A stretch of DNA of 64,000 nucleotides. It comes from Lepidodermella squamata. Lineage: Eukaryota; Animalia; Gastrotricha. The stretch spans positions 4,650,001 to 4,714,000 of the forward strand of contig JBLDXI010000009.1 in assembly GCA_047495785.1 (NCBI GenBank), given 5' to 3'. The notes beneath the pieces were generated by a model. That model was not told the DNA's origin, did no database searches, and worked only from the letters and a program-made list of their open reading frames with translations. Both the position numbers and the translations under genes were made by a program. Of the stretch, positions 1 through 64,000 are shown piece after piece; the first letter of the stretch is position 1; every line of letters begins with the position of its first letter.

Positions 1-2762
1 TATGCCGTAAAGCCAAAATTGCTGTGGCCGGTCCAGATTGCTGAACGTGACAGGGCAAACGCCAGCGCATATGCTCTAACTGAGTTTTTAAACAATGCAT
101 CACGAGTTTTGGCCGACTTTGAAATCGTTCCATATCCGATGCTCGCGGAATTCGAAAATTCTAGTAACGTTCATGCACGGGAACTATCTGAGATCGAACT
201 GCCGAAGGGAACCTACTTGGCGCCCATTATAGTGGGACCTGATGGAGAATGTGACACATCTGCAGGCACATATCGTGGTATCCATATGGTTATGGTAATA
301 ATACTTACACTTACCGTCTTACTATTGGCGAGCCCACAAGTCATTAGACCTATCAAGATCTTATCAAAATTTTGAATCGTCTGTAGAGTCAATAACAGAA
401 TAAGTTCATTGAAAACTAATTATCGAATCCTTCACTCCAAAATTGAAATTGTACAATCTTTTAAATTACTGATGAAGTATGAGAACTTCTGTTCAAACTT
501 CAACTTTTGAAAAATGCCCACATTATTTATGTATAAAAAATTGTAAATGTATGCAGATCTGTCATTTCATTCGCCGCCATTTTGATTCTCTAGCAGAAAA
601 AAGAAGCAAATTCGAATCAAAAGAAAAAGTTACCAAATTGGACCTCAAAATTTATTATGCTTGAAATACACTGCTACAACCTGCTGTGAAAAATAAAATG
701 ATATCTAACAACGCATTCCTATGATTATTTTATCTCTTTCGGAATTCGCAATTAGACCACGTCAAGCTGCGCTGGACCTTACATCGAATCGAGGCGAAGT
801 GTATTCTTCAACAATCTTTACACTACTCTGGGATCCGTAAGCACCTACAAATACGCGTTCTTGGAGGCTATCAGAAGTCTGGGTGGCTGGAAGCGGGTTG
901 GCATGATCTACTCTTGGTGGCTTCGAGACGTTCCCATGTTAGCCACTGAGACTTTTAAACTTTTGACGGCGAACAAGATCGAAGTCAGCGAATCTGTCGG
1001 GTCTTACTGGTTCGGTGAAATGGAGGACGCTGAACTAAAACCCCTGCAAAATGTCAGAGTCGTTCTAATTTTCCCATATGGCGCCTACGAATGTCAGATC
1101 TTCCTATGCAAGGCATTTCAAAATGGCATGCGCCCACCTTTGTACCATTTTATCGCCTCAATTCCGGCATGCTTGACTTGGAACCTGGATCGAGAAGTGT
1201 ACATATCTGATGGTTGTACGCGTGAAATTATCGACATTCAACTGTCAGCGTTGTTTGCCATCGGTATTCCGACCAGACCTTTCGAAACTCCTGGAATTTC
1301 AAGTCTAGGAATAAGCGCCACCGACTATGACGAAATGATCGTCGTGAAGATGCTAGAAGTAGGGAAGATAATTAGTATCGATAGCATTCGCCAGGCTGAA
1401 TTTGACGTTCAGATGTTGGCGTTACTGGCTTTAAACCAAACTGAAGCTATTCTTAGACAAAACTACAATCTCTCCTTAACTGATTTCAAGAATCCAGAAT
1501 ACCAGGCTCTGATATACAGTGTTGCGAATCGAACCACGGCAGAAATTGATGCAGTTGGATTTCGAAATTCTAGGATCAAACGAGACGTGAATGGTGAAAT
1601 GTATCAAGACCTAGCGATAATGCAAGCTTACAAGTTGCAACCTCGCCGAGTGGCTCATCTAGCGTACAACCATGAGAAACGATCATTTTCATACAAGCTA
1701 GATGTTGAACCAATCTGGGCTACTGCAACAGGACATTCTCCAAAAGATCTTTCCAACGTTGAACTGAGGATTGGCTACAGCGGCAGAATAATGAGTGGTA
1801 TTGTCGCTTCCTTGGCGGTATCTCTGACTATGATGCAAGTCCTTCTACTCACAACAACAGCCCGAACAAAACCGGAGATGTTTTACAGAAACTGGAACAA
1901 GTACTTCGTTTTCATTGCCTGCATAGGCCTGAACGCATCAGCTATCTTTCTTATCATTGGCCATGATTACGCTCCTGCTACGGAATGCAGATGGAGAATA
2001 GTGTTGATACTGATAAGCTTGAGCATATTTCATAGCCTGATCTTCAGTCAAGTTTTCGTCTACAGCAAGTTTGTCCGAGTGAGAACCTATCTAGTGAATA
2101 ACAGAGGTATACGTTACATCAACCATCTTTCAAGGTGGAAGTTATCTACCCACCGAGTCCGACCGAGTGTTCCATCTTATGAAACACAGGGTATTGTTAT
2201 CCAACGTCGCGTTTCAATCCTTACAAGTAATAGGTACCAAAACCAGCTGCAAATGTCTCAGTCTATGTGTGTGGCTTTGGCTGTCAATGTCGTCGGCCTA
2301 CTTCTCTGGATTATCAAAGAGCCCATGCAGCTTGTTTTATCCAAAAACCCGGTAGCTTTCGACGAGACGGCTGATACATATTTCGAGCTCGATGTTATGT
2401 CTTGCAGCTCTGCGAATCTGACCTACTGGCTTGGCGCTGTTCTCGCCTTCAATTTCGGGCTAATCTCGCTGGCAAATTTGTTCTCAGTGGATCTCAGGCG
2501 GCGCATCATGCCTAATGAATTTGCGCTGAGCTGCAACCTAATTAGGGCAGCAGCGGTTAACGCGCTAACGCTGCTAGCTGCTGGGGTGATTGTGCTCGCT
2601 TTGGTCGCTTCGTCAAACAAGCCATGCGTAGTGAACGCAGTACTAGCTTTCATCGAGCTCGTCTATTCTGGCCTGATGAGTTTCGTTTTGTTGCTACCTC
2701 TAACTGTGAAGGTTGAAAAACTTGACGGTGTTTGGGCAATGCGAACTCACGCTAATATATAA
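1..2762 (+). CDS. Class C GPCR, GABA-B-receptor-like (Venus flytrap + 7TM); 5' end outside the window
   Basis: Exon up to 294, phase-0 intron 295-755 (GTAATA..ATTAG), exon 756-2762 in frame with ORF 861-2762. Junction reads HMVM|TTSSCAGPYIESRRSVFFNNL, like the GABA-B SYGSSSPALS..FFRT region. Pre-TM1 WATATGHSPKD; ECL2/TM5 CSSANLTYWLGAVLAFNFGLI; seven hydrophobic segments; no Cys-rich domain. Confidence 0.8.
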
Positions 2763-3685
2763 CCAGGTGTTCATACGATTTTGAAACTTGGAAACGTTAT
2801 GCTCATCTTTTATCACGAACCTAACTGTTAACAACAATAGGGCTTAGCAAAAAGCCCCGAGCTTTATATTAGGCTTTATGATGTTGGTATGATAGTAGCA
2901 AAATGCGAGCATATGAAATATCATCCTGCTTGACATCTTGATTTGTCGCCCTTGGACAAGTCATTTTTTCCTATCAAATTCCCCATCCCCCCATCCCCAT
3001 CCCATGATACGTTATGCCGCTTTATTAGCTGACAAATGATCCGGTCGCTCATGGCTCATGTGAGCAAAAGCTTAGTGTGATATCGACAGGTGATATTATG
3101 TCTGAATATAATGGGCACAAATTCCCGAAGCAGCAACTTAACAGTAAATTGAATGCAAGGTGATGACAACGAAGCACGAAGAATACCTAAGTAATGCAAG
3201 AGAATTTTCAGAGTTTTCATGTTTCATAAGTAACTTGTGGCGGAACTGAGTGGAAAGCATATGAACATTTACTAAAGTAATTCATGGGAGTCTGGAAAGC
3301 TGCCTTTAATAAAGAATAAAGACTCTGAAATTCAAACAAAAAGCAAAACATTATTTCTAAATCAAATCTAGTCTCGCAAAAGCCTCGAACGCCAGAGATG
3401 TTCCAGTGTATTAACTCTTCATTGCACCCAATTTTGTAGTCCACAGGCCGATTTATCGCTTTTCGCACATTACCCTAGCGCAAACGTAATGTATTTGTTA
3501 CTTTTTCAACTCTCAAGTGCGCGATTATTATGTCGTGGCGCAGAAAAGCGCCGGCCTGGGAATTGACTATCCTAAGTGTCAAAAAAATACGACACACAAT
3601 TTCCGCGCCTGTCAACGCAAGAGATGGAACGTTGGTTAACAATTCAAAATATGCACTAATTTTGTAATTTTTCGTTCTAAAAATA

Positions 3686-6600
3686 ATGGCGACGACGTTC
3701 AAGCGACACGAACATCCAACTGATGAACCTAACGTTGTCTCCATAATTGGCGCTTACAAATGGTCGCCGATAAAAACAATGTTTTTCTGCATCTTTTCCA
3801 TTCTTACAGCCTTCCTTTTCCCGATCATTGTGTGTTTTATGGGCAAGTCGGAGCTGATAAAGCGAACTCACGTTCGAACTCGGTCGATTGACAAAGCAAC
3901 AGTGTTTCTAGCCAAGGTTTCCTACCAAGCAAAGCCTGTTATTTGCTACCCACGCCTGATCACTTGCAACAGCCTGAACGCTAAAACCAGCGCAGTTTTG
4001 AAGCCGATAAATCGAATATGGCTCGCCTTTCACCGCAAGATTTCGTCGACTTTATCAACAGATCGCTGCTTCTTGGAATTCGTGAGCGAAAATGACTCAG
4101 CCGCTGCGTTTAAAGTCCACGTTAACCCAAGTGACAATCTTCGAGCTGCGATTGACCTCGGCCCTGATATCGGGGTTTTCATTTGGAATGCAGAGAAGCG
4201 CATTTTCAACCGAATGCCCTCGATTTCGCCGCAAAGTTACGGAAAAACGTCATCGAGACTTCGGTCTCAGAAGTCGCAGGGTACAACTGTTGGAACTCCT
4301 ACGACAGACTTTTTCGAAGAGGACGAACCGAATGATTTCATCATTACGAGTGCAATGGATTCGGATTTCTACCAACAGGATCTATGTGTTAATGATGACA
4401 TGTTCAACCTCGAACTTTACAGGTAGACCATGCTTTTGTTGACTTTAAAATTATTAGTTGATTTTTTCATCCAGGCAAAACACGAAGAAAACCTGGCTCT
4501 GTTACATTTTGAGCCTGTTGTCGTGCGGTCTTCTCTCCGCCGTTTTCGTCTGGAAACCCAACTGGCGGCTCATGGCAATGTTCGATCAGCTCAACTTCGG
4601 CGACTCTCGACGCGCAACACATATCAAAATAATCGATGCAAACATTCCAGACAACATTTGGATCCGTCCTCTCTGGCTATCAACTCGAAAAGGGGTCTTA
4701 GTCAAAGATGAAAACCTGTCACCAAGGAAAGTCCCGTGGCACCTGATCTGGCGGTTTTTCGTCTTCGAATCGATGCCGTTTGTCCTGGATATGAAGACAA
4801 ATCGATTTGTAGCTGGCCCAATATTGTACGAAGAAATTGTTGCGGCTTGTAACCAGAGTTCTTTGAATCGAGCTCAAGAGGCTGCTTCGACCCCAACTCC
4901 AGGCGTCTATTCATTAAACAACTGCGATATTCGCCATCCATGGGCCAGACGAGCATTATGCGGCTTCAATGTAACCCCAGTTCCTTTGACTCCAATCTGG
5001 TTCATCTTCTGGCGCGAAGCTTTCTCGCCGCTCTACATTTTTCAGGTCGCTTGTTGCGTCATGTGGTATACAGTCGATTACACGGTTTACGCAACATGTT
5101 TGATGACTTTCGCCTTTCTCACGATTTCTTGGTCTGTTTACATGACCTTCACGAATGAACACGCTGTTTGGCAGGCAGTTGTTGGTCAGAAGTCTATCAC
5201 GGCTCAAAACACCCCGAGGAGTCAATCGACAAACAATTTTCGGCCAAGTTCCTCGGCTAGTAACCTCCTTCAGGGTCGCAGTCCGACAAAGTCCACTACA
5301 GCCAGTCAAAACTCGAGCTCGGAAGATAAGGAGAAAGTCATGATTGCAGAGCAAGGAGATGCGGAATGTGGATTCGTAACCTCAATCCCAGCTAAGATGC
5401 TAGTCCCTGGAGACATCGTTTTCCTAGGAAAAGCGCCAGATGGTCACTTACCGCCAATTCCGGCCGATCTCGTCATACTCGAAGGATCCTGCCTGGTCGA
5501 CGAATCGATGTTATCTGGGGAGGTAACTCCTGTTACCAAATTTCCATGCGCAAATCCAAGACGTGAGAAGCCGTTTGAAAGGAATATGTTACATTCCGGG
5601 ACTAAATTGATCTGCATCTCAAGTGGCGCTGCAACGGCAATGGTAACTTCAATCGGGTTCTGCACGAATCGAGGCCGATTGGTCCGCTCAGTCCTACGAC
5701 CAACGAAAGCGGATGTGAGATTTACCGTTGAGACTATCAAGTTCCTGGGAGCTATGGCCATTGTCGGAATTATCGGCTTGACCTATACTGTGATCATCCG
5801 GGCGATGAGAAACGAAGATGCGGTTCTAATTTTGATCATGTGTGGAGTTTTGGCTGCCGTAGTTGTCCCACCTCAGTTATCAGTCGGCCTTACCATATCC
5901 CTAGTAGTAGCCCAGGTCCGCCTCAAAGCTAGACGTATATTTTGCACGAATCCTAAATCAATCACCCCAACTGGTAGCGTTGATCTGGTCTGTTTCGACA
6001 AAACAGGGACGTTGACCGAAGAAACCGTCCGGCTGAAGTCAGTAATCACTGTTGGATTCCGTCCCCCACCCGAAATTCAAGACATTGACGCGGATTTAGT
6101 CGATCGAGTCTCTTTTTACCAGGCTGAGGTGACTCAGGTCTTTGAATTGTGCGCAGCTAGCTGTAACTCCCTAACCATGCTCCCGCCGCCTAGTAACGAC
6201 AAATCCCCATCAAAAGCTCCGCCTTTAGCAGTAGAGCCGATAGGTGATCCTATTGATTTGGAATTGTTTCGATTCTCTCAGTTCAAGTTGCTGCCATCAG
6301 GGCTTTTCTACTCTCTGAAACGACCGACTTTAAGAGTTGAGATTCTGAAGAATTTCGGCTTCTCACCCGAGCGTAGGTCGATTTGTGTCGTGGTTAAAGT
6401 CAGCGATTTCCTAGCTACTGATGAGGAATCAGTCTACGTTTTTGTAAAAGGCGCCCCTGAACATGTTTTGCCTCATTGTTGCAAGACAACAATCCCGTCT
6501 GAAACAAATGAACTAATGGCTGAGGCGACTCATGGTGGTCTCAGGTTAATTCTCTTAGCCTCGAAACGGGTCGAAGATCCGCATGAAATCGAACGAATAA

Positions 6601-8174
6601 TCGACCAGGCCACGCATCAGGATGAGGTGGAGACTGGGCTTGAATTAGCTGGAATTTCGTTTTTCGAAAATTGTGTCAAGCCAGAGTCACGGCCAACCAT
6701 TGCAAAACTCCAGGCTGCAAAGTTGAGGAGTATCATTATCACAGGCGATGACGTTAGAACCGCTGTCGCAACTGCCAGAACTGTCGGTATTGTTGGCGAG
6801 TATGTGATGCTAGTGACTGAAAGCGGCAATGACTCGCAAACTGTTTCGGCAAGTGCCTTCATCAAAATGAATGCGCTGAATGAGTTGAACGATCGGCTGC
6901 CGTTTGGAAGTGTTATCGCTGTAACAGAGGATTCATGGCAAATCTTACGGCAGCATTTGAGCACAAGGTTACAAATCCATTTTTATTTAAACTCCTTTAT
7001 AAGTTTTATTGTTCTTTAGCCTCAGCGCTCTATCTGCATTCCAAGTTCTACTCGAACGCGGCGCGGTTTTCGCTCGTTTCCGCCCCGAGCAAAAGGCTGA
7101 AGTTGTAGCTGAATATCGACAAAGATTTGGCTTTATAGTGGCTATGATTGGAGATGGGGCCAACGATTGCTGCGCTCTGAAAGCAGCGGATGTTGGAATC
7201 GCTCTGACCGAGGCCGAAGCATCCGTAGCCAGCGCTTTTACCTGCAAGAATCGAAACGTATCCCCAGTAGTCGATATCCTGAAAGAAGGGCGATGCTCTT
7301 TGATCTCAACGTTTGGCCTGTTCAGTGTCATGGTGTCCTATTCTTGCGTCCAGTTCTCGTCTATGTGCATTCTGTACTGGTGCCAGTCGAATTTTGCCGA
7401 TTTTCAGTTTTTGTATCTTGATTTGTTTCTGTTGACTACACTTTCCCTTGTCTTCCCACTTGTACCTGCCTTCCATCAAGCCCTCAGTGATAAACGACCG
7501 CATCGCCGCTTGCTGTGCTTCGGACAGATAGCCCCAATACTTGTCCATAATGCGGTCAATTTAGCCTTCCAACTTTTCGTTTTCCATTATGTCAAACGTC
7601 AGCCTTGGTTCCTGCCTTACAATATTCCACAGGTAAAAATGTGCTAAAAATTGCCTCATGTTAAAGGATTTGCGTTTAGGGAATGAACTCTAAGCGTCAG
7701 TACAACAGCTTCGAGTCGTATTCGGTCTTCAGTGTTTCGATATTCCAATATGTTTGGTCAGCCCTGATATTCTCTCGAGGCGCTCCATTTCGCAGTCGAT
7801 TCTATCGGAGCCGAGCATTCAGTGCTCATTTAGTCCTACTCCTTATAGCTAACCATGCCATTGTTATTTACCTCCCCGAGCCACTGAGGCGCATAATTGA
7901 AATTTTCCCACCTCCATCAATGGGATACCGCTATCAAATGATAATTCTAGCATACATCAACCTAGCAACGAGTTTCATTTGCGTTCGAGCGGTGGAGGAA
8001 TTTTCTCAATCGAAATTGCTTGGAAGAATTCGAAGACGATTGTCAGGACCTAAACACAATGCGGAAGATCAGCAGATGGGATTTCTTGTCAGCAATCATC
8101 CGTCGCAGCAAGTTATCGAGAATGTCGATGTCGATGCGATTGAGATGCGATTGAGCCCAGAAATAGATGCCTGA
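3686..8174 (+). CDS. P5B-type ATPase (ATP13A2-5-like cation/polyamine transporter)
   Basis: Exons 3686-4422, 4475-6967, 7020-7632, 7680-8174 (introns 52, 52, 47 nt; frames join). Motifs LVPGD, DESMLSGE, CFDKTGTLT, KGAPE, TGDD, GDGANDC, ALKAADVGI, EASVASAFT, EGRCSL, FQFLYLDL, SRGAPFR. Confidence 0.93.
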
Positions 8175-8519
8175 AAACTCGTGATTACCTCAAGCATTTA
8201 TAAGCAGATTCCATTTAACAGATAATTCATCTTTATCCACATTTTTAATCAAACAAAATTGCACTTATACTTATCGATTCCATCATCCTTTATTTTGACA
8301 CTTTTTCTTATTATTTATTATTTGTTTTATGGAAAGAAATAAATTGTCTTGATGTTAGGAAATGACACGCTTTTCCCATGTGAGAATGCAGTCGGCAATT
8401 GTAATCGGATATCTCAGTGTGAAAATCTACAGCTATCTAGTGTCATATATGGGTGGTATACTGAAAAGAGAGCGCTAAACGATATTCGTTGGAGCTTGTT
8501 AACGCGTGTCCCGAAAGAA

Positions 8520-10228
8520 TGATTCTTCTGAAGGTAATTTTGTTGTGTATAAATCAGCTCTCATCATTCAGCCAAATGACAACTGTCTCACGGACCCGCG
8601 AAAAAGTTGCGAAGCCTGATCCGCATGCATTCCAAGGTTGCACTTATACTTGTCGATTCCATATATTTTTGTATTTCTCAGCGAATAATATATTTCCAGG
8701 AAATGAGGAGGCCAAACTCATCGACTTCCTGTTCACTAATTATCGCGGCCAGGGATTAGCAAGGCCTATACGCGACTTCAAAAGTGTTATGGAGGTGCGT
8801 TTCCGATTAGGGGTCGATCTATTCTCAGAACTCGACGAGCACACTGGCTACGCTAGGATAGTTGCAACTGTCACTGCGGCTTGGCACGACGAATTTTTAA
8901 AGTGGAACTCAACGCCTCAATTCAGCCATATTGATACCCTACCTATTCTCGGTGATCGGATATTTAAACCCACTATAATCCCGCACGGAAGTAACGGCGA
9001 TAGGGCTCCGTTATTTCACTCGGGCTCGAGAAGCGGTGGAGAACAAATGCCTTTGTTTTGGGTGGACAGCAGCGGCCTAGTTCATGCAACTATAACCCAG
9101 CCGTTTGATACAACTTGCAAAATCGATGTATCAGACTTCCCTTTCGATAATCAAATCTGCGAATTTTACTTCAAAATACTACAATTTCGAACTCCGAGAA
9201 TGAGGCTGAGGTTAGGAAGAAACGAATCAATTGCTAAAAGAGCTGTGGTCGAAAAATTTCGACAGACCCGTTGGAAAGCTAACCCTATGTGGGAGATAAT
9301 TGATGTGAAGCCAGAAGAGCGGTCTTATGCTAGTAGCAATCTAACCTCGGCAAGCTTCACCGCTATCGTCTATCGAATCAATATCAAACGAAAATCAAGC
9401 TACTACATGTGGAATATAATCCTACCTACAGGGTCGATGGCTGCTATTCAAACCAGTGTATTCTTCCTGCCTTTTTCGCCAGAAAGGGTCATGTTTGCTA
9501 TCACAGCTGTTTTGGCTGTCGACATTTTTCAAGGGTCGCTATCCGCTAAAGTTCAAACTGGATCAGAGCCACTGCCTTTGATCAAATACTCGACAGCGCA
9601 GCGTTTGATTGGGATTATCATCACTATCGAGTCGATCATTGTTCTATCTATCACTTTGAATTCAGACCCGCTACCGAGATGGATTGTTTCGATAATGCAT
9701 GGAAAGTTGACGTCGCTGTTGAAGAGGGGGAAAAGCAGCATTGGGAAGACTTTACGGAAGAGAGCTGCGCCGAGTAATTTATCGAATCAAGCTAGCAATG
9801 GAGTGTTGAAATCTCTGGTTATGGTTGCTGGGTCGAAATCGATTGAGAACCACCCTGGCCGGCAAAGTTTCATGATATCTCAAGCCATGCGGAACGACCG
9901 ATGTCGAACTCCGGTGGTTTCTAAACCAATCTACCCAATCGACGAGGATGAGGACGAAAATAACAATGATGATTCATCCAAGTCGAAACAAGTGCGATGT
10001 GCTGAGGAGCCAATCGGACAGCAAATTCCGGGTCGGAAATATGGGAAGAAATACCCATCTCGTAACAAGCGGAGGAAATCATCTGTGCAGTATCAGGAAC
10101 AGGTCCTTGCAGATATGAATTCCCTAGAACGTCATGAATTAGCTATTATTGTTGATAGACTTTCGCTAGGTGCAATTTGTTTAACTTTTGCCTTACTACC
10201 GGTGATTTTCTTCAAATTCTCTGGATGA
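8520..10228 (+). CDS. Cys-loop ligand-gated ion channel subunit, family A, copy A1
   Basis: Signal peptide MILLKVILLC; probable in-frame intron from 8637 to acceptor 8681 or 8699; RP motif, ELDE, WHDEFLKW, Cys-loop CKIDVSDFPFDNQIC, KRKSSYYMWNIILP, four TM segments. Confidence 0.92.
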
Positions 10229-10874
10229 GGTGTTACTTCATAGTTACCAGGAAGGCTTAGCTCGATAAATAAAATCAAGGATACATGTTTTTTGTTTGAC
10301 TTGGATCTGGATGTGGAAGATATTGCGAAATCGGAATTAATTTGAAAAAACTCGGAACCGTAGAACTGTGCTGGATCTGTAAAGTGGAACTGCGCTTTAA
10401 AATAATTTCAAGCGAATATGAATGAACCATAATTACTTATGTTCAAAACACATTTCAATTATCCGCCACCTCCTTGAGCAAATTTTATTTGTCTTTTGCC
10501 CTCTCGTCTCTCTGTCTGCGTGTAATGAACTTGATAGCAATGTCTGCTCGGTCCGTCCGCGAGGCCGGTCGAGAGCTCTTCACGCTGATGTAATTCATCG
10601 TTCGCGTGACAAGCACAGCAAGGACGTTACGCTTATGAGTGGCGCATTCATCGTTTGAGTAATAATAGACTGTCCCAAATGGGAAGAGTGTGCGGTAATT
10701 ACCATGACTTCGTGCCATAATAAACTCATCACCCTGTTTTCAACACTTAATCGATTGGCGATAACCGGAGCAAAAAAACACGAGGTCAAATCTCGATAAT
10801 CCAACGACGCTTTGTCTCGTCGATTACTGAGTTGCCCCAATCTAGACGGATTCATATTACAGATTAAAGAGGCA

Positions 10875-12251
10875 ATGATAATTTTGGCTCTGATATTAGC
10901 AGCAGTTCCTCGAGTCGCATTTGTTAGGGGAGAATACGTTCCCGAAAACTTGACTGAAGGAAATTGTGAGTCTTATTGAATTTGAAAATCATCAATCATC
11001 ATTCTGTTTGTTTTGTAATCAGATGACAATGACATTTTCTACGGAAACGATGAAACAGAGCTGATGCAGCAGCTTATCGGCAGGTACCGCGGTTTTGGGC
11101 TGACACGGCCCATAAACGACTCCCGTCAAGTTATGGACATAACTTTCGACATGGCCATCGATCAATTCGTGGAGCTTGACGAACATACTGGCTATGCAAA
11201 AATCGTAACAACGATCTACGCAGGATGGCAAGACGAGTTCTTAAAATGGGACCAGCTTCCACGTTATTCCAATGTGACAATGCTTGTTCTCGATGCGGGC
11301 AAACAAGTCTTCAAACCCGTCATCATTCCGCTTGGAAGTTCTGGCGACCGATCTCCGGTTTTCCACTCATCCAGCAGGCCACTTGGACGGAATCTGATAA
11401 TGCTCTGGGTAGAAGGAAACGGCCGCGTCCATGCAAGTGCTGTAAAAACTCTTGATACAATTTGCGATTTGTTGGATGTTTCAAAATTTCCCTTCGATTC
11501 ACAATTATGTGAATTCACTTTCAAAATTCCGAATTTTGGGATGCGGCTGAAAATTGACCCGTACGATGAATCCTCAGTGAAGTCGAACCATGTGATTATG
11601 GACACTAATCAAATGTGGGAAATTGTTGAAGTTCAACCTCAAGAGAAGATTCTAGCCGGGAAAGTTCCTGCTATCGTTTACAAAGTCATGATCAGAAGGA
11701 AACCCGAGTTTTACCTGTGGAATATCATCCTACCAACTACGGCGATGGTTGCAATACAATCCAGTGTATTTGTGCTGCCAATCTCACCTCAAAGGGTCAT
11801 GTTTTCTGTGACTACAGTTGTTGCTATCGACATTTTCCAACAGTCTTTGACAATGAAGATCCAGTCATCATCTGAGCCTGTTCCTTTGATCAAATACGCG
11901 ATAGTTCAGCTGATATTCAGCGTCCTCACTGCAGTTGAGTCGATCGTTGTTTTATCGATCATGATTCGTAGTGATCACCTTCCAAACTTTGTTATCCATT
12001 TGGTTTTTGGTCAATGGAAGGACAAATTGTTCAATTTTTCATTCACGAGGAATCTTATGCCGTGCTTTTGCAGGAACGACGATGAGAACAAATTTAGAGT
12101 CGATCTGTCGCCGAATACAGAATTTTGCAACGCAAAACTCCTTAATGCAATGCGGAGGAAAAAGTTTGCGAAATTGCTTGATAAACTGTTTCTTTGTTGC
12201 TTCATTAGTTTCTTCCTGTTTTCTCCAATAGCCTTTTTCGCAATTCGCTGA
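10875..12251 (+). CDS. Cys-loop channel subunit, family A, copy A2
   Basis: Signal-peptide exon 10875-10965 (MIILALILAAVP), intron 10966-11022, exon joins ORF 11064-12251. Cys-loop CDLLDVSKFPFDSQLC; four TMs. Confidence 0.92.
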
Positions 12252-14410
12252 ACAAATTGTTTGTACATATTCTGCGTTCTGGAGGAAAACTGATGTAATC
12301 AAAAGTCAAAAGTGAATATAGGTTTTTCTTTTTTCCTGCTTAAGTAATCTCCGGATTCTTCGTGATTCATAGGAAATCCAATCGTCGTGCATGAATATTC
12401 ACATCTGATAGTATGTGAACCTATGGACGACTGTGTCTGTATCCTGTTTGCAGTGGGTAATCTGATAGCTGAGTAGGCTGAAACTATAAGGTCGTGTTAT
12501 CGTGGACTCGTCTTGGAATCACTACAGAATAAAGTTTATAAAGCTTGCAACAAAAATACTGATTTTACTTGGAGTTTGGTTGTTTTCATCTTCGATTTGT
12601 TTCGGATTTCCATCAAATTTTATTTTATTCAACTTCAATTCTCACTCTCTGCTCGTACTGTTTCCGCAAGTTTCAAATTAGGATTATGAGCAGGAAATAC
12701 CCTTGAGAGTAGTTGGGAGCGAGTTCAAGAGACTCGACTGTTCATAATTCAAAATCGATTTCATGGTAGCGCGCATAATGCTTGTATAATGAATGATTCG
12801 GAGCGAATTGAGCATTTCGGCTCAGCACTTGAGGCGTAGAAATGCCTAGAAACCCCTTAAGATTTCACGGGAAAAGTGAAACGGCTAGGATATTCTGAAA
12901 CAAAAGGCCCATGAATCTATAACTTTACATTGGTACTATTCAAAAAAGCTGTCCTTGATACTCACACGGCCCCCAGGACACACGAGGTCGCTCAATCCAG
13001 GCTCAGTGCCAATACTGGCATGACAATTTTCTTTAAAATAATTTTGTTACACAAATCCGTCATGGATAATGGCTAATTATAGGCGGTATCTTGGAAAATA
13101 AGTAATATTTTGAGTTTGCTCATCATGTTTTTCTGAAGGCAATTATCTCGTCCCGCCAGCTCACAATCACGTGTCCCTTCGATCGAGCGTCGGGGAGATA
13201 AATCGATATGGGCTGGGAGGTAATTACGAGCTCGCCATTATAGTCACTAGCTCAATAGACGTGACCTGCCGCACCACGTGATGATTATTCTTGAGACGCA
13301 ATTAGAGCTACTGCAGCCTTCATTCATCGCCAGATTAGCCAATGCAACGGACCAGAGCATAACTGGGACATTCACTTATTACAATTGAATTCTACGATGT
13401 GGTGGACAATTTACATCTCGACAATATTCTTGATTTGGCGCTTGTAAAAGTTGGACTGTTTAGCTAAATAATTAATTGTTATAATTGAGTGCGCCTACGC
13501 CATTATACTTGCGATTAGGACTTCAATTTCGGTTGATTGCTGCAGATGCAATAATTTCAACATCTAGGTTTTGTATTTCAGAAATGTAAGCAGAGTTCTC
13601 AATCGATAATTAGCCAGTACGCTTTGTTAGATTTTATGAGCTGTTTCCGCTTCTCGCTGTTTTTCGTGTAATGAGTCCCACTTTTTGCGACGTCGATTGG
13701 CATTTTTTATGCGCACTAAAACCACTACACGAGGGCAAGGCCATGTATTTTATTGCAGCGAAAATAACAGAAGATGTACCTCATTTATAAACGGCAACAC
13801 TCGCTGATATTAGTTCTGCGTCATATCAATTCTTGGCCTGTTTGTCCCGCATTTAATTTTCAGTCGCCTCTCAAAAGCAACCGGCTTTTCAGAATTAATG
13901 GGATTCGCAATATCTTGAATTTGATACCGCTAGGCTCTTGCAATTATATGGATTTCGAAATGCCGTTTTTTTCGTATCAATTACAATCTGTGGGCGCCGC
14001 AGACTAGGCGAAAATTTGTCTTCTTGAACTATAAGACATTGAAAACGAACGGAAGCAGCACGCGAAGTAGGATCCACAAGTCAGAGCATTTTAGGTCCTG
14101 GATTCATCAGATCAAAAGGTCCCCAAGGGTGTTTTCTTTTCTTTTCTGGAACTCTCTAGCTGGGGGCACGAGAAGTACTGTAACCCGTCTGCGAGGGAAC
14201 GGGGTGACTCGTATCCCATGGGATCCTCAAATTTGAAAAACCATAAGGAATACGTTTTCAAAATGTTGGCTGGGAAAATGCTGTCTGCCACCCCTTTGGA
14301 GCTAGGCCTGATCACTGACCGTAACTATTTTTACTGAATGCATAGCAGTAAGATTTAATATCTGTGGTTGAATCCTGCCATGTCATTTTAGAAGTTTTTT
14401 ATAATAAGCT

Positions 14411-16256
14411 ATGAATATTTACCTGTTAACAAGTGTTCTCGCCATGGCTAGTCGAACTGCAGCTGATACAAATGATACAAACTCAACTAGTCTGCATATT
14501 GCCAGCACAGAACCTTCAGCTTCAACTATTGCACCTACTGAGAAGACGACCATTACAGAAGGTAATCAATCTACACTAAGGAATAATCTAAAACTTAACA
14601 ACAACTTGATTAGCTAAAACAACAGCAACGATTCCTACGCCGCCAGCTCCACAAGAACCACTTTTCTTTGAAGGCAACGCGGAAACAAAGCTTATCGAAA
14701 AGCTTATGAACAACTATCGAGGTTACGGCTTGACACGACCGGTGAAAGACATAAAAAACGCTATGGATGTTACATTTAAAATGTCAATCGACCAATTTTC
14801 TGAGCTTGACGAACACACGGGTTTCGCTAGGATTGTCGCGACCGTTACCGCTGGTTGGCAAGACGAATTCTTAAGATGGAACCACACGGATGAATTCTCA
14901 CATATTGAAACGTTGCTGCTTCGTGGCAAGGAGATTTTCAAGCCTGTCATCATTCCGGTAGGGAGTAATGGCGATCGAGCTCCAATTTTCCACACGAATG
15001 GACAATCTCAAGATGCAGCTGGTATGTCGGGTGATTCGTCGCTGATATGGACTGAAAGTTCTGGTCACGTAATCGCAAGTGCTACTGAGTCCTTCGACAC
15101 AACTTGCAGATTGAATGTAGCAAACTTCCCGTTCGATCAACAAGTTTGCGAGTTTTACTTCAAAGTACTGCAATTCCGTAATCCAAGGATTCGCCTAAAA
15201 TTGGATAGCAATGATCTGGCCATTCATCGAGCTCAGAAGGTTGGCGTAAGGAAGCAGGGCGACTCAAGATGGAAGTCAAACCCCATGTGGGATATAGCCG
15301 ATGTTGAGGCCGAAGAGCGTTTGATCGAAGGCAGCACTGGTTCAGGGTCTTCCGGGGCTCGATTCAGTGCCGTGGTGTACCGAATCGTTATCCAACGAAA
15401 ATCAAGCTATTACATGTGGAATATCATACTACCAACAGCTTCTATGGCCGCTATTCAAGCCAGCGTGTTTTTCTTACCCGTTTCACCTGAGCGGGTTATG
15501 TTTTCAGTGACAGCAGTTCTAGCAGTCGACATTTTCCAATCTTCGCTGACAACCAAGATTCACACTTCATCAGAGCCGTTGCCTTTGATCAAATACTCAA
15601 CGGCTCAGTTGATTTTTGGAATCATAATTACAATCGAATCAATCTTTGTCTTATCGATCATCATTCGAAGCGAACCTTTGCCTAGATGGATTGTTTGGAT
15701 GATGTTTGGCACATGGAGGGAGAATGTGAAACTCAAGGTCCGTGAATCGTTTCGAAGATCTTTCAGACGGGACAGTTACCACGGCCCTGAACAGAAAGAT
15801 TTCCGATCTCTCGCCGCGAAAAGAGGATCGGGAATCGATCCATCTAACATCAGCAGCCCTATCCTAGTCCCGCGGCCTGTCGACAACAGTGTTAAGAGCT
15901 GCCGGATGATTCGAACCCATCTTTTCCCAGGCATCAACTACGGCGGGGATGACTCAATGCTAGAAGAAGCGCAAGAGCAGGAGATCTCTTCAATGAAGAA
16001 AGCAAACGGAAATAAAGGCGGTGAAAATATGCCGGCGGTAACTTACGATGGTTATGTTACTACTCAAATTACCGGCAACGGAAGTGCGGATGAAGCTGCG
16101 AAGCAGCAAAGTGCGGCTAGCCAAAGGAAGTCCTCGAAGAACATTATTGCGATGCAGCGGAAGCATCTTGTCAAAATAATCGATCATTTTTTCCTATTTT
16201 TCGTCGGCACCTTTTTCATGCTATCCCCGGTTATTTTTTTCAAGCTTTCAGCTTGA
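14411..16256 (+). CDS. Cys-loop channel subunit, family A, copy A3 (Thr/Ser-rich N-terminal extension)
   Basis: Exon 14411-14561, intron 14562-14613, exon 14614-16256. Cys-loop CRLNVANFPFDQQVC; four TMs; C-terminus SPVIFFKLSA. Confidence 0.93.
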
Positions 16257-18542
16257 TTTGCCCGATTATTTCTCTCTATGAAATTTCTGGTTATATTTTG
16301 TACTTGAGGGTCACAGTTTGCTGGGTGAAAATTGCTTCTTCACGCAAACACGTTTAGCCTTCATTGTTTTTACCGAGTTTAATTTTCGGCGTAACAAATC
16401 ACTTGTCTCATATCTTTTATGCAAAATAAAAGCAACAACATCGAATGACTTTTTTGGGACTTTGTCGATAACTAGGAACTAGGACGTAGCATTCGCAATT
16501 GAATTATAAGATTCGAGGTCTTATTGACTGGTAACTCTAAGACTCAGGAGAATATTGTTTATTGTCTGTAATTGGCTCACCCATTATAGACTATTTAGAT
16601 ATCAGCCTACAGAGTGGTTGTATTGACTATTGACTATAGCAGTCTAATTGAGTTATCTCTCAATTTCCTCGATTTTTTTCAGCAGACTATGCAGAATCTC
16701 TAAACTGTCCTGAAGAAAGCCCACAAGCGACTCGAAAGAGCGCTTATTCGGGACACATGGCCTCGGCCCGTCATATTCGTCGAATGGGACGTCTCAAACA
16801 AGGAATTTTCGTATGCGGAATCGTTTGCTTTTCCAAAATACTCCATTTAATTTTGTTATGCGCCGTCTTCCGGCTTTTCAGCCAATTTGAAAACCGTCTG
16901 GCTGGATATCTAATAATTCCTGCAGGCTGGCTTTTAAATGGGACACATTTTGCGAAAACTGCGTGGGCATCAATTTGCTTCTTCTATTTCAAGAAACCTT
17001 TAATTCCTGGAATCGGAATCAGGCCATTATTTCCGTTACTTGCAGGTTTTTTTCGAGATGATGTATGATATAACCATGTGGGCACTCACTGGACGTAGGG
17101 TCATAATCCACCCAAGGGCCTTACTAAGAATCGCGTAATCGTGAACAAAGCATAATTATTGAAGTCATCGCAATAACCGACGTTGTTAATGTCTTCAATA
17201 AGCTTCGCTGTTTGTTATATCGAAATGAAATTCACACCTCGTCAACATCGTATACTGCAGGATATTTCGCATTCAATCAGGCAAGATAGAAGCAAACGTT
17301 TTCCTTCTTGGTGAAATTGCACCCCAACTCACACGGAGCTTTTGATGTTATCAAGTAAGTGCTATTCATACCTCAAATCACCTGAACGATTCCAGTCTCC
17401 CGCGAAATTCGGATTTACAAGCCGAAATTTCAATTTCATAGTAGTCGGGAATAGCTATTTTCGCCGCCGCGTAACGGACAAATTGCTCGTGTCTTGGCAA
17501 TGCAAACGGGTGTTTGTTTTGGTTTTTCATGGCATAAATCACGCATGAAATATTTAATTTAAATATTTCCGCTCCGCTTGGCGCAGTTATGAATAGCTGG
17601 AGATGTGTTTAAAATTAGGACGAAAGAGGGGCGCTTCTTATGAATCGAGGATTAGAGACACAAAGAAAGGATTCGAAATTCGCGGCGTGAATATATACAA
17701 ATTCAGAAGCGCACGGAAACCGAGCAAAACTATGTGCCATGTTAAACACAAAAATGGTCCGATTTCAGGGGATGCATAATTTATTATTACAAGGAATTCT
17801 CGGAACTAGGACTCGGTCCCTAATTAACATATGCACACATAAATTATGACTGAAATTCTGGAGCTTTCAATTCAATAATTCATCCTCTAATTGCATACCT
17901 CTTAATTCGGGGGATGCTTAATTAGCATTGTATGGATTCATAGCTCTGAAAAACAGCACTTTACAATCCCCTGATTTTAGGGCCTACCTCTGAATTCAGG
18001 TGGAGCAACCCCTGATTTCGAACCACATTTTTTCCCAAGTATTCCCACCCCTTTTACTGACGGAATAGATGTAGATGCTTTGAAAGCTTTCGTCATTAAT
18101 TTGCGGGAGAAATGTGTACATTTATCCCATCAATCACGCTTGCGGGAAAATAAATTAGACTAATTGATTTTTCCGCCCCACCCAACAAAATAAATACACT
18201 TAAGCCCGTTTCAAGCGAACACTCACCAAATTAATGCCACGTTTATCCACCTCACTGGCGCGGCGTGATGGAAAACTAGAAACGAGGTAGTGTCCTTTTT
18301 CAGCCAGGACAGAAATGAACGTGCTCAACTGAGTGCAGCAATTGTCTTTATCCATGTCATTTGGCATATTGTTATATCCAATGATCAGCGTTTATAGCCT
18401 TTAAATTATAGCTTATGGTTTAAAATATGATAGGTTACGTTGAAATTTGACCCTAGAGAAACACTTATCCCCACCTACTACGTGATTTTATAAGAGAAGC
18501 TAAACAAACGGCCAACTAATCATTTCCTAGGTTTTAAGCGAC

Positions 18543-20291
18543 ATGCTCTCAGAAATATTCGCAATAGCAATTCAACTGACGTACATCGCAGCCAATTCCC
18601 TCTCACTCTTCGAAGGTTTGCTTGACACTTCATCTTACGACCCCGAATCTAATTTTCTACAACCAGGGAATGAGGAGACGAGGCTCATTGAAATGCTGAT
18701 CAAGAATTATCGAGGTTTCGGGCTAACCCGGCCAATGAAAGACATTCGAAACTCAATGGATGTCAATTTCCAAATGGCAATCGACCAATTTTCCGAGCTG
18801 GATGAACACACAGGTTACGCCAGGATCGTTGCTACGGTTTCAGCGGAGTGGCAAGACGAATTCTTGAGATGGAACGATTCAGAGGAATTTCACCACATCG
18901 AGACACTTCTGTTGCGCGGTAAAGAGGTCTTCAAACCTGTAATTATACCAGTCGGAAGCCACGGTGATAGATCGCCAATTTTTCATGCTTCCCAAGGCTC
19001 TGCTGGGCCATCTGGAGATTCCGCCTTGATTTGGACTGAAAGTACTGGAAGAGTTCACGCTACAGCGACTGAATCTTTCGACACAACCTGTAAAATGGAC
19101 GTCGCCGATTTCCCTTTCGATCAACAAAGCTGCGAGTTTTACTTCAAAGTACTGCAATTCCGCAACCCTAGAATACGCCTTAGGCTAGATAACTATCACT
19201 TGGCAAAACTTCGCCAAGCTAAGGAGAGGAAATCTGCGTGGATGTCGAATCCGATGTGGAGGATTTCCAACGTTGATGCCGAAGAGCGGATTTTGGGCTC
19301 ATCGGAGAACGTTAGCTCGGCGAGATTCAGCGCTGTTGTCTATCGAATCAACATTCAACGTAAATCCGGTTACTACATGTGGAATATCATTCTACCAACA
19401 GCTTCGATGGCTGCAATTCAAGCCAGTGTTTTCTTCCTACCGATCTCACCCGAGCGAGTCATGTTTTCAGTTACAGCCGTTTTAGCAGTCGATATCTTCC
19501 AGTCATCGCTAACAACGAAAATCCACACCAATTCAGAGCCTCTTCCTCTAATTAAGTACTCAACGGCTCAATTGATGATGGGTATTATCATAACGATTGA
19601 ATCGATTCTTGTCCTGTCTATCATTGTCAAAACCGATCCATTACCCAGGTAGGCGTCTCAAGTCATGTCGGATTTCAGAAACCTTTTCATTCTGATTAAT
19701 TTCCCCCACAGATGGATAGTTGCAGTCACGCGGGGTAATATTAAGTTCCTGTTTGAGAAGCAAGAAGGCGAGGATATTGAAACGGCGACGACATCCCCCG
19801 GTGATTCGCAATCATCGAAAACGAGCGGGACAAAGGATATCGGCGTTCAGGCAAAGTTGGGAATCGAAAGGTCAAATAGCTCTACACGAAACTTGCCTGT
19901 TCCCCAGGCCAATCTACCGAGCTGCAGACTGATAAGAGCATCAGTCTTCGCTGGGATGATCTACGGCGGCGGAGGGGAAGATGATGGAAATAACAGCGAA
20001 GTGGATTTAACCTTTGAACCCGACGCGAACTCAGAAATTCCAAAGTCTAACCACAGCTCGATGCGAAGGGGCGGGGCCCACAATAGCAGCGTTGTTTATA
20101 AGCCTCAAGCTTCTCGAGAAACATACAACAAGTTCGTGAAGCGACGTTCAACGGCACGCTCTACGATATTGGCTGATGTGGTACTGACGCAGCGCCAAGA
20201 GCTTGCTCGTTTTGTTGACAGATGTTTCCTCATAACAATATGCTTCTTTTTCGTCTTTTCCCCGGTGATTTTTTTCAAATTGTCAGCTTAA
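18543..20291 (+). CDS. Cys-loop channel subunit, family A, copy A4
   Basis: Probable in-frame intron 18616-18666; intron 19649-19711 after M3 joins ORFs 18543-19652 and 19665-20291. Cys-loop CKMDVADFPFDQQSC; closest to A3 in sequence. Confidence 0.93.
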
Positions 20292-21013
20292 TGCTGTTCA
20301 CTATGAGCGGTTTTATTGAAATTAATTCTTCCTCATTAAAAATCACGGTAACCAATGCGAAAATATGACTGCATTCTTTTGATATTGCTTGTGTAAGAGT
20401 TACAAGAAAATTTGCCCCAGAGTAAGCCTAATTCCTAAACCTCACGTATGTAACCACATGACATAATTAGCTAGGAAAACGAATGAAATACAGTATATTA
20501 CATGTTATATATCGGTTGTACTTTCTGTCCAAATCGTGCTGAGGTGGCTCCATACATTCTTTACTTAGCATGGGCTGCGACGGAAGGTTCTGTTCATATC
20601 ATCATAACATCACGGTTTATGACGCATCGTCCAGACAGAAGACAGAATCACGTTTGAGGTTTTTTTCCCGAATATCCGATTTCTATCTGGACACTCCCAA
20701 CGTCGAAGTACATGGCAGAGTTTGCTTATATTCCACACGGCGACCTACGCTGATTTCCTGCTAACATAAATAGTTACAAAAGTAATGCGAAAAATGTGGC
20801 AAATCTCGTGAATTTTCGTGATATTATACAACATCCGGGTGGATATCATGGGTGTATAGCAATATGGAATATCGGCCTGAAGGACGAATTATAATTAATA
20901 TTATAAAATAAAATAAAATAAAATTTGAGCTTTGTCGCGATTAGGTGCTGGATTGTCTTCTTCAGCAATTCTTCTTCAGCAATTCAAAGCGGTGTTTTAA
21001 AGTTTCGGAATGC

Positions 21014-21432
21014 CTATTCGTACATAGTATGTACGCGAAAATTGCTATTCGTACATAGTTTCGACATGCTTTTTTCTAAGATAAACGACTTGCTCAATAA
21101 TCGTCCCATCGATCTAATTTTGTGTGCGCTGATAGCTGATCATCAGGCCTATCTCCCCTCAAAAAATCACCGTTGAACCCCCTAAGGTAGAGTTTAGTGT
21201 CGCAAAATGGCATTATTTGAATTGTTTTTACGACCCTAGCTTTGGAAGACTTTGGAAGATAATATGACGAAATTTGACCACTGGATAGGCCTCACTTTGC
21301 TGCATTTCCCTGTGAAATTCCATGTTATCATCGTCAAATCTCGAATTTCCAAACCCATTTGAATAACTCTGAAAAATCGCGAAAAACTATGTACGAATAG
21401 CAATTTTCGCGTACATAGTTATGTGCGAATAG
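21014..21432. mobile_element. MITE-like element with ~47-bp terminal inverted repeats
   Basis: CTATTCGTACATAGTATGTACGCGAAAATTGCTATTCGTACATAGTT at 21014-21060 recurs inverted with about 3 differences at ~21386-21432; non-coding interior; no clear target-site duplication. Confidence 0.65.
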
Positions 21433-21786
21433 CTTGACCATTAAAGTTTTAACTTTGTGAACGTTTTCTAAACCGGACTCGATCGAGTCGCGCCGGACAA
21501 AATTCCCTGTGAAACATGGGCAATTTTAGACGACATACGACATCCGGCATACGCGACGTCTGGCTTTGCCCAGTACATACGAGGCAACTTTCACCTTTCA
21601 CGTTTTCACGTGGGCCGTACCGCTTCCGCGGTAAAACCAATATTTTCGACAAAAGACACGTAGGTACTTCCCGTTCGACGAACCGATAACAGATATGCGA
21701 CTCATGTTTCAAAGTTTCAAAAAGCCTCGGATTATGCTGAACTTGTCAAGGGTATGCAAACGTGACTTTCCACGCTCAAGACATAA

Positions 21787-24700
21787 CTAGCAAAGTATCA
21801 GGCGGCCGCTATAGCGGCCGCCATTGTATCAACATATGCTTAAATAAAAGATCGTCTTTATTTCTCATATATCATTGATATTGTTGGTTTGACAGGTTAT
21901 ATTCAGTTGCAGTTAATTCACAGTAATTTTCTAATGTCAAATGTTGATTATCGCAGCGATAGAAGCTAAGAAGGTCACCATTTGCTGTCGGGGTGGTCTA
22001 AAACGAAACAGTAAACATAGGGGTAACAATGATATCAATTAATTTACCTGTTGATAGATGTATACGTTGTTGTCAAGCATGACTATTACTGGAAACCACA
22101 CATTTAAAAATTTTCTAAATGGAGTAAAGGCATAGTCAATTTTTTGCGAAGGAACAGTAATCAGTTCAAAATTTTTTTGAATACAACGTTTCTCATGTAG
22201 AAACGTTTTGTTTGGGGGCATTTAGGGACACATAAAAAAATTTCACGACTATCTTTGGCGCGGCTCAGTGCAACGTATGCCATGCCATGACAGAAGACTC
22301 CTTCAGGTAGGAATAAACCTACGCCATCGAGTGACTGCCCCTGGCTTTTATTAATGGACAAAGCCCAGGCCAGTTTAACGGGAAATTGCCGCCGGCGCAT
22401 TGCGATTATCTCGCTCGAGTCGTCAGTTGTTAATGCAATGCGGGGTATGAAGACTTCTTTGCCACAAAACGACCCTGCAGTAACGATGCGGCATTGTAAA
22501 GTGTTGGGATGCAAGCCGGTCACTTCTAATCTCGTTCCGTTGCACAGGCCACCTGATGGGTTCAAATTCCGTAGTAAGATGATAATTGCACCCATTTTTA
22601 AGGTAAGGTTGTGCTGAGGTAGAGAAGATGGATTCAAGGAGTTTAAAAATTCGAGAGGAAAAGCAGCTACTCGCGCTGGGTCGTCGACGCTGTCGTAGCT
22701 CAAGTAGACGATAGGATTCCCAGGTATGCGTGAAAGTATTTTGCTGTTGACATAATCAACCTCGACATTTTTAGCAGCAAGCAAACAGCGGTTGTAGCAC
22801 TTGCTGGCGTTGTAGTGTTTTAAATTACCGAAAAGCTGAAATATTAAATCATCCAATTTGTCGACACATTTTAAATAATGTGGGACGTAAAAGCTATCCG
22901 CTGTGGGACCTCGTTCAACTGGTAAGTCGCCTTCGTTGTAGCGAGCTTCACCGATCCGTAGCAGGTCCTCGCTGAATCCTGGATCGCCGCCTTGCAGACG
23001 CATGTTAACAGATAGATGGTACTGCTTAACATGCTGCCACAAACTGGAAGATTTGAGGCACGCTTTCCAGTAATCAGATTCACCCAACGCTCGTTTCACA
23101 ACAGTTGTACATTGCCGGAAATCGCCACCCAATAAGACAACTACAAAAGAGATATTTCGAATTTGATGTCATCAAATAATTCGGAATCTTACCTTTACCG
23201 CCAAATGGTTTATTAGATTGACAAATATCGCGAAGGGTGAAGTCGAGTGCCTCAAATGCGTAACGGTGTAGCATTGGCGCCTCATCAATTAGAATCAACG
23301 CTGATTCTTTCAGAAGAGCACATAGGTTACTGTTTTTGGAGATTGAGCATTTAGATGATTCGTTCAAATTTATAGGAATTGCGAATCTAGAATGGGCTGT
23401 TCGACCGCCTTGAAGTAGTAATGCAGCAATACCGCTGGAAGCTGTAGCCAAACAAATTTTTGATTCGCTTCGTAACTTCGCCAATATTGTTGAGTAGGTG
23501 AATGTCTTTCCAGACCCACCTGGCCCATCCAAAAAGTAAACACCTCCTTCGTTGTTGTTAACAGCGTGTACAATTGCGTCGTAGAGTGAGCGTTGACATT
23601 CGTTTAACAACGGCTTGTTAATTTCGATTGTACGTCGGAGAGATTCCAAATCGTAACTTTTTTCTTCGATGAGCAAGCGATTGCTATTCGAAATGACAGG
23701 CGGCAGTTGAAATTGGGCCAAACTTTGGCCATGTTGAGCAAGCAGATCAGACAAATGTAGTAAACCCTTTTCGTAAATGGCGTCAGAATAGCCGGTGTTA
23801 GGGTTGATAATTTTCGCCGCATGTAGAAAATCGGAGCATAGATCATCACGAAATCGCATCCAAATTTCGAAAGGCTCAGCTGGTTGACCATGTAATAAAA
23901 GGTAGGAGAAGAATTCACGGCATGATTTCGGCGACGCATGTGAGATCACCTCTTCCATCGACGCGATATTCTGTAAATCATCTTCGAGCAATCCCATCAA
24001 GGAACATGCACGTTGAAAAGTTTCGCATACAACACCTCCAACGGTTTTCAGGTCATCAAATGATGTGGCACCGGCTTTATGTAGTAGAAGGAGGCGTAGG
24101 TAGTACAGCTCACCAGACCTAGGACTGACGTGGTACATTCTACCAACCGGATCTAAACCGAACGGAGGGGCGGTAAGACGTGGTTTCCATTCCAACAGTT
24201 TTTCATTGAATGTGAAACTTTCCGGGAAGTGATGGTATTTTACGTGCCTCCCATCTTCATTAGCGGCGTTATATCGAAACCAAGCATTTAAGGTGGACTT
24301 CGATTTCAATTTCTGTAGATCAGGTAGCTTGTCTTGATTGAAATAAACAGGCTCTTCCTGAGGTAAGTGTACAGCTAATCTCGTAACAGATGGCCAGTTG
24401 TCATGCATTGGAAAGGAGAAAGTTCGATAAGCAGCTTCCATTGCAGAAACTGAACGGGCGTCCACGAATTCTTTGATTTCGTCAATTATCCCACCTTCGG
24501 CTAAAGCTACCAACTGCCGATCCTGACCTGCGATTAAATACAAAACTTTGTTTTAAAATTAAATATTTAAAAAGCAGTATCTAACCTTTATGGATGTATT
24601 TGTAAATGTACTTGATCGCCTTAACAGTGGTACAAATTTCCACATTGATATGGCAGTTGAATCTTGATAGTAGCCACGGGTTGTAAGGTACGACCCATCG

Positions 24701-27415
24701 ATTGTCAAATTGAAACTTTTTGGTGCCCTGTCCTTTAACGTGAGTACGCCCATCGTTGCTTCGTCTCATTTGCGGAAAACCATCACCGTTGACGCAAGTT
24801 TCTTCCGAAAAACTTTTCGGGTAATTTTTTGTGCAACCATCTTTCGAATCCCAGCAAGGCGATGATTGATGTTGAAGCCCGCACGGGCCATGTAGCATAT
24901 GTCTGGTGACAAAGTCGTGCAATTTAGGTTCCAACTGAGGATCCGGAATTTCGGCTCGAACAACTTTATCCATCTCTGCCGCAGTGTTAATCTTTTTATC
25001 CAAGGTTACCAAGATGTGAGCATGCGGCAAACCTCGTTTCTGGAATTCAACTGTGTAGATCAAATTCTTCACATTTCCGAAAACTTTATCTTTAAGGATG
25101 TTGTCGATGAGTTCACGCAATTTTACTCGGAATACACGGCAAACTAATTCCGGACGATCGGTTGCACTCTGTCCTGGCAGCAGGTTGCGTTGAATTTCAA
25201 CCCAATTGCTGTTCGTTGTCATGGTGATGAACAGATCGGGCTTGCCGTCGCGTCTAACAATTGACATGGCGTCTTGATAAAGTTCCGACATTTGTCGAGG
25301 AGAGCCACTTTTCGTTGAGGGTAATACGATTCGAACTTTAGTTCCAATATCAGAGCCGTCTCGTCCATCGCCTACAGCATCGCAAAATCCACGATAATTT
25401 TCGACTCTCAATTTATCTTGATTAAAGCGTATGAAGCCCAAATCGTTGGTTTCGATTTTTAAAAAGGAATCGACAACAAATTGTTGAAATAACTTTCCGA
25501 ATAGATGAAGAACAACTTGCCCACGTATCATAAGGCGGTGGCAAATATAGTCGCGGCATGTTAACTTTGCTTGTCGAGGGTTACCATTTTCATCCACCTT
25601 AACCGTCCTACGAAAAAGCGTCATGTCCCAGCCAAGATCACCAGATGAAAATATCAAAGGATAAGCAAGCGGATCATAATGTGCGTTAGTTTCGTCGATG
25701 CGCTGATATTGCGGACCATCCGGGCCAGTTCTGAGACGTAACACAATATCTCGATGAATATCTTTCTCGTCGTTGTATTGATAGAGCAAGCCGGAAACTT
25801 CTCCATCGCACTGGGGACGATTGTAACGGCGACGATCGATGCCGGTAACATTAGCTTTGATGGCTAATTTAAGGTCAGGGCAAGTCTGAAGGCGTGACAA
25901 ACCCATCGAATAAAGGCTGATGTATGGGTTGTTAACATCGTAAAGCATTTGCTGCAAATTAGCCAAGATATGATGTTCGACAGTGTCACCGACAAAACCT
26001 CTGCGCAACAGCAGCTGCGTTTCAGGATCGGTGAAGTAGATCTGAAGGTAACGCGGCTGCTGGCCTTCATTAGGCAACAAACAGCCGTGCCGATGATGCA
26101 GGGCGCCTTGAACCTTAAAACTGCCGAAATTTGGTGATACATCATTTAATCCAACTGATGTAAATGCTAGCGCGTTGTTGTAAATACGAATCGATCTTTT
26201 GAAATTCGCGGAATCGGCAGATTGGTTCAATAACAGCTGACTGAGATAATTGGGCGGCGTAGACAAAGGTGGAAGTTCAACCTATTAACATGCTCTGCAT
26301 TAAAGATGACATTAATAAGTGAAGTTAGACAGACCTCGTTATGAGAGCAACACAGAGAAAACTTTGGATTAGTCCTAGAAGAGCTGACCAATCGCTCGTC
26401 AAGGAAGAAAAGAGCACCACAATGCTGGCAGGGTATATCCATAGCACCGACATCATATGTAGGCACGTTGCGCTCAACGTATACTTCTCGGGCACAATTG
26501 AAGGGAGGAACGAAACGCTTCTTTTGCCTTTCGGGAACGACACCGGCGGGTCGAACAACTGATTCTTCCTCAGCATAGTGATCATACGGGTCATCATTTT
26601 CCCCATCTTCGTCATACGGAATGTCTGGAATTGCAGCCTGAGCCTCATCACGAATTAAAGCAAGAGGTAATGATTCATCAAGCGCAACATCTGATCTCGC
26701 AAGAACCAGCGGTTCGACTAACGTGATTATCTGTCTTGAGAAAACAGGAGGATTTGGAGGTTTTACGGAAGGAGGCGGAACAAAAGGATTATCCTCAGCG
26801 TAAACATGATCACCAGACGTGCTAGCACCCTGATTCTGTGGCTGTTTTGCTCGCTTTCTTCTATCTTCCGCCTTCAACGTCAGCGGGCGTTTGCCTCTCT
26901 TCCCTGGGGGTCTCCCTCCAGGCATTATGAAAAAACCTAAAAAAAGTGCAAGTGGGAGTAAAGTAAATAATGAGTTTTGAATCAAAGCAACGATATGGGC
27001 AGAACTGCAGAGTAGAACTGCAGAGTGGACACCTGGATGGTGTTGGCTTCCGACTTCCGACGAAGGAGCTTGAGGAAAAATTAAAATTTGAAAATGATTA
27101 GTTGCTAAGGAATTAAAATAATTCAAAATTAAATTAATAGAGCGTTAAAAATATTATTCCTTTTTATTTTTAAAATCTGTTCAATAACAAATAGCGCTCA
27201 ATTTGTTTTAGGGCATTTTTGACATCGGCGATTTGACGGAGTCAAAAAGTCAGAGTTTTCGCACCCATAAAATTTTATTCTCTATCTACTGATATCAAAT
27301 TTATGATTATGGGCCATACGTAAGTATGATATTAAGCGTATGCGTTGAGCGTCCAATCAGCTTTGAGAAATTCAAATCTCAGCCGTTGAGTACCTCCGCC
27401 GTTTAGTAGTTTAGA
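21787..27415 (-). mobile_element. Autonomous Helitron, apparently full length (5.6 kb)
   Basis: On the minus strand, 5' end A|TCTAAACTACTAAA at 27415 (best candidate). 3' end: perfect 22-bp palindrome GGCGGCCGCTATAGCGGCCGCC (21801-21822), 10 nt spacer, CTAG|T ending at 21787. Inserted between A and T with no TSD; encodes RepHel. Confidence 0.9.
22161..26925 (-). CDS. Helitron RepHel transposase (zinc finger, HUH Rep, PIF1-family helicase), 1533 aa
   Basis: Exons 26925-26335, 26281-24586, 24527-23193, 23140-22161 (introns 53, 58, 52 nt) total 4602 nt with no internal stop. Motifs CQHC..CC, PDLFITMT, VEFQKRGLPHAHIL, KYIYKYIHKG, DGPGGSGKT, IDEAPM, GGDFRQ, SINKSQGQSL, HGMAYVALSR. Confidence 0.96.
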
Positions 27416-28657
27416 TTTAAACCCGCTAGGAGATGTTATTCGAATCTAATGAACCCAGAACGTAAGAGACCTGAGATTTAAGGTCGATTGTTTATCGAAA
27501 GAAGCGAAAACTCAGTTTCTACTAGCAAATAATATCCTACCTATCTGCACCTATCCGATGTTTAAATAAGCTTGCTGCATCTTCCTAATGTTTCGCTAGA
27601 ATGAGCAGGAAAATCGATTCAATCTCGAACCACGTGTGCCAATCGTGGCACTTCGGGAAAACTGATCGGCATGCGTGTCGAAACTGGATCGCGGGTTTTG
27701 ACTGTGTGTGCTAAGCAAGTTTGATTACAAAATTAGAAATCCCCGTTTTTTCTTAGTTTAGAAGCTGTTTGGGCGCATTTTTATGTAAAATACCTCACAA
27801 CGATTATATATTTAGAATTCAGAGTCATCAGAAAGAGGAGAGCACTATCTAGCGACTATGTTATCCTGATTAATCTTCTTAATCAATTGGCTACAAATGG
27901 CAACAAATTAAATTATTTATTTTGCGGCCTCCGTTTGAATAATGTACAACAAAAAGTACAACAAATTTCAATTACCCATGCGGGTTTTGGGGACGGCGAC
28001 GGGCGATCTGCTCGGGTCCGAGGCATCTGTCGCGAACAGCCTGCTTTTATTATAAAATTCATAATTTTCTAAGGCTTTTTTATTTTTAGGCATTCACAAG
28101 ACTTTCAGTGTCACATTCGCCCTGTCGGATAATATTTCCTAAGTATTTCAACCCTCTATCGTACGACTCAGTTCCTTGACGTCACATGGATTAGCCCATT
28201 ATCAATATTCGGTATACAGTCTGTCATGAACAATCCGAGGATCGTCCTTAGAATATAACATTTAGTCTACTTTCCTGTTGGGTTGTTAAATTCCATGTTT
28301 TGCTGGCGTAGGAACTTCCTATACTCGAAAATAATTTATATTTATCGTCTACCAGTACTTTTTATTTTTTTTTGGAAAATGCTCACTAGTGATTAAATAG
28401 GTCGATAGCTGAGACGTCCAAATTGTCTAGTCATCACTTGATCATCTGTTCTCCTGCTAACTCTTATTTACCGAATAGCATCATCAAACGTGAAATTAGG
28501 TGCGTGCTCCCCATATCATATATTTGAGTCAAAAATTGAAAACTACTGACAGATATCAAGTTTCACAACTTTCGCCATAGTTCTGACATAAGGGAGTGAT
28601 GACATTATAATTTACAGCTATTTCAATTCAGCTGACGGTTGACTCTAAAATTGCAGG

Positions 28658-29876
28658 ATGGTTTGCAGTTTTCCTCTCCTAATAATAAGCTGTTCATTGT
28701 TACCCGGGCAGGCCACTTTATTTCAAGGCAACATCGAAAATCGCCTGTTAGAGAGGTTGTTAGATGGTTACAGAGGCCGCGGCTTGACCCGGCCAATGAT
28801 GGACATAGAGCATCCGCTGAAGGTACATTTCCACATGGAACTTTACCGATTTTCCGAGCTCGACGAGCACACGGGACATGCCCGAATTATTGCAACAGTT
28901 TCAGCTGATTGGCAAGACGAATTTTTGAAATGGAATGCATCCAGCGACGCTACAACTTTGTTTTTGGGCAGTAGAGACATTTTCAAGCCAACAATCATTC
29001 CAGTGGGTCGTTTCGGCGATGGCGCTTCTCTTTTTGGAAATTCAAAGAATGTTTTAACGTGGGTTGAAAACTCAGGAGCTGTACACGTTTCTACGGTTAA
29101 AGCGTTCGACACGTTTTGTGACATCGAGGACACGGACTTCCCGTTTGACCAACAGACCTGCGAATTCCGTTTCAAAGTGCTCAGCTTCAAGAAGCCTCGG
29201 ATTATGCTGCACTTACAGGAGGTTCACGAAAACTTGACTTCCCATCAGGATTTGAACCCGCTATGGAGTGTTGTTCGAATCGACGCCAATGAAGACAGCG
29301 AAACTTCTAGTGAGTTAAGCTCGATAGTTTACCGCATAACCATCAAGCGAAAAACCAGTTTCTACTTATGGCGAATTATCCTGCCTACAACTTGCCTATC
29401 TGCTATTCAAATTAGCCTGCTGCTCCTTCCTATTTCGCCGGAAAGAGTCATGTTTTCTGCAACCGCTGTGCTTGCTATCGACATTTTTCAATCTTCTCTG
29501 GCAACGACGCTCCAATCATCAAAAGAACCTTTGCCAATAATGCGATATTCCAATGCTCAGCTGGTGGCAGGAATTGTGATAACAATCGAATCAGTTGTAG
29601 CAGTTTTCATAATCTCAGACCGAAGAGAACTCAACAGGTAAGCATACATTGTTTTTAATCATGACATTTTTCGCAAACGTAATTCTGCCAAATAGATGCA
29701 TTCTTCGGATTCTTAATTCGAGCTGCAGGGGCAAAAGCAGCAGCAAAGATTCATCTACAATTGGTATGCAGAGATTGAAGCTTGCAGAAGTCATGGATCA
29801 AATTTTCTTTTATTCCGTCGTGGCTTATGTAGTGATTTCACCCTTGTTTTACTTCAAGCTTATTCATTTCTATTGA
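28658..29876 (+). CDS. Cys-loop channel subunit, family A, copy A5 (very short M3-M4 loop; start uncertain)
   Basis: ORF 28658-29637, intron 29638-29695 (same position as in A4), last exon with M4. Cys-loop CDIEDTDFPFDQQTC; PISPERVMF. Confidence 0.88.
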
Positions 29877-30647
29877 TTGAAATATGCTCATAAGAATATT
29901 GATTCACTCGTTTACAGTAAAAGGCTCGCGATTCGCCCTCACTGGGCCCCATTTTCTCATAGTTATTAAGCAAACATGCCTAAGCCAATAAATTGAATGC
30001 GAATCAAGATTTAGCCGGTATTAAGGCTCGCGGGAAAAATGGTGATTGCAACACAGGATATCGTCAGTTTAAAAGAAATTTCCGGTTTTAAAGGCTTTGC
30101 TTCTGAATCGCAGCAATATACACATTTTTTACAAGCACGAGCGGCCAGTCTCATAATGTTGCTAATCCGATAAATCTAACCGTGCGCGAATTATGACCAA
30201 TAAATGTATACCTACCTACATATCGGGCTGCAATTGATAGGCCGGTGTAAAGTTGTTAAAAACTCGATGCGCGCACATTTTTTTCTCGCCACGAGAGCCG
30301 CTCGCAGCTTGGCGACACAAGTCGCAGGTGTTTATTATATATATGCGCTGTGTCTACTCGCTTTCATTGACACCTAGCAACCGCACTACGGCTATACTTC
30401 AATGCGTTATAACCTATAGCCAGGCCTTGAGAGCAAAAAAAGACGAAAGATTTTTCTTAAATTGATTTATACTCCTAGACCCTGTTGAAGCATTTCCGGA
30501 AAACCAGGTCCCTTCAATTTTTTACACCCCCTTATGGCCAGTTTTTTCCTCAGTCAACCTATGTACTAAATCTCGGTGCTTATTATTTTTTCGATAAATT
30601 AAAAAATGGGATTACGCCTGCCTAGAATTTTCACCTTCAGCCGCGAT

Positions 30648-32675
30648 ATGTCGCTATCGCAGCTTGGAGAGAACACACCAGTCCCGCCGACATATCGGGA
30701 ATCAGCCATTGACTGGGGCCGGGGTGACCGGCTCCAGGTCAATTCGCAGAAAATCGATAGACAGCCTTCTTTCTACTATGGATCTCAACCTATGGCGTCG
30801 GAAATGTACGATGTGACAAATCTGAGAAAATCAGGCGTTCGGCTTAACGACCAGTTGTTACCAAAGCCAACGGAATTCCCGGTCGGCAACCTCCAGCCTA
30901 ATTACCGAATACCATCAGAACACCCGTACGCATCTCACATAGAAAGAACGGCAATGTTTCCAGACCCAGCTAGTACTTTAGTAAGATCTCACACCCTACC
31001 TAATTTTTTCGATCAATACCGTGAACGGTCTGCGCAAATCAAAGGCGAAGATCCAGCAGCGCCGTATCAAGTTTCTGAGGTCGACAAAATTCGTGGACAT
31101 CCATGGCGCAGAGAAGTCGTACATTCCGCAGTCGGGGCGTCAGAATTAAAGCCGCAACAGTTCGCAGACCCCTATGCCAGTAATTTCAGCGTTAATAGAA
31201 TCGCCCAGCAGCAGAGTGTTGTCTACCCAACCCCGCCGAATTATCAAAACCCGAATTCTCCGATGGAACGGGATCAAAATCTATCCTTGTCGCCTAGGAC
31301 AGCTAATGCGGCTCTAAATCAATATCGGGGCGATCGTTTGACCCATAACTCGATTCAGTACACTGGAAACGGTCCTGCTGATCCGTTACCAATCGATTCC
31401 CCTATCACACCCCCTCAGCCTCAATCTTCAAACGCCTTCATTCCTCCTCGGCCGCTAGCAGGCCGATCTGTTACGGTCGGCCCAGCGTCGAGATCTCGGC
31501 CTATTTACTGCCGAGCCGCGAACAACGAAGAGTTTTGCACGTGTTGGTACTGCTGCGAGGAGAGAGCGGCGAGGGAACGGCGGTTTAATGTTCAACAGAT
31601 GGAGGCTGAGAACCGGCTGCACGTCCTGGATTCGCAAACCCCGGCGAACAATATTATGGAACTGCGGCGGAAGTATGCTGCCGCCGGTGTGCCGAAATAC
31701 GGCTACAGCCCACGTTCCGAGTACTTGCCGCAAATTTTCTACAACCATATGGGTGAGTTATCGATTTATTCGGAATTTCAAATAAAGAAATTTCGAAGAA
31801 TGTTTACAGAAAGGAAGAACTCTTAAGATTGTAGCATAATTTTAAAATGAAATTAAAATGAGCTGATATAAAAAATGGAAAATCAATGGAAGCTTTCCCG
31901 TTTGTGTAGAATGTCCCCAAAGCGCAGGATTTCAAATTTGAAATTATTTTAGGCCTTTTAGGACCCCGACTTATGACTCTTTATTATAGGAACTTACCTC
32001 GCTGAACGATCTGGCCTCTACAGGCCATCGACGTATTCGATCGACGCTGAAGAGAACTACGGAGCGCTCTACCAGCAATTCCCAATTCAATTTTATGTGA
32101 AGCCTGGGGATCAACAGCCATCTGCCGCTGATAATCCGTACTTAAAGCAAGGCCAGTTCATCCAAGACGGGAAGCGAACCCACAATGATACCGAATATGG
32201 AGCGGCCTACAACACCCAAACCTTCTTACAAGAGAATGCTCTAGAGCTCTCTGCGAGAAATGACGCGACCTCTCTCATGTCCTCACGGAATGAAGATTTG
32301 AGACGAGTTGCGGTGAATTCCAGTGTCCCACTAGCGCCTGATCCAACTAATCCGTTGGACAGGCGAGGCTTCAATAACCCGGTTAATAATGCTTATCTAG
32401 GCGGCGCTATAGGAGGCGCCTCGACACAGCCAGCGTGTTGGCGCCCGCTTTGCGGCGTACCATGGCCGCATTTCAACATGGCTGTCTATCAAAACTCGTT
32501 CAATCGATCGGCGATTCATTCCGAGTTTCACGCCCGGTTTCCGGAACGCGCGCCAGATCTTAGGGAGAACGTTTCCAGTGGTAAGCGGCACGATTTCGAA
32601 TGGTTTCAACGCTCAAGAACTGCGCGGCTCGGCAACGCCCCGGATTCCGCAGCCGCAGCTTCTTGTTTAGACTGA
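30648..32675 (+). CDS. SPMIP4: C7orf31/SPMIP4-like sperm/ciliary microtubule inner protein
   Basis: Exons 30648-31752 and 31990-32675 (phase 1, in frame). Collinear motifs match my recollection of human C7orf31: YDVTNLRKSGVRLNDQLLPKP, EHPYASHIERTAMFP, KIRGHPWR, YTGNGPADPLPID, FIPPRPLAGR, C-terminal PDLRENVSSGKRH. Start could be 30606. Confidence 0.75.
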
Positions 32676-33342
32676 AATAGCTGTATATTACCAATAATAA
32701 TTGTATCACATTGTGTTTTCCAATTTTGTTGTTGATTTTATATAGTATCTAACAATTTTCTAGTAAATTTACCTGGTTTATCGATAATAGCTATAACTTA
32801 TGAGAGATTTTGATAATTCCATCTTTGAGATTTGATTATCGCCCGCTCGTTGGGATCGGGGAACGACTATTTATTTAACGAGAGTCCTAATATTGCTTTC
32901 CATACCAATATTTTACCAAAATTAAGATTTGTATCATTATGGACAATGAATAAAAGAATGATGCCTCTGATTTTTATCGCGTCTTTAGCTCCTCAAGAAA
33001 AGACTCATCTTTCATTCGAGCTCTTTCAAAGTGATGGAGTAACTGCATGCGATGAAATGGCTTCCAGTAATAAGCTACACTCTGCGATTTCCAATTTTAT
33101 GCACCTCCATCGCACTAATTGTATATATTTTTTCCTTGCGCGCGCACTGCGTTACACCTTTTAGCGAGCATAAAAAAATAAGTCAATAAACAAGCGGAAT
33201 TGTTTTCACGCGAGCAGGTTCATCGCCCGTGAGATTGAGTGTGGCTAGCTTTTTTAGTAACCGCCATCCAGTTAGGCAGTTATAAAGTAACTAATCTTTC
33301 GCAGAATTGCCGATGCCAATTTTTGTCTAACATCTCCCGAGA

Positions 33343-34101
33343 ATGATTGGAAACGTGCTTCTGCGGATGAATTCGGTCATCACTTGTGCTGTTGCCTATT
33401 ACTTCCAGCCACCCTACCAGCAAATGCCACCCCCAGTCAACAATGGATATCCCTTCTACTATCAACCATACGGCTCACGATTTCCATCCTATCCCCCTCA
33501 GCAGCAACAGTATCAAATGTCTCCTTTTGTTAACGTCAACGCCAATGGACTGCCTCTGCCTCAAAATCCTGCATTGGCTACTGCTGGTCTATGCGCTCCT
33601 TCATCGCTGGTTCGTTACATGCCGTATCCCAGCGGGACTACCATTCAGATTAAATGCCCTGACAACTATGAACTTATCGGTCCATCTGTCACAAACTGCA
33701 ACGAAAACGGGATTTGGTCCTTTGAAAACATCGGATATTGCAGACCAAAAAATATAAAGACAACGCCTTGCTGTAAGTTTGCAATAAGCTTAAGCTTCTT
33801 TGATTTTTTCAAAATTTCATTTTAAGGTAAGACCGTAAACAAGGCGTTACCAAGTACTAAAGGCTGCCCGCCACCTGTAACTTCCGATAATGTTCGAATT
33901 ACAGCCCAGTCAAAGTCGGTGGTATCTAATTTGGATCAGAAAAGCGTGTTTTTCACAACAAATGGCTGGATTCGTTATGCCTGCGCTGATAGCAGGGGTT
34001 CTGAAGAAACAACGATCATGTGCAAGCCTGACGGAAGTTGGACCTCTCGACCGCCTGATTGCGGTAACAACGACCCCATCTCGACCCACGAGATCAATTA
34101 G
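33343..34101 (+). CDS. Small protein with Y/Q/P-rich N-terminus and two Sushi/CCP domains
   Basis: Intron 33773-33826 joins the ORFs. CCP patterns CPDNYELIGPSVTNCNENGIWS and CPPP..YACADSRGSEETTIMCKPDGSWTSRPPDC. Start uncertain. Confidence 0.7.
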
Positions 34102-34488
34102 TGATCAAAAATCCGTTTTAAATGCCTAGTGACAAAGATTGACTAAGTAATCAATAATTCAAGAAAATGTTTGAATGAACTCGTTTTTATTTGATCAAAT
34201 GGATTAGATGGGAGAAATAGGCTTGAAGCTCCAAGATCCGAGTCAAGATGAATCATCCGGATGTTAAACTCGAGTTAATTCAAAACAGCCATGATACTAG
34301 TGAATCCGATTGGGTTTGCTCTTGTGAATCTTATGTTTACAGCTGATAAAACACCACGGCATTCTGGGCAAATTGAACAGCTCCTAACATCGGTTAGCCA
34401 CTCGCATACTCGTGAATTTTTTGCCCCAGAAAACATTCCTATTTCGCGTAATCTAATCAACTAAGAAAACTCAAAGAAATATATAAAT

Positions 34489-35832
34489 ATGTTCGTTCAA
34501 ATTTTTATCATTTTTATCAGCTTAAACCCAGCTTCCGGTCAAGAAATCACCTACAAACCAGCAAATGAAAAGCCTGTGGAAGACATTTTCTGTGAATTTT
34601 TGGCGCAAAACTGCCCATATTTAACCAGCAAGCGCGCCATGCCATTTCTCCCGAATCAAAGTGAACCAAATCGGGTGAATGTCATAGTCAATTTTGTGTT
34701 TGTCAAGCTGATATCTCTTGATGATTTGTCCCAAGTGTAAGAAAGCCAGTTTCATCAACAACTGTTTTTTTTTATCGACGATTATTCAGGCTCGCGTTGC
34801 AAGCTGATGTGAGGATTAAATGGCAGCTTCCACCGTGCGCTGTTTGGAAAGGGGTCACCGATTTCGGCAACCAAACTTTGAATCATTTAGTGAAGCGGTA
34901 TAATTCGCTCCATTTACAACAATGTTCATATCCCAAGGAATCAATGTACCATCCGCTAATTCTGCACATGAACAGTGTTTCTGACACTTACTATATTGAA
35001 AGGTCTGTTTCGGTATTTTCCCTGACACTTCCGTGACGATCTTAGGTAACAGATTCGGAAATGACGAAATTCAGGTGTTCTATGATGGCGAGGCTCAGCT
35101 CATGTTCAAAAACCGGCTGGACTCATTCTGCTCATTTGAGTATAAAAACATTGAAGTTTCATTTTTTCGGTTGAACGCTGATTTTATATTTACAGTTTCA
35201 CGCTGTTTCCCTTTGACATACAAATCTGCTCAGTAGAACTGGCAGCTTTCGACGAACGGCTGAATGTGACGCTCGTCAGTTCGAAGTTTCTTGGTTTCAC
35301 CGACTTCGTAGATCCTGCTGATGTGTGGCTGCATACCTACACAGATTGCTATCCTTCATATGAGGACCCTGTCTTCTCTAAAGCTGTTTGCAAGTTGACT
35401 TTTCACCGAAAGCCAATGTATCAAGTTTTAGTTGTGATAGTACCAATGGTATTACTTGTCATTCTCATTCTATCAACTTTCCTACTGCCGATAAAATTAC
35501 CCGATCGAGCCGACTTTGCTATCACTGTATATTTAGGCCTTAACGTGTCACTAAGTTCTTGCATCAGTAGCTTACCCAAAACCTCGGAGCCTGTCTATTT
35601 TGTTTATTACATCGCTTTTCTGTTGTGCATAAGCACTTTTGTGACTATTTACATGCTGTTGTCGTGTAATTTAGCTCGAAAGAAGAGATACTGCCATTCA
35701 ATATGTGGCATTATGGGATGGGTCCTCCGAAAAATCGACCTAATGGACTCGGTTTGCTTCGCCCTATCAACATCTTGTGCGTTAATCGCAAGCATCGTGT
35801 TTTTCTCAGCTGTTTTACCTTCAAAGGTTTAA
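34489..35832 (+). CDS. Cys-loop channel subunit, family B, copy B1
   Basis: Exons 34489-34736, 34790-35002, 35053-35139, 35196-35832 (three phase-2 introns). Signal peptide, LDDLSQ, spliced Cys-loop CSFDFTLFPFDIQIC, RKPMY, LPIKLPDR, LPKTSEP, four TMs. Confidence 0.9.
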
Positions 35833-36085
35833 ATAAAGTTTTAAATAAATACTTGTGAACAGCCTTCGATTCAATATCCCCCGAGCGACTGACGAAACTT
35901 TGTAACTTAAAAAGCCCGTCACCCTTCAGTAACCCCAGAAGGGGAGGATTCAATAATTAAGTAATTCAAAGCTTGGCCCAAATTGACAAAATCAAGTGCG
36001 GCAGCGCATTCATAAAAAAATCCGCCTCAATATGCGCGGCAACATCGAAGTTTTCTCTGTAATCTGGCAATCCTTTATTTTGATC

Positions 36086-36969
36086 ATGGTAAACTTGCGT
36101 ACCAGAAAACCTGTCAGCAATTGGTGCCCATTTCAGGGCGACATACCAGCAGAGCTTTTATTCCGCATTTTCGTCTTTCTTGATTACACCGAATCTCTGA
36201 AAACATGCGCCTTGGTTTGCAGAAAGTAGGCTAAGCCTCTTAAAATCTTAAGCAATTTCAATTTTTTTATTTCTATAGCTGGTACAATGTCATTGTAAGT
36301 CCCTTCTTCTTCGAATATTGGCTTGGTCAACGGCCCACAATAGGCTCCGCTTCAATATGCAACCTTTCGCTTGATGACCAAAAGACTACTTTCAGAACCC
36401 TTCAATTTGTACTGTTGAGAGGAGGTCCCATTTTCAAATGGCATGGCTTAGAACTGCCAGGGCAATGGTCAGCTCGGAAGCTTAATTGCGGCGGGCCTCG
36501 GTATGCAGGACTCGCTGAGAACGTGTCTCGATCCCGTCAATTCATCGCCGATATGAAAGACATGCCATGTTGTGATAACGTCCCTGTTTGTTTCAAGTGG
36601 CGAAGGAGTGGAAAAGGCCGGCTCTGGTTGCTAAACCTTGACGTGTTATTCGCGCCATGTGAACCTTTCATTTTCACTGAAATTCTAAAACCTGGATTTG
36701 TTTTCCGCCTCCACAACTTCAAATCCCGTTCTTGGGTGCTGTCTCAATTTCCAATCAGCTTTTTGGACGAAGATATGGACCTCATTTATAAAACCCGCTG
36801 GCCGATTAGTTATGACGGTCTAGTTGTTCCACATCCATACCCACCTAACACGCGTTACATTGTTGTTCGGCATGACCTTGGGTGCAATTTTACTCTTTGG
36901 CTGGTTCCTAATGGGAAGGCTGAGGAGCTACGCAATCATGACACTGAATTTCAAGCTGAGAGTTGGTGA
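36086..36969 (+). CDS. F-box protein with divergent FBA-like C-terminus
   Basis: F-box IPAELLFRIFVFLDYTESLKTCALVCRN|WYNVI across intron 36226-36278, in frame with ORF 36415-36969. C-terminal YPPNTRYIVVRH resembles the YPxGVRYIxFxH motif of FBXO2/6/44. Confidence 0.72.
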
Positions 36970-38000
36970 AGATCAGTAAGGTCCCATTCCACCATTATTC
37001 TGATTTGTTTTTTATGGGACCAGCCATTTATGCTCATCTTACTCTCATCAGACTTATCAAGTTTTATTTCCATAAACGAGCTGTGTTATAAAACCCAATT
37101 GAAATAAATAAAAAATTGTTCAGTAACGTTGCCATTTTATACAGTGAAAATCAAAAGTTACGCACGGTCAGGAAGTTGTTGAGTTGAAACTAAAAATATC
37201 TCACACGCGCCCGAACAATTTTTAGCTCCAAGCTTGGGTTAAACTCAGCTAAAAACAAAAAGTGTAACTCGGACACACCAAGAAGTGTTAATAGTTTTAA
37301 AAATATGAATATTCAGAAGGTGCTAATTAATATTCCGAAGCCCTCAAAGTTGATAATTATGTCAGAAAAATTATTTTTGATTTGTTATAACCTTACTCTA
37401 AGTGCTCAAATTTTTCTGCAATTTTTGGCTCTTAACTAAGAATGTCCTAGTTTCATGACATCTCATGAATATATTCATATTATTGAAACTATCCCCATTT
37501 CCTTGGAGCTATTTTTGGAGATCGTGAAAAAGGCGTCATTTTGGTCCGTTTTGCTGGGAATAAACAGCCTCATTTCGCACGTGCGAAAAATTTCAACTAG
37601 CATCGCCTCAATTCCACCGTGCGGATCTTTTGACTGTCACTGTACTTTGTTTCGAGTCATCACGGGGTCACTCCAAAGTGGGCTTTTGCTGCTGCAATTC
37701 ATTTTTGAGAAAATCGTTATTTTAATGAAGAGCGGACACGTTTGCGGTACCAATGTTTTCCTCGAATTTTTGATATATTGGGGCAACTTGATATGTGCTC
37801 CATGCCCCATACAAAAATTCTTGCTATGTAGTTCTCAGAATTGTATGTAATTTTGATTTTTCTCTCGATCATGTGTGCTTTAACCTTGATAGGTTCATTT
37901 CCTGTTTGTCTAACAGCGGACATTCGTAGAGCCCGCCTAATTGATCTGAAATCGATTAATTTGACTAACCGATGATGATGCGAACATTGGTCATAAATCA

Positions 38001-39376
38001 ATGAGTAAAATGACACTTCTAAGCATTGTGATGCTGAGCCTGATAGCGCAGGCTTTACCGCAAAATGCTTCAAAGGTTTATATGCGTGAATCTCATCCCA
38101 ACGCTCCCGAGGACGTGCTGTGCAATTTCCTCGCGAAAAACTGCCCATATTTACGAAGCCCTCGAGCAGTGCCTCTCAAACGAGGCCGGACGGAAAAGCT
38201 CGATGTCAAAATCCGGTTTGCCTTGGACAAATTTCTCGGCATTGATGATCTGACGCAAATGTAAGTTTAATTAAACCATGAAGCTGAGTTTCGAACTTCT
38301 TCGAGGTTTTAGCTTTTCTGTCCAAGTCGATTTCATGACAATGTGGCAACTGCCGGAATGCGCAGCTTTCTCCGGAGTCACAGATTTCAGAGATCAAACG
38401 CTCGATAATCTCAAACGGAGCGGAGCTCTTCATAACATCAATTATTGCGAATATCGAAAGGAAGAGATCTACCACCCGCTGCTGTTGCACATCAATAGCG
38501 CTTATGACACTTACAGCCTAGAAAAGTGAACTATTAACTATTATTGCAATCTAAAACAATATCAATCTTGTTCTGCTACAGGTCTGGCAACAAATGGATT
38601 ATGGTCGATTCTGAAGGTGGGGCCTTGATGCTTAACAAGAATAGAGTGGACTCCACGTGCTCCTTCGAGTATGTTCATTTCCCGTTCTTGAAATTGTTAT
38701 CAAATCATCGACTTCTGTGAACTTTCCCTTCGATTTTTTGCTCTTCAGCTTTTCAAAGTTTCCATTCGACATTCAAACCTGTAAAATAATACTCGCTATC
38801 TTCAGCTACACGGCAAACGTATCCTACGCGCATAACGTCTACATAAACGAGAACACTTTCATGGATGATTCTGACATATGGAAGCTGAATGACGTCATCT
38901 GTCGAGCGGACTACTCCGATGCAGTTTTCGGCCAAGCCATTTGCACCTTCGTTCTGCAACGAAAAGCAGCCCATCATGTGATTACAATACTTTTGCCGAC
39001 TCTGATTCTTGTAACTATGGTCCTTGCCACGTTTGTTATGCCAGTCGAATACCCGGACAGGGCCTCATTTGCTATAACAGTTTACCTAGCTTTAAGTGTC
39101 TCTCAGTCCTCTTTTGTTGCAACTATCCCTAAAACGTCCCAAGTTGTCTATCTCGTGTACTACATTGGCTGTCTGACTGTAGTTACAATGCTTGTGACAA
39201 TTTACATGCTGGTAGCAAGTAGATTAGCCACTTTTTCCAAGTTTAGATCAACCGCGTTCTACGTTGGTAAAGTCAAAGTTAAGAATATTGCTACTTTGGA
39301 TATGCTTGCATTTTCTGTTTCAGTTACTCTTACACTGCTTCTCAGTGTCATTTTTATGCTCTTCATTACTACATAG
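38001..39376 (+). CDS. Cys-loop channel subunit, family B, copy B2
   Basis: Exons 38001-38260, 38313-38525, 38582-38668, 38749-39376, same intron positions as B1. Cys-loop CSFDFSKFPFDIQTC; MPVEYPDRASF. Confidence 0.9.
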
Positions 39377-39779
39377 CTGTGCTTCTAAGAAGTAGGATCC
39401 AGTACACATCACTATTGTGGTCCTCACATAATTACTTAGGTATTGATCATATTGACATGACCTGATTTGCAGGGGCAAGAACAAACGCGACGATTGTTCC
39501 TCCGATCAGTACTAGGATCTCGCGATAAATTGTAACAGCTAGACGTTTAAAATTGCGCGATACCATTTGTCTCTGCTTTCTTGCTCCAGCAGAAGTTAAA
39601 ATCTTGAAAGAAAATGCGGAAAATGCCTTTAAGCACTCACCATACGGAGCTGAAAGAGCTTGGTGATCAGAATGAAAAACCCTGCAATTTCAAGCCCTGC
39701 CAAAGTAAGAATCAAAGCCAATTTGAGCTGGTTGCTGCCATCAAAATCGCATCTGGTCAGAACTGGTTCCCATGCGATT

Positions 39780-41131
39780 GTTTTGAGAGGCGAATAGATT
39801 CGTGGGAAATATTCAGTAACTGTTGCAATCCCATCAAAAGCTAAGAAAATAGCTTAGAGAGCCGAATGTATTAAAATCCAAAGCAAAACAAAAAATCTGC
39901 CACGTTTCCCCAACTTTGCCCTCTTTTCTTTAATCCTCATCGAGTTTTCGATCGATATGTAGAACGCCGAAATCGCTAGACAACAGCCTATGGCCATCAT
40001 TACACCCAAGGCGCCACAATTTGAAGCTACGGCCAGGCTCATGGTGACAGGGAGAGCGAACATTGAGCAAACAACAAACTTGACCCAATCAGAATCAGAT
40101 AACATTCGAACTCAACTTTTCGAGGTTAACAACCACAACCTCGTCTTTGAATGGTTTTCCATCTGGAGTTAGAAACTTAGGCCCACCATTAATATCTATA
40201 ATGCTTCTATCGATGTTTCGAAAGAAATGCTTACAGTTCTGAGCGAGCTGTTAACCAACTGTTGCTGGGTGAAAATTGTCGGGGCGAAACCTTTTGTGTT
40301 CAACCCAGTAGTTGGGTCTATTTGATACTCCTCTCTGCTTTTGAAGGTTATCTTCGCGATCGAGAGAATTGTGATGTTCTGCCGCGGGAAGTATTCGAAG
40401 ATCAAATTGTCCACTGTATTGAAGAAAGCGTTGTCTTCTGAGATGGAGCGATACGTCTCCAGCCGTTCCGTTTCATTAAGTGCGCCATAGCCCATAGCCA
40501 TGAAACCTTCGAGGCGGTGGACTATCAATGGAAAGACATTGCTGAATTGTTTCTCTTTGATCTGAGTCACCTTCTGCAGAGAATTAGTAACCTGTGAATA
40601 CACAAATATAACTATACTCGCTCAAGGTCTAAGGACGTATTTACCCCGACGTAATTGAAGTATTTTATTATCTCAGCCTCAACTAGTTGTCCCTTTGTTG
40701 GGCAATCTCCGATCATTATAATGGACAACTGGTCCATAGACTGATCGCCATCTCTCAATTTTGACGCTGTCTCCTTTATTGCTGTGGATTCATCACACTG
40801 TACAAGGATGAATTAAAGATTTCATTATGTATTCTAGGCAACATACCCTGTCATCCATGAGTTCAACCCCTATGTCGTAGTTAGGTAGCCAGTTTTTCTG
40901 GCTACTTAACTGGTCAAGGGCAAGCTCGATTGCTTTCGAGCAGACTGGGCCAGCTGGTACCCCAGTGCCACCGTAATTGATCGGCGCAATTATGTTGTGC
41001 TTCATTCGACTTGACACTTGGAAAGCTCTTGCTTCAGATCGTACAATAGGTTCCATACTCGCGTTCAGGAAAACAGCAGATTGAACTGGCAGAGTAAAAT
41101 AGGCAAGAAGAGTAACAATGTAGCTCAGCAT
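39780..41131 (-). pseudogene. Internally deleted and frameshifted GABA-B-like class C GPCR paralog
   Basis: Signal peptide and flytrap start (AIELALDQL..WLPNYDIGVELMDDR|CD), then a jump from FSNVFPL to late-flytrap GALNETER. A pre-TM1-like piece (PKFLTPDGKPFKDE) ends in TGA, followed by hydrophobic fragments in other frames with stops. Confidence 0.6.
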
Positions 41132-42072
41132 AATAAGAGAAGCTTCTAGGTTGCAATCAAAGATCAAAGATCTATAATCTTCAAATATCAGTTGAAGATC
41201 CCAGAATTATAAACTTTGTTAGCTGCAAGATGAAAAACGAGAGATGACGTGCCTATTGCGAGGTTTTATATAGGCAGCAAGGAAGTTTCTAGAGAGTACA
41301 GGGTTTTTCGCAGAAAAAGTAAGGATCGTCTCAAAAAACAAAAAACGCTAATGTAAGCTTCACTCTTCACTTCCTGAACCATAAAAGGCACAAAACGTGA
41401 CTTCGAAACGCAGACAATGACTCAAACTTGATGCCAAACCTATTGGAAGCTTTTATTCATCTACTTTCGGCTTGGATTCATTATTAGGGACAATGCCATA
41501 GTGGTAGTAGTGCTACGAATACGTTTCGCAGCGATTTATTCCATGATCGAGTTCTAATCAAATCATGTACTTATTCGCCAACTTCTTTCCAGGATTAATA
41601 TTCCTTGAATAAAACAAGATCGTTTGATTTCTATAGACTTTGAATTTTTGGATTTTCACCGACATATTTCCCTGCTCCTTAGCTTATTTAAACGAAGCGC
41701 GTTTATATTCTGCCAGGCGAGAGAAATGTGAAAGTAAGTTTGGCCTGTTGAAACGAATCCAACAATTCGCAATTACAGTGGTCTATCCAATTGCGAAAAA
41801 CGTGAAACGCCGCACACGCTTTTATTCAATTTATTCGTCAGCAAAGTCATGCAAAGAACAAGAAGGGATGGTAGGGGTCATACTCAGCAATTGGGCGACG
41901 AAAAAAGGCTATCATAATTGAAGGATCATGTAAGCTCGGATCACAGCTGAGTGCCGAAATTACTCCCTGCACCAGTGGATCAGACTTAGTCGAAAGCTGC
42001 AGGAAATGTCTGTTAGAAATCACTGGAACCTTGAGTTTCATAATGCGATTAATAAGTGTGAAGTTTGTCCAT

Positions 42073-45000
42073 TCAATGGTTGGGGTAGGGGTTCAATTGA
42101 CTGCTACCACTTTGTTTCTTCGGACCGTACATTCCACGCACTGTTCCGAACGGCAAGCTGCCAGGCTGCTTCTTACTAAGGAACTGAATACCCAAGATCG
42201 GTATCTGACCGCGAGGTTTCTGTATTGGATAGTCCGCTCGTTGCTTTTCGATAGGAGTGTCCTTTTTATTAACAGGCTTGCCCTTGAAAAAAACGTCAGG
42301 AGTAGCCGGTTTCTTCGATAATCGGAGCCGCGAAGCATGCAATTTCATGTCAATCCAATGCATTAGGCAGCGTTCGCGTTTCTCTATTCTTTCATAGGTT
42401 TCATCCGCAACTTTTTTCTCAACGAATCGCGAGAAACGATGGATCGAGAGTTCCACTAGAGTGGAATAAAGTAAAAGAGCAATAAAAATTTGCCAAGGTC
42501 TTACATTTTGCTAGATTGCGTTCTCCAACAGGTTTGAAAATTGACGCGATAATTTCCTTCTTCGCGGGAGTTTTAGTAGCAGTGAATTTCAACTCCTCTG
42601 CCATGTAAGTCGACAGTTCGTGGTCCCATTTGGTGTTTTCTTCAACGTTATCTGCAACCTGGCTGTAGGTGACTGATATAATAGTCATGAAGACCTGAAC
42701 AGCCAAAAACATGACAATAGTTGAGTAAGCCATGCAGAAAAGCATGATATAACGCGAGGTAAAGCTCAGAGACATCAGAGACCCAGTTACTCCGATAATA
42801 TTCTGAACAAGGGTCATAATCGAAGCAGTGAATGATTGAAACTCGTCACAAGTTGTGTTCAGGCTCAGATAACCAAGTTCGGCGAAGAGAACGGTGATTA
42901 GGGCGAAAGCGAAGAGGAACGATGACAGGTCGCCCTTGCCCTTAGAGAGTGTTCCCAAGAAGATACACCAGTACTTATTAAAGGTGAGGTGGCGGAAAAA
43001 CAGCAGCATAGTCATGAAAAAAGTGATTCCGTAGAGATTAGCCATTAAAGCTTCCCAGTTGACGAGAAGATCGAAATTTACGAATGAAGTCCTGTCGGTC
43101 TGGAGTCGAGTAACAGCTTTCATCACAACGAGAATTCGAGCTATGAACAATCCAACAATCGCAAGAGCGATTAGAATCTGACAGAGTTCCAGCAAATTCC
43201 AACCATCCTTTCGGAACTTCGTGAATCCCTGCTTCTTTATTTTAATAAGGATCTTGATCAGATGCGAGAAAACAAGTAAAATCCAGATGCCTTGAATGGC
43301 GAAAATGAAGATCGAACTGGCACCGATGTATTGATACAACTGGAGAGGATACATTCTCGCATGATAAGTCATGCCTCCAGCACTCAAAGCTTCGAACACC
43401 ACTTTCACCGCGATGAACAAGTTGACCTGAGCATTGAAGAGGACCATGTCGACAAACAGGACTGATGTTGCGCTGTCAAGCCATCTTCTCGACTGAAGCC
43501 CAGCAACGAAAGCTTGAGCTTTCACAAGATTCACGGGCAGGTCGACGTAATATCCACCACTGGTGTAGGTTGCTTGCCAGCCCGAGTAGGGAATTCCACT
43601 GTCTTCTCGATGGATCCAAGGGGCCTGCTCGGTCGTGACATTCTCTGGAACCCAGGCAACAGCATCAGTGTTAAAAGTCCAATTGAAGTTCGAGAACTGC
43701 CGTGCTTCGGTGTCCGCGCCCACTCCAAGTTGGCCAACGTATTGATTCTGGCACTTAGTAGTATTGACGACAAGCAGATCAGTGAATTTCTTGACGTATT
43801 GAGGGACCACCGAAGTCTCTAACAAACAGGGGGCTGAAATAAGGTATCATTAAATTGAGGTCATTTGAAATGAAGCTAGATTACCTGAGCGGACTCGTTG
43901 TTGCCTCAAGCGAACGGGCCCGAGAACTACAACATCGTGATTAAGAACCTGATAGATGTTCTTCGCGTTGAATCTCAAGCCCTTGCTTAACTGGTTAGCA
44001 GTGAAAAACTGCGGTAGAAGGTTGTTGTTTAGCCACGAATAAATTTGGCTGTAGTCATTAACCACGCTCATCTGGGCTACGTTAGGCATTTCTATCAATG
44101 GCTTCAAATCTCCAATTTGTTGATACGCCAGCCTGTTCTGCGTTGCAGCGATCACAATAGCAAATGCAACGACGTAAATGATGTGGTGGAAAATTCCGCC
44201 GATGATGTTCCGCATGCGCTTGAAGAGCTCCGTTTTCTTAGTGGAGCTGTTCTTCGAGAATGCCATCTTGCCAATGTCGAGGCCGTCGTCAGGCAGAGAC
44301 AACAGAGTTGAACTGCAGACGGAGAGCAATGCGACTTTGACTGTTTGGATGAGAACCATGTCCTGAACAACGCTCATGACCATTCCACTGAGCCACTGCA
44401 ACGATTTCTCTTTGCCCCACATCAGGCTGTACATGACGATGAAGAAGGACGAGGCTCCAACACAACCAGCGACCACTGGAAGTTAAATAAATTCAAAAAT
44501 GGAAGCAATAAGTTGATCAACTTACAAATCCATGCGATGATAGCGCAATAGTACGGGAGCTGGATTGGCTTCTTTTCTACAGCGCCGCAATCTCTTCGCT
44601 GGTATCCCAAGGCCACATTGAAAATAGTTGTGTATTGGCTATTTTCAGCTGATCGGCGGCGAATTCGCTTGAAAATAAAGGCCATTATTGCAGTTGGAGG
44701 GATGACGATAACGCATCCGATGAAGCTTGTGTAGACTGTAAACCACGACAGGCGGAAGAATCCTCCGATATTGACGCCAACTCGGGGTGATTTACTCTCT
44801 TTCCCGTAGAACATAGCATTAACCAGCATGGCCATGAAGAGGGCGCTGACGACACAAGCCAGCCGTTCGCATCTGGTCCAGTTACTTGGAAGAGGACGCC
44901 TCGTGATGGATAACCATGGATGAGAGCTGAACAAACCAACTCGAGAATGAACGCTGACCAAGTACTTGAAGCCTTTGATCTCGTCTTCCGTTGCGAGTTC

Positions 45001-48000
45001 TTTAAAGTTCATATCACCGCTTTTCATCAGAGACTTGATCAAGAAAACGAACTTCTGCCCCTTCTCAATGTCGACAATGACAACTTTATCTATCTGTACC
45101 TGAAGCGGTTTGCTGCCGTGGGGCGCTCTATATCGGCTGTGGAGTCTAATTTCGATTGCCTCGATATGACCGATAGGCAGAGTTGTGGTCATCATAAAAT
45201 TAGCCGGTCGTCTCCCATCGAAATTTGAATCTCTCTCGCAATCTTCAAGGACGCGCCAGTTCGTATCGCTGATATCACCATAAGCTCGTAGCAGAACTAC
45301 GGGCTTCAAATGATGGTTTTTGACGCCAAAGTGATCGACGGAAACGAGATATTTGCGCGTCTGGTACGGCTTGTTGCTTTTTAGTGGCATAAATGCCCAT
45401 TCCTTGATGTCAAGCTTGTCAAATCGCCAAACGACTATCGCTCCGATGATGAAGAACACTACGGCAGCAACTTGAAACCCGAGAACGAAAGCGTTGTCCG
45501 ATACAAGCGCAGCGAAATTAGCGAATATATCAGAGAATTCGATGGTGTTAGGTGAGATCACAAGATCTGCTCCGAAATCGCCAAAGTAAGATGATTTGAA
45601 AGTAACCGCAGATTCAGTCGAACTGGGATCAAGCTCGAAATCCTCATCTGAGCTCGTTGCATCGCGTCTTTTCCTTGAATTAGTGTTTCTTGCCTTGGCA
45701 AATCCCACTTTGAGATGGTAACCGTAACATCGTTGCAATTCGCAAGAATCGGCTGGCAAGTCGTCCATAGTTGAGAAGCTGGAGAAGTCTTTCTTCGTAT
45801 AAACATGCATCTTGAATGAGACATTTGCGCTTGAAGAGAGTCCTTGCATTTCAACGAAATCTAGCAATGCCGCCTGCGGAATTACAACTCTCAATTCGAC
45901 ATCAGTATTGTAGCTTGACTTGAGTTCTCCAAGACTGGCATTAACACTTGTGTTGACACTGGTTTGAGTGACAAATAGAGACCAGGTATAGCTCTGGACC
46001 GTTGGAGTGCTATTCAACGACAGATACGCAGTATAGTTGTAATGGATGACAGGAAATATCAGCACAAAATCGCCAGAATTCGAAGAAACAGGGAAAATGG
46101 CTAGTGATCCCATTGTATCAGCATTTTTACTAACGTCGCATGTAATCTTGCTTACGTCACACTGAGCGTCAGACTTTTGTATGGTTAGCATAGCTGCTCG
46201 GGAAACAATCGGTTTTCCAGTAATTTTAGTCTGATAGCCTTTCTTGAGAACTAGCTCTTTCTTCTGATACAGAACTTTGACCGAAATAGTCGGCATATTA
46301 AAAGGCTGCTTTGGGTCGAGAACATTGACGATATAGGCCGTAACAACAACGGTTACGGTGTCAGATTCTTTAATTGAGACTCCTGAGGCTTTGGAATCGA
46401 TAAATTCTGTGGCCGATGTCGTATTAGGAAAAACTACGGCCGCGTGAATGGTCTCCAGTTTGAAATTGGGCAGCTTTTTGGCAGCTATTACGCTTAAAGC
46501 TACCGAGAAGAATTTGCCACTGAATGTGAAGTTTTTCCCCGTTTTCGCATTAGCTTCGACCATTTTCAGCATGACGTCAATCATGTCATTGAAATTTTGG
46601 TAAAGTTTTGATGACTGCAAAAATGACAGTATTATGGCTAAATAGAGATTGTACTGAACGATTTTCACGTGCCTCATCTGTTGATAATGCAGCTTTAGGG
46701 CTGGGTGTCGTTGTCGCGGTTGGATCTGTATTGCATTTGGAGTTTTTATCATTGAGGTTAAGCGATAATGGGTTGCTCGTTTCTTCGGTTGTAGTGACTG
46801 ATTCAGACACTGCGAACATGACGGAACTTGCTGCTGTAGCGTATGCTCCTGTGATATTTGCTACAACTTCCGGGGCCATCTGACTCGCCAGTTCAGCATA
46901 TTTCGCCATTATAGGGCCCAAGTCTGCGATGAATGCTGTAGAAGACACAGCTAGAGCTGTGGTATTCTCTGAGGAGCTGATGCGCATTGCAGCCTCAACA
47001 GCTAAAGCACTGAATGGAGTGGCTGCTACTATCAAAGTCTGGGATGGCATTGATGCTATGAAAGAGATCGAAACGGCAGTTGCCGAAGCTGTTTCGTTCC
47101 TCTTCTCCGAGCAGTCTTTGCCGGTCCAACTTCCAGTACAGATGCAAACGTTAGGCTGTGCACAAATGCCTCCATTTTTACACTCCCCGATGTTGGAACA
47201 GGATGCTATCTCGCAAAGATCATTTTTCTTATTTATGTTAGATAAGATCAAACTTACGTAGAGCGCACCTAGTTCCATTCCAACCAGATGCACAACTGCA
47301 TATGTTGATACCGATGCATGAGCCTCCATTGTAGCAAGATCCTAGGCTTGAACAATCAACATTTGGAATTTCACATCGCGTTCCGCGCCATTTGCTAGGG
47401 CATGTGCAGTTATTAGGCGCTGAACAAGTGCCGTTGTTCAAACAGCCACCAATCGATGAACAGTTCGCTAATCAATAAGAGCATAATTCAAATGGAAAAC
47501 TGATTTAGGACAACTAGGAATCCCAGAATCCCCCTCCTCAAGTCAACACACGCTTTCCCATTCGATGGAAAATAAATAGGTAAAATCCCATTTTCCAATT
47601 ATTTCCGGTCAAAACAAAATACAGCTATACCGAACTAACCGGTTGTGCAATCCAGCCCCGTCCAGCCTGGTGCGCATGTACAAATGTTCGGCTCTGTGCA
47701 AGTGCCACCATTGGCGCAGTTTCCAACAGCAGAACAGTCCACTATGAATTGATGGTATAGGATGAAAGGTTTTAAAAAAAATATGAAAGTTACAAGTGTC
47801 GCATGTGGGATCCTTCCAGCCAGATGTGCAGTTGCACGTATTCGGGGCGACACATGTGCCACCATTCGAGCAAAGGCCTGTTGTAGCCGAGCAGCTAGCT
47901 GTGAAATCAATTGCATGAAATATGAATTAGGAATCAATACAGATCAATCGCATTCTTACGAGTGCCACAGTCTACATCGCGCCATCCTGCTGTGCAATTG

Positions 48001-51000
48001 CATACGTCAGGGCTACTACATGTTGCTCCATTTTTGCAACCCCCAACGCCATCGCAGATAGCTGGAAACCCATTCAGTTTTTCTAATATAATTTCGACAA
48101 TCATACTTACGGGTTGAGCAGTCAGACCCTGACCAGCCAGCATCGCATTTGCAGCTGCCAGGCTGGTCGCAAAATCCGTGCGAGCTACAGTTGGACAGCG
48201 CCGAGCAATCAGCTAGGTGAAACATAGTCTTAGCAATTCAGATTCATATTGGGATGGCGAAAACTTGCCAATGGAGCAATTCGCGCCAATCCAATCATTA
48301 AAACACTCGCATGTGTTCGGTAAGTAACAATGGCCATTGTTTTGACAACCACCGATAGGAGAGCAATCAGCTGAGGACAATCTTGGCTATATCACGATTT
48401 TTCACGCGTATATTTCATTGAACTTACGGATGCAATCGCCGACGTTTCCTTCCCACTGCTTTGAGCTCGCGCAAGTCAAGGTTGCGTATTCTAGGCCAGT
48501 ATCATGGAAAACATAGCCCGGCGTGTCGCAACGATATTCCCAAACAATGCCTCGTATGTTTCGCAGCTCAGGCACTACTGTTGTAAAGTTATTGGTGGTG
48601 TTCGGGAAAACTGGAGGATCAGTACAACGACTAGAGGTGCAACTATGCACGGCACCAGTTACAGAGCCATTAGGAGTGCAAATTTTCGTGAGATTTCCCG
48701 AATTTAGCTCGAAATTATCATCGCATTCGTATGTGATGGTAAATGTTCCGCCATTGTTTGTAACAGTGGCGATATGCGAATTCGACCCGGTGGTATCTGG
48801 CAGCAAGCCGCATATCCCGCGGCAGTCAATTGGATCACCCATCCAAAAATTTGTGGTCGAATTGCATGTTAGTACAGACCAGTCTTGATCAGTCAGTGTA
48901 TTTTTGTAGTACGGATAGTTTTTGCACGTGTAATTTACTGACATGACAGTTGGCATTCCAATTATCTCAATCAAAGTGTTTGCCACACCTGGTGGTGGTC
49001 CGCAGTCGGCCGAGACGTGGCTAAGAAGCTCATTGCGATAGTAAGTATCCGCCACGCTGTTGACAGTTCCTTCGCCAAACCTGCAGATAGAGTTTCTTAA
49101 GCTGCAAGACTTGACGCGGCGATTGTATACGAAAAGATTGCAGACAAATGTATTATATGTCGTGCATTTAGTCATGCAAAGCTCTGGGCTGGAGATGCTA
49201 TTCAGATTGATGGATGCTCCACCACTGGTGCATTCGTAGTTTTGAGCCTTAATGAACTTCCCCCTCGGCACGATTCGGCGTATCTTCATCTCAGTGCGAA
49301 CTAGAGGCGTCGTAGTTTGCCAATATATGTTCATGAATCCTTGAGCTTGGGCGCCATACGGATTATTTAAATTGCTTTGAACCGCAGTTTGATTGCACGG
49401 CGAAGCGAGCCACCAACCACCCATGCTACAAGAATCCACAATGAAAGGATTATCTTTGAGAGGGCCTAGTGAATCTGCCATGGTTGAATCAGCGCTGTAA
49501 CCTGCAATACCTAGTCTGCTAGTAGCTCCTGAGAGATAGAAGTTGCTATACAGTGCATAGCCCCACGTGTTTGCCGTTCCGACTTGAACCAGCAGCTCGT
49601 AGTCTCCAGCCTGTGTCATGGCTCTGATGTTGGCGTTACCTAGCCAATAGTTAGCTAATGGATCGCCAAATCCGGCTTCATAAGCAGCCAAGTCTTGCGC
49701 AAAAGTCTGATTGCCATCTACACGCCGTTGGATCACCGTCCAGCCACCGCCCATCGTATTCTGATCGCAATACGCCGCGAAACTGCCCACTGTTGTCTCA
49801 TTCAGCGTGAATACGCCCGATTCACTGGGAAACCCCATGGCTGAGTTGTAATCCTGGATAGAACTGCAATCGTATGGCAATGGTCGAGCTAAATGATAGA
49901 TTTGAAGTCTAATGCGTCTAAGCTCGTAGAGGTGATCAACTTACGATTGCACGACAGTGGACTGCCGGAATATACCCAAGGGCCCACAATTTGCACCCTC
50001 TCTTCGCTGCCATTCACTGGGTAGTACTTTCTGTTGCATTCGTGCCTCACCATCCCGTACTCAGCGGAATTCAAATTTATCGTTGTAGCATTGGGAACGT
50101 TCTTAATGTTAGCTAAATAATGGTAGTTGTAGCATAATTTGAAGACATATTATCTATGAGCTCTTACGATATTTTTTCCGTTGAATTAACATTTTGATTG
50201 ATTTCACAGCCAAAGCGCCCCATTTTAAAGTCGCATTAACACCGCTCGAAGACATTTTGTTATTCAAATTAGAATCGAAGCTACAATCGCTTGGAAACCA
50301 CCAGCCTCCTGTGAATCCGTAAGGAGTAAAACACGAGGATGCTGGGCCGTGATCTGACGTCGAAAATTGCTGATAGTTATGCTTGGCTGACAGCATATCA
50401 CCAGCAGTGCCTTGGTAATTACTGACGAATAGCCTGTAACCATCCTCCTCGTTTCCCACTTGGAAATCGCCGTAAAATGCCCGCAGCTCTGTATTGTCTT
50501 GCAAGATAATTATGATTGCCAACTGATAGGCACTATCTTTGGTCAATTTGTACAGGATCTCGTTGCCTGTGAATACTTTGTTCACTCTATTCAGAAAGTT
50601 ATCAATAACTTACCGATCCAAAAATCCTTCGTAAGTGCGAATTGCTGAGCAGTAAATCCATTCTTGTAGTCCAGCCAGTTCCTGTTGAAGGATGTCGTAT
50701 TGAAATACTGCTGCTGGATAACCTAAGAAACATCATTGGATAATTAAATGATTAGATTCAGATTCAAGATTGCCCATGTAAAATTTATAGAAGGAGTGAT
50801 GAGTGATCCCTCAAAATTTCAAAAATTTGTTTTGCCTAAGACAGTCAAAAAAGAGGTAGCCTTGATTCATATAAACTTACGATCCATCCTGTCCATCCTG
50901 TGACGTAGTTAAGTGGATCACAGACAACCTGTAGAGGCCCTACCGACCGATGAAAAATCCAAAATACATTGCTGATATTGGGATTGCCGAAAAATATCTC

Positions 51001-54000
51001 CACGCAGTCCGATTCTTTGGGGCTCGCTAATACAATTCAGCTATTCAGAATGTTAATTGCGTTTAGTAAAGTATTACTGGATCTTATCATCATAAGACTT
51101 GAGGCTAGGGATGTGTTTCTGCCCTTCCAGGTGCTCCAGAATAGCCCCCTCTCCCATGAGTTTGCGCCTACAATTCCATTCATGTTAGCATCAGAGCAAT
51201 CAGGATTGACTGAGTCCGCGTTTGTTGGCACTTTGAACCACCACGCGCCTGGTCGTTTCGTAGCACATGTGCGACCTTTAGGTTGATCGTATGCCTGGAA
51301 TGGTTGGTTATTCGAAGTCGCCATGGAATCACCCTGATCATCCCCATTCATCGCGGAAATTGATAGCGTGTAGTTGGTTGTGTCCAACAGTGAAAATCCT
51401 GTATAAACTGCCGATCGCTGGTCCCCTGTAGAGTCTTCCAAAACAATGATTAGCATATAGTTCAGGCTAGTAACAGCCGCATTTGTGAGTTGATAGATGA
51501 TCGAGTTGCCGATGTAATGCGAGCCATTGGGGTTTCCGAACCCAGCTTCGTAGTCAGCCCATGTTTTATTGAAGTCCAATCCATCATTTTTGTTGCGTTG
51601 AATCACAGTAAAGCCACCACTGTGGGCTACCATTTCACAGAAAACAGATACTGGCCCAGAAGATCCAATCGGATGAATTTGGTATACACCGCTCGGGGCG
51701 TGAGCATTGCTTGCAAGAATGTCATCGCAATCTAATGGCTTTGGGTTACCTTGCGCTGAAAGCCGCGCGATAAGATGTAGAAAACCAAACTAAGTGACAT
51801 GAAGCTAAACTAACTCGGTAAGGCGTCCTGTGGTTTGTTCCTTCGAATCATCATTTTCGTCTTCGTCATGCCAACGTATTCGCTTTTGAACGTATTGTAA
51901 ATTGGCATTTGCCCCAATGCAGTCGCGCCGTATAATCTAATTAATAATGATCATAATTGTTTTCATGAAATCTGACATCCCCACACCTACTTACCCATTA
52001 AAGTTGACAGACTGGCAAGATTTATACCTGCAAAATATGGATACGCCGATTATCAATTGAAAACTTGATGGCAGTGCGCGAAGAAGGATTCTCGAACTAA
52101 GGCTATTTTTGGGCAAAGATATATGACCGAAGGTTCTCCTGTGGTTTTTGGGGGGTTTTACACCTTGGCCTTGAAACTCGGGGTTTCACTACCTCGGTAC
52201 TTCGCTCACTGCATGATGGTGCGAAATCTCTCAAAATCAACAATGATGAAAGCGGAAAAAATGGAGAAGGACTAGATCAGAATATGAAGACCCAAAATGG
52301 GTACTTAAAGGGTCAAGACTTACCACCAGGCACCTTTGAATGTAACTGAGCAGTTACCCCAGATCGAATAGTCCTGATCATATGTACTAAAGGCGTTATC
52401 AAAGTGGTACGTCATTGCATCTCCTGTCGAAAGAGATTAGGAAAAGAGAGGCATAGCAAATTCTCTACTATGCTTTTAACAAACCAGCGTTTCCACCCAA
52501 ATAGCCACCAGATCTGAGTCTGTATTTATCAGTTTCATCTTCAACGTAGAAGTCCCTATACATAGCGGCGCCATGACTGTCATCAGGTGCCACCATATAA
52601 AGTCCAAGGACGCTATTGTAGTTCAGCGCAGTCAATCGGCGAATGTTATCGTTTCCCAGCCAGAAATTTGTGCTAATGTTCCCAAAACCAGCTTTATAAT
52701 CAGCCCAACCACGGTAAAAATTTGTTGAGCCATCGATGCGCTTCTGGAATACAGTCCAGCCGCCTCCGATACTTGTCATGTCGCAATAAACTTGCATTGA
52801 TGGAAATGAAGGGGGATAGATCGTGTAAACCCCATCGGGTGATGTCCGGTCTCGCATCAGGATATCCTCGCAATCCACGGGTGGCATGTTCCATATGTCT
52901 AAATTGGATATAGCTTGATGAATTTTTATATTTTAAACCATTTGATTCTCACCGCAGTTTGAACCGTAACTGCTCTTGTAGCCAACAGGGCACGTGCAGG
53001 TTGACGCACATTGTCCTATGCCCGACGTGACGCAACCAGTGTGAGGAAGGCATATCCAAATTTTAACAGTCATGGCAAAATTGATGCTCGTGTAATTCTT
53101 TGGCCACAAGTGCAGTCCTGAAGTGCGGATATTCGGGCATAGTCTGGATGTGACAGAACTGGCACCGTTGTACCCAGGAAATAGCTAAAGAAGCAGCATT
53201 GGAATTACGACAATCACCCGAAAGTTTATGCTAACCTTCAAAGGTGACGACCAGTCATTCTGATCAGTTAAGACGGGATAGTAGAAGTTGCCTAGCCTAG
53301 CCTGCTTCACGTAGAAGGAAATTGCGTAGGAAGTAACATAGCCCGCATAAAGGGTTCCTTTCCCAACTTCGATTGTGGATACCGTGAACTCGTATGGCAA
53401 ATTTACAGTCAAAAATAGCCTGTTGTCGGGGTTCACCGGAGCCCAGCCAAGTGGCGTTACAGCATAAGAGCCGTTACCGGTCGACCCAACGAGGCCACAC
53501 CACGACATTGCTGTCAGTTCTATCTTGTCACATCCTACCGAAAGGCTGGTATAACCTCGCCTGTGCTAGGAAATCAGGTTACTTACGGGAAGAAACTGAA
53601 AAAATTAGGTTGCTATATGAATCAAATTTGCTATTGAAAGTCTAATCGGGGTACCTGTTTCGCAGTATCTGCCGCTAACTCCGAACGGACAGCTGCATTG
53701 AGTCACCCAGCCCACAATGATGCAAGTACCGCCATTTGAACACCACGGATAATCAACGCCGTTCGAAGAGCATATGCTCGTTCCTTTGTGTTCCTCGTCT
53801 AATTTTACATCGCTTCCCCGTCAAATGTAGCCTACCTGTCAATGAGCAAGCTGGCCCAGTATAAGGAGCAACACAGTAGCATAGCCCATTCGTACACGTT
53901 CCACCGTTTGCGCACTCTGAGTTTTGTGTACAAACTGCATTAGAAAAATAATCGGCTAAATTCGTTTCAATATCATTTGTTGACTTCTCACGTTTCGAGG

Positions 54001-56146
54001 TTTGCGTGTCACAAATAGCTCCCATCCAAGTAGGCGCACACGAACAACTGTCAGGCGCCGAACATGTGCCACCATTTTGACACGGTGTATGGCAAACGGC
54101 TATTTGTTAGCAATATCAATACCATGCTATAAACTACTAAAATCTGAAAAGAGATTACGAGTGGTGCAGTTGGATCCCTGCCATTGTCCGGTACAAGAAC
54201 AAGTAGAAGGCCCTGTGCAAGTTCCCCCATTCGAGCATCCTCCAGGGCACGTGAAGGTACCACAAGTTGGACCTGTCCAACCGGTGGGGCATGAACAGGT
54301 GTTTGGGGCCACGCAGGTGCCTCCATTTTGGCAAGGAGACGAGCATATTGCTAAAAATGACACAATTTGTCTCAAAATTAACTCCATTTTCGCCTTTTCT
54401 CACGAGTAGTGCATCGAGTTCCCGTCCAGCTCGCGGTGCAGTTGCAGTTCAACTGGGCATTACAGGTTCCACCATTGGAGCATGCAGGCGAGCAGACAGG
54501 AGTGGCACAAGTTGGACCCGTCCAACCCACAGGGCAGGAACAGTTGTTTGGGGCCACGCAGGTGCCTCCATTCTGGCAAGGAGACGAGCATACAGCTGAA
54601 AAATGAAGCCATTGGCCCAAAAATTAACCACAGTTTTCGCCTTTTCTCACGAGTAGTGCATCGAGTTCCCGTCCAGCTCGCTGTGCAGTTGCATGTTAAC
54701 TGGGCATTACAGGTTCCACCATTGGAGCATACAGGCGAGCAGACAGGAGTGGCACAAGTTGGACCCGTCCAACCCACAGGGCAGGAACAGTTGTTTGGGG
54801 CCACGCAGGTGCCTCCATTCTGGCAAGGAGACGAGCATACAGCTGAAAAATGAAGCCATTGGCCCAAAAATTAACCACAGTTTTCGCCTTTTCTCACGAG
54901 TAGTGCATCGAGTTCCCGTCCAGCTCGCGGTGCAGTTGCAGTTCAACTGGGCATTACAGGTTCCACCATTGGAGCATACAGGCGAGCAGACAGGAGTGGC
55001 ACAAGTTGGACCCGTCCAACCCACAGGGCAGGAACAGTTGTTTGGGGCCACGCAGGTGCCTCCATTCTGGCAAGGAGACGAGCATATAGCTGAAAAAAGT
55101 AAAAGTCTCAAAATTGACTCCATTTTTTGGATTTTCCTACGAGTCGTGCATCGTGAACCCGTCCAGTTCGCTGTGCAGTTGCATGTTAACTGGGCGTTAC
55201 AGGTTCCACCATTGGAGCATGCAGGCGAGCAGACAGGAGTGGCACAAGTTGGACCAGTCCAATTTGCTGGACATGAGCACGTGTTCGGCGCCGTGCAGCT
55301 CCCGCCATTCAAGCACGGACTCGAACAAACGGCTGATAAACAAGCCACAATATTATATTTTACAACGCTCACACTGTAAAGGAGGTGGGTTACGAGGACG
55401 TAACAAATATCGAAAAGGGTAACGTTGAAAATTTAAAAATCTACCCAGTGCAGGCTCATTATTGCACCAAAACTCCGCTCACGATCGCTCAGAACTTTAA
55501 CGAAACCATTCTGGTGATTTCAGCTTTAAGTTACCTGATGTACACGCTGACCCAGTCCATCCTGCAGTGCAGTTGCATGTTAACTGTGAAGTGCAGGTAC
55601 CATTGTTTTGGCAGGGTGTCGAACAATTGTCTGTGATAATGAGTAATAACGAAAAATCTGAGTGTGGAATGCTGAGCTAACATAACTCGCAGAAGCGCCC
55701 AGTGTAAGTAGGAGGGCAACGGCATGAAGCGCCGTTACTACTTGGTGAGCAGGTTCCACCGTTTTTACATTCGGGAAGGTTGACAGTATTTGGCTCGCAA
55801 AATGGCCCGTCTGCATGATGCCTTGATAAAATTAAAATTAAAACGAAAACTTTCACTAACTATTAAGCGAGCAGTCAGAGTTTCCCCACGGCACGGGGCA
55901 ATGACATAATCGCGCGTCTGGCGCCATGGCGCCGGGGCCGGGTCTCCTCGTGGTGGTTGTCCCCGGCCCAGGTTGCGTCATGGCGAACATACACTTTCCC
56001 CCATTTCTGCAATCACTATCAGAAGCGCACGACGGAGGACACACGGCTCCTGCGAAAGCAAAAAAAGTTATCCAAGTGATTTTTTTCTATAAATTACCAG
56101 GAGGTCCAGCGGCGAGCAATATCAAAGTTACGCACAGAATATACAT
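42073..56146 (-). CDS. Giant polycystin-1-like (PKD1L) protein: signal peptide, ~25 EGF, F5/8-C, four fibrinogen-C, PAN, four Sushi, degenerate GAIN, TM1, PLAT, polycystin channel region; roughly 3,900 aa (estimate)
   Basis: About 30 exons from [14 protein letters not shown] (56146) to TGA (42073); every junction I checked keeps frame (not all were checked). FReD motifs [22 protein letters not shown] signatures PNTIEF before TM1, [54 protein letters not shown]. Confidence 0.85.
52072..52211. mobile_element. 140-bp hAT-like MITE inside a polycystin intron
   Basis: Ends CAGTGCGCGAAG and CTTCGCTCACTG (11/12 inverted match); flanks CTTGATGG and CATGATGG (7/8, consistent with an 8-bp TSD). Confidence 0.7.
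54387..55333 (-). repeat. Tandem exon+intron repeat, four units, period 247/247/~243 bp, each encoding two EGF domains
   Basis: CGCCTTTTCTCACGAGTAGTGCATCG recurs at 54391, 54638 and 54885; two introns are identical; a fourth, more diverged unit at ~55139-55333. Confidence 0.95.
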
Positions 56147-56935
56147 CCTCGAATGTGTTTCGTTGTTTCGGAAGAACAAAATTTTGTCTTTTATTCGTTA
56201 TGAAATACCAGCTTAGAACCCTTGACAACAAAATTTCGATTCGCCCCTGTCTATGGGACAATCCATAATTTTGTCATAAATTTTGCATTACTGCGTCTCT
56301 CTGACCGTAACTTCCCGCCTCCGATAACAGCTGTACATTTTTAATTACGCCATTGTTTCGTCGCATTTACAATTTATCAGCTGTAAGGTCCAGGGATCTC
56401 TTAACCCTTAACATTTTATAACATATCAATTCTACGACGCAATACGACATGTTTAATACCATTTTCACAAAATGGCCGCTTCATTTTTTATGCCCGTAAC
56501 TTCTCTGTCCGGTTTTCCAGCATTGCCATCCTTCGCAGCGCCGTTCGTTCTCACGCTATTAGGCTCTGAAATTTCTGCTGGATTATTAACATTTCAGCAG
56601 TATTGACAGCCTGTTCGGATCCATGCAAGACCGCCCTGAAATGTTATTTACGAATGCAGGTCGCATATAGCTCGCACAGCGAATTGATCGAAAGATCAAA
56701 TTCCTGCCTCTTTGTTTGACCATTTTTTGGCTGCGATCAGGTGCGCAGCAGTAATGCATAATAATTGTAGCTCAATGCAGACACTTATTTGCGCATTGAC
56801 TATATTAGCCCGTACATTACTTGCGCATTAACACTCACGCGCGGACCTTTTCAGCCAGAATTGTGTGCATGAACCGGAGAGCTTCGCATCTGAGCTATTG
56901 TAGTGAATTGTGTTGCTGCTCTTTGATTTTTATGA

Positions 56936-57336
56936 TCCCAATGTTGTAGACCAAAAACTATGAAGGCTTGAAAGATTCTGTGAATTGTGCTAAACTCAGC
57001 ATTGTCAAATTACCTAGAAACCATTAAGTAAAGAATGACGAAGATCTATTGAGACTCCCAGTATGAAGATGATCTCTGTTAAAGATCATTCGTTACTAAA
57101 TCGCGTACGGAGAGTTTGAAAATCAATAATAGAAGCTTCCAGGAGTTATTGTTAGAGATCCAGATAGATCACTATCACCGGAGAGACAAAAAGTCGATTT
57201 TTCTGACTTGTCGACTTATTAACTGTTTCTAGGTAATTAGACTGTGCAGCGCAATTTACAGAATCGTTCTAGCCTTCATAGTTTTTTATCTACAACTTGG
57301 GGAGCGCTAGACGACGCCGCGGCGTCGCGCGCGCTC
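56936..57336. mobile_element. Foldback/non-autonomous element with ~90-bp imperfect inverted repeats and an adjacent GC-rich hairpin
   Basis: ~56936-57030 (GTTGTAGACCAAAAACTATGAAGGC..AATTACCTAGAAAC) is inverted at ~57216-57303; hairpin GAGCGC..CGACGCCGCGGCGTCG..GCGCTC at 57302-57336. Confidence 0.6.
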
Positions 57337-58367
57337 GTTGCCCAACGAATGAACAAATCGTTGCTATTGTAAACAAAACATTTTTTTTTATTTTAATTTC
57401 TTTATTTTAATGTTTTAATTTGTTTTTAAATACAAAATTAATTTACTGTGAAAAAGTGAAGGAAACAATGCGAACTTTGAATTTACCGTCGTTTCTGTTC
57501 GCGGCCGTTTTACTCGGGGAATTCCAAATGTGCCACCCTGAAAGCAATTTTCGCAGAAAAAGTGAGGAACGTATGAAAACAACCTAATGCAAGCTTCACT
57601 TCATATATATATAAGGCATTGAACATGCCATCGACCACAGACAACGAATTCGGCTTGATGGCAGGCTTAATAGAAGCTTTTGACAATATACTTTCGGCGT
57701 TGATTCTATTATTCTATCGTCTTGGTAGTAATGCATCAAAAGGTTTCGCAGCGATTTCAAATCTTCTTCTACATCAGGGTGCGAAGTACCGGGGTGCTGG
57801 GGTGTCGCGACACCCCAGCTCCGAGACCCAAACCAGAGAAAGGCTGAAATGGTAGAAATATTCTTCGAGAGAGAATCAAAGAATATGCATGTATTTTTCA
57901 TTTCTATCCAGACTCATTAATCTCGACTATAAGAGCTAATGAATTTCCTGAAAAAAACACGAAAAACCCCGATCATTAGAAATCATTGCTTATTCAGATC
58001 CTGGTTGCTGACAAAACAATTCTTTCAAGCTTGTATCCTGCCCGGCGGAAAAATTGTTACTTATTTTTATATGGCATGTTGGAGCTTGGAACGATTCCAA
58101 AATAATTACAACGGTTAACCTTAGATCTATCGTCTATTATGATTACGATTCACGATGGTAGCAGATACACCATTCTTTCGTCTCAATGAATCGATAATCG
58201 TTGGCTGTCGGCTGCACGTTTTTTTTCATGCAGAAGAATACGGTGATATGAATTTTCAAGCAGTCCCTTTATAGCCATTTGTCGAGAAATTATCGATTTT
58301 GATTTCCCACAGTGCAACGGGTAAGGTTCAGATTTAGAATTAAATTTCCGTGATTTGATCCCAGCAA

Positions 58368-59944
58368 ATGTATCTGCCTCTTTTATTTGTTTCTCATTTT
58401 TTCATATCTGGCTCGATGTTGGGCACTGATTTGACCTACCGGCCGTCGCAAGAAGTACCTACGGAAGACGTTTTGTGCGAATTCTTGTCCCGAAACTGTC
58501 CGTATCTTACCAGTAAACGCGCCCTGCCATTCCTCCCGAACCAAATAGAGCCGAAACGGGTGAATGTTCAAATTTCATTCGTCTTTGTCAAACTTCTATC
58601 CCTGGACGACTTGTCACAAACGTTTGGGCCTTGAATTGCTTTGTTTATTGTTTAGTTCATTTGCGAATTTATTTCTATGTCCAGGCTGTCTTTACAAGTT
58701 GATCTGCGAACATCGTGGCAGCTCCCTAGATGTGCGGTTTGGGCTGGTTTGAAAGATTTTGGCAATTTAACGCTGAACAGTGTCATGGGGCGCGATAGGT
58801 CGGGCAATCTTCAACAGTGCTTGTATCCGAAGAAATCCATGTTCCACCCACTCATTCTGCACATGAACAGTGTGTCGGACACCTACTACATTGAAATGTT
58901 AGAGTATGCTATTAATCACTTAATGAAACTGCTATTGACACAATGTGGGATAGCCTTTAGATACTACGAACTGATCCGAAGCTTCAGTTATTTTTCGGTA
59001 TTAATCCAATTTTAATTGAAATACTGGTTTTTAATCTATGGTTTAACATTCTTCTGCCCTTGGACCTTAGACATTCTGGAAACTTCCCTCACGGGTTCTC
59101 TAAGTTATATTATCGATGTCACGCATGTTACAGATACTATATAGTGCAGAAAAATGTTGTATTCTACAGATCTGGAAACGAAGATATTCAAGTCAACTCT
59201 ACTGGCACAGCAATGATGATCAACAAAAATCGGTTAGACTGCTCCTGTTCTTTCGAGTAAGCCCTTACTGCATTTTCCCATAAATAAGCCTAATATTGCA
59301 TCATATGTTATAGCTTCACGCTTTTTCCTTTCGATTTACAAGTCTGCTCTATCCAGCTATCAGCTTTCAACGAATTGCTTAATATAACGAGGGTAGAAGG
59401 CAGATTCCTAAACTTCACCAATTTCGTTGACTCTTCCGATGTGTGGCTGCTAAGAGGCTCAAATTGCTACCCGTCTTATGAGGACAATATTTTCTCCGAA
59501 GCAGTATGCGAGTTGACATTCCAACGAAAAGCTATGTACCACGTTCTTGTTATAATAATGCCGATGATCCTGCTAGTCATCCTGATTCTAGCCACCTTCT
59601 TAATGCCTGTAAAATTTCCCGATAGAGCAAACTTCGCCATCACCGTCTATCTAGCACTTAGCGTGTCTCTTAGCTCCTGCATCAGCAGCTTACCTAAAAC
59701 TTCAGAACCAGTCTATGTCGTCTATTACATCGGCGCCTTGCTGTGTATCAGCACTTGTGTGACTATCTACATGCTGCTGTCGTGCAATCTGGCTCGTAGG
59801 AAGAGCTACAACCAGTCGATATGCGGAATCGGCGGGTTGATCTTCTGTAAAATCGATTTGATAGATATGACCTGTTTCGCTTTGTCAACCGCTTCCGTCT
59901 TCATTGCAAGCGTGGTGTTCTTTAATGCCGTGGTTCCTGAATAA
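58368..59944 (+). CDS. Cys-loop channel subunit, family B, copy B3
   Basis: Exons 58368-58621, 58685-58897, 59170-59256, 59314-59944, same intron positions as B1/B2. Cys-loop CSFDFTLFPFDLQVC; MPVKFPDRANF; closest to B1. Confidence 0.9.
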
Positions 59945-60827
59945 AGATGGCACACCTTTTAGCCAATAAAAATGAGGTACAAGCGCTATCAAATTTATTT
60001 AAATTAAACTGTTTCCATGGCAGTGGAATTGCACAAAAATGGTCATTATTATGTCATCGCCTTGACATTATTTGGCTCAAGTACTAAGAGCAAAAAAACA
60101 TGATTAGTATCCGGTTCTGGCTACTCATTGTCCGTGTTGTATTAGCTTGAAAAAGTACATTTGTGAAACAACAAGCCTTGATATTCGACCGAAGTATAAA
60201 CGGGGCTAGGTCCGACGTTTGAGCAGTTTGTTTTGAACAATGCAGATGGGTTAATAAGCTTCCAAGCTTGAATAGATTAGTGACAATGCTGTGCTCTGTT
60301 TTCAAAGTAACGTTAACAGCTAATTTAACCATATTTTGCCTCGCTCAGAATCTGAATCGCGCCGATATTGCGTCGCCCATAGTTGGTGCAAACAGGAAGC
60401 GGATTTCACAATGGTGAAGTGAACAAGCATACCTCGTACTCGGCCTGAAACAGCACAAGGAAACAGTAAGAGAGTTATCATTAGATGGTTAGCTTTCAAA
60501 TTCCACCTTTACTATAAAAAGTAATATGAAAAGCGGTGACTCGTTTTCAACATTTACTCGCAGTTTTTTTTTATGAAATGTTGTTTTCCATTTCTCTATG
60601 TCTGCCGGCATTGCCAGCATTATGGCCATGAAATGTACCTGGACCGAACTATTGTTTCACATTTCAAAATTTATTCCAAGCCACGGAGCATTGATCAACT
60701 ATCCGGCAGACACTCAAAGTACACAAATAAGGGCCCAGTTACAAGTCAATTTCGTAAACAAGGCGCGAATAGGCATGATTTTCGATAACACTAATTCTCA
60801 GCTAGATATCCCAGTATAAACGGCCAA

Positions 60828-61646
60828 TCAATATATAGTGCATTTTGTAAAGATCATGCCGTTGCTCTCCACTGTAGCGGTCTTCACTGACGCGCGGTAC
60901 ATACTTGAGCAGCAGGAGTTGAAGCTGTCATATGACCCAATAACCTGCAGCATAACTGATGAGTATACCAGCGTTCATGTGTACATTTACAAAACTTACC
61001 GGAGTGGAGCTGTTTTTACCGTAATCGGGCATATCATAGCAAGCGTATTTCGGGCTTTCATAAAGCATGTGATATGTCTTGGCGTTCGGATCTTTCGGAT
61101 AACACACGGCAACGTCGAATGATTTGCCATTGCTATCGCGTGTCTTTGCACCGTAGAACACAGTTGTATTGAGAGACGAGCAGCAAGCTTCCCAACTTGG
61201 ATAGACAGTTTCGGATGATGGGCTCTGTTTTAAGGTCATGATTTTCATCTTGGAACAACAGTGTAATCCCTCGCTCACCTCGCTCAAATTCTGAATTGTG
61301 CCGACTGAGCACGTCCCCAATCTGGTGCATACAGGCAGCGGGTTTCCGTTGGGTGGATTGAAAGTGCATACTCGAAACTGGTCCTGAAAATAAGAAGAGG
61401 ATCGTTGTAAAGAGTCAGCTCTCGAGGATAAAATATGTAAACAATGGCTTGCATGAGAACAAAGAAAGCCCAAGTTTTCTTGAAAATTGGTCTGTTCGTT
61501 CGACTCACCGGAGGCGGAGCAGGAGTTGGCGGAGGAGCTGGAGGAGGGCATGTGGACTGGGAGATGTATTGATTTGACGGAGGGCAGCTGAGCAGACCCT
61601 CAAATGCTGCGACAATAATCGAGATTGTGAGCACAACTTTAGCCAT
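60828..61646 (-). CDS. Small secreted Cys-rich protein of unknown family
   Basis: Signal peptide MAKVVLTISIIVAAFEGLLS, Pro-rich linker, phase-0 introns 61384-61508 and ~60946-60999; last exon VIGSYDSFNSCCSSM..KCTIY*. Confidence 0.7.
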
Positions 61647-63816
61647 ATTTTCAAGCTTTTTAAAACAGCGAAATGTGATTTTCCATTTATCCTTTCACCT
61701 TAAATTCGATTGCACTTAAGGATGGAGGAAAACACGCAGTTTATTTTTGCTCCTTAATGGCAGGTTTTATTAATTTTCTTTTCATGATCATTGTTTATTA
61801 TCCTGTTAGTACTTAAATGTTTAAGAACGACGGCCGCGAGATAATTTGTCAAACCCAGTTGCGGACATGTTTGTGATAAGCGGGACTTCAAGGTTAAAGT
61901 AAAATCGCACCGAAAGTACATTATCGTTTACTAAGATATGATTTATGATTAAATTTAGATCTTATGGATTGGCTGCAAGCTACAAATAAAGAGCCACTGT
62001 TCCTGAACCCGACAAATCGAGCGAAACAGCAAAAGAGAGGCAGAATGTTTGAGCGAATTTGTCCTGCCGAAAAAACTGCTCCGCTCTCAACAGAGGCTTC
62101 CGCTTTGCCAACAGGAAAGGATCGGGGGATTTGCCGTGACCTTGCCCCTTGCCCTCGGTTACTGGCAGTGTCGTAAACAGAAATCAATGAGGAAATGGTA
62201 CCACGACTTTGGCCGTGTCTCAGTTAAGATTCTATTGGTTCTGCTTGATCCAGCTAGGTAGCAGAACCAAAGCCTCTGACTTCGCATAGACCGGACTGAT
62301 TTGGGTTGCGCGATTTTAGTCCGGATTCCGGATTATACAAAAATCACTGTAGATTCTCTGTTTTTGTTTAAAAAATTGTGTGCGGAAGCTACTTGCATGA
62401 ATAAATTCGAAAAAATATCTCTTCAATTTTTATATCACATGCTTCCATCGCTCTCTGCATTGAAGTGAAGAAAATCGGGGGTGCTTTATTCTTCGGGATT
62501 CAAAATTGTTGTTTTTGTAAGTGTAAAATTCCAAGTAATATTATGCCCTGCGAGGCGCAAATCAGTCACGCCTCACCGGTTTTCATGAATAGCAAATGCC
62601 GATTTCCGCCATTGTTCGGCTTGTTTGTGCTAGAAGTTGCACTGAGGAAACACAAATTTCTTGTTCGCGATGAAAAATTTTGCGAATTTACGTTGCCGCT
62701 CATCTCTTGAGGAAAATAATTACCATATTGTTAATATTCTCGCGCTCTTTTCACGGTTAAAGCAGCGACAAGCTACTACTATACACGCCTAGTAGTAGTA
62801 ATAATAGACGCTGCGAATATATGAACCTCTTAATATATCGAATATCAAAGCGCTGTACTATACGAGTATTTCGCATGTTATATCTATGTAGGCACTCTGC
62901 GTCGCATCTTTCTTCGCCGGAATCGCTATGGTCGATAATAATAAAGATGATGACACCCTTTGAAAAATGAAGAGGGGCGATAATGAGGACGATCGAAAAC
63001 AAATCTCTCAGCATTATAACATCATCATGTATGAGGCAAAAGCGCAACTACAACAGCGCTTGGGAATTCGCAGCAAAAAACGACCCATTCTCTTGTTCAT
63101 TCGAAATAGTGAGTACTCATAATATGATTAGTAGTAAAATTCTGTTGATAACTTTTTTCAATGAAACATTTGCTAATTTATTAGCCAGGATTAATAAATT
63201 ATGGAATTTATACTTTCCCCAATATTCATAGTGCATTTTCGTAAATTCAGACATTTATCAATAAATTTATTGTATCAATTTGTTTAGATTTTTTATAATA
63301 TTCTAAACTGTTGCCATAAATCAGCTCCAAATTATTTACTTAAATTTTCAAATATTCCTTTTAATATCGTAGCTCAGAGATGCCAGGAAATTTCCCGCTA
63401 AACACAGGATCTAGGATCCCAGACGATTGCCTTATTTTCCAAACATTTATGAAAGGTCTCAGCTGCTGTCTGTTTTTCTTGAACTTTACTTCTTCTTTGG
63501 TAGCAATCCACTGATGTACTTTCCCATCAATGAAACTCAAGTTTTCTATTCAAGTTTCATTTTCAAAGAAATATTAGCATATTTAAGCAACATCCGTCTT
63601 TCGATGGACAAGGGATTTAAACTGGTCCCTCGACTCGGCAATTATTTATGCCGAATTCTAATGATTTAGTTCTTATTTTCAAGATTTTTAGAGTGCGATT
63701 TTACACTATACTGTGCTCAATCGCCTAACAGCCCAAAACTAGGTCATAGGTCTGGTGACTTTGTTTGTTATTATTCTCGCTGTTCGTCTTTGAAATCGTG
63801 CCTCACCTGTCGGAAG

Positions 63817-64000
63817 ATGTTCGCCTCAGGGGGCACGCCGTCAGCGGCTCTGTTGCGCGGCCGCCGGCGCCAGTCAGTCATGGTCGCATCGCGGCGCTTT
63901 ATCCTGCGGCCGAGCGAGAAGCGGCGGCGCAAGTACCAGCAGTGGCAGGACGTCGATAAAATGTACGACGAGGCGAAACGCGAACAGGCGGCAAGCAGCC
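63817..64000 (+). CDS. Probable first exon of a gene running off the window; Arg-rich N-terminus, possibly a mitochondrial presequence
   Basis: Sharp switch to high GC; open frame MFASGGTPSAALLRGRRRQSVMVASRRFILRPSEKRRRKYQQWQDVDKMYDEAK.. to the window end. Confidence 0.4.
   Translation, partial: MFASGGTPSAALLRGRRRQSVMVASRRFILRPSEKRRRKYQQWQDVDKMYDEAKREQAASS

Follow-up and report, generated by a model that had tools for sequence, protein, structure and literature searches.

Lineage-specific expansions of nAChR-like genes, which are tandemly arranged, intron-poor and highly diverse and have an α7-like ancestry, were described in lophotrochozoans by Jiao et al. 2019 (PMC6896357). Most members of these expansions lack the alpha-type Cys–Cys pair and the principal residues that bind acetylcholine, many of the intron-poor copies are weakly expressed, and the roles that have been proposed for many of them are developmental, immune or stress-related (PMC6896357). 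The cephalopod chemotactile receptors (CRs) are pentameric cation channels derived from nAChR, which do not bind acetylcholine, occur in tandem and have diversified mainly in the pocket (reviewed in PMC11526382); they are defined by their sensory expression and their hydrophobic agonists (van Giesen 2020; Allard and Kang 2023; PMC11526382). Alpo4 from Alvinella pompejana (PDB 8bx5) is an orphan nAChR-like protein that has no Cys–Cys pair in loop C and responds neither to acetylcholine nor to 5-HT, but retains all five residues of the aromatic cage (F103, W159, Y199, Y205 and W65) (PMC10338036). The pattern of a tandem nAChR-like expansion that is poor in box residues is common among invertebrates and has already been described, in molluscs and annelids among others (PMC6896357, PMC10338036).

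The 64-kb stretch of DNA analysed here (the window) contains five neighbouring intact genes that code for pLGIC subunits, all on the forward strand and 54–79% identical to one another (g1 to g5, Table 1). With one relic, they form a head-to-tail array of 21 kb on a single strand, and each gene has 0–1 introns. We favour, as the probable reading of this sequence, that the five genes are functional paralogs, and that the array is an old tandem array of subunits of pentameric Cys-loop cation channels, which descends from an α7-like nicotinic ancestor and includes a sixth copy killed by a Helitron.

Table 1. Features of the array, with positions counted from the first nucleotide of the window.
Feature	Position	Strand	Description	Intron	Matches
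g1	8519..10228	+	pLGIC subunit gene, 569 aa, single ORF		Pfam LBD 1.4e-25, TM region 2.5e-07
g2	10875-10965 + 11023-12251	+	pLGIC subunit gene, 439 aa	57 nt, GT-AG, 10966-11022	
g3	14411-14561 + 14626-16256	+	pLGIC subunit gene, 593 aa	64 nt, 14562-14625	
g4	18543-19648 + 19712-20291	+	pLGIC subunit gene, 561 aa	63 nt, 19649-19711	
Relic of a sixth, g5-like copy	21665..21757	+	DNA repeat D8		tblastn E 1e-4; HMM positions 133-163, E 1e-4
Helitron Rep/helicase coding region	22161..27126	-	four ORF pieces		Helitron_like_N 1.5e-54, PIF1 1.4e-52, Pif1_2B 1.1e-20
Probable second relic piece	27457..27534	+	beta10 to pre-M1, stop codons		weak match alone, E 0.24-0.46
g5	28658-29637 + 29696-29876	+	pLGIC subunit gene, 386 aa	58 nt, 29638-29695	

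The spliced models of all five genes are complete ORFs with no internal stop and with at most one small GT-AG intron each. Each codes for a ligand-binding domain with its Cys-loop, preceded by a hydrophobic N-terminus (signal peptide) and followed by the M1–M3 segments and a C-terminal M4, which agrees with the sequence-only reading, where five same-strand paralogs with the Cys-loop and four transmembrane segments intact had been seen. The span it gave, 8520–29876, is exact at its end, but its start is one base off, the first Met of g1 being at 8519. The intron of g3 sits past the signal peptide and that of g4 directly past M3; the latter position is common to g4 and g5 and is absent from g1–g3. 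The cores of g3 and g4 are 79% identical, loop C is longest in g3, and the M3–M4 loop of g5 is very short. The most divergent copy is g2, where the spacing of the Cys-loop is C-x14-C, TrpB is replaced by Pro, and Gln and Val occupy the -1' and 9' positions. We note that g1 may also contain an in-frame N-terminal intron, at about 8637–8681 or 8637–8699.

The low number of introns could suggest retroposition, but unrelated neighbouring genes (those for a P5 ATPase, a PKD protein and others) are also nearly intronless, so that, if this is read as a property of the whole genome, the lack of introns is no evidence of retroposition; genome-wide intron loss accounts for it as well as retroposition does. 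The matches of this P5 ATPase to its homologs do not exceed 29% identity. A chaetognath source fits poorly, given that duplicated chaetognath genes are reported to show no loss of introns (PMC12460157), whereas those of the window have almost none.

The assignment of the five proteins to the family is consistent across methods. The Pfam domain Neur_chan_LBD (PF02931) matches all of them, with E values from 6e-19 to 1e-28, and PF02932 matches g1–g3. The two cysteines of the Cys-loop are spaced C-x13-C in g1 (CKIDVSDFPFDNQIC), g3, g4 and g5, the loop of g2 being one residue longer than the canonical one, and the FPFD motif is invariant. In the PDB sequence search, the scores are 87 bits for α7, 82 bits for 5-HT3A and 73.5 bits for Alpo4. 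An AF2 model of the core of g4 (pLDDT 89, pTM 0.84) matches nAChR and 5-HT3 structures with TM scores of 0.7–0.79. The receptors α7, 5-HT3A, DEG-3 and Alpo4 are among the 60 top-ranked PDB sequences or the 50 top-ranked folds, and the best PDB matches are all cationic receptors. CR structures are found neither among these 60 sequence matches nor among these 50 fold matches, and the tree described below included no CR sequences; nothing in the PDB matches suggests that g1–g5 are close kin of the cephalopod CRs.

The elements that couple binding to gating are kept: the β1–β2 loop (ELDEHTG), the FPFD Cys-loop, the pre-M1 Arg and the M2–M3 Pro. The M2 segment is of the cation type, with Glu at -1', Thr at 6' and Leu at 9'; the motif is SPER in g1, g3, g4 and g5, and SPQR in g2. 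By these sequence criteria, an acidic -1' residue and no Pro-Ala-Arg anion motif, the five genes belong with the cation-selective branch (nAChR/5-HT3/ZAC). M2 also has two unusual residues, Met at 2' and Asp at 12'. The motif DERFDATFH, which is specific to α7, is recognisable in the cluster as GDR(A/S)PxFH. The proteins resemble vertebrate α7 nAChR and 5-HT3A, their best matches in sequence and structure (TM about 0.75), in their fold, FPFD motif, pre-M1 Arg, -1' Glu and 9' Leu, while they differ from them (19–21% identity) in that all cation–π box residues are replaced, the Cys–Cys pair is absent and loop A leads into an insert rich in Gly and Ser.

The residues of the box were read from three independent alignments (HMMER to α7, HMMER to α6, and MAFFT to α4 and α2); the pocket is thus described from sequence alignment, the loop C portion of which is uncertain. 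From g1 to g5, TyrA is replaced by H/L/V/V/V and TrpB by L/P/L/L/L, TyrC1 is missing, TyrC2 reads F/V/F/F/L and TrpD is Thr in all five. Loop C contains no Cys at all in any of them, hence no vicinal Cys–Cys pair. The canonical box of five aromatic residues is therefore reduced to 0–1 residues, on the principal and complementary faces. The substitutions that had been noticed by eye are reproduced by the HMMER and MAFFT alignments, namely WKPDILLY to FKP(T/V)IIP(H/L/V) in loop A, KFGSW to (Y/T/R)FK(I/V)(L/P) in loop B, and Trp to Thr in loop D; the description of loop C as having no Y-x-CC and no Tyr and as varying in length holds too, with a tip of 6 to 15 residues. As far as these alignments tell, the canonical cation–π site for acetylcholine or an amine is missing from both subunit faces.

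The sequence-only reading went further and spoke of subunits with no neurotransmitter aromatic pocket. This was right about the canonical box but overstated, since the pocket is remodelled and some aromatics are present: Phe stands in for TyrC2 in g1, g3 and g4 and is found at the position of α7 Y151 in all five, and a new invariant Trp occupies the loop E position that corresponds to α7 L109. Histidines are conserved as well, one being invariant in the β1–β2 loop (ELDEHTG), one being present at the loop E position of α7 Q117 in four of the five proteins, and another being part of GDRxPxFH. The presence of a His on loop E and of Met in the pore (a Met ring in Alpo4, Met at 2' here) is reminiscent of Alpo4, whose aromatic cage is complete, unlike that of the present family.

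Protons, a metal ion or another small inorganic or non-classical signal, rather than an organic orthosteric ligand, might gate such channels, as in the model offered by PBO-5/6 of C. elegans and, likewise, by vertebrate ZAC. The position of the conserved histidines, at coupling and pocket sites, and the complete loss of the aromatic box would fit this mechanism. On the contrary, the histidines are few and form no evident metal-binding cluster, and loops C and F have diversified strongly, as described below, which is not expected in a simple ion sensor; we regard this mechanism as improbable.

The ages of the duplications and the constraints on the genes were assessed from the divergence of the paralogs. 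In all ten gene pairs, pS is saturated (0.71–0.85) while pN is only 0.14–0.36, which shows that the duplicates are old and under purifying selection. Because of this saturation, mapping dN/dS on loops A–F, which the sequence-only reading had suggested, is infeasible between the paralogs, and the identity of each region was used instead. The mean pairwise identity is 95% in the β1–β2 loop, 79% in loop A, 75% in M2 and 72% in M1, versus 13% in the tip of loop C, 22% in loop F and 34% in the insert that follows loop A. Divergence is thus concentrated in loops C and F, and conservation is highest in the gating and pore motifs.

These data bear on the idea that the genes are incipient pseudogenes, duplicates that are decaying or do not function. 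One copy of the array did decay, following the insertion of the Helitron, and many intron-poor nAChR copies are weakly expressed according to Jiao et al. (PMC6896357). However, the ORFs of all five genes are complete and their GT-AG introns correct, amino-acid divergence is limited to 14–36% while pS is saturated, and conservation peaks in the gating and pore motifs. This idea is very hard to sustain: we rejected it for g1–g5, considering their complete ORFs and low pN, and accepted it for the relic alone. The earlier observation that the paralogs are intact is borne out (complete ORFs), and they are also constrained (pN well below pS).

The relic of the sixth copy, which the sequence-only reading had not mentioned, spans the second half of the Cys-loop, whose second Cys is lost, and loop B. 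The Helitron stands between g4 and g5 and divides this relic: the probable second piece is collinear with the first across the element, and its order and strand fit.

The homologs were searched for using a word-indexed search with g3 and then an exhaustive profile search. The former returned only nAChR alphas, at 23–26% identity. The only close kin of the five-gene clade (27–36% identity) are ORFs from environmental assemblies, from an intron-poor, long-branch protostome; the ACADVL gene found on the contig of the nearest relative places that relative only as a long-branch protostome. A scan of JGI metagenomes for nearer relatives gave a single distant locus, at 27% identity. The sequence-only reading had proposed a pLGIC phylogeny, and the tree now obtained places the genes in a clade that is specific to their lineage and has no annotated relative. 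In this tree g1–g5 are monophyletic (SH-aLRT 100), and their sister group consists of two ENA ORFs, P0140 and P0141, which both still have TrpB. It follows that TrpB was lost in the lineage of g1–g5, before the duplications. The clade has no annotated mollusc or annelid member, the identity to mollusc and annelid sequences being 22–27%. Like the expansions of Jiao et al. (PMC6896357), the present cluster is tandem, intron-poor (0–1 introns) and diverse in sequence, has neither the Cys–Cys pair nor the principal residues for acetylcholine, and probably descends from an α7-like gene; it is unlike them in that its clade includes no annotated member from these phyla and in that its duplicates are old, with saturated dS.

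The resemblance to CRs lies in outward features, as the present family is of nAChR descent, has lost the acetylcholine residues, forms a tandem array and diverges in the pocket loops (PMC11526382); its source is not a cephalopod. It may be, by analogy and in line with the sequence-only reading, that these proteins are chemosensory receptors of peripheral sensory cells, which would detect environmental, probably hydrophobic molecules and would have converged with the cephalopod CRs. This proposal draws on the outward features just listed, on pocket residues that are mostly aliphatic, and on a neighbourhood that is rich in genes for receptors and channels (class-C GPCR-like, PKD-like and three further pLGIC genes). 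However, the same features are seen in many nAChR-like expansions for which developmental, immune or stress roles were proposed (PMC6896357), and it is usual for pLGIC paralogs to have hypervariable C and F loops. Besides, no X-box was observed for the array genes (0 versus 0.31 expected), and no 8–10-mer is common to their upstream regions. Last, among the 100 nearest nAChR-like representatives, 24 retain at most one of the five box aromatics, and loss of the box requires at least 17–19 independent changes on a tree of 105 representatives; since a box as degenerate as this one occurs in about a quarter of these nearest representatives, a degenerate pocket alone does not point to chemosensation. 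We therefore see a chemosensory role as unlikely. A second, independent conversion of nicotinic receptors into environmental chemoreceptors, in a fast-evolving protostome whose paralogs would form differently tuned heteromers in parallel to the CRs, is a scenario that we would likewise entertain with considerable doubt.

The degeneracy of both binding faces is also what is predicted for a non-binding position, such as that occupied by the accessory subunits α5 and β3 among nicotinic receptors. The five proteins could thus be structural or accessory subunits, which bind no ligand and work only in co-assembly with ligand-binding alpha-type subunits whose genes lie elsewhere in the genome; that g2 deviates at pore positions too would agree with this. 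On the other hand, five conserved paralogs with hypervariable pocket loops, and a sister group in another organism, are more than an accessory function needs. The window contains no gene for an alpha-type partner: its three other pLGIC genes lack TrpB or the Cys–Cys pair. A purely accessory role for the whole array appears rather implausible to us. Regarding other genes, no Rfam family and no tRNA was found in the 64 kb.

Returning to the reading that we favour, g1–g5 is a predicted non-cholinergic orphan channel family. The channels would still open when a ligand binds at the subunit interface; this ligand could be neither acetylcholine nor any amine held through the usual cation–π contact with TrpB. 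The pocket would be aliphatic and polar, lined by Val/Leu, Thr, the new Trp of loop E and the His of loop E, and this remodelling, together with the hypervariable loops C and F, may give each paralog a different specificity. The subunits may combine as heteromers, as their tandem arrangement suggests, and g2, with its -1' Gln, 9' Val and Pro in place of TrpB, would be the likeliest modulatory or accessory partner. That g1–g5 are gated by a ligand is an assumption, and it stays so here because Alpo4, a comparable orphan whose box is intact, resisted all ligand searches (PMC10338036).

With this locus, the nicotinic-type channels that left cholinergic signalling gain a well-defined orphan clade, and the loss of the box is shown quantitatively to be recurrent in the superfamily. 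The genes are small and nearly intronless, so that cloning and assaying them should be straightforward if the source animal can be cultured or sampled. Compared with their TrpB-bearing sister group, g1–g5 provide a natural before/after pair for studying what replaces the cation–π site.

Five long and mutually similar open reading frames (ORFs) lie on the forward strand between 8.5 and 29.9 kb of the window. Short GT-AG introns were found at the ORF junctions, and splicing them gives five complete coding sequences, g1 to g5. Pfam detects the ligand-binding domain of neurotransmitter-gated channels in all five (E from 6e-19 to 1e-28) and the transmembrane family in g1, g2 and g3, above the gathering score in g1 and g3 and slightly below the cut-off in g2 (24.7 bits for 28.1); the ORFs of g4 and g5 are broken after M3. 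Each model has a hydrophobic N-terminus, a Cys-loop (C-x13-C, or C-x14-C in g2), M1 to M3 and a C-terminal M4, which bears out the five intact same-strand, four-transmembrane paralogs of the sequence-only reading. The M3–M4 loop ranges from about 35 residues in g5 to about 170 in g1, g3 and g4, and the core (pre-beta1 to the end of M3) is readily alignable, with 54–79% identity to g3. A 30-nt repeat (90% identity) occurs in the intergenic region upstream of g1 (8254-8283) and at 8633-8662, in a stretch of g1 that may be an in-frame intron near the N-terminus.

Genes and other features of the window
Feature	Position	Strand	Remarks
Class-C (7tm_3) GPCR-like gene	861-2762	+	
P5-type cation ATPase	3686-8174	+	few large exons
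g1	8519-10228	+	569 aa; no certain intron
g2	10875-10965 + 11023-12251	+	439 aa; intron 57 nt
g3	14411-14561 + 14626-16256	+	593 aa; intron 64 nt
g4	18543-19648 + 19712-20291	+	561 aa; intron 63 nt
Sixth, g5-like copy, relic piece 1	21665-21757	+	Cys-loop and loop B, second Cys lost; E 1e-4
Helitron	22161-27126	-	Rep and Pif1 helicase domains; lies within the 8-kb g4-g5 gap, on the opposite strand
Sixth, g5-like copy, relic piece 2	27457-27534	+	beta10 to pre-M1, stops inside; weaker match
g5	28658-29637 + 29696-29876	+	386 aa; intron 58 nt
Three pLGIC genes of a different sub-family	~34489-35832, ~38001-39376, ~58677-59944	+	
Polycystin (PKD1/PKD2-like) channel gene	42419-47329	-	large exons
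Fibrinogen-domain gene cluster and tandem EGF-repeat gene	48402-52887 and 54460-55372	-	

The pocket residues were read from three independent alignments: HMMER against bovine beta and human alpha6, a profile against alpha7, and MAFFT with alpha4, alpha2 and an insect alpha. Since the three agree, the substitutions first proposed for loops A to D are correct: the canonical WKPDILLY of loop A is FKP(T/V)IIP(H/L/V), without TyrA; KFGSW of loop B is (Y/T/R)FK(I/V)(L/P), where TrpB gives way to Pro in g2 and to Leu in the other four; the loop D Trp is Thr in all five; and loop C, whose tip measures 6–15 residues, has neither the Cys nor the Tyr of the canonical Y-x-CC and Tyr. The claim that there is no aromatic pocket holds for the canonical residues, but not as a total absence of aromatics, some of which are kept or new. 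Phe occupies the TyrC2 position in g1, g3 and g4 and that of alpha7 Y151 in all five; loop E has an invariant Trp at the alpha7 L109 position, and His at the Q117 position in four of the five. GDR(A/S)PxFH, after loop A, matches alpha7 DERFDATFH, which points to an alpha7-like ancestor; within this segment, just the Gly/Ser-rich stretch behind the motif is inserted. In these alignments, the canonical cation-pi site is gone from both subunit faces. That g1–g5 are non-binding accessory subunits, whose partners are encoded elsewhere, appears improbable to us.

All ten pairwise comparisons of g1–g5 give saturated pS values (0.71–0.85) and non-synonymous differences of 0.14–0.36; by these values, the genes are old duplicates kept under purifying selection, and that they are decaying is very hard to credit. 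Conservation peaks at the gating and permeation regions (beta1-beta2 loop ELDEHTG 95%, loop A 79%, M2 75%, M1 72%), and the least conserved segments all belong to the pocket region (loop C tip 13%, loop F 22%, post-loop-A insert 34%). M2, E(-1')RVMFSVT(6')AVL(9')AVDI(13')FQSSLTT, reads as a pore of the cation type, in which Leu at 9' is the usual gate; g2 is the exception (-1' Gln, 9' Val). For the g4 core, AlphaFold2 gives a confident model (pLDDT 89, pTM 0.84), which superimposes on the muscle, alpha7, alpha3beta4 and alpha4beta2 nicotinic receptors and on 5-HT3A with TM scores of 0.7–0.79, at 18–21% identity. Sequence and model together show subunits that are intact and constrained, with the nicotinic fold, preserved coupling elements and a predicted cation-type pore.

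The reading that we favour, with some reservation, is that g1–g5 form pentamers gated by a non-cholinergic ligand at a remodelled, loop-tuned interface pocket. The pentamers would probably be mixed, because five paralogs are co-located and g2 is atypical. The pocket would be lined by aliphatic and small polar side chains and by the new Trp and His of loop E, and each paralog would owe its own tuning to loops C and F. We give little credence to gating by protons or metals.

In a word-indexed homolog search, the best matches are nicotinic alpha subunits (23–26% identity). When 1.84 billion representatives were searched exhaustively with a profile, 6092 pLGICs came up, only a handful of them close: P0140 (36% identity), P0141 and P0291 (30%) and P0149 (27%). 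These and the next ring (P0205, P0266, P0272, P0269) all come from a small number of ENA metagenome assemblies, as ORFs on contigs that carry ordinary, nearly intronless animal genes and, in some cases, adjacent pLGIC genes again. Such adjacent genes lie on two contigs of the nearest relatives (L004, 8517-11053; L007, 355-3268). The housekeeping genes next to them have almost no introns; one of these, ACADVL, is a single exon and is tandemly duplicated on the locus L005. In a tree, the ACADVL of the relatives' organism falls among protostomes on a long branch with no close partner.

In a tree of 105 domains, 100 of them from outside the window, g1–g5 are monophyletic (SH-aLRT 100), with P0140 and P0141 as sister (support 96), inside an all-environmental clade. 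Named sequences (Schistosoma, Owenia, molluscs, nemerteans, echinoderms, a jellyfish and vertebrate alphas) branch farther out. The phylogeny that had been proposed as a check thus places g1–g5 in a clade of their own, away from annotated receptors, and, together with the pocket alignments, it upholds the idea of a lineage-specific, non-cholinergic orphan family. Since P0140 and P0141 keep a Trp at the TrpB position, TrpB was, on this tree, lost on the branch to the window family, before its duplication.

A profile search of the PDB ranks alpha7 (87 bits), 5-HT3A (82), DEG-3 (77) and Alpo4, the orphan receptor of Alvinella pompejana (73.5). The octopus and squid chemotactile receptors are absent from the best 60 PDB sequence matches and the best 50 fold matches, so that the window family would be an independent offshoot; judged by these top matches, there is no sign of close kinship with them. 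Analogy is the one positive argument for a specifically chemosensory role. A search for regulatory hints at g1–g5 found no X-box and no shared words in the upstream regions. The chemosensory label is unsupported and such a role unlikely, as is a second independent transition from nicotinic receptor to chemoreceptor.

The array may have arisen by stepwise tandem duplication, which fits the order of similarity: the neighbours g3 and g4 are the closest pair (79%), g1 comes next, and g2 and g5 are most divergent. The two relic pieces are collinear, one on either side of the Helitron, whose Rep/helicase reading frame is in four pieces; its insertion apparently split a decayed sixth copy. Adjoining the relic copy is a perfect 34-nt inverted repeat (21028-21061 and 21384-21417, 322 nt between arms), whose arms could be the termini of a small, non-autonomous transposon. 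The post-M3 intron has identical site and phase in g4 (19649-19711) and g5 (29638-29695) and is absent from g1–g3 (compared at 9670-9700, 11980-12000 and 15680-15700), and g2 and g3 have a signal-peptide intron. This uneven distribution indicates intron loss, or less likely gain, since the duplications; g3 and g4, though 79% identical, have no intron in common, which indicates a recent loss or gain.

The three further pLGIC genes, related to P0272 and P0266, contain several small introns; their M3–M4 loop is very short, and they bring the total of intact pLGIC genes in the window to eight; the one at ~38001-39376 has Phe at the TrpB position. None of the proteins found is more than 29% identical to the P5 ATPase, which suggests a lineage that evolves very fast or is unsampled. 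Together with the placement of ACADVL, this makes an unsampled, fast-evolving protostome with a compact genome the probable source. On the reverse strand, no Pfam family matches the ORFs at 40196-41167, one of which, by eye, resembles the N-terminal part of a receptor's ligand-binding domain. GC content is highest in the EGF region (0.50).

How common is the loss of the aromatic box? Among the 100 non-window domains of the tree, TrpB is missing in 30, and 24 retain at most one of the five aromatics; on the tree, the presence of TrpB changes at least 19 times, and retention of no more than one aromatic at least 17 times. By this count, a degenerate pocket is not very unusual, in agreement with published cases: molluscs and annelids have massive, tandem, intron-poor expansions of nicotinic receptors, in which alpha-type genes with acetylcholine-binding residues are a minority (Jiao et al., PMC6896357), Alpo4 is an orphan with a solved structure (PMC10338036), and cephalopod chemotactile receptors are nicotinic derivatives gated by hydrophobic molecules (PMC11526382). 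The window family adds one case to this well-documented kind.

Follow-up and report, generated by a model that had tools for sequence, protein, structure and literature searches.

A polycystin-1-family gene predicted to carry four fibrinogen-related domains on an EGF-rich ectodomain

Lectin-type modules are the norm on the ectodomains of PKD1-family proteins (PMC1934368), and the locus described here raises the question of whether four fibrinogen-related domains (FReDs), a long series of EGF repeats and a polycystin channel are joined in one intact gene, and of what such a protein would do. It lies on the minus strand of a 64-kb window, the whole stretch of DNA that was analysed, and its features are collected in Table 1. 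We regard it as probable that this is a single intact animal gene encoding a 3,861-aa PKD1L2/REJ-type member of the polycystin-1 family, working with the arm-to-channel mechanism proposed below.

Table 1. Positions of the gene and of the features of its product within the window
Feature	Position	Strand	Evidence
Whole gene; 35 exons, 3,861-aa ORF	42073..56146	-	Curated splice model, no internal stops
Exon 1, start codon and putative signal peptide (hydrophobic)	56098..56146	-	Sequence reading, hydropathy
EGF repeats 1-16, exons 2-12	53655..56049	-	Pfam EGF, EGF_2, EGF_TEN; 97 Cys/570 aa
Five tandem 192-nt double-EGF exons with ~55-nt introns	54159..55332	-	TRF repeat array
~143-aa beta-rich module, split by 51-nt intron	53053..53534	-	Originally predicted as discoidin
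EGF-like repeat 17	52953..53052	-	Six-Cys pattern
FReD1, four exons	51815..52898	-	Pfam Fibrinogen_C E 6e-40, N-terminal half
FReD2, single exon	51078..51755	-	Pfam Fibrinogen_C E 2.8e-38, full length
FReD3, three exons, divergent	50168..51026	-	Pfam Fibrinogen_C E 8.7e-16, C-terminal half
55-aa linker exon between FReD3 and FReD4	49945..50112	-	Originally predicted as lone Sushi
FReD4	49275..49888	-	Pfam Fibrinogen_C E 1e-25
PAN/Apple domain	49005..49274	-	Pfam PAN_1 20.7 bits, cut-off 21.4; six Cys
Three Sushi/CCP repeats	48428..49004	-	Pfam Sushi 21.3 bits, 2 stretches; 12 Cys
EGF repeats 18-25	47108..48370	-	Pfam EGF matches; 48 Cys
Stalk, ~526 aa; helical head, 40-nt intron, then mainly beta GAIN-like part	45490..47107	-	
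Polybasic R-x-K/R-R motif, furin-type consensus	45661..45678	-	Alignment A1
Degenerate GPS position	45562..45603	-	Alignment to canonical GPS of P0085
TM1	45427..45489	-	Hydropathy peak 2.74; helix in AF2 model
PLAT/LH2 domain, first cytoplasmic loop	45013..45357	-	AF2, Foldseek, homologues
TM2-TM5	44300..44871	-	Four hydropathy peaks; collinear with PKD1L2-type proteins
S1 (TM6) and polycystin/TOP domain	43328..44206	-	Pfam Polycystin_dom E 2.7e-5, 8e-21 (two exons)
S2-S6 TRPP-type channel domain	42668..43327	-	Pfam PKD_channel E 6.7e-22
Last exon, cytoplasmic tail with charged helical segment, to stop	42073..42455	-	49-nt consensus intron

Polycystin-1-family identity, as originally predicted, is borne out by the Pfam Polycystin_dom and PKD_channel matches, a PLAT fold, 11 hydrophobic transmembrane segments found by hydropathy, and a GAIN-like stalk. 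The predicted PLAT domain has no Pfam match in the window sequence itself; it is recognized from the structure model of the segment (AF2 pLDDT 89.3; Foldseek probability 1.0, rmsd ~2.4 Å to lipase and lipoxygenase PLAT domains) and from its homologues, 54 of 60 aligned segments matching Pfam PLAT. PDB matches of the channel are PKD2L1 and PKD2 (E 1e-43 to 1e-40), PKD1L3 (3e-25) and PC1 (1e-10). Within the family the protein falls into the PKD1L2/REJ group; a homologue search gave 1008 matches, and the named ones examined are PKD1L2-type. Pfam finds no REJ, PKD-repeat or LRR module in it, as had been claimed, and PKD1L3 is likewise accepted as a family member without REJ (PMC1934368).

The closest cores (31-46% identity over ~1,300-1,480 aa) belong to four metagenomic relatives (P0001/L001, P0003/L002, P0155/L004 and P0315/L006) that share a clade-specific stalk, the polybasic motif, the degenerate GPS and the same genome style, with a GC content of ~40-46% and cores that have few introns or none. 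Their ectodomains are different: L001 and L004 carry Sushi, EGF, a Thr-rich stretch and unassigned modules, that of L006 is purely an EGF array, and no FReD is seen in the 1.3-3 kb upstream that the contigs still cover. The nearest named core relatives, at 29-35% identity, are PKD1L2-type proteins (Lingula anatina XP_013397161.1 and others; Schmidtea mediterranea PKD1L-2 AKN21725.1), which have the same TM1-PLAT-TM2-5-TOP-channel layout and, in Lingula and Schmidtea, likewise lack the HL^T triad of the GPS. The ectodomains of these PKD1L2-type proteins bear REJ, PKD repeats, C-lectin, MAM/LDLa or nothing recognisable, and none of those sampled from Spiralia and deuterostomes has a FReD.

The ectodomain follows the predicted domain order for the most part, with about 25 EGFs foreseen and 25 counted from Pfam matches and cysteines (16 + 1 + 8, with 97, 6 and 48 Cys) and all four FReDs recovered as Pfam Fibrinogen_C domains (E 1e-16 to 6e-40). 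The C-terminal half of FReD1 was recovered via three small exons, and the N-terminal half of FReD3 agrees with the FReD pattern in a four-copy alignment. Two modules of the predicted order could not be verified and carry no domain assignment. The supposed F5/8-C discoidin domain has no Pfam match even at E<=10 and no match to amphioxus F5/8C, its best PDB match being a non-significant CBM35 jelly-roll (E 0.23); the supposed lone Sushi has only 2 Cys and no Pfam match at E<=10. The position of this linker is conserved in another relative, P0190/L005, in which a collinear FReD - linker - FReD - PAN - Sushi x3 cassette shares 34% identity over 734 aa with residues 1272-1965 of the protein. The predicted PAN and three Sushi domains, borderline in the window, are supported by the L005 homologues, which lie above the Pfam cut-offs (23.0 bits for PAN, 41 bits for Sushi). 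The L005 gene stops after one further Sushi, the next gene lies on the opposite strand, and no EGF array, PKD core or PKD similarity is found in 4.7 kb downstream.

FReDs are rare but not unique in the polycystin-1 family: they occur in 2 of 120 sampled members and in 1 of 150 in another sample of relatives, so that the architecture is not a common one in invertebrate PKD1L genes. The view that it was undescribed holds in part. No paper in the searched literature describes a polycystin-1 protein with four FReDs, but the architecture is not unprecedented, because Branchiostoma lanceolatum PKD1L3 (CAH1271112.1, here P0085, with P0316 as paralogue or isoform, alike in type) joins F5/8C, Fibrinogen_C, C-lectin, GPS, PLAT and PKD_channel. 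The amphioxus protein shares the PKD1-like core (GPS position, TM1, PLAT, PKD_channel) and an ectodomain in which Fibrinogen_C stands with EGF and other lectin-type modules. It differs in having a single FReD, two clear F5/8C domains, a C-type lectin and a canonical GPS (C-x-C-DHLT), in being shorter (1,995-2,232 aa, against 3,861 aa here), and in a core only ~28% identical. FReDs look to have been gained independently in the two lineages, since the nearest relatives show none in the available upstream sequence. The sea-urchin SpREJ1-10 and vertebrate PKD1L2/PKD1L3 proteins have the GPS-TM1-PLAT core in common with the present gene and carry carbohydrate-recognition modules, sometimes with EGF, but these are C-type lectin, SUEL or WSC modules instead of FReDs, mostly combined with REJ, PKD repeats and a cleavable GPS, and none has long EGF arrays (PMC1934368). 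The domain mix thus extends a known habit of the polycystin-1 family to bear lectin-type modules.

In ficolins, TL5A, FIBCD1 and FREPs, FReDs bind glycans, and the original prediction was of a lectin-like ciliary receptor that would couple recognition of microbes, symbionts or gametes to ion flux. On this reading the four domains would bind acetylated or other glycans of such targets and so gate a ciliary polycystin channel. Ficolin, TL5A and FIBCD1 are among the PDB matches, and in FReD1 the D-x-D calcium motif is preserved together with its flanking Cys pair; lectin modules, moreover, are frequent on PKD1-family ectodomains and have been implicated in egg-jelly recognition (PMC1934368). Against this, protein-binding FReDs (angiopoietins, tenascins, MFAP4) match equally well or better, FReD2 having its best PDB matches in ANGPTL6, MFAP4 and angiopoietin-2, and FReD4 matching angiopoietin-2, tenascin-R and ficolins. 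The calcium motif is absent from the other three FReDs, the calcium/ligand loop is shortened in FReD4, and the pocket residues are poorly conserved, the pocket His being absent from all four in the alignment. Lectin-like function as originally stated is therefore not upheld; it may be entertained as a possibility, and the full ciliary-receptor reading seems to us rather doubtful.

The reading we prefer treats the ectodomain as a long arm for multivalent binding or tethering, on which ligand binding or mechanical load would act through the stalk on a cation channel. The last 375 aa of the stalk, which has no Pfam match, were modelled by AF2 (pLDDT 74.7), and Foldseek gives the model just one match of high probability, to the BAI3 GAIN domain 4dlo (probability 0.99, TM 0.21); the beta part may be called GAIN-like, at TM-scores of about 0.2. 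Aligned to P0085, the GPS position lacks both Cys as well as the HL^T triad; the post-GPS linker is conserved. With the autoproteolysis motif lost, the ectodomain would not be freed by GAIN self-cleavage; the polybasic motif just upstream, shared by all ten sequences of alignment A1 (29-48% identity) and placed in a low-confidence loop (pLDDT <50), is a candidate cleavage site that may permit proprotein-convertase cleavage instead. PC1-PKD2 and PKD1L3-PKD2L1 form joint channels, and here too the channel would be formed jointly with PKD2-like subunits. Aligned with PKD2L1 and PKD2, the protein has IGV at the filter position (42779-42805) in place of the LGD of PKD2L1; as its filter lacks the acidic aspartate, the protein probably would not conduct alone and probably needs a PKD2-like partner, no gene for which was found within the window. 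Functional analogies are offered by the sea-urchin REJ lectin domains in gamete recognition (PMC1934368) and by planarian pkd1L genes, which have sensory-neuron expression and are required for mechanosensation and chemosensation (PMC11448475).

The original prediction of a single gene at exactly these coordinates stands, with an ATG at 56146 and a stop codon at 42073-42075. The coding sequence is continuous over 11.6 kb with consensus splice sites, its 34 introns (33 GT-AG and one GC-AG, at 48268-48213 within the EGF 18-25 stretch) having a median length of 54.5 nt, and a 49-nt intron connects the last exon to the channel exon. A secreted EGF/FReD/PAN/Sushi protein followed by a separate, shorter PKD1L protein, their continuity only apparent, is nevertheless conceivable: the FReD-PAN-Sushi cassette is seemingly a stand-alone gene in L005, in metagenome gene calls the relatives' cores come out as proteins of their own, and the single-transcript model is a prediction from genomic sequence. 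We judge two genes very unlikely, because the last EGF is encoded with the head of the stalk in exon 31, every inter-exon gap is <=296 nt (the largest intron), with no space for a terminator and promoter, and relatives cross the equivalent junction in one ORF; nor was a start codon with its own signal peptide found for the PKD part. The split calls are artificial and arise where gene calling in prokaryote style meets introns. P0001 and L004 have a homologous stalk region without a break, read on across the counterpart of the 46654/46614 junction and carry Sushi and EGF modules upstream of the core on the same strand, and in L006 the core is preceded by at least 14 EGFs of the type found here. 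The exon 31/32 intron itself is 40 nt (46654-46615) with a weak GTACAA donor and leaves a 5-residue gap relative to P0001, so that the exact donor is uncertain.

Within this single gene, 28 of the 34 introns are in phase 1, and the FReD-PAN-Sushi cassette probably entered an EGF-array PKD1L gene by phase-1 exon shuffling, as is suggested by these phases, by the stand-alone cassette of L005 and by the other ectodomains on the core's closest relatives.

That the locus is a pseudogene, or an assembly artefact fusing unrelated pieces, is likewise very unlikely: near-identical tandem EGF exons are easily mis-assembled, and divergence puts PLAT, the stalk and two further modules beyond the reach of Pfam, but 35 exons with 3,861 stop-free codons and consensus splice sites, core junctions collinear with relatives (the splice junctions with intronless P0001), a confident PLAT-fold model, and conserved Cys with an excess of synonymous changes in the duplicated EGF exons all speak against it. 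The EGF array at issue (TRF period 247 nt, 4.1 copies, 92% matches; exons 6-8 97-99% identical) is a recent exon-plus-intron duplication, and the copy number of its near-identical exons could be an assembly artefact. In an older copy, synonymous codon changes exceed non-synonymous ones and every Cys is retained, which argues for selective constraint. The C-terminal tail is similar to the helical one in P0001. The host genome is compact, with introns of ~50 nt.

The gene at 56146..42073 on the minus strand of the window is real, single and apparently functional, belongs to the PKD1L2 type, and encodes a rare ectodomain rich in fibrinogen-related domains (FReDs). Its place in the polycystin-1 family (PKD1/PKD1L/REJ), as a PKD1L2-type member, is established by the membrane core. 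An exhaustive search with the exon encoding the stalk (the roughly 526 residues between EGF 25 and TM1), TM1 and PLAT returned 1008 matches, the closest being metagenome proteins (35-48% identity), while the closest named matches were PKD1L2-type proteins of Lingula, a scallop, Ptychodera, Branchiostoma and the planarian Schmidtea. Hydropathy places 11 transmembrane segments (TM1, TM2-5 and S1-S6) after the large ectodomain, in an arrangement collinear with that of PKD1L2-type proteins. The PLAT domain gave no Pfam match when the window sequence was searched alone; the PLAT profile (PF01477) was matched by 54 of 60 aligned homologous segments, and an AlphaFold (AF2) model of the TM1-PLAT segment (pLDDT 89.3) matched lipase and lipoxygenase PLAT domains with probability 1.0 and an rmsd of about 2.4 Å, identifying a PLAT/LH2 fold. 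Polycystin_dom (PF20519, E 8e-21) and PKD_channel (PF08016, E 6.7e-22) were found at the C-terminal end, so that the original prediction of a polycystin-1-like channel protein is borne out by membrane topology, PLAT fold and channel domains alike.

Against the PDB, the channel half was most similar to PKD2L1/PKD2 (E 1e-43 to 1e-40), followed by PKD1L3 (3e-25) and PC1 (1e-10). Its selectivity filter reads I-G-V opposite the L-G-D of PKD2L1 (HMMER alignment; 5z1w, 7d7e and 6du8) and is devoid of the acidic residue of a conducting pore. Since its own filter is so constituted and the solved complexes of the family are heteromers of a PKD1-type and a PKD2-type protein (PDB 6a70, 7d7e), the protein would serve as the sensing subunit of a heteromeric TRPP channel; no PKD2-type partner gene lies within the window.

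All long ORFs between 42 and 56 kb of the window are on the minus strand and, read with their splice signals, make up a eukaryotic gene whose introns are very short. The gene model was built with a small Viterbi exon/intron parser, after which the splice-site weights were retrained and the result was curated by hand. Before curation, the models missed small EGF exons under a high intron penalty and placed false introns inside long exons under a low one, allowed no GC donor, and ended at the first in-frame stop, 42419; one model also ran on, spuriously, to 41831. The final model comprises 35 exons and 3,861 codons, running from an ATG at 56146 to a stop at 42073-42075, coordinates that coincide exactly with those predicted originally. 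The start codon opens a hydrophobic signal-like peptide, and the intron after it, 48 nt long, is in phase 1. The introns (33 GT-AG and one GC-AG, listed in the table) have a median length of 54.5 nt and a maximum of 296 nt, and 28 of the 34 are in phase 1.

A division into two genes, one for the ectodomain and one for the PKD core, hinges on the region in which the ectodomain frame (46589-47341) overlaps the PKD frame (44425-46860). The unbroken exon 31 (47205-46655) encodes the stalk's helical head together with the last EGF, so that the ectodomain is linked to the stalk without any assumption about splicing. The two frames are connected by a 40-nt phase-0 intron, and the equivalent stretch is a single, uninterrupted ORF in the intronless P0001 and in L004, metagenomic relatives with some of the closest PKD1L cores. 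Two other ways of joining exons 31 and 32, through a 184-nt intron with a GTCACT donor or through a GTGAAA donor and an acceptor at 46484, were rejected, each removing sequence that is conserved in both of these relatives. In the downstream portion of the gene, no start codon with a signal peptide was found for the PKD part. The cores of the relatives have mosaic ectodomain ORFs upstream on the same strand, annotated apart from the cores because a prokaryote-style gene caller was used on the metagenome assemblies. Further downstream, the junctions of exons 32/33 and 33/34 align to P0001 free of gaps, and the last exon, joined by a 49-nt consensus intron, encodes a charged, helical-looking tail resembling that of P0001. 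The shared exon, the short gaps between exons, the read-through in relatives and their upstream ectodomain ORFs support the reading of ectodomain and core as one gene, as had been proposed. The 11.6-kb reading frame is intact over all 35 exons, which argues against a pseudogene.

The four fibrinogen-C domains of the original prediction are each matched by Pfam Fibrinogen_C (PF00147; E 6e-40, 2.8e-38, 8.7e-16 and 1e-25) and by FReDs of known structure (E 1e-20 to 1e-30 against the PDB). Cysteine counts, together with many Pfam EGF matches, give 25 EGFs, in agreement with the predicted number: 16 at the N-terminus, one after the beta-rich module first read as discoidin and eight after the Sushi repeats. 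PAN (20.7 bits) and Sushi (21.3 bits) are borderline in Pfam, and they are supported indirectly by L005, a metagenomic relative in which a FReD-linker-FReD-PAN-Sushi x3 cassette is collinear with the window (34% identity over 734 aa), because its PAN and Sushi modules exceed the Pfam cut-offs. Neither REJ (PF02010), PKD repeats (PF00801) nor LRRs were matched by Pfam on any piece of the gene, as predicted; REJ is not universal in the family, human PKD1L3 being an accepted member without it (PMC1934368). The predicted domain order stands for the four FReDs, the EGFs, PAN, the three Sushi repeats, PLAT and the channel; two of its modules are unconfirmed, profile searches for them being negative. 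The supposed discoidin module (53534-53053) had no Pfam match at E<=10 in either exon, no phmmer match to the F5/8C domains of the amphioxus protein P0085, whose copies are of the NedA/fucolectin-like type, and only a non-significant match (CBM35, E 0.23) in the PDB. Where a lone Sushi was proposed, between FReD3 and FReD4, lies an exon of 55 aa that has two cysteines and is not matched by Pfam.

Lectin-type arms on PKD1-like cores are the rule, and a FReD arm is rare, with precedent. Among the 150 best representatives, a FReD was present only in P0085, Branchiostoma lanceolatum 'PKD1L3', which combines two F5/8C domains, Fibrinogen_C, EGF, a C-type lectin domain, GPS, PLAT and PKD_channel. 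Precomputed Pfam lists for a second set, of 120 PKD1-like proteins, showed PF00147 in P0085 and the 94%-identical P0316 alone, and the frequent modules were C-type lectin, SUEL/Gal-lectin, F5/8C, WSC and PAN. In the sea-urchin REJ proteins, too, lectin modules are documented on ectodomains of the PKD1 family (PMC1934368). The original suggestion that the architecture had not been described holds in that no description of a FReD combined with a polycystin or PKD1L protein was found in the literature searched and four FReDs with 25 EGFs had no counterpart among the relatives sampled, but the amphioxus proteins are a precedent for the FReD-PKD1L combination as such. On present evidence, the finding broadens the family's known diversity and is not a new principle. 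Within polycystin channels, sensing is ascribed to the PKD1-family proteins, and to our knowledge their natural ligands are mostly not known; here, an arm of well-studied binding modules (FReD, PAN, Sushi and EGF) is attached to a member of this family. The nearest characterized relatives are the planarian pkd1L genes, which are expressed in sensory neurons and required for mechanosensation and chemosensation (PMC11448475).

The FReDs had been expected to be lectin-like. In lectin-type FReDs (ficolin, TL5A, FIBCD1 and FREP), two features are characteristic, as in the TL5A and ficolin structures: a D-x-D calcium site, and an acetyl pocket with a histidine after the second pocket cysteine plus aromatics. 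Lectin FReDs are among the PDB matches and FReD1 has the D-x-D motif, but the motif is lost in the other three, the pocket histidine is absent from all four, and the corresponding loop of FReD4 is deleted; the combination of calcium site and acetyl-pocket residues is thus found in none. Because only FReD1 has the D-x-D and no FReD has the histidine, glycan binding is possible for FReD1 at most. The PDB matches were about equally good to angiopoietin, MFAP4, tenascin, ficolin, TL5A and FIBCD1. Judged from these residues and matches, protein binding or mechanical tethering by the FReD arm is at least as likely as glycan binding, and a lectin receptor would be one among several possibilities. The ciliary location originally suggested for the protein, and its part in recognizing microbes, symbionts or gametes, are putative.

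The 526-residue stalk had no Pfam match, GPS included. Within exon 32, conservation of its first ~315 residues is limited to the metagenomic clade, and that of its last ~55, corresponding to the post-GPS linker, extends through the PKD1L2-type proteins. For an AF2 model of its last 375 residues (pLDDT 74.7), the sole high-probability Foldseek match was the GAIN domain of BAI3 (probabilities 0.99 and 0.94), with low TM-scores of about 0.2, and the stalk is likely a candidate GAIN domain by this modelling. P0085 has a canonical C-x-C-DHLT at the GPS position, where the window has neither the cysteine pair nor the HL^T required for autoproteolysis. The loss does not exclude family membership, because the PKD1L2-type proteins of Lingula (P0007, ~360-380) and Schmidtea (P0018, ~690-710) are also without the cysteine pair and the triad. 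About 35 residues upstream of the degenerate GPS, in an otherwise variable loop (pLDDT <50), lies a polybasic R-x-K/R-R motif that fits the proprotein-convertase (furin-type) consensus, and convertase cleavage at this loop may take the place of GAIN autoproteolysis. The split into N- and C-terminal fragments (NTF/CTF) is considered important for polycystin-1 signalling, and loss of the GPS triad alongside a conserved furin-type site suggests an alternative route to it.

The arms of the closest cores differ from that of the window. Those of L001 and L004 carry Sushi, EGF, a Thr-rich stretch and other modules, and that of L006 has at least 14 EGFs, 51% identical to the N-terminal EGFs of the window. 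The FReD-PAN-Sushi cassette of L005 is apparently a stand-alone gene, with an opposite-strand ankyrin gene following it and nothing similar to PKD within 4.7 kb downstream. Since close cores differ in their arms, the L005 cassette stands alone and phase-1 introns dominate, exon shuffling or gene fusion would have placed the FReD cassette inside a PKD1L gene, within its EGF array. The FReDs are old, as their mutual identity is merely 29-38%. The EGF array also contains a 247-nt tandem repeat (4.1 copies, 92% identity) made up of five double-EGF exons, each of 192 nt, and their introns. Three double-EGF copies are 97-99% identical to one another and differ from an older copy by 16-18 synonymous and 9-11 non-synonymous codon differences, with every cysteine retained, as under constraint.

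The lineage of the gene keeps the core and swaps the arm, whether in paralogues or orthologues, so that it offers a natural experiment on the coupling of ectodomain binding to the channel. The arms seen so far comprise EGF arrays, Sushi repeats, a cassette with FReDs and other modules. A bolder reading, to which we attach only a slim chance, is that the lineage holds a diversified PKD1L family in which a near-constant 11-TM core and stalk bear freely exchanged ectodomains as a recognition repertoire, convertase cleavage at the conserved polybasic loop having replaced GAIN self-cleavage; if true, a receptor repertoire for immune, allorecognition or gamete recognition would be wired directly to an ion channel. 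Multi-ankyrin-repeat genes adjoin the PKD1L core in L001 and L003 (7110-9776) and the FReD cassette gene in L005 (2722-3768).

Sites within the PKD1L gene and neighbouring features of the window
Feature	Coordinates	Strand	Remarks
GC-AG intron	48268-48213	-	56 nt, after EGF exon 25; sole non-canonical intron; exon lost by GT-only parser
Polybasic R-x-K/R-R motif	45661-45678	-	In every clade member, including P0001-P0004, P0079 and P0315
Class-C GPCR-like ORF	756-2759	+	Left end; 7tm_3, 27 bits, under cut-off
P5-type cation ATPase	3668-8171	+	Very large exons
Cys-loop channel gene	8465-10225	+	
Cys-loop channel gene	11019-12248	+	
Cys-loop channel gene	14610-16253	+	
Cys-loop channel gene	18531-20288	+	
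Cys-loop channel gene	28649-29638	+	
Cys-loop partial copy	35182-35829	+	
Cys-loop partial copy	38645-39373	+	
Cys-loop partial copy	59294-59941	+	
Helitron-like element	22164-27144	-	Large ORFs in 3-4 frames
SPMIP4-like ORF	30603-31823	+	E 4.7e-23
ORFs just downstream of PKD1L gene	40199-41206	-	Unassigned

Scanning the window for Rfam families and tRNAs gave no matches. The Cys-loop ligand-gated ion-channel genes form a tandem cluster (Neur_chan_LBD and Neur_chan_memb), mostly of single long ORFs, with extra pieces that carry the transmembrane region alone. The Helitron-like element encodes Helitron_like_N (E 1.6e-54), a PIF1 helicase and a Pif1 2B domain. One ORF just downstream of the PKD1L gene resembles, by eye, a periplasmic-binding-type receptor domain but is not matched by Pfam, and about 10 kb from the gene lies an ORF similar to sperm-associated microtubule inner protein 4, of the cilium/flagellum axoneme. 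In a word-indexed search, the P5-type ATPase exon matched fungal and spider proteins only, at 24-29% identity; so low a similarity suggests that the lineage is fast-evolving or unsampled.

Follow-up and report, generated by a model that had tools for sequence, protein, structure and literature searches.

A polycystin-1-like gene of the gastrotrich Lepidodermella squamata raises the question of how a receptor of this kind could come to consist of two fragments if the domain that should cut itself has lost the residues for doing so. GPS self-cleavage is seen as central to the maturation and force sensing of polycystin-1 and the adhesion GPCRs, and PKD1 mutations that block it cause kidney disease; several adhesion GPCRs are also known to work uncleaved. 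The gene lies in contig JBLDXI010000009.1 (assembly GCA_047495785.1), and the window analysed here is a stretch of 64,000 nucleotides, positions 4,650,001 to 4,714,000 of the forward strand; the coordinates below are those of the window, and every feature described is on its minus strand. A first-pass annotation of this DNA had claimed that the GPS motif was lost, that a furin-type RKRR site stood just upstream of it, and that autoproteolysis had been replaced by convertase cleavage. Our main reading, to which we give a probability of roughly 0.6, is that the GAIN domain is dead for self-cleavage, that a convertase cuts it at R-x-K/R-R, and that the two fragments are joined non-covalently, as they are after the S1 cut of Notch.

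All of the residues quoted in the first-pass annotation are held by a single open frame of 776 aa (44422-46752). Most of this frame is a large exon (44526..46614) that encodes a GAIN-like domain, the furin-type loop, the dead GPS, the stalk, the first transmembrane helix (TM1), a PLAT-like region, and the next TM helices. The exon is bordered by an AG acceptor (46615-46616) and a GT donor (44524-44525), and the matches to its paralogs start and stop at the same borders, 46614 and 44526. It is followed by an AT-rich GT...AG intron of 50 nt (44476..44525), after which the frame picks up in the next ORF. The downstream exons on the same strand (42419..44475), each searched singly with Pfam, encode a polycystin domain (Polycystin_dom, 8e-21 and 2.6e-5) and a cation-channel region (PKD_channel, 6.5e-22). 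The upstream exons traced on this strand (at least 46617..55372) encode EGF repeats and four fibrinogen-C domains; Pfam matches Fibrinogen_C to four of their ORFs (1e-15 to 4e-40) and EGF families to further ones.

The 776-aa frame itself has no Pfam match even at E<=10, and the GPS, REJ, and PLAT models miss the whole family of RKRR-bearing proteins to which it belongs. A phmmer search against the PDB nevertheless aligns human polycystin-1 (chain 6a70_B) with it from the stalk onward (E 9.6e-12; query 348-660 versus chain 33-337), and on this evidence the stalk, TM1, the PLAT-like loop, and the following TM helices are homologous to those of polycystin-1. TM1 (45427..45489) is a run of 21 hydrophobic residues, and its partner in the alignment with that chain is the polycystin-1 TM1. 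In addition, 407 library proteins match the large-exon protein at E<=1e-10, and those that have names are PKD1-like. Read from its exons, searched singly, the gene encodes a receptor-channel of the polycystin-1-like kind, whose ectodomain is unusual in being of lectin type. It shares with polycystin-1 and sea-urchin REJ3 the TM1-PLAT-TM arrangement and the channel parts, whereas its ectodomain is made of EGF and fibrinogen-C domains and theirs of PKD repeats and REJ.

Polycystin-1 and REJ3 undergo GPS autoproteolysis at H-L^T. In the window protein, C-x-C-x-H-L-T is replaced by F-K-S-S-Y-F-G (45580..45600), of which the triad Y-F-G (ORF aa 389-391) occupies 45580-45588. The first-pass annotation had put Y-F-G at the position of the triad, and two independent alignments bear this out: (i) HMMER sets G-D-F-G-A-D-L on T-A-F-G-A-S-L of 6a70_B, and the Gly falls on the cleavage Thr; and (ii) tblastn against the canonical paralogs that this genome (121 Mb in 151 contigs) also encodes sets S-Y-F-G-D-F-G on x-H-L-T-x-F-G, in the same register as the polycystin-1 alignment. 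These canonical paralogs, of which there are at least 11, read C..W..W..GC.VG...C-x-C-[NT]-H-L-T-[ST]-F-G. Against them, the window protein has H>Y, L>F, and T>G, has F-x-S for C-x-C, and is devoid of the W..W hairpin, which agrees with the earlier claim that the Cys and Trp residues of the GPS are gone. Both alignments thus show a GAIN domain that has lost the means to cut itself, its His, Leu, Thr, and two adjacent cysteines all being substituted. In other words, of what defines a GPS (two disulfides, Trp residues, and an H-L-T/S triad), the GAIN fold has been left without the chemistry.

The downstream stalk had been described as kept, and it is: 15 residues (45535..45579), a tethered-agonist-like peptide, align in 6a70_B with A-F-G-A-S-L-F-V-P-P-S-H-V-R-F of polycystin-1. 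In an alignment of 37 sequences, consisting of the window protein, 30 paralogs, and six proteins from environmental assemblies (28-87% identity), G348, G351, P358, and I361 of the stalk region are invariant. The position before TM1, the stalk pattern F-G-A-x-L..P-N, and the GAIN fold are accordingly held in common with polycystin-1 and REJ3.

Further upstream, the protein carries a conserved strand, Y-G-Y-H-L-K-V-G-F (45700..45726), preceded by C-x4-C (45727-45744). Its G301 is invariant and its Y302 and H303 are at least 90% conserved, and a strand is predicted at model residues 300-305. We considered whether the C-x3-H-L-K found here could be the true remnant of the GPS, with an inserted loop between it and its Thr, and rejected this for two reasons: the polycystin-1 and canonical-paralog alignments both set the triad on Y-F-G, and in the MAFFT alignment the W..W hairpin of the Lingula relatives comes after the Y-G-Y-H-L strand.

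The modelling of the stalk and GAIN fold that the first-pass annotation had called for supports such a fold. An AlphaFold2 model built on the 37-sequence alignment (pLDDT 80, pTM 0.78) has a helical part followed by a beta-sandwich (GAIN-like ectodomain, 45535..46614). In an exhaustive structural comparison (VIA, 48,161 PDB representatives), the top eight matches were all adhesion-GPCR GAIN domains (CD97, CELSR1, GPR126, GPR110, LPHN3 (latrophilin-3), BAI3, and GPR97), with 149-175 residues aligned at an rmsd of about 4 A and Z values of 7.9-10.7 that are only moderately above the background of 7-8 but uniform in what they match. These matches span model residues 1-358, and thus include the stalk strand. 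Foldseek against the PDB was weak, with cellulase matches at TM 0.1 and the BAI3 GAIN domain at rank 12 (probability 0.98, TM 0.24). The modelling shows a predicted GAIN fold that is retained in the window protein together with the stalk.

RKRR (45664..45675, ORF aa 360-363) is the furin/proprotein-convertase consensus R-x-K/R-R, and the predicted cut is after R363. It lies 25 residues upstream of Y-F-G on the minus strand, as had been reported, and precedes TM1; in all relatives the domain that contains it is extracellular. It had also been placed in a polar loop, and its neighbours are indeed polar or acidic and variable; the loop, of 15 residues (45649..45693, model 311-325, pLDDT <50), is predicted to be disordered and is the only internal stretch of three or more residues with pLDDT <50, the other such stretch being the C-terminal end. 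The low pLDDT hints at exposure of the loop and is no proof of it.

Around the motif, the length and sequence of the loop vary among paralogs, whereas the motif does not. In all 37 sequences, one invariant alignment position carries it: of the 371 columns only 19 do not vary, and two of these are the P4 and P1 arginines (37/37); at P2 every sequence (37/37) has K or R, and P3 is unconstrained (K/G/R/S/Y/L/T). Most of the sequences have Asp at P1', and an RKRR with D after it also forms the processing site of the IGF-1 receptor. Five types of Arg codon occur at P4 and five at P1, with both the AGR and CGN boxes used at each, and this codon turnover at invariant arginines therefore points to selection on the amino acid and not on the DNA. 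What the comparison shows is a convertase consensus under purifying selection within a predicted flexible loop. The family is tandemly expanded, with at least 35 copies in the genome, mostly on one other contig, and the motif was found in 32 of 32 triad-less copies. By contrast, in the 70-120 aa upstream of the GPS, none of the 11 canonical paralogs has R-x-[KR]-R or even one dibasic pair. For comparison, shuffles give a chance of about 2% that R-x-[KR]-R occurs in a random 86-aa stretch of like composition.

The same data bear on the reading in which the motif is a chance occurrence, or part of a pseudogene or of an unrecognised intron. The first-pass annotation had asked whether RKRR is conserved in orthologs and had allowed for its lying in an intron. 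Conservation in all 37 relatives, with synonymous codon turnover, answers the first point; as for the second, RKRR is inside the exon 46614..44526, whose acceptor (AG) and donor (GT) have been identified, the frame is open and conserved across the motif in 28 paralogs, and in the relatives from environmental assemblies the motif is inside uninterrupted ORFs. Stops near the motif region in two paralogs (L017 and L031) would speak for an artefact, but they are in short, AT-rich, intron-like inserts after the motif and do not overlie it, and the frame of the window copy runs through 776 codons without a stop. Such an artefact is largely refuted and, in our judgement, very improbable.

An enzyme for the proposed cut is predicted from the same genome. 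There are 10 P_proprotein (PF01483) matches above the cut-off, eight of them at E<1e-17, and in the two convertase loci that were inspected Peptidase_S8 adjoins the P domain. On the strength of these domain matches, the genome encodes at least eight furin-type proprotein convertases.

It is also conceivable that the conserved basic residues are never cut, and serve instead as a glycosaminoglycan- or ligand-binding patch or as a contact with a partner subunit, in a receptor that works uncleaved like the cleavage-deficient adhesion GPCRs. Uncut GAIN receptors are known, an example being human ADGRB2, whose GPS stays uncleaved and whose weak furin site is located between its CUB and TSP domains (bioRxiv 10.1101/2023.03.12.532270). 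ADGRB2 (BAI2) thus resembles the window protein in keeping a GAIN fold without a GPS cut, and it is furin-processed besides; however, its furin site is non-canonical, partly used, and far from the GAIN domain, whereas the window motif is an invariant, canonical site within the C-terminal part of the GAIN sandwich. The many triad-less PKD1L proteins that have no R-x-K/R-R, described below, also fit a role other than proteolysis. On the other hand, Arg at P4, Lys or Arg at P2, Arg at P1, and a free P3 amount to the exact convertase consensus and not to a general basic patch, the motif is flanked by variable polar or acidic residues in a loop of varying length, and the recurrence of the motif in different loops fits "any exposed loop" better than a fixed binding surface. 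We consider a purely non-proteolytic role decidedly unlikely.

In the reading that we prefer, R363 would most likely be the residue after which a furin-type proprotein convertase makes its cut in the secretory pathway. This would leave an N-terminal fragment comprising the EGF and fibrinogen domains and most of the GAIN domain, and a membrane fragment starting at D364 with the last few GAIN strands (four predicted) and the stalk. The ectodomain stub left on the membrane fragment by the predicted cut (45490..45663) is 58 aa long and contains no Cys; its predicted strands (model 329-331, 340-344, 348-350, and 355-357) are packed in the GAIN sandwich. Because of this packing, and because no cysteine follows the site, the two fragments are modelled as staying joined non-covalently. 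The outcome would be a two-piece, force-separable architecture like that produced by GPS autoproteolysis in PKD1 and the adhesion GPCRs, reached through a Notch S1-like cut. In Notch, furin cuts at S1 in an exposed loop of the juxtamembrane heterodimerisation domain, and the two halves are joined non-covalently until force is applied. The proposed mechanism is alike, but the Notch domain has a SEA-like HD fold with no sequence relation to the window protein, and the comparison is an analogy only. Ectodomain processing by proprotein convertases is also known for fibrocystin/polyductin (PKHD1), which, like the window protein, is a cilia- and cyst-related receptor, but which belongs to another protein family and has no GAIN domain. 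Relative to polycystin-1, the differences are that the convertase motif is in an internal GAIN loop and that the predicted new N-terminus is 27 residues before the canonical one, leaving several strands (four predicted) on the membrane side where polycystin-1 has one.

A convertase cut need not yield a stable two-piece receptor, and might serve to shed a soluble EGF/fibrinogen ectodomain, or to activate or inactivate the receptor once and irreversibly. The motif and the loop speak for shedding just as much as for a two-piece receptor, and the lack of a cysteine after the site means that no covalent bond would hold the fragments. Yet the model builds the strands that follow the site into the GAIN sandwich as an integral part of it (pLDDT 77-86 at model residues 331-350), and packing of that kind normally holds GAIN fragments together. 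Moreover, the near-invariant stalk hints at a lasting role that depends on the surrounding domain. Shedding as the purpose of the cut therefore seems to us unlikely, and the non-covalently joined, two-piece receptor is the form that we carry forward.

How far back do these features go? When 1.8 billion representatives were searched exhaustively with phmmer, 1010 relatives of the large-exon protein came up, and among the best 150 of them only five cover the pre-stalk region. The four of these that were inspected all come from environmental assemblies, and in 4/4 the motif is at the same place, in one case within an uninterrupted ORF of 1632 codons. The next relatives are PKD1-like proteins of Lingula, scallops, abalone, an octopod, the annelid Dimorphilus, and the planarian Schmidtea (PKD1L-2), and the dead signature F-K-S-N-F-F-G is common to the named ones. 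Lingula anatina XP_013397107.1 and XP_013384714.1, Ylistrum balloti XP_060074442.1, the Haliotis and Argonauta proteins, and Schmidtea mediterranea PKD1L-2 (AKN21725.1) all carry it and belong to the clade of the window protein. More generally, PKD1L proteins of brachiopods, molluscs, annelids, and flatworms have a dead F-K-S-x-[FY]-F-G signature in common with the window protein, and many of them either contain no furin motif or carry it in a different loop. The spiralian proteins named above keep the W..W hairpin that the window protein lacks; those of Schmidtea and Dimorphilus, unlike the window protein, have no basic motif. Since the dead signature occurs in spiralian PKD1L proteins that are often free of the motif, the loss of self-cleavage is probably older than the RKRR loop of the window family.

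This bears on the last claim of the first-pass annotation, that autoproteolysis was replaced by convertase cleavage. Two parts of the sequence evidence behind it stand, in that the GPS is dead and the motif is conserved; "replaced", however, would describe a series of events and no single swap.

To place the association between a dead GPS and a furin motif in a wider frame, we classified 106 non-redundant PKD1-like representatives, with a motif window of 86 residues upstream. R-x-[KR]-R occurred within that window in 0/64 representatives with an intact H-[LM]-[TS], and in 15/42 triad-less ones, where shuffles lead one to expect about 1. In the downstream membrane region, taken as a control, there was no difference between the two classes (8/41 triad-less versus 12/64 intact). 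It should be mentioned that 27 of the 42 triad-less representatives, including planarian PKD1L-2 and annelid proteins, are without the motif, and the cut is therefore not obligatory for a polycystin with a dead GPS. In a maximum-likelihood tree, the triad-less proteins form two large clades, with two further single proteins: clade A has 28 tips, including the window protein (support 95), and clade B consists of 12 molluscan tips in which all four GPS cysteines are retained (support 97). The triad state changes four times on this tree and the motif state about 10 times. An independent-pairs test of dead GPS against furin motif finds 3-4 pairs only and has no power, so that the Fisher p of 1.5e-7 is descriptive only and not phylogenetically valid.

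Full-text searches of the literature gave no description of a convertase site that replaces the GPS in a polycystin or a GAIN domain. A survey of the sea-urchin REJ proteins assumes a GPS cut in all PKD1 members (PMC1934368), and planarian pkd1L-2 is needed for mechanosensory behaviour in a study that leaves its GPS unmentioned (PMC11448475). The present comparison flags a spiralian branch of mechanosensory PKD1L receptors, planarian pkd1L-2 among them, as having a dead GPS. Within it would stand a large natural family in which the fold and stalk are kept and the cut is predicted to have passed to a secretory-pathway protease acting elsewhere in the domain. If cleavage is confirmed, the fragment architecture would be separable from the chemistry that makes the fragments, and the family would supply natural variants for asking how many strands must leave before the stalk is exposed.

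The place of the motif differs between lineages. MAFFT puts the loop of the window family where the Lingula proteins have their W..W hairpin, and the motifs of Lingula, Ylistrum, Haliotis, and clade B in one loop further upstream than that of the window family. We had considered the furin loops of the window family and of the Lingula and mollusc proteins as positional homologs, and dropped this because the MAFFT alignment says that they are different loops. The occurrence of the motif in different loops in different lineages suggests several gains. A broader proposal, which we put forward tentatively as something less than an even bet, is that spiralian PKD1-like receptors without autoproteolysis have repeatedly gained convertase sites, each time in a loop that the C-terminal GAIN sandwich happens to expose. 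If it is true, selection would preserve a two-fragment, force-separable architecture and not the chemistry of self-cleavage, and natural variants with longer, multi-strand tethered peptides would test the tethered-agonist model.

The model of Lingula XP_013397107.1 (pLDDT 83.5) gives GAIN matches at Z 11-16.3 against a background of 8.4, and R-V-K-R is in its only internal disordered loop. The places proposed for the site differ among the Lepidodermella squamata family, its brachiopod, gastropod, and bivalve relatives, and the second molluscan clade, which keeps its GPS cysteines.

Most paralogs of the window protein are found in two dense tandem arrays on contig C24 of the same genome (4.17-4.64 Mb and 2.54-2.60 Mb). 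The window copy itself lies on contig C9, and because it shares 84-88% identity with a dozen of the C24-array paralogs, it looks, on sequence comparison, like a dispersed duplicate of recent origin. The introns on either side of its large exon (44476-44525, and upstream from 46615) are AT-rich and only about 40-50 nt long, in keeping with a very compact animal genome.

Short AT-rich inserts with stops are present in two paralogs, L017 (1069-1638, on C46 of genome G000) and L031 (1099-1680, some 206 kb away from the window on C9). The insert of L017 falls within the stalk (F-G-A-D // L-L-I-S-P-N), and that of L031 in the loop directly after R-K-K-R. The furin-type basic motif, R-x-K/R-R, is exonic in both paralogs. 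Judged by their sequences, the inserts look like small introns, and they suggest intron gain of recent date, or decay, in some copies of the family.

A C-x4-C pair (45727-45744, minus strand) is located immediately N-terminal of the Y-G-Y-H-L strand. In the alignment, its first Cys is unchanged in all 37 sequences of the family set, and several paralogs have F, S, A or V in place of the second; in these, the invariant first Cys is apparently unpaired.

Among the matches listed, the nearest relative from outside the genome is L051 (44% identity), a single uninterrupted ORF of 1632 codons, which is found beside ankyrin-repeat and Abi/SH3 genes on the 14.6-kb environmental contig k141_63249 (ENA assembly ERZ27333047). 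This contig shows that the sample contains a related animal, unsequenced so far.

A second PKD1/LOV-1-like clade with an altered triad is molluscan (P0024, P0071, P0074, P0113, P0102, and P0134, from Mizuhopecten, Lottia, Saccostrea, Sinanodonta, and Potamilus). Its members retain the full set of four GPS cysteines as well as the Trp residues, H-L-T is replaced by P-G-N, P-A-L, V-G-D, T-G-N, or T-E-L, and R-x-K/R-R occurs 62-80 residues upstream, within a Ser/Thr-rich linker.
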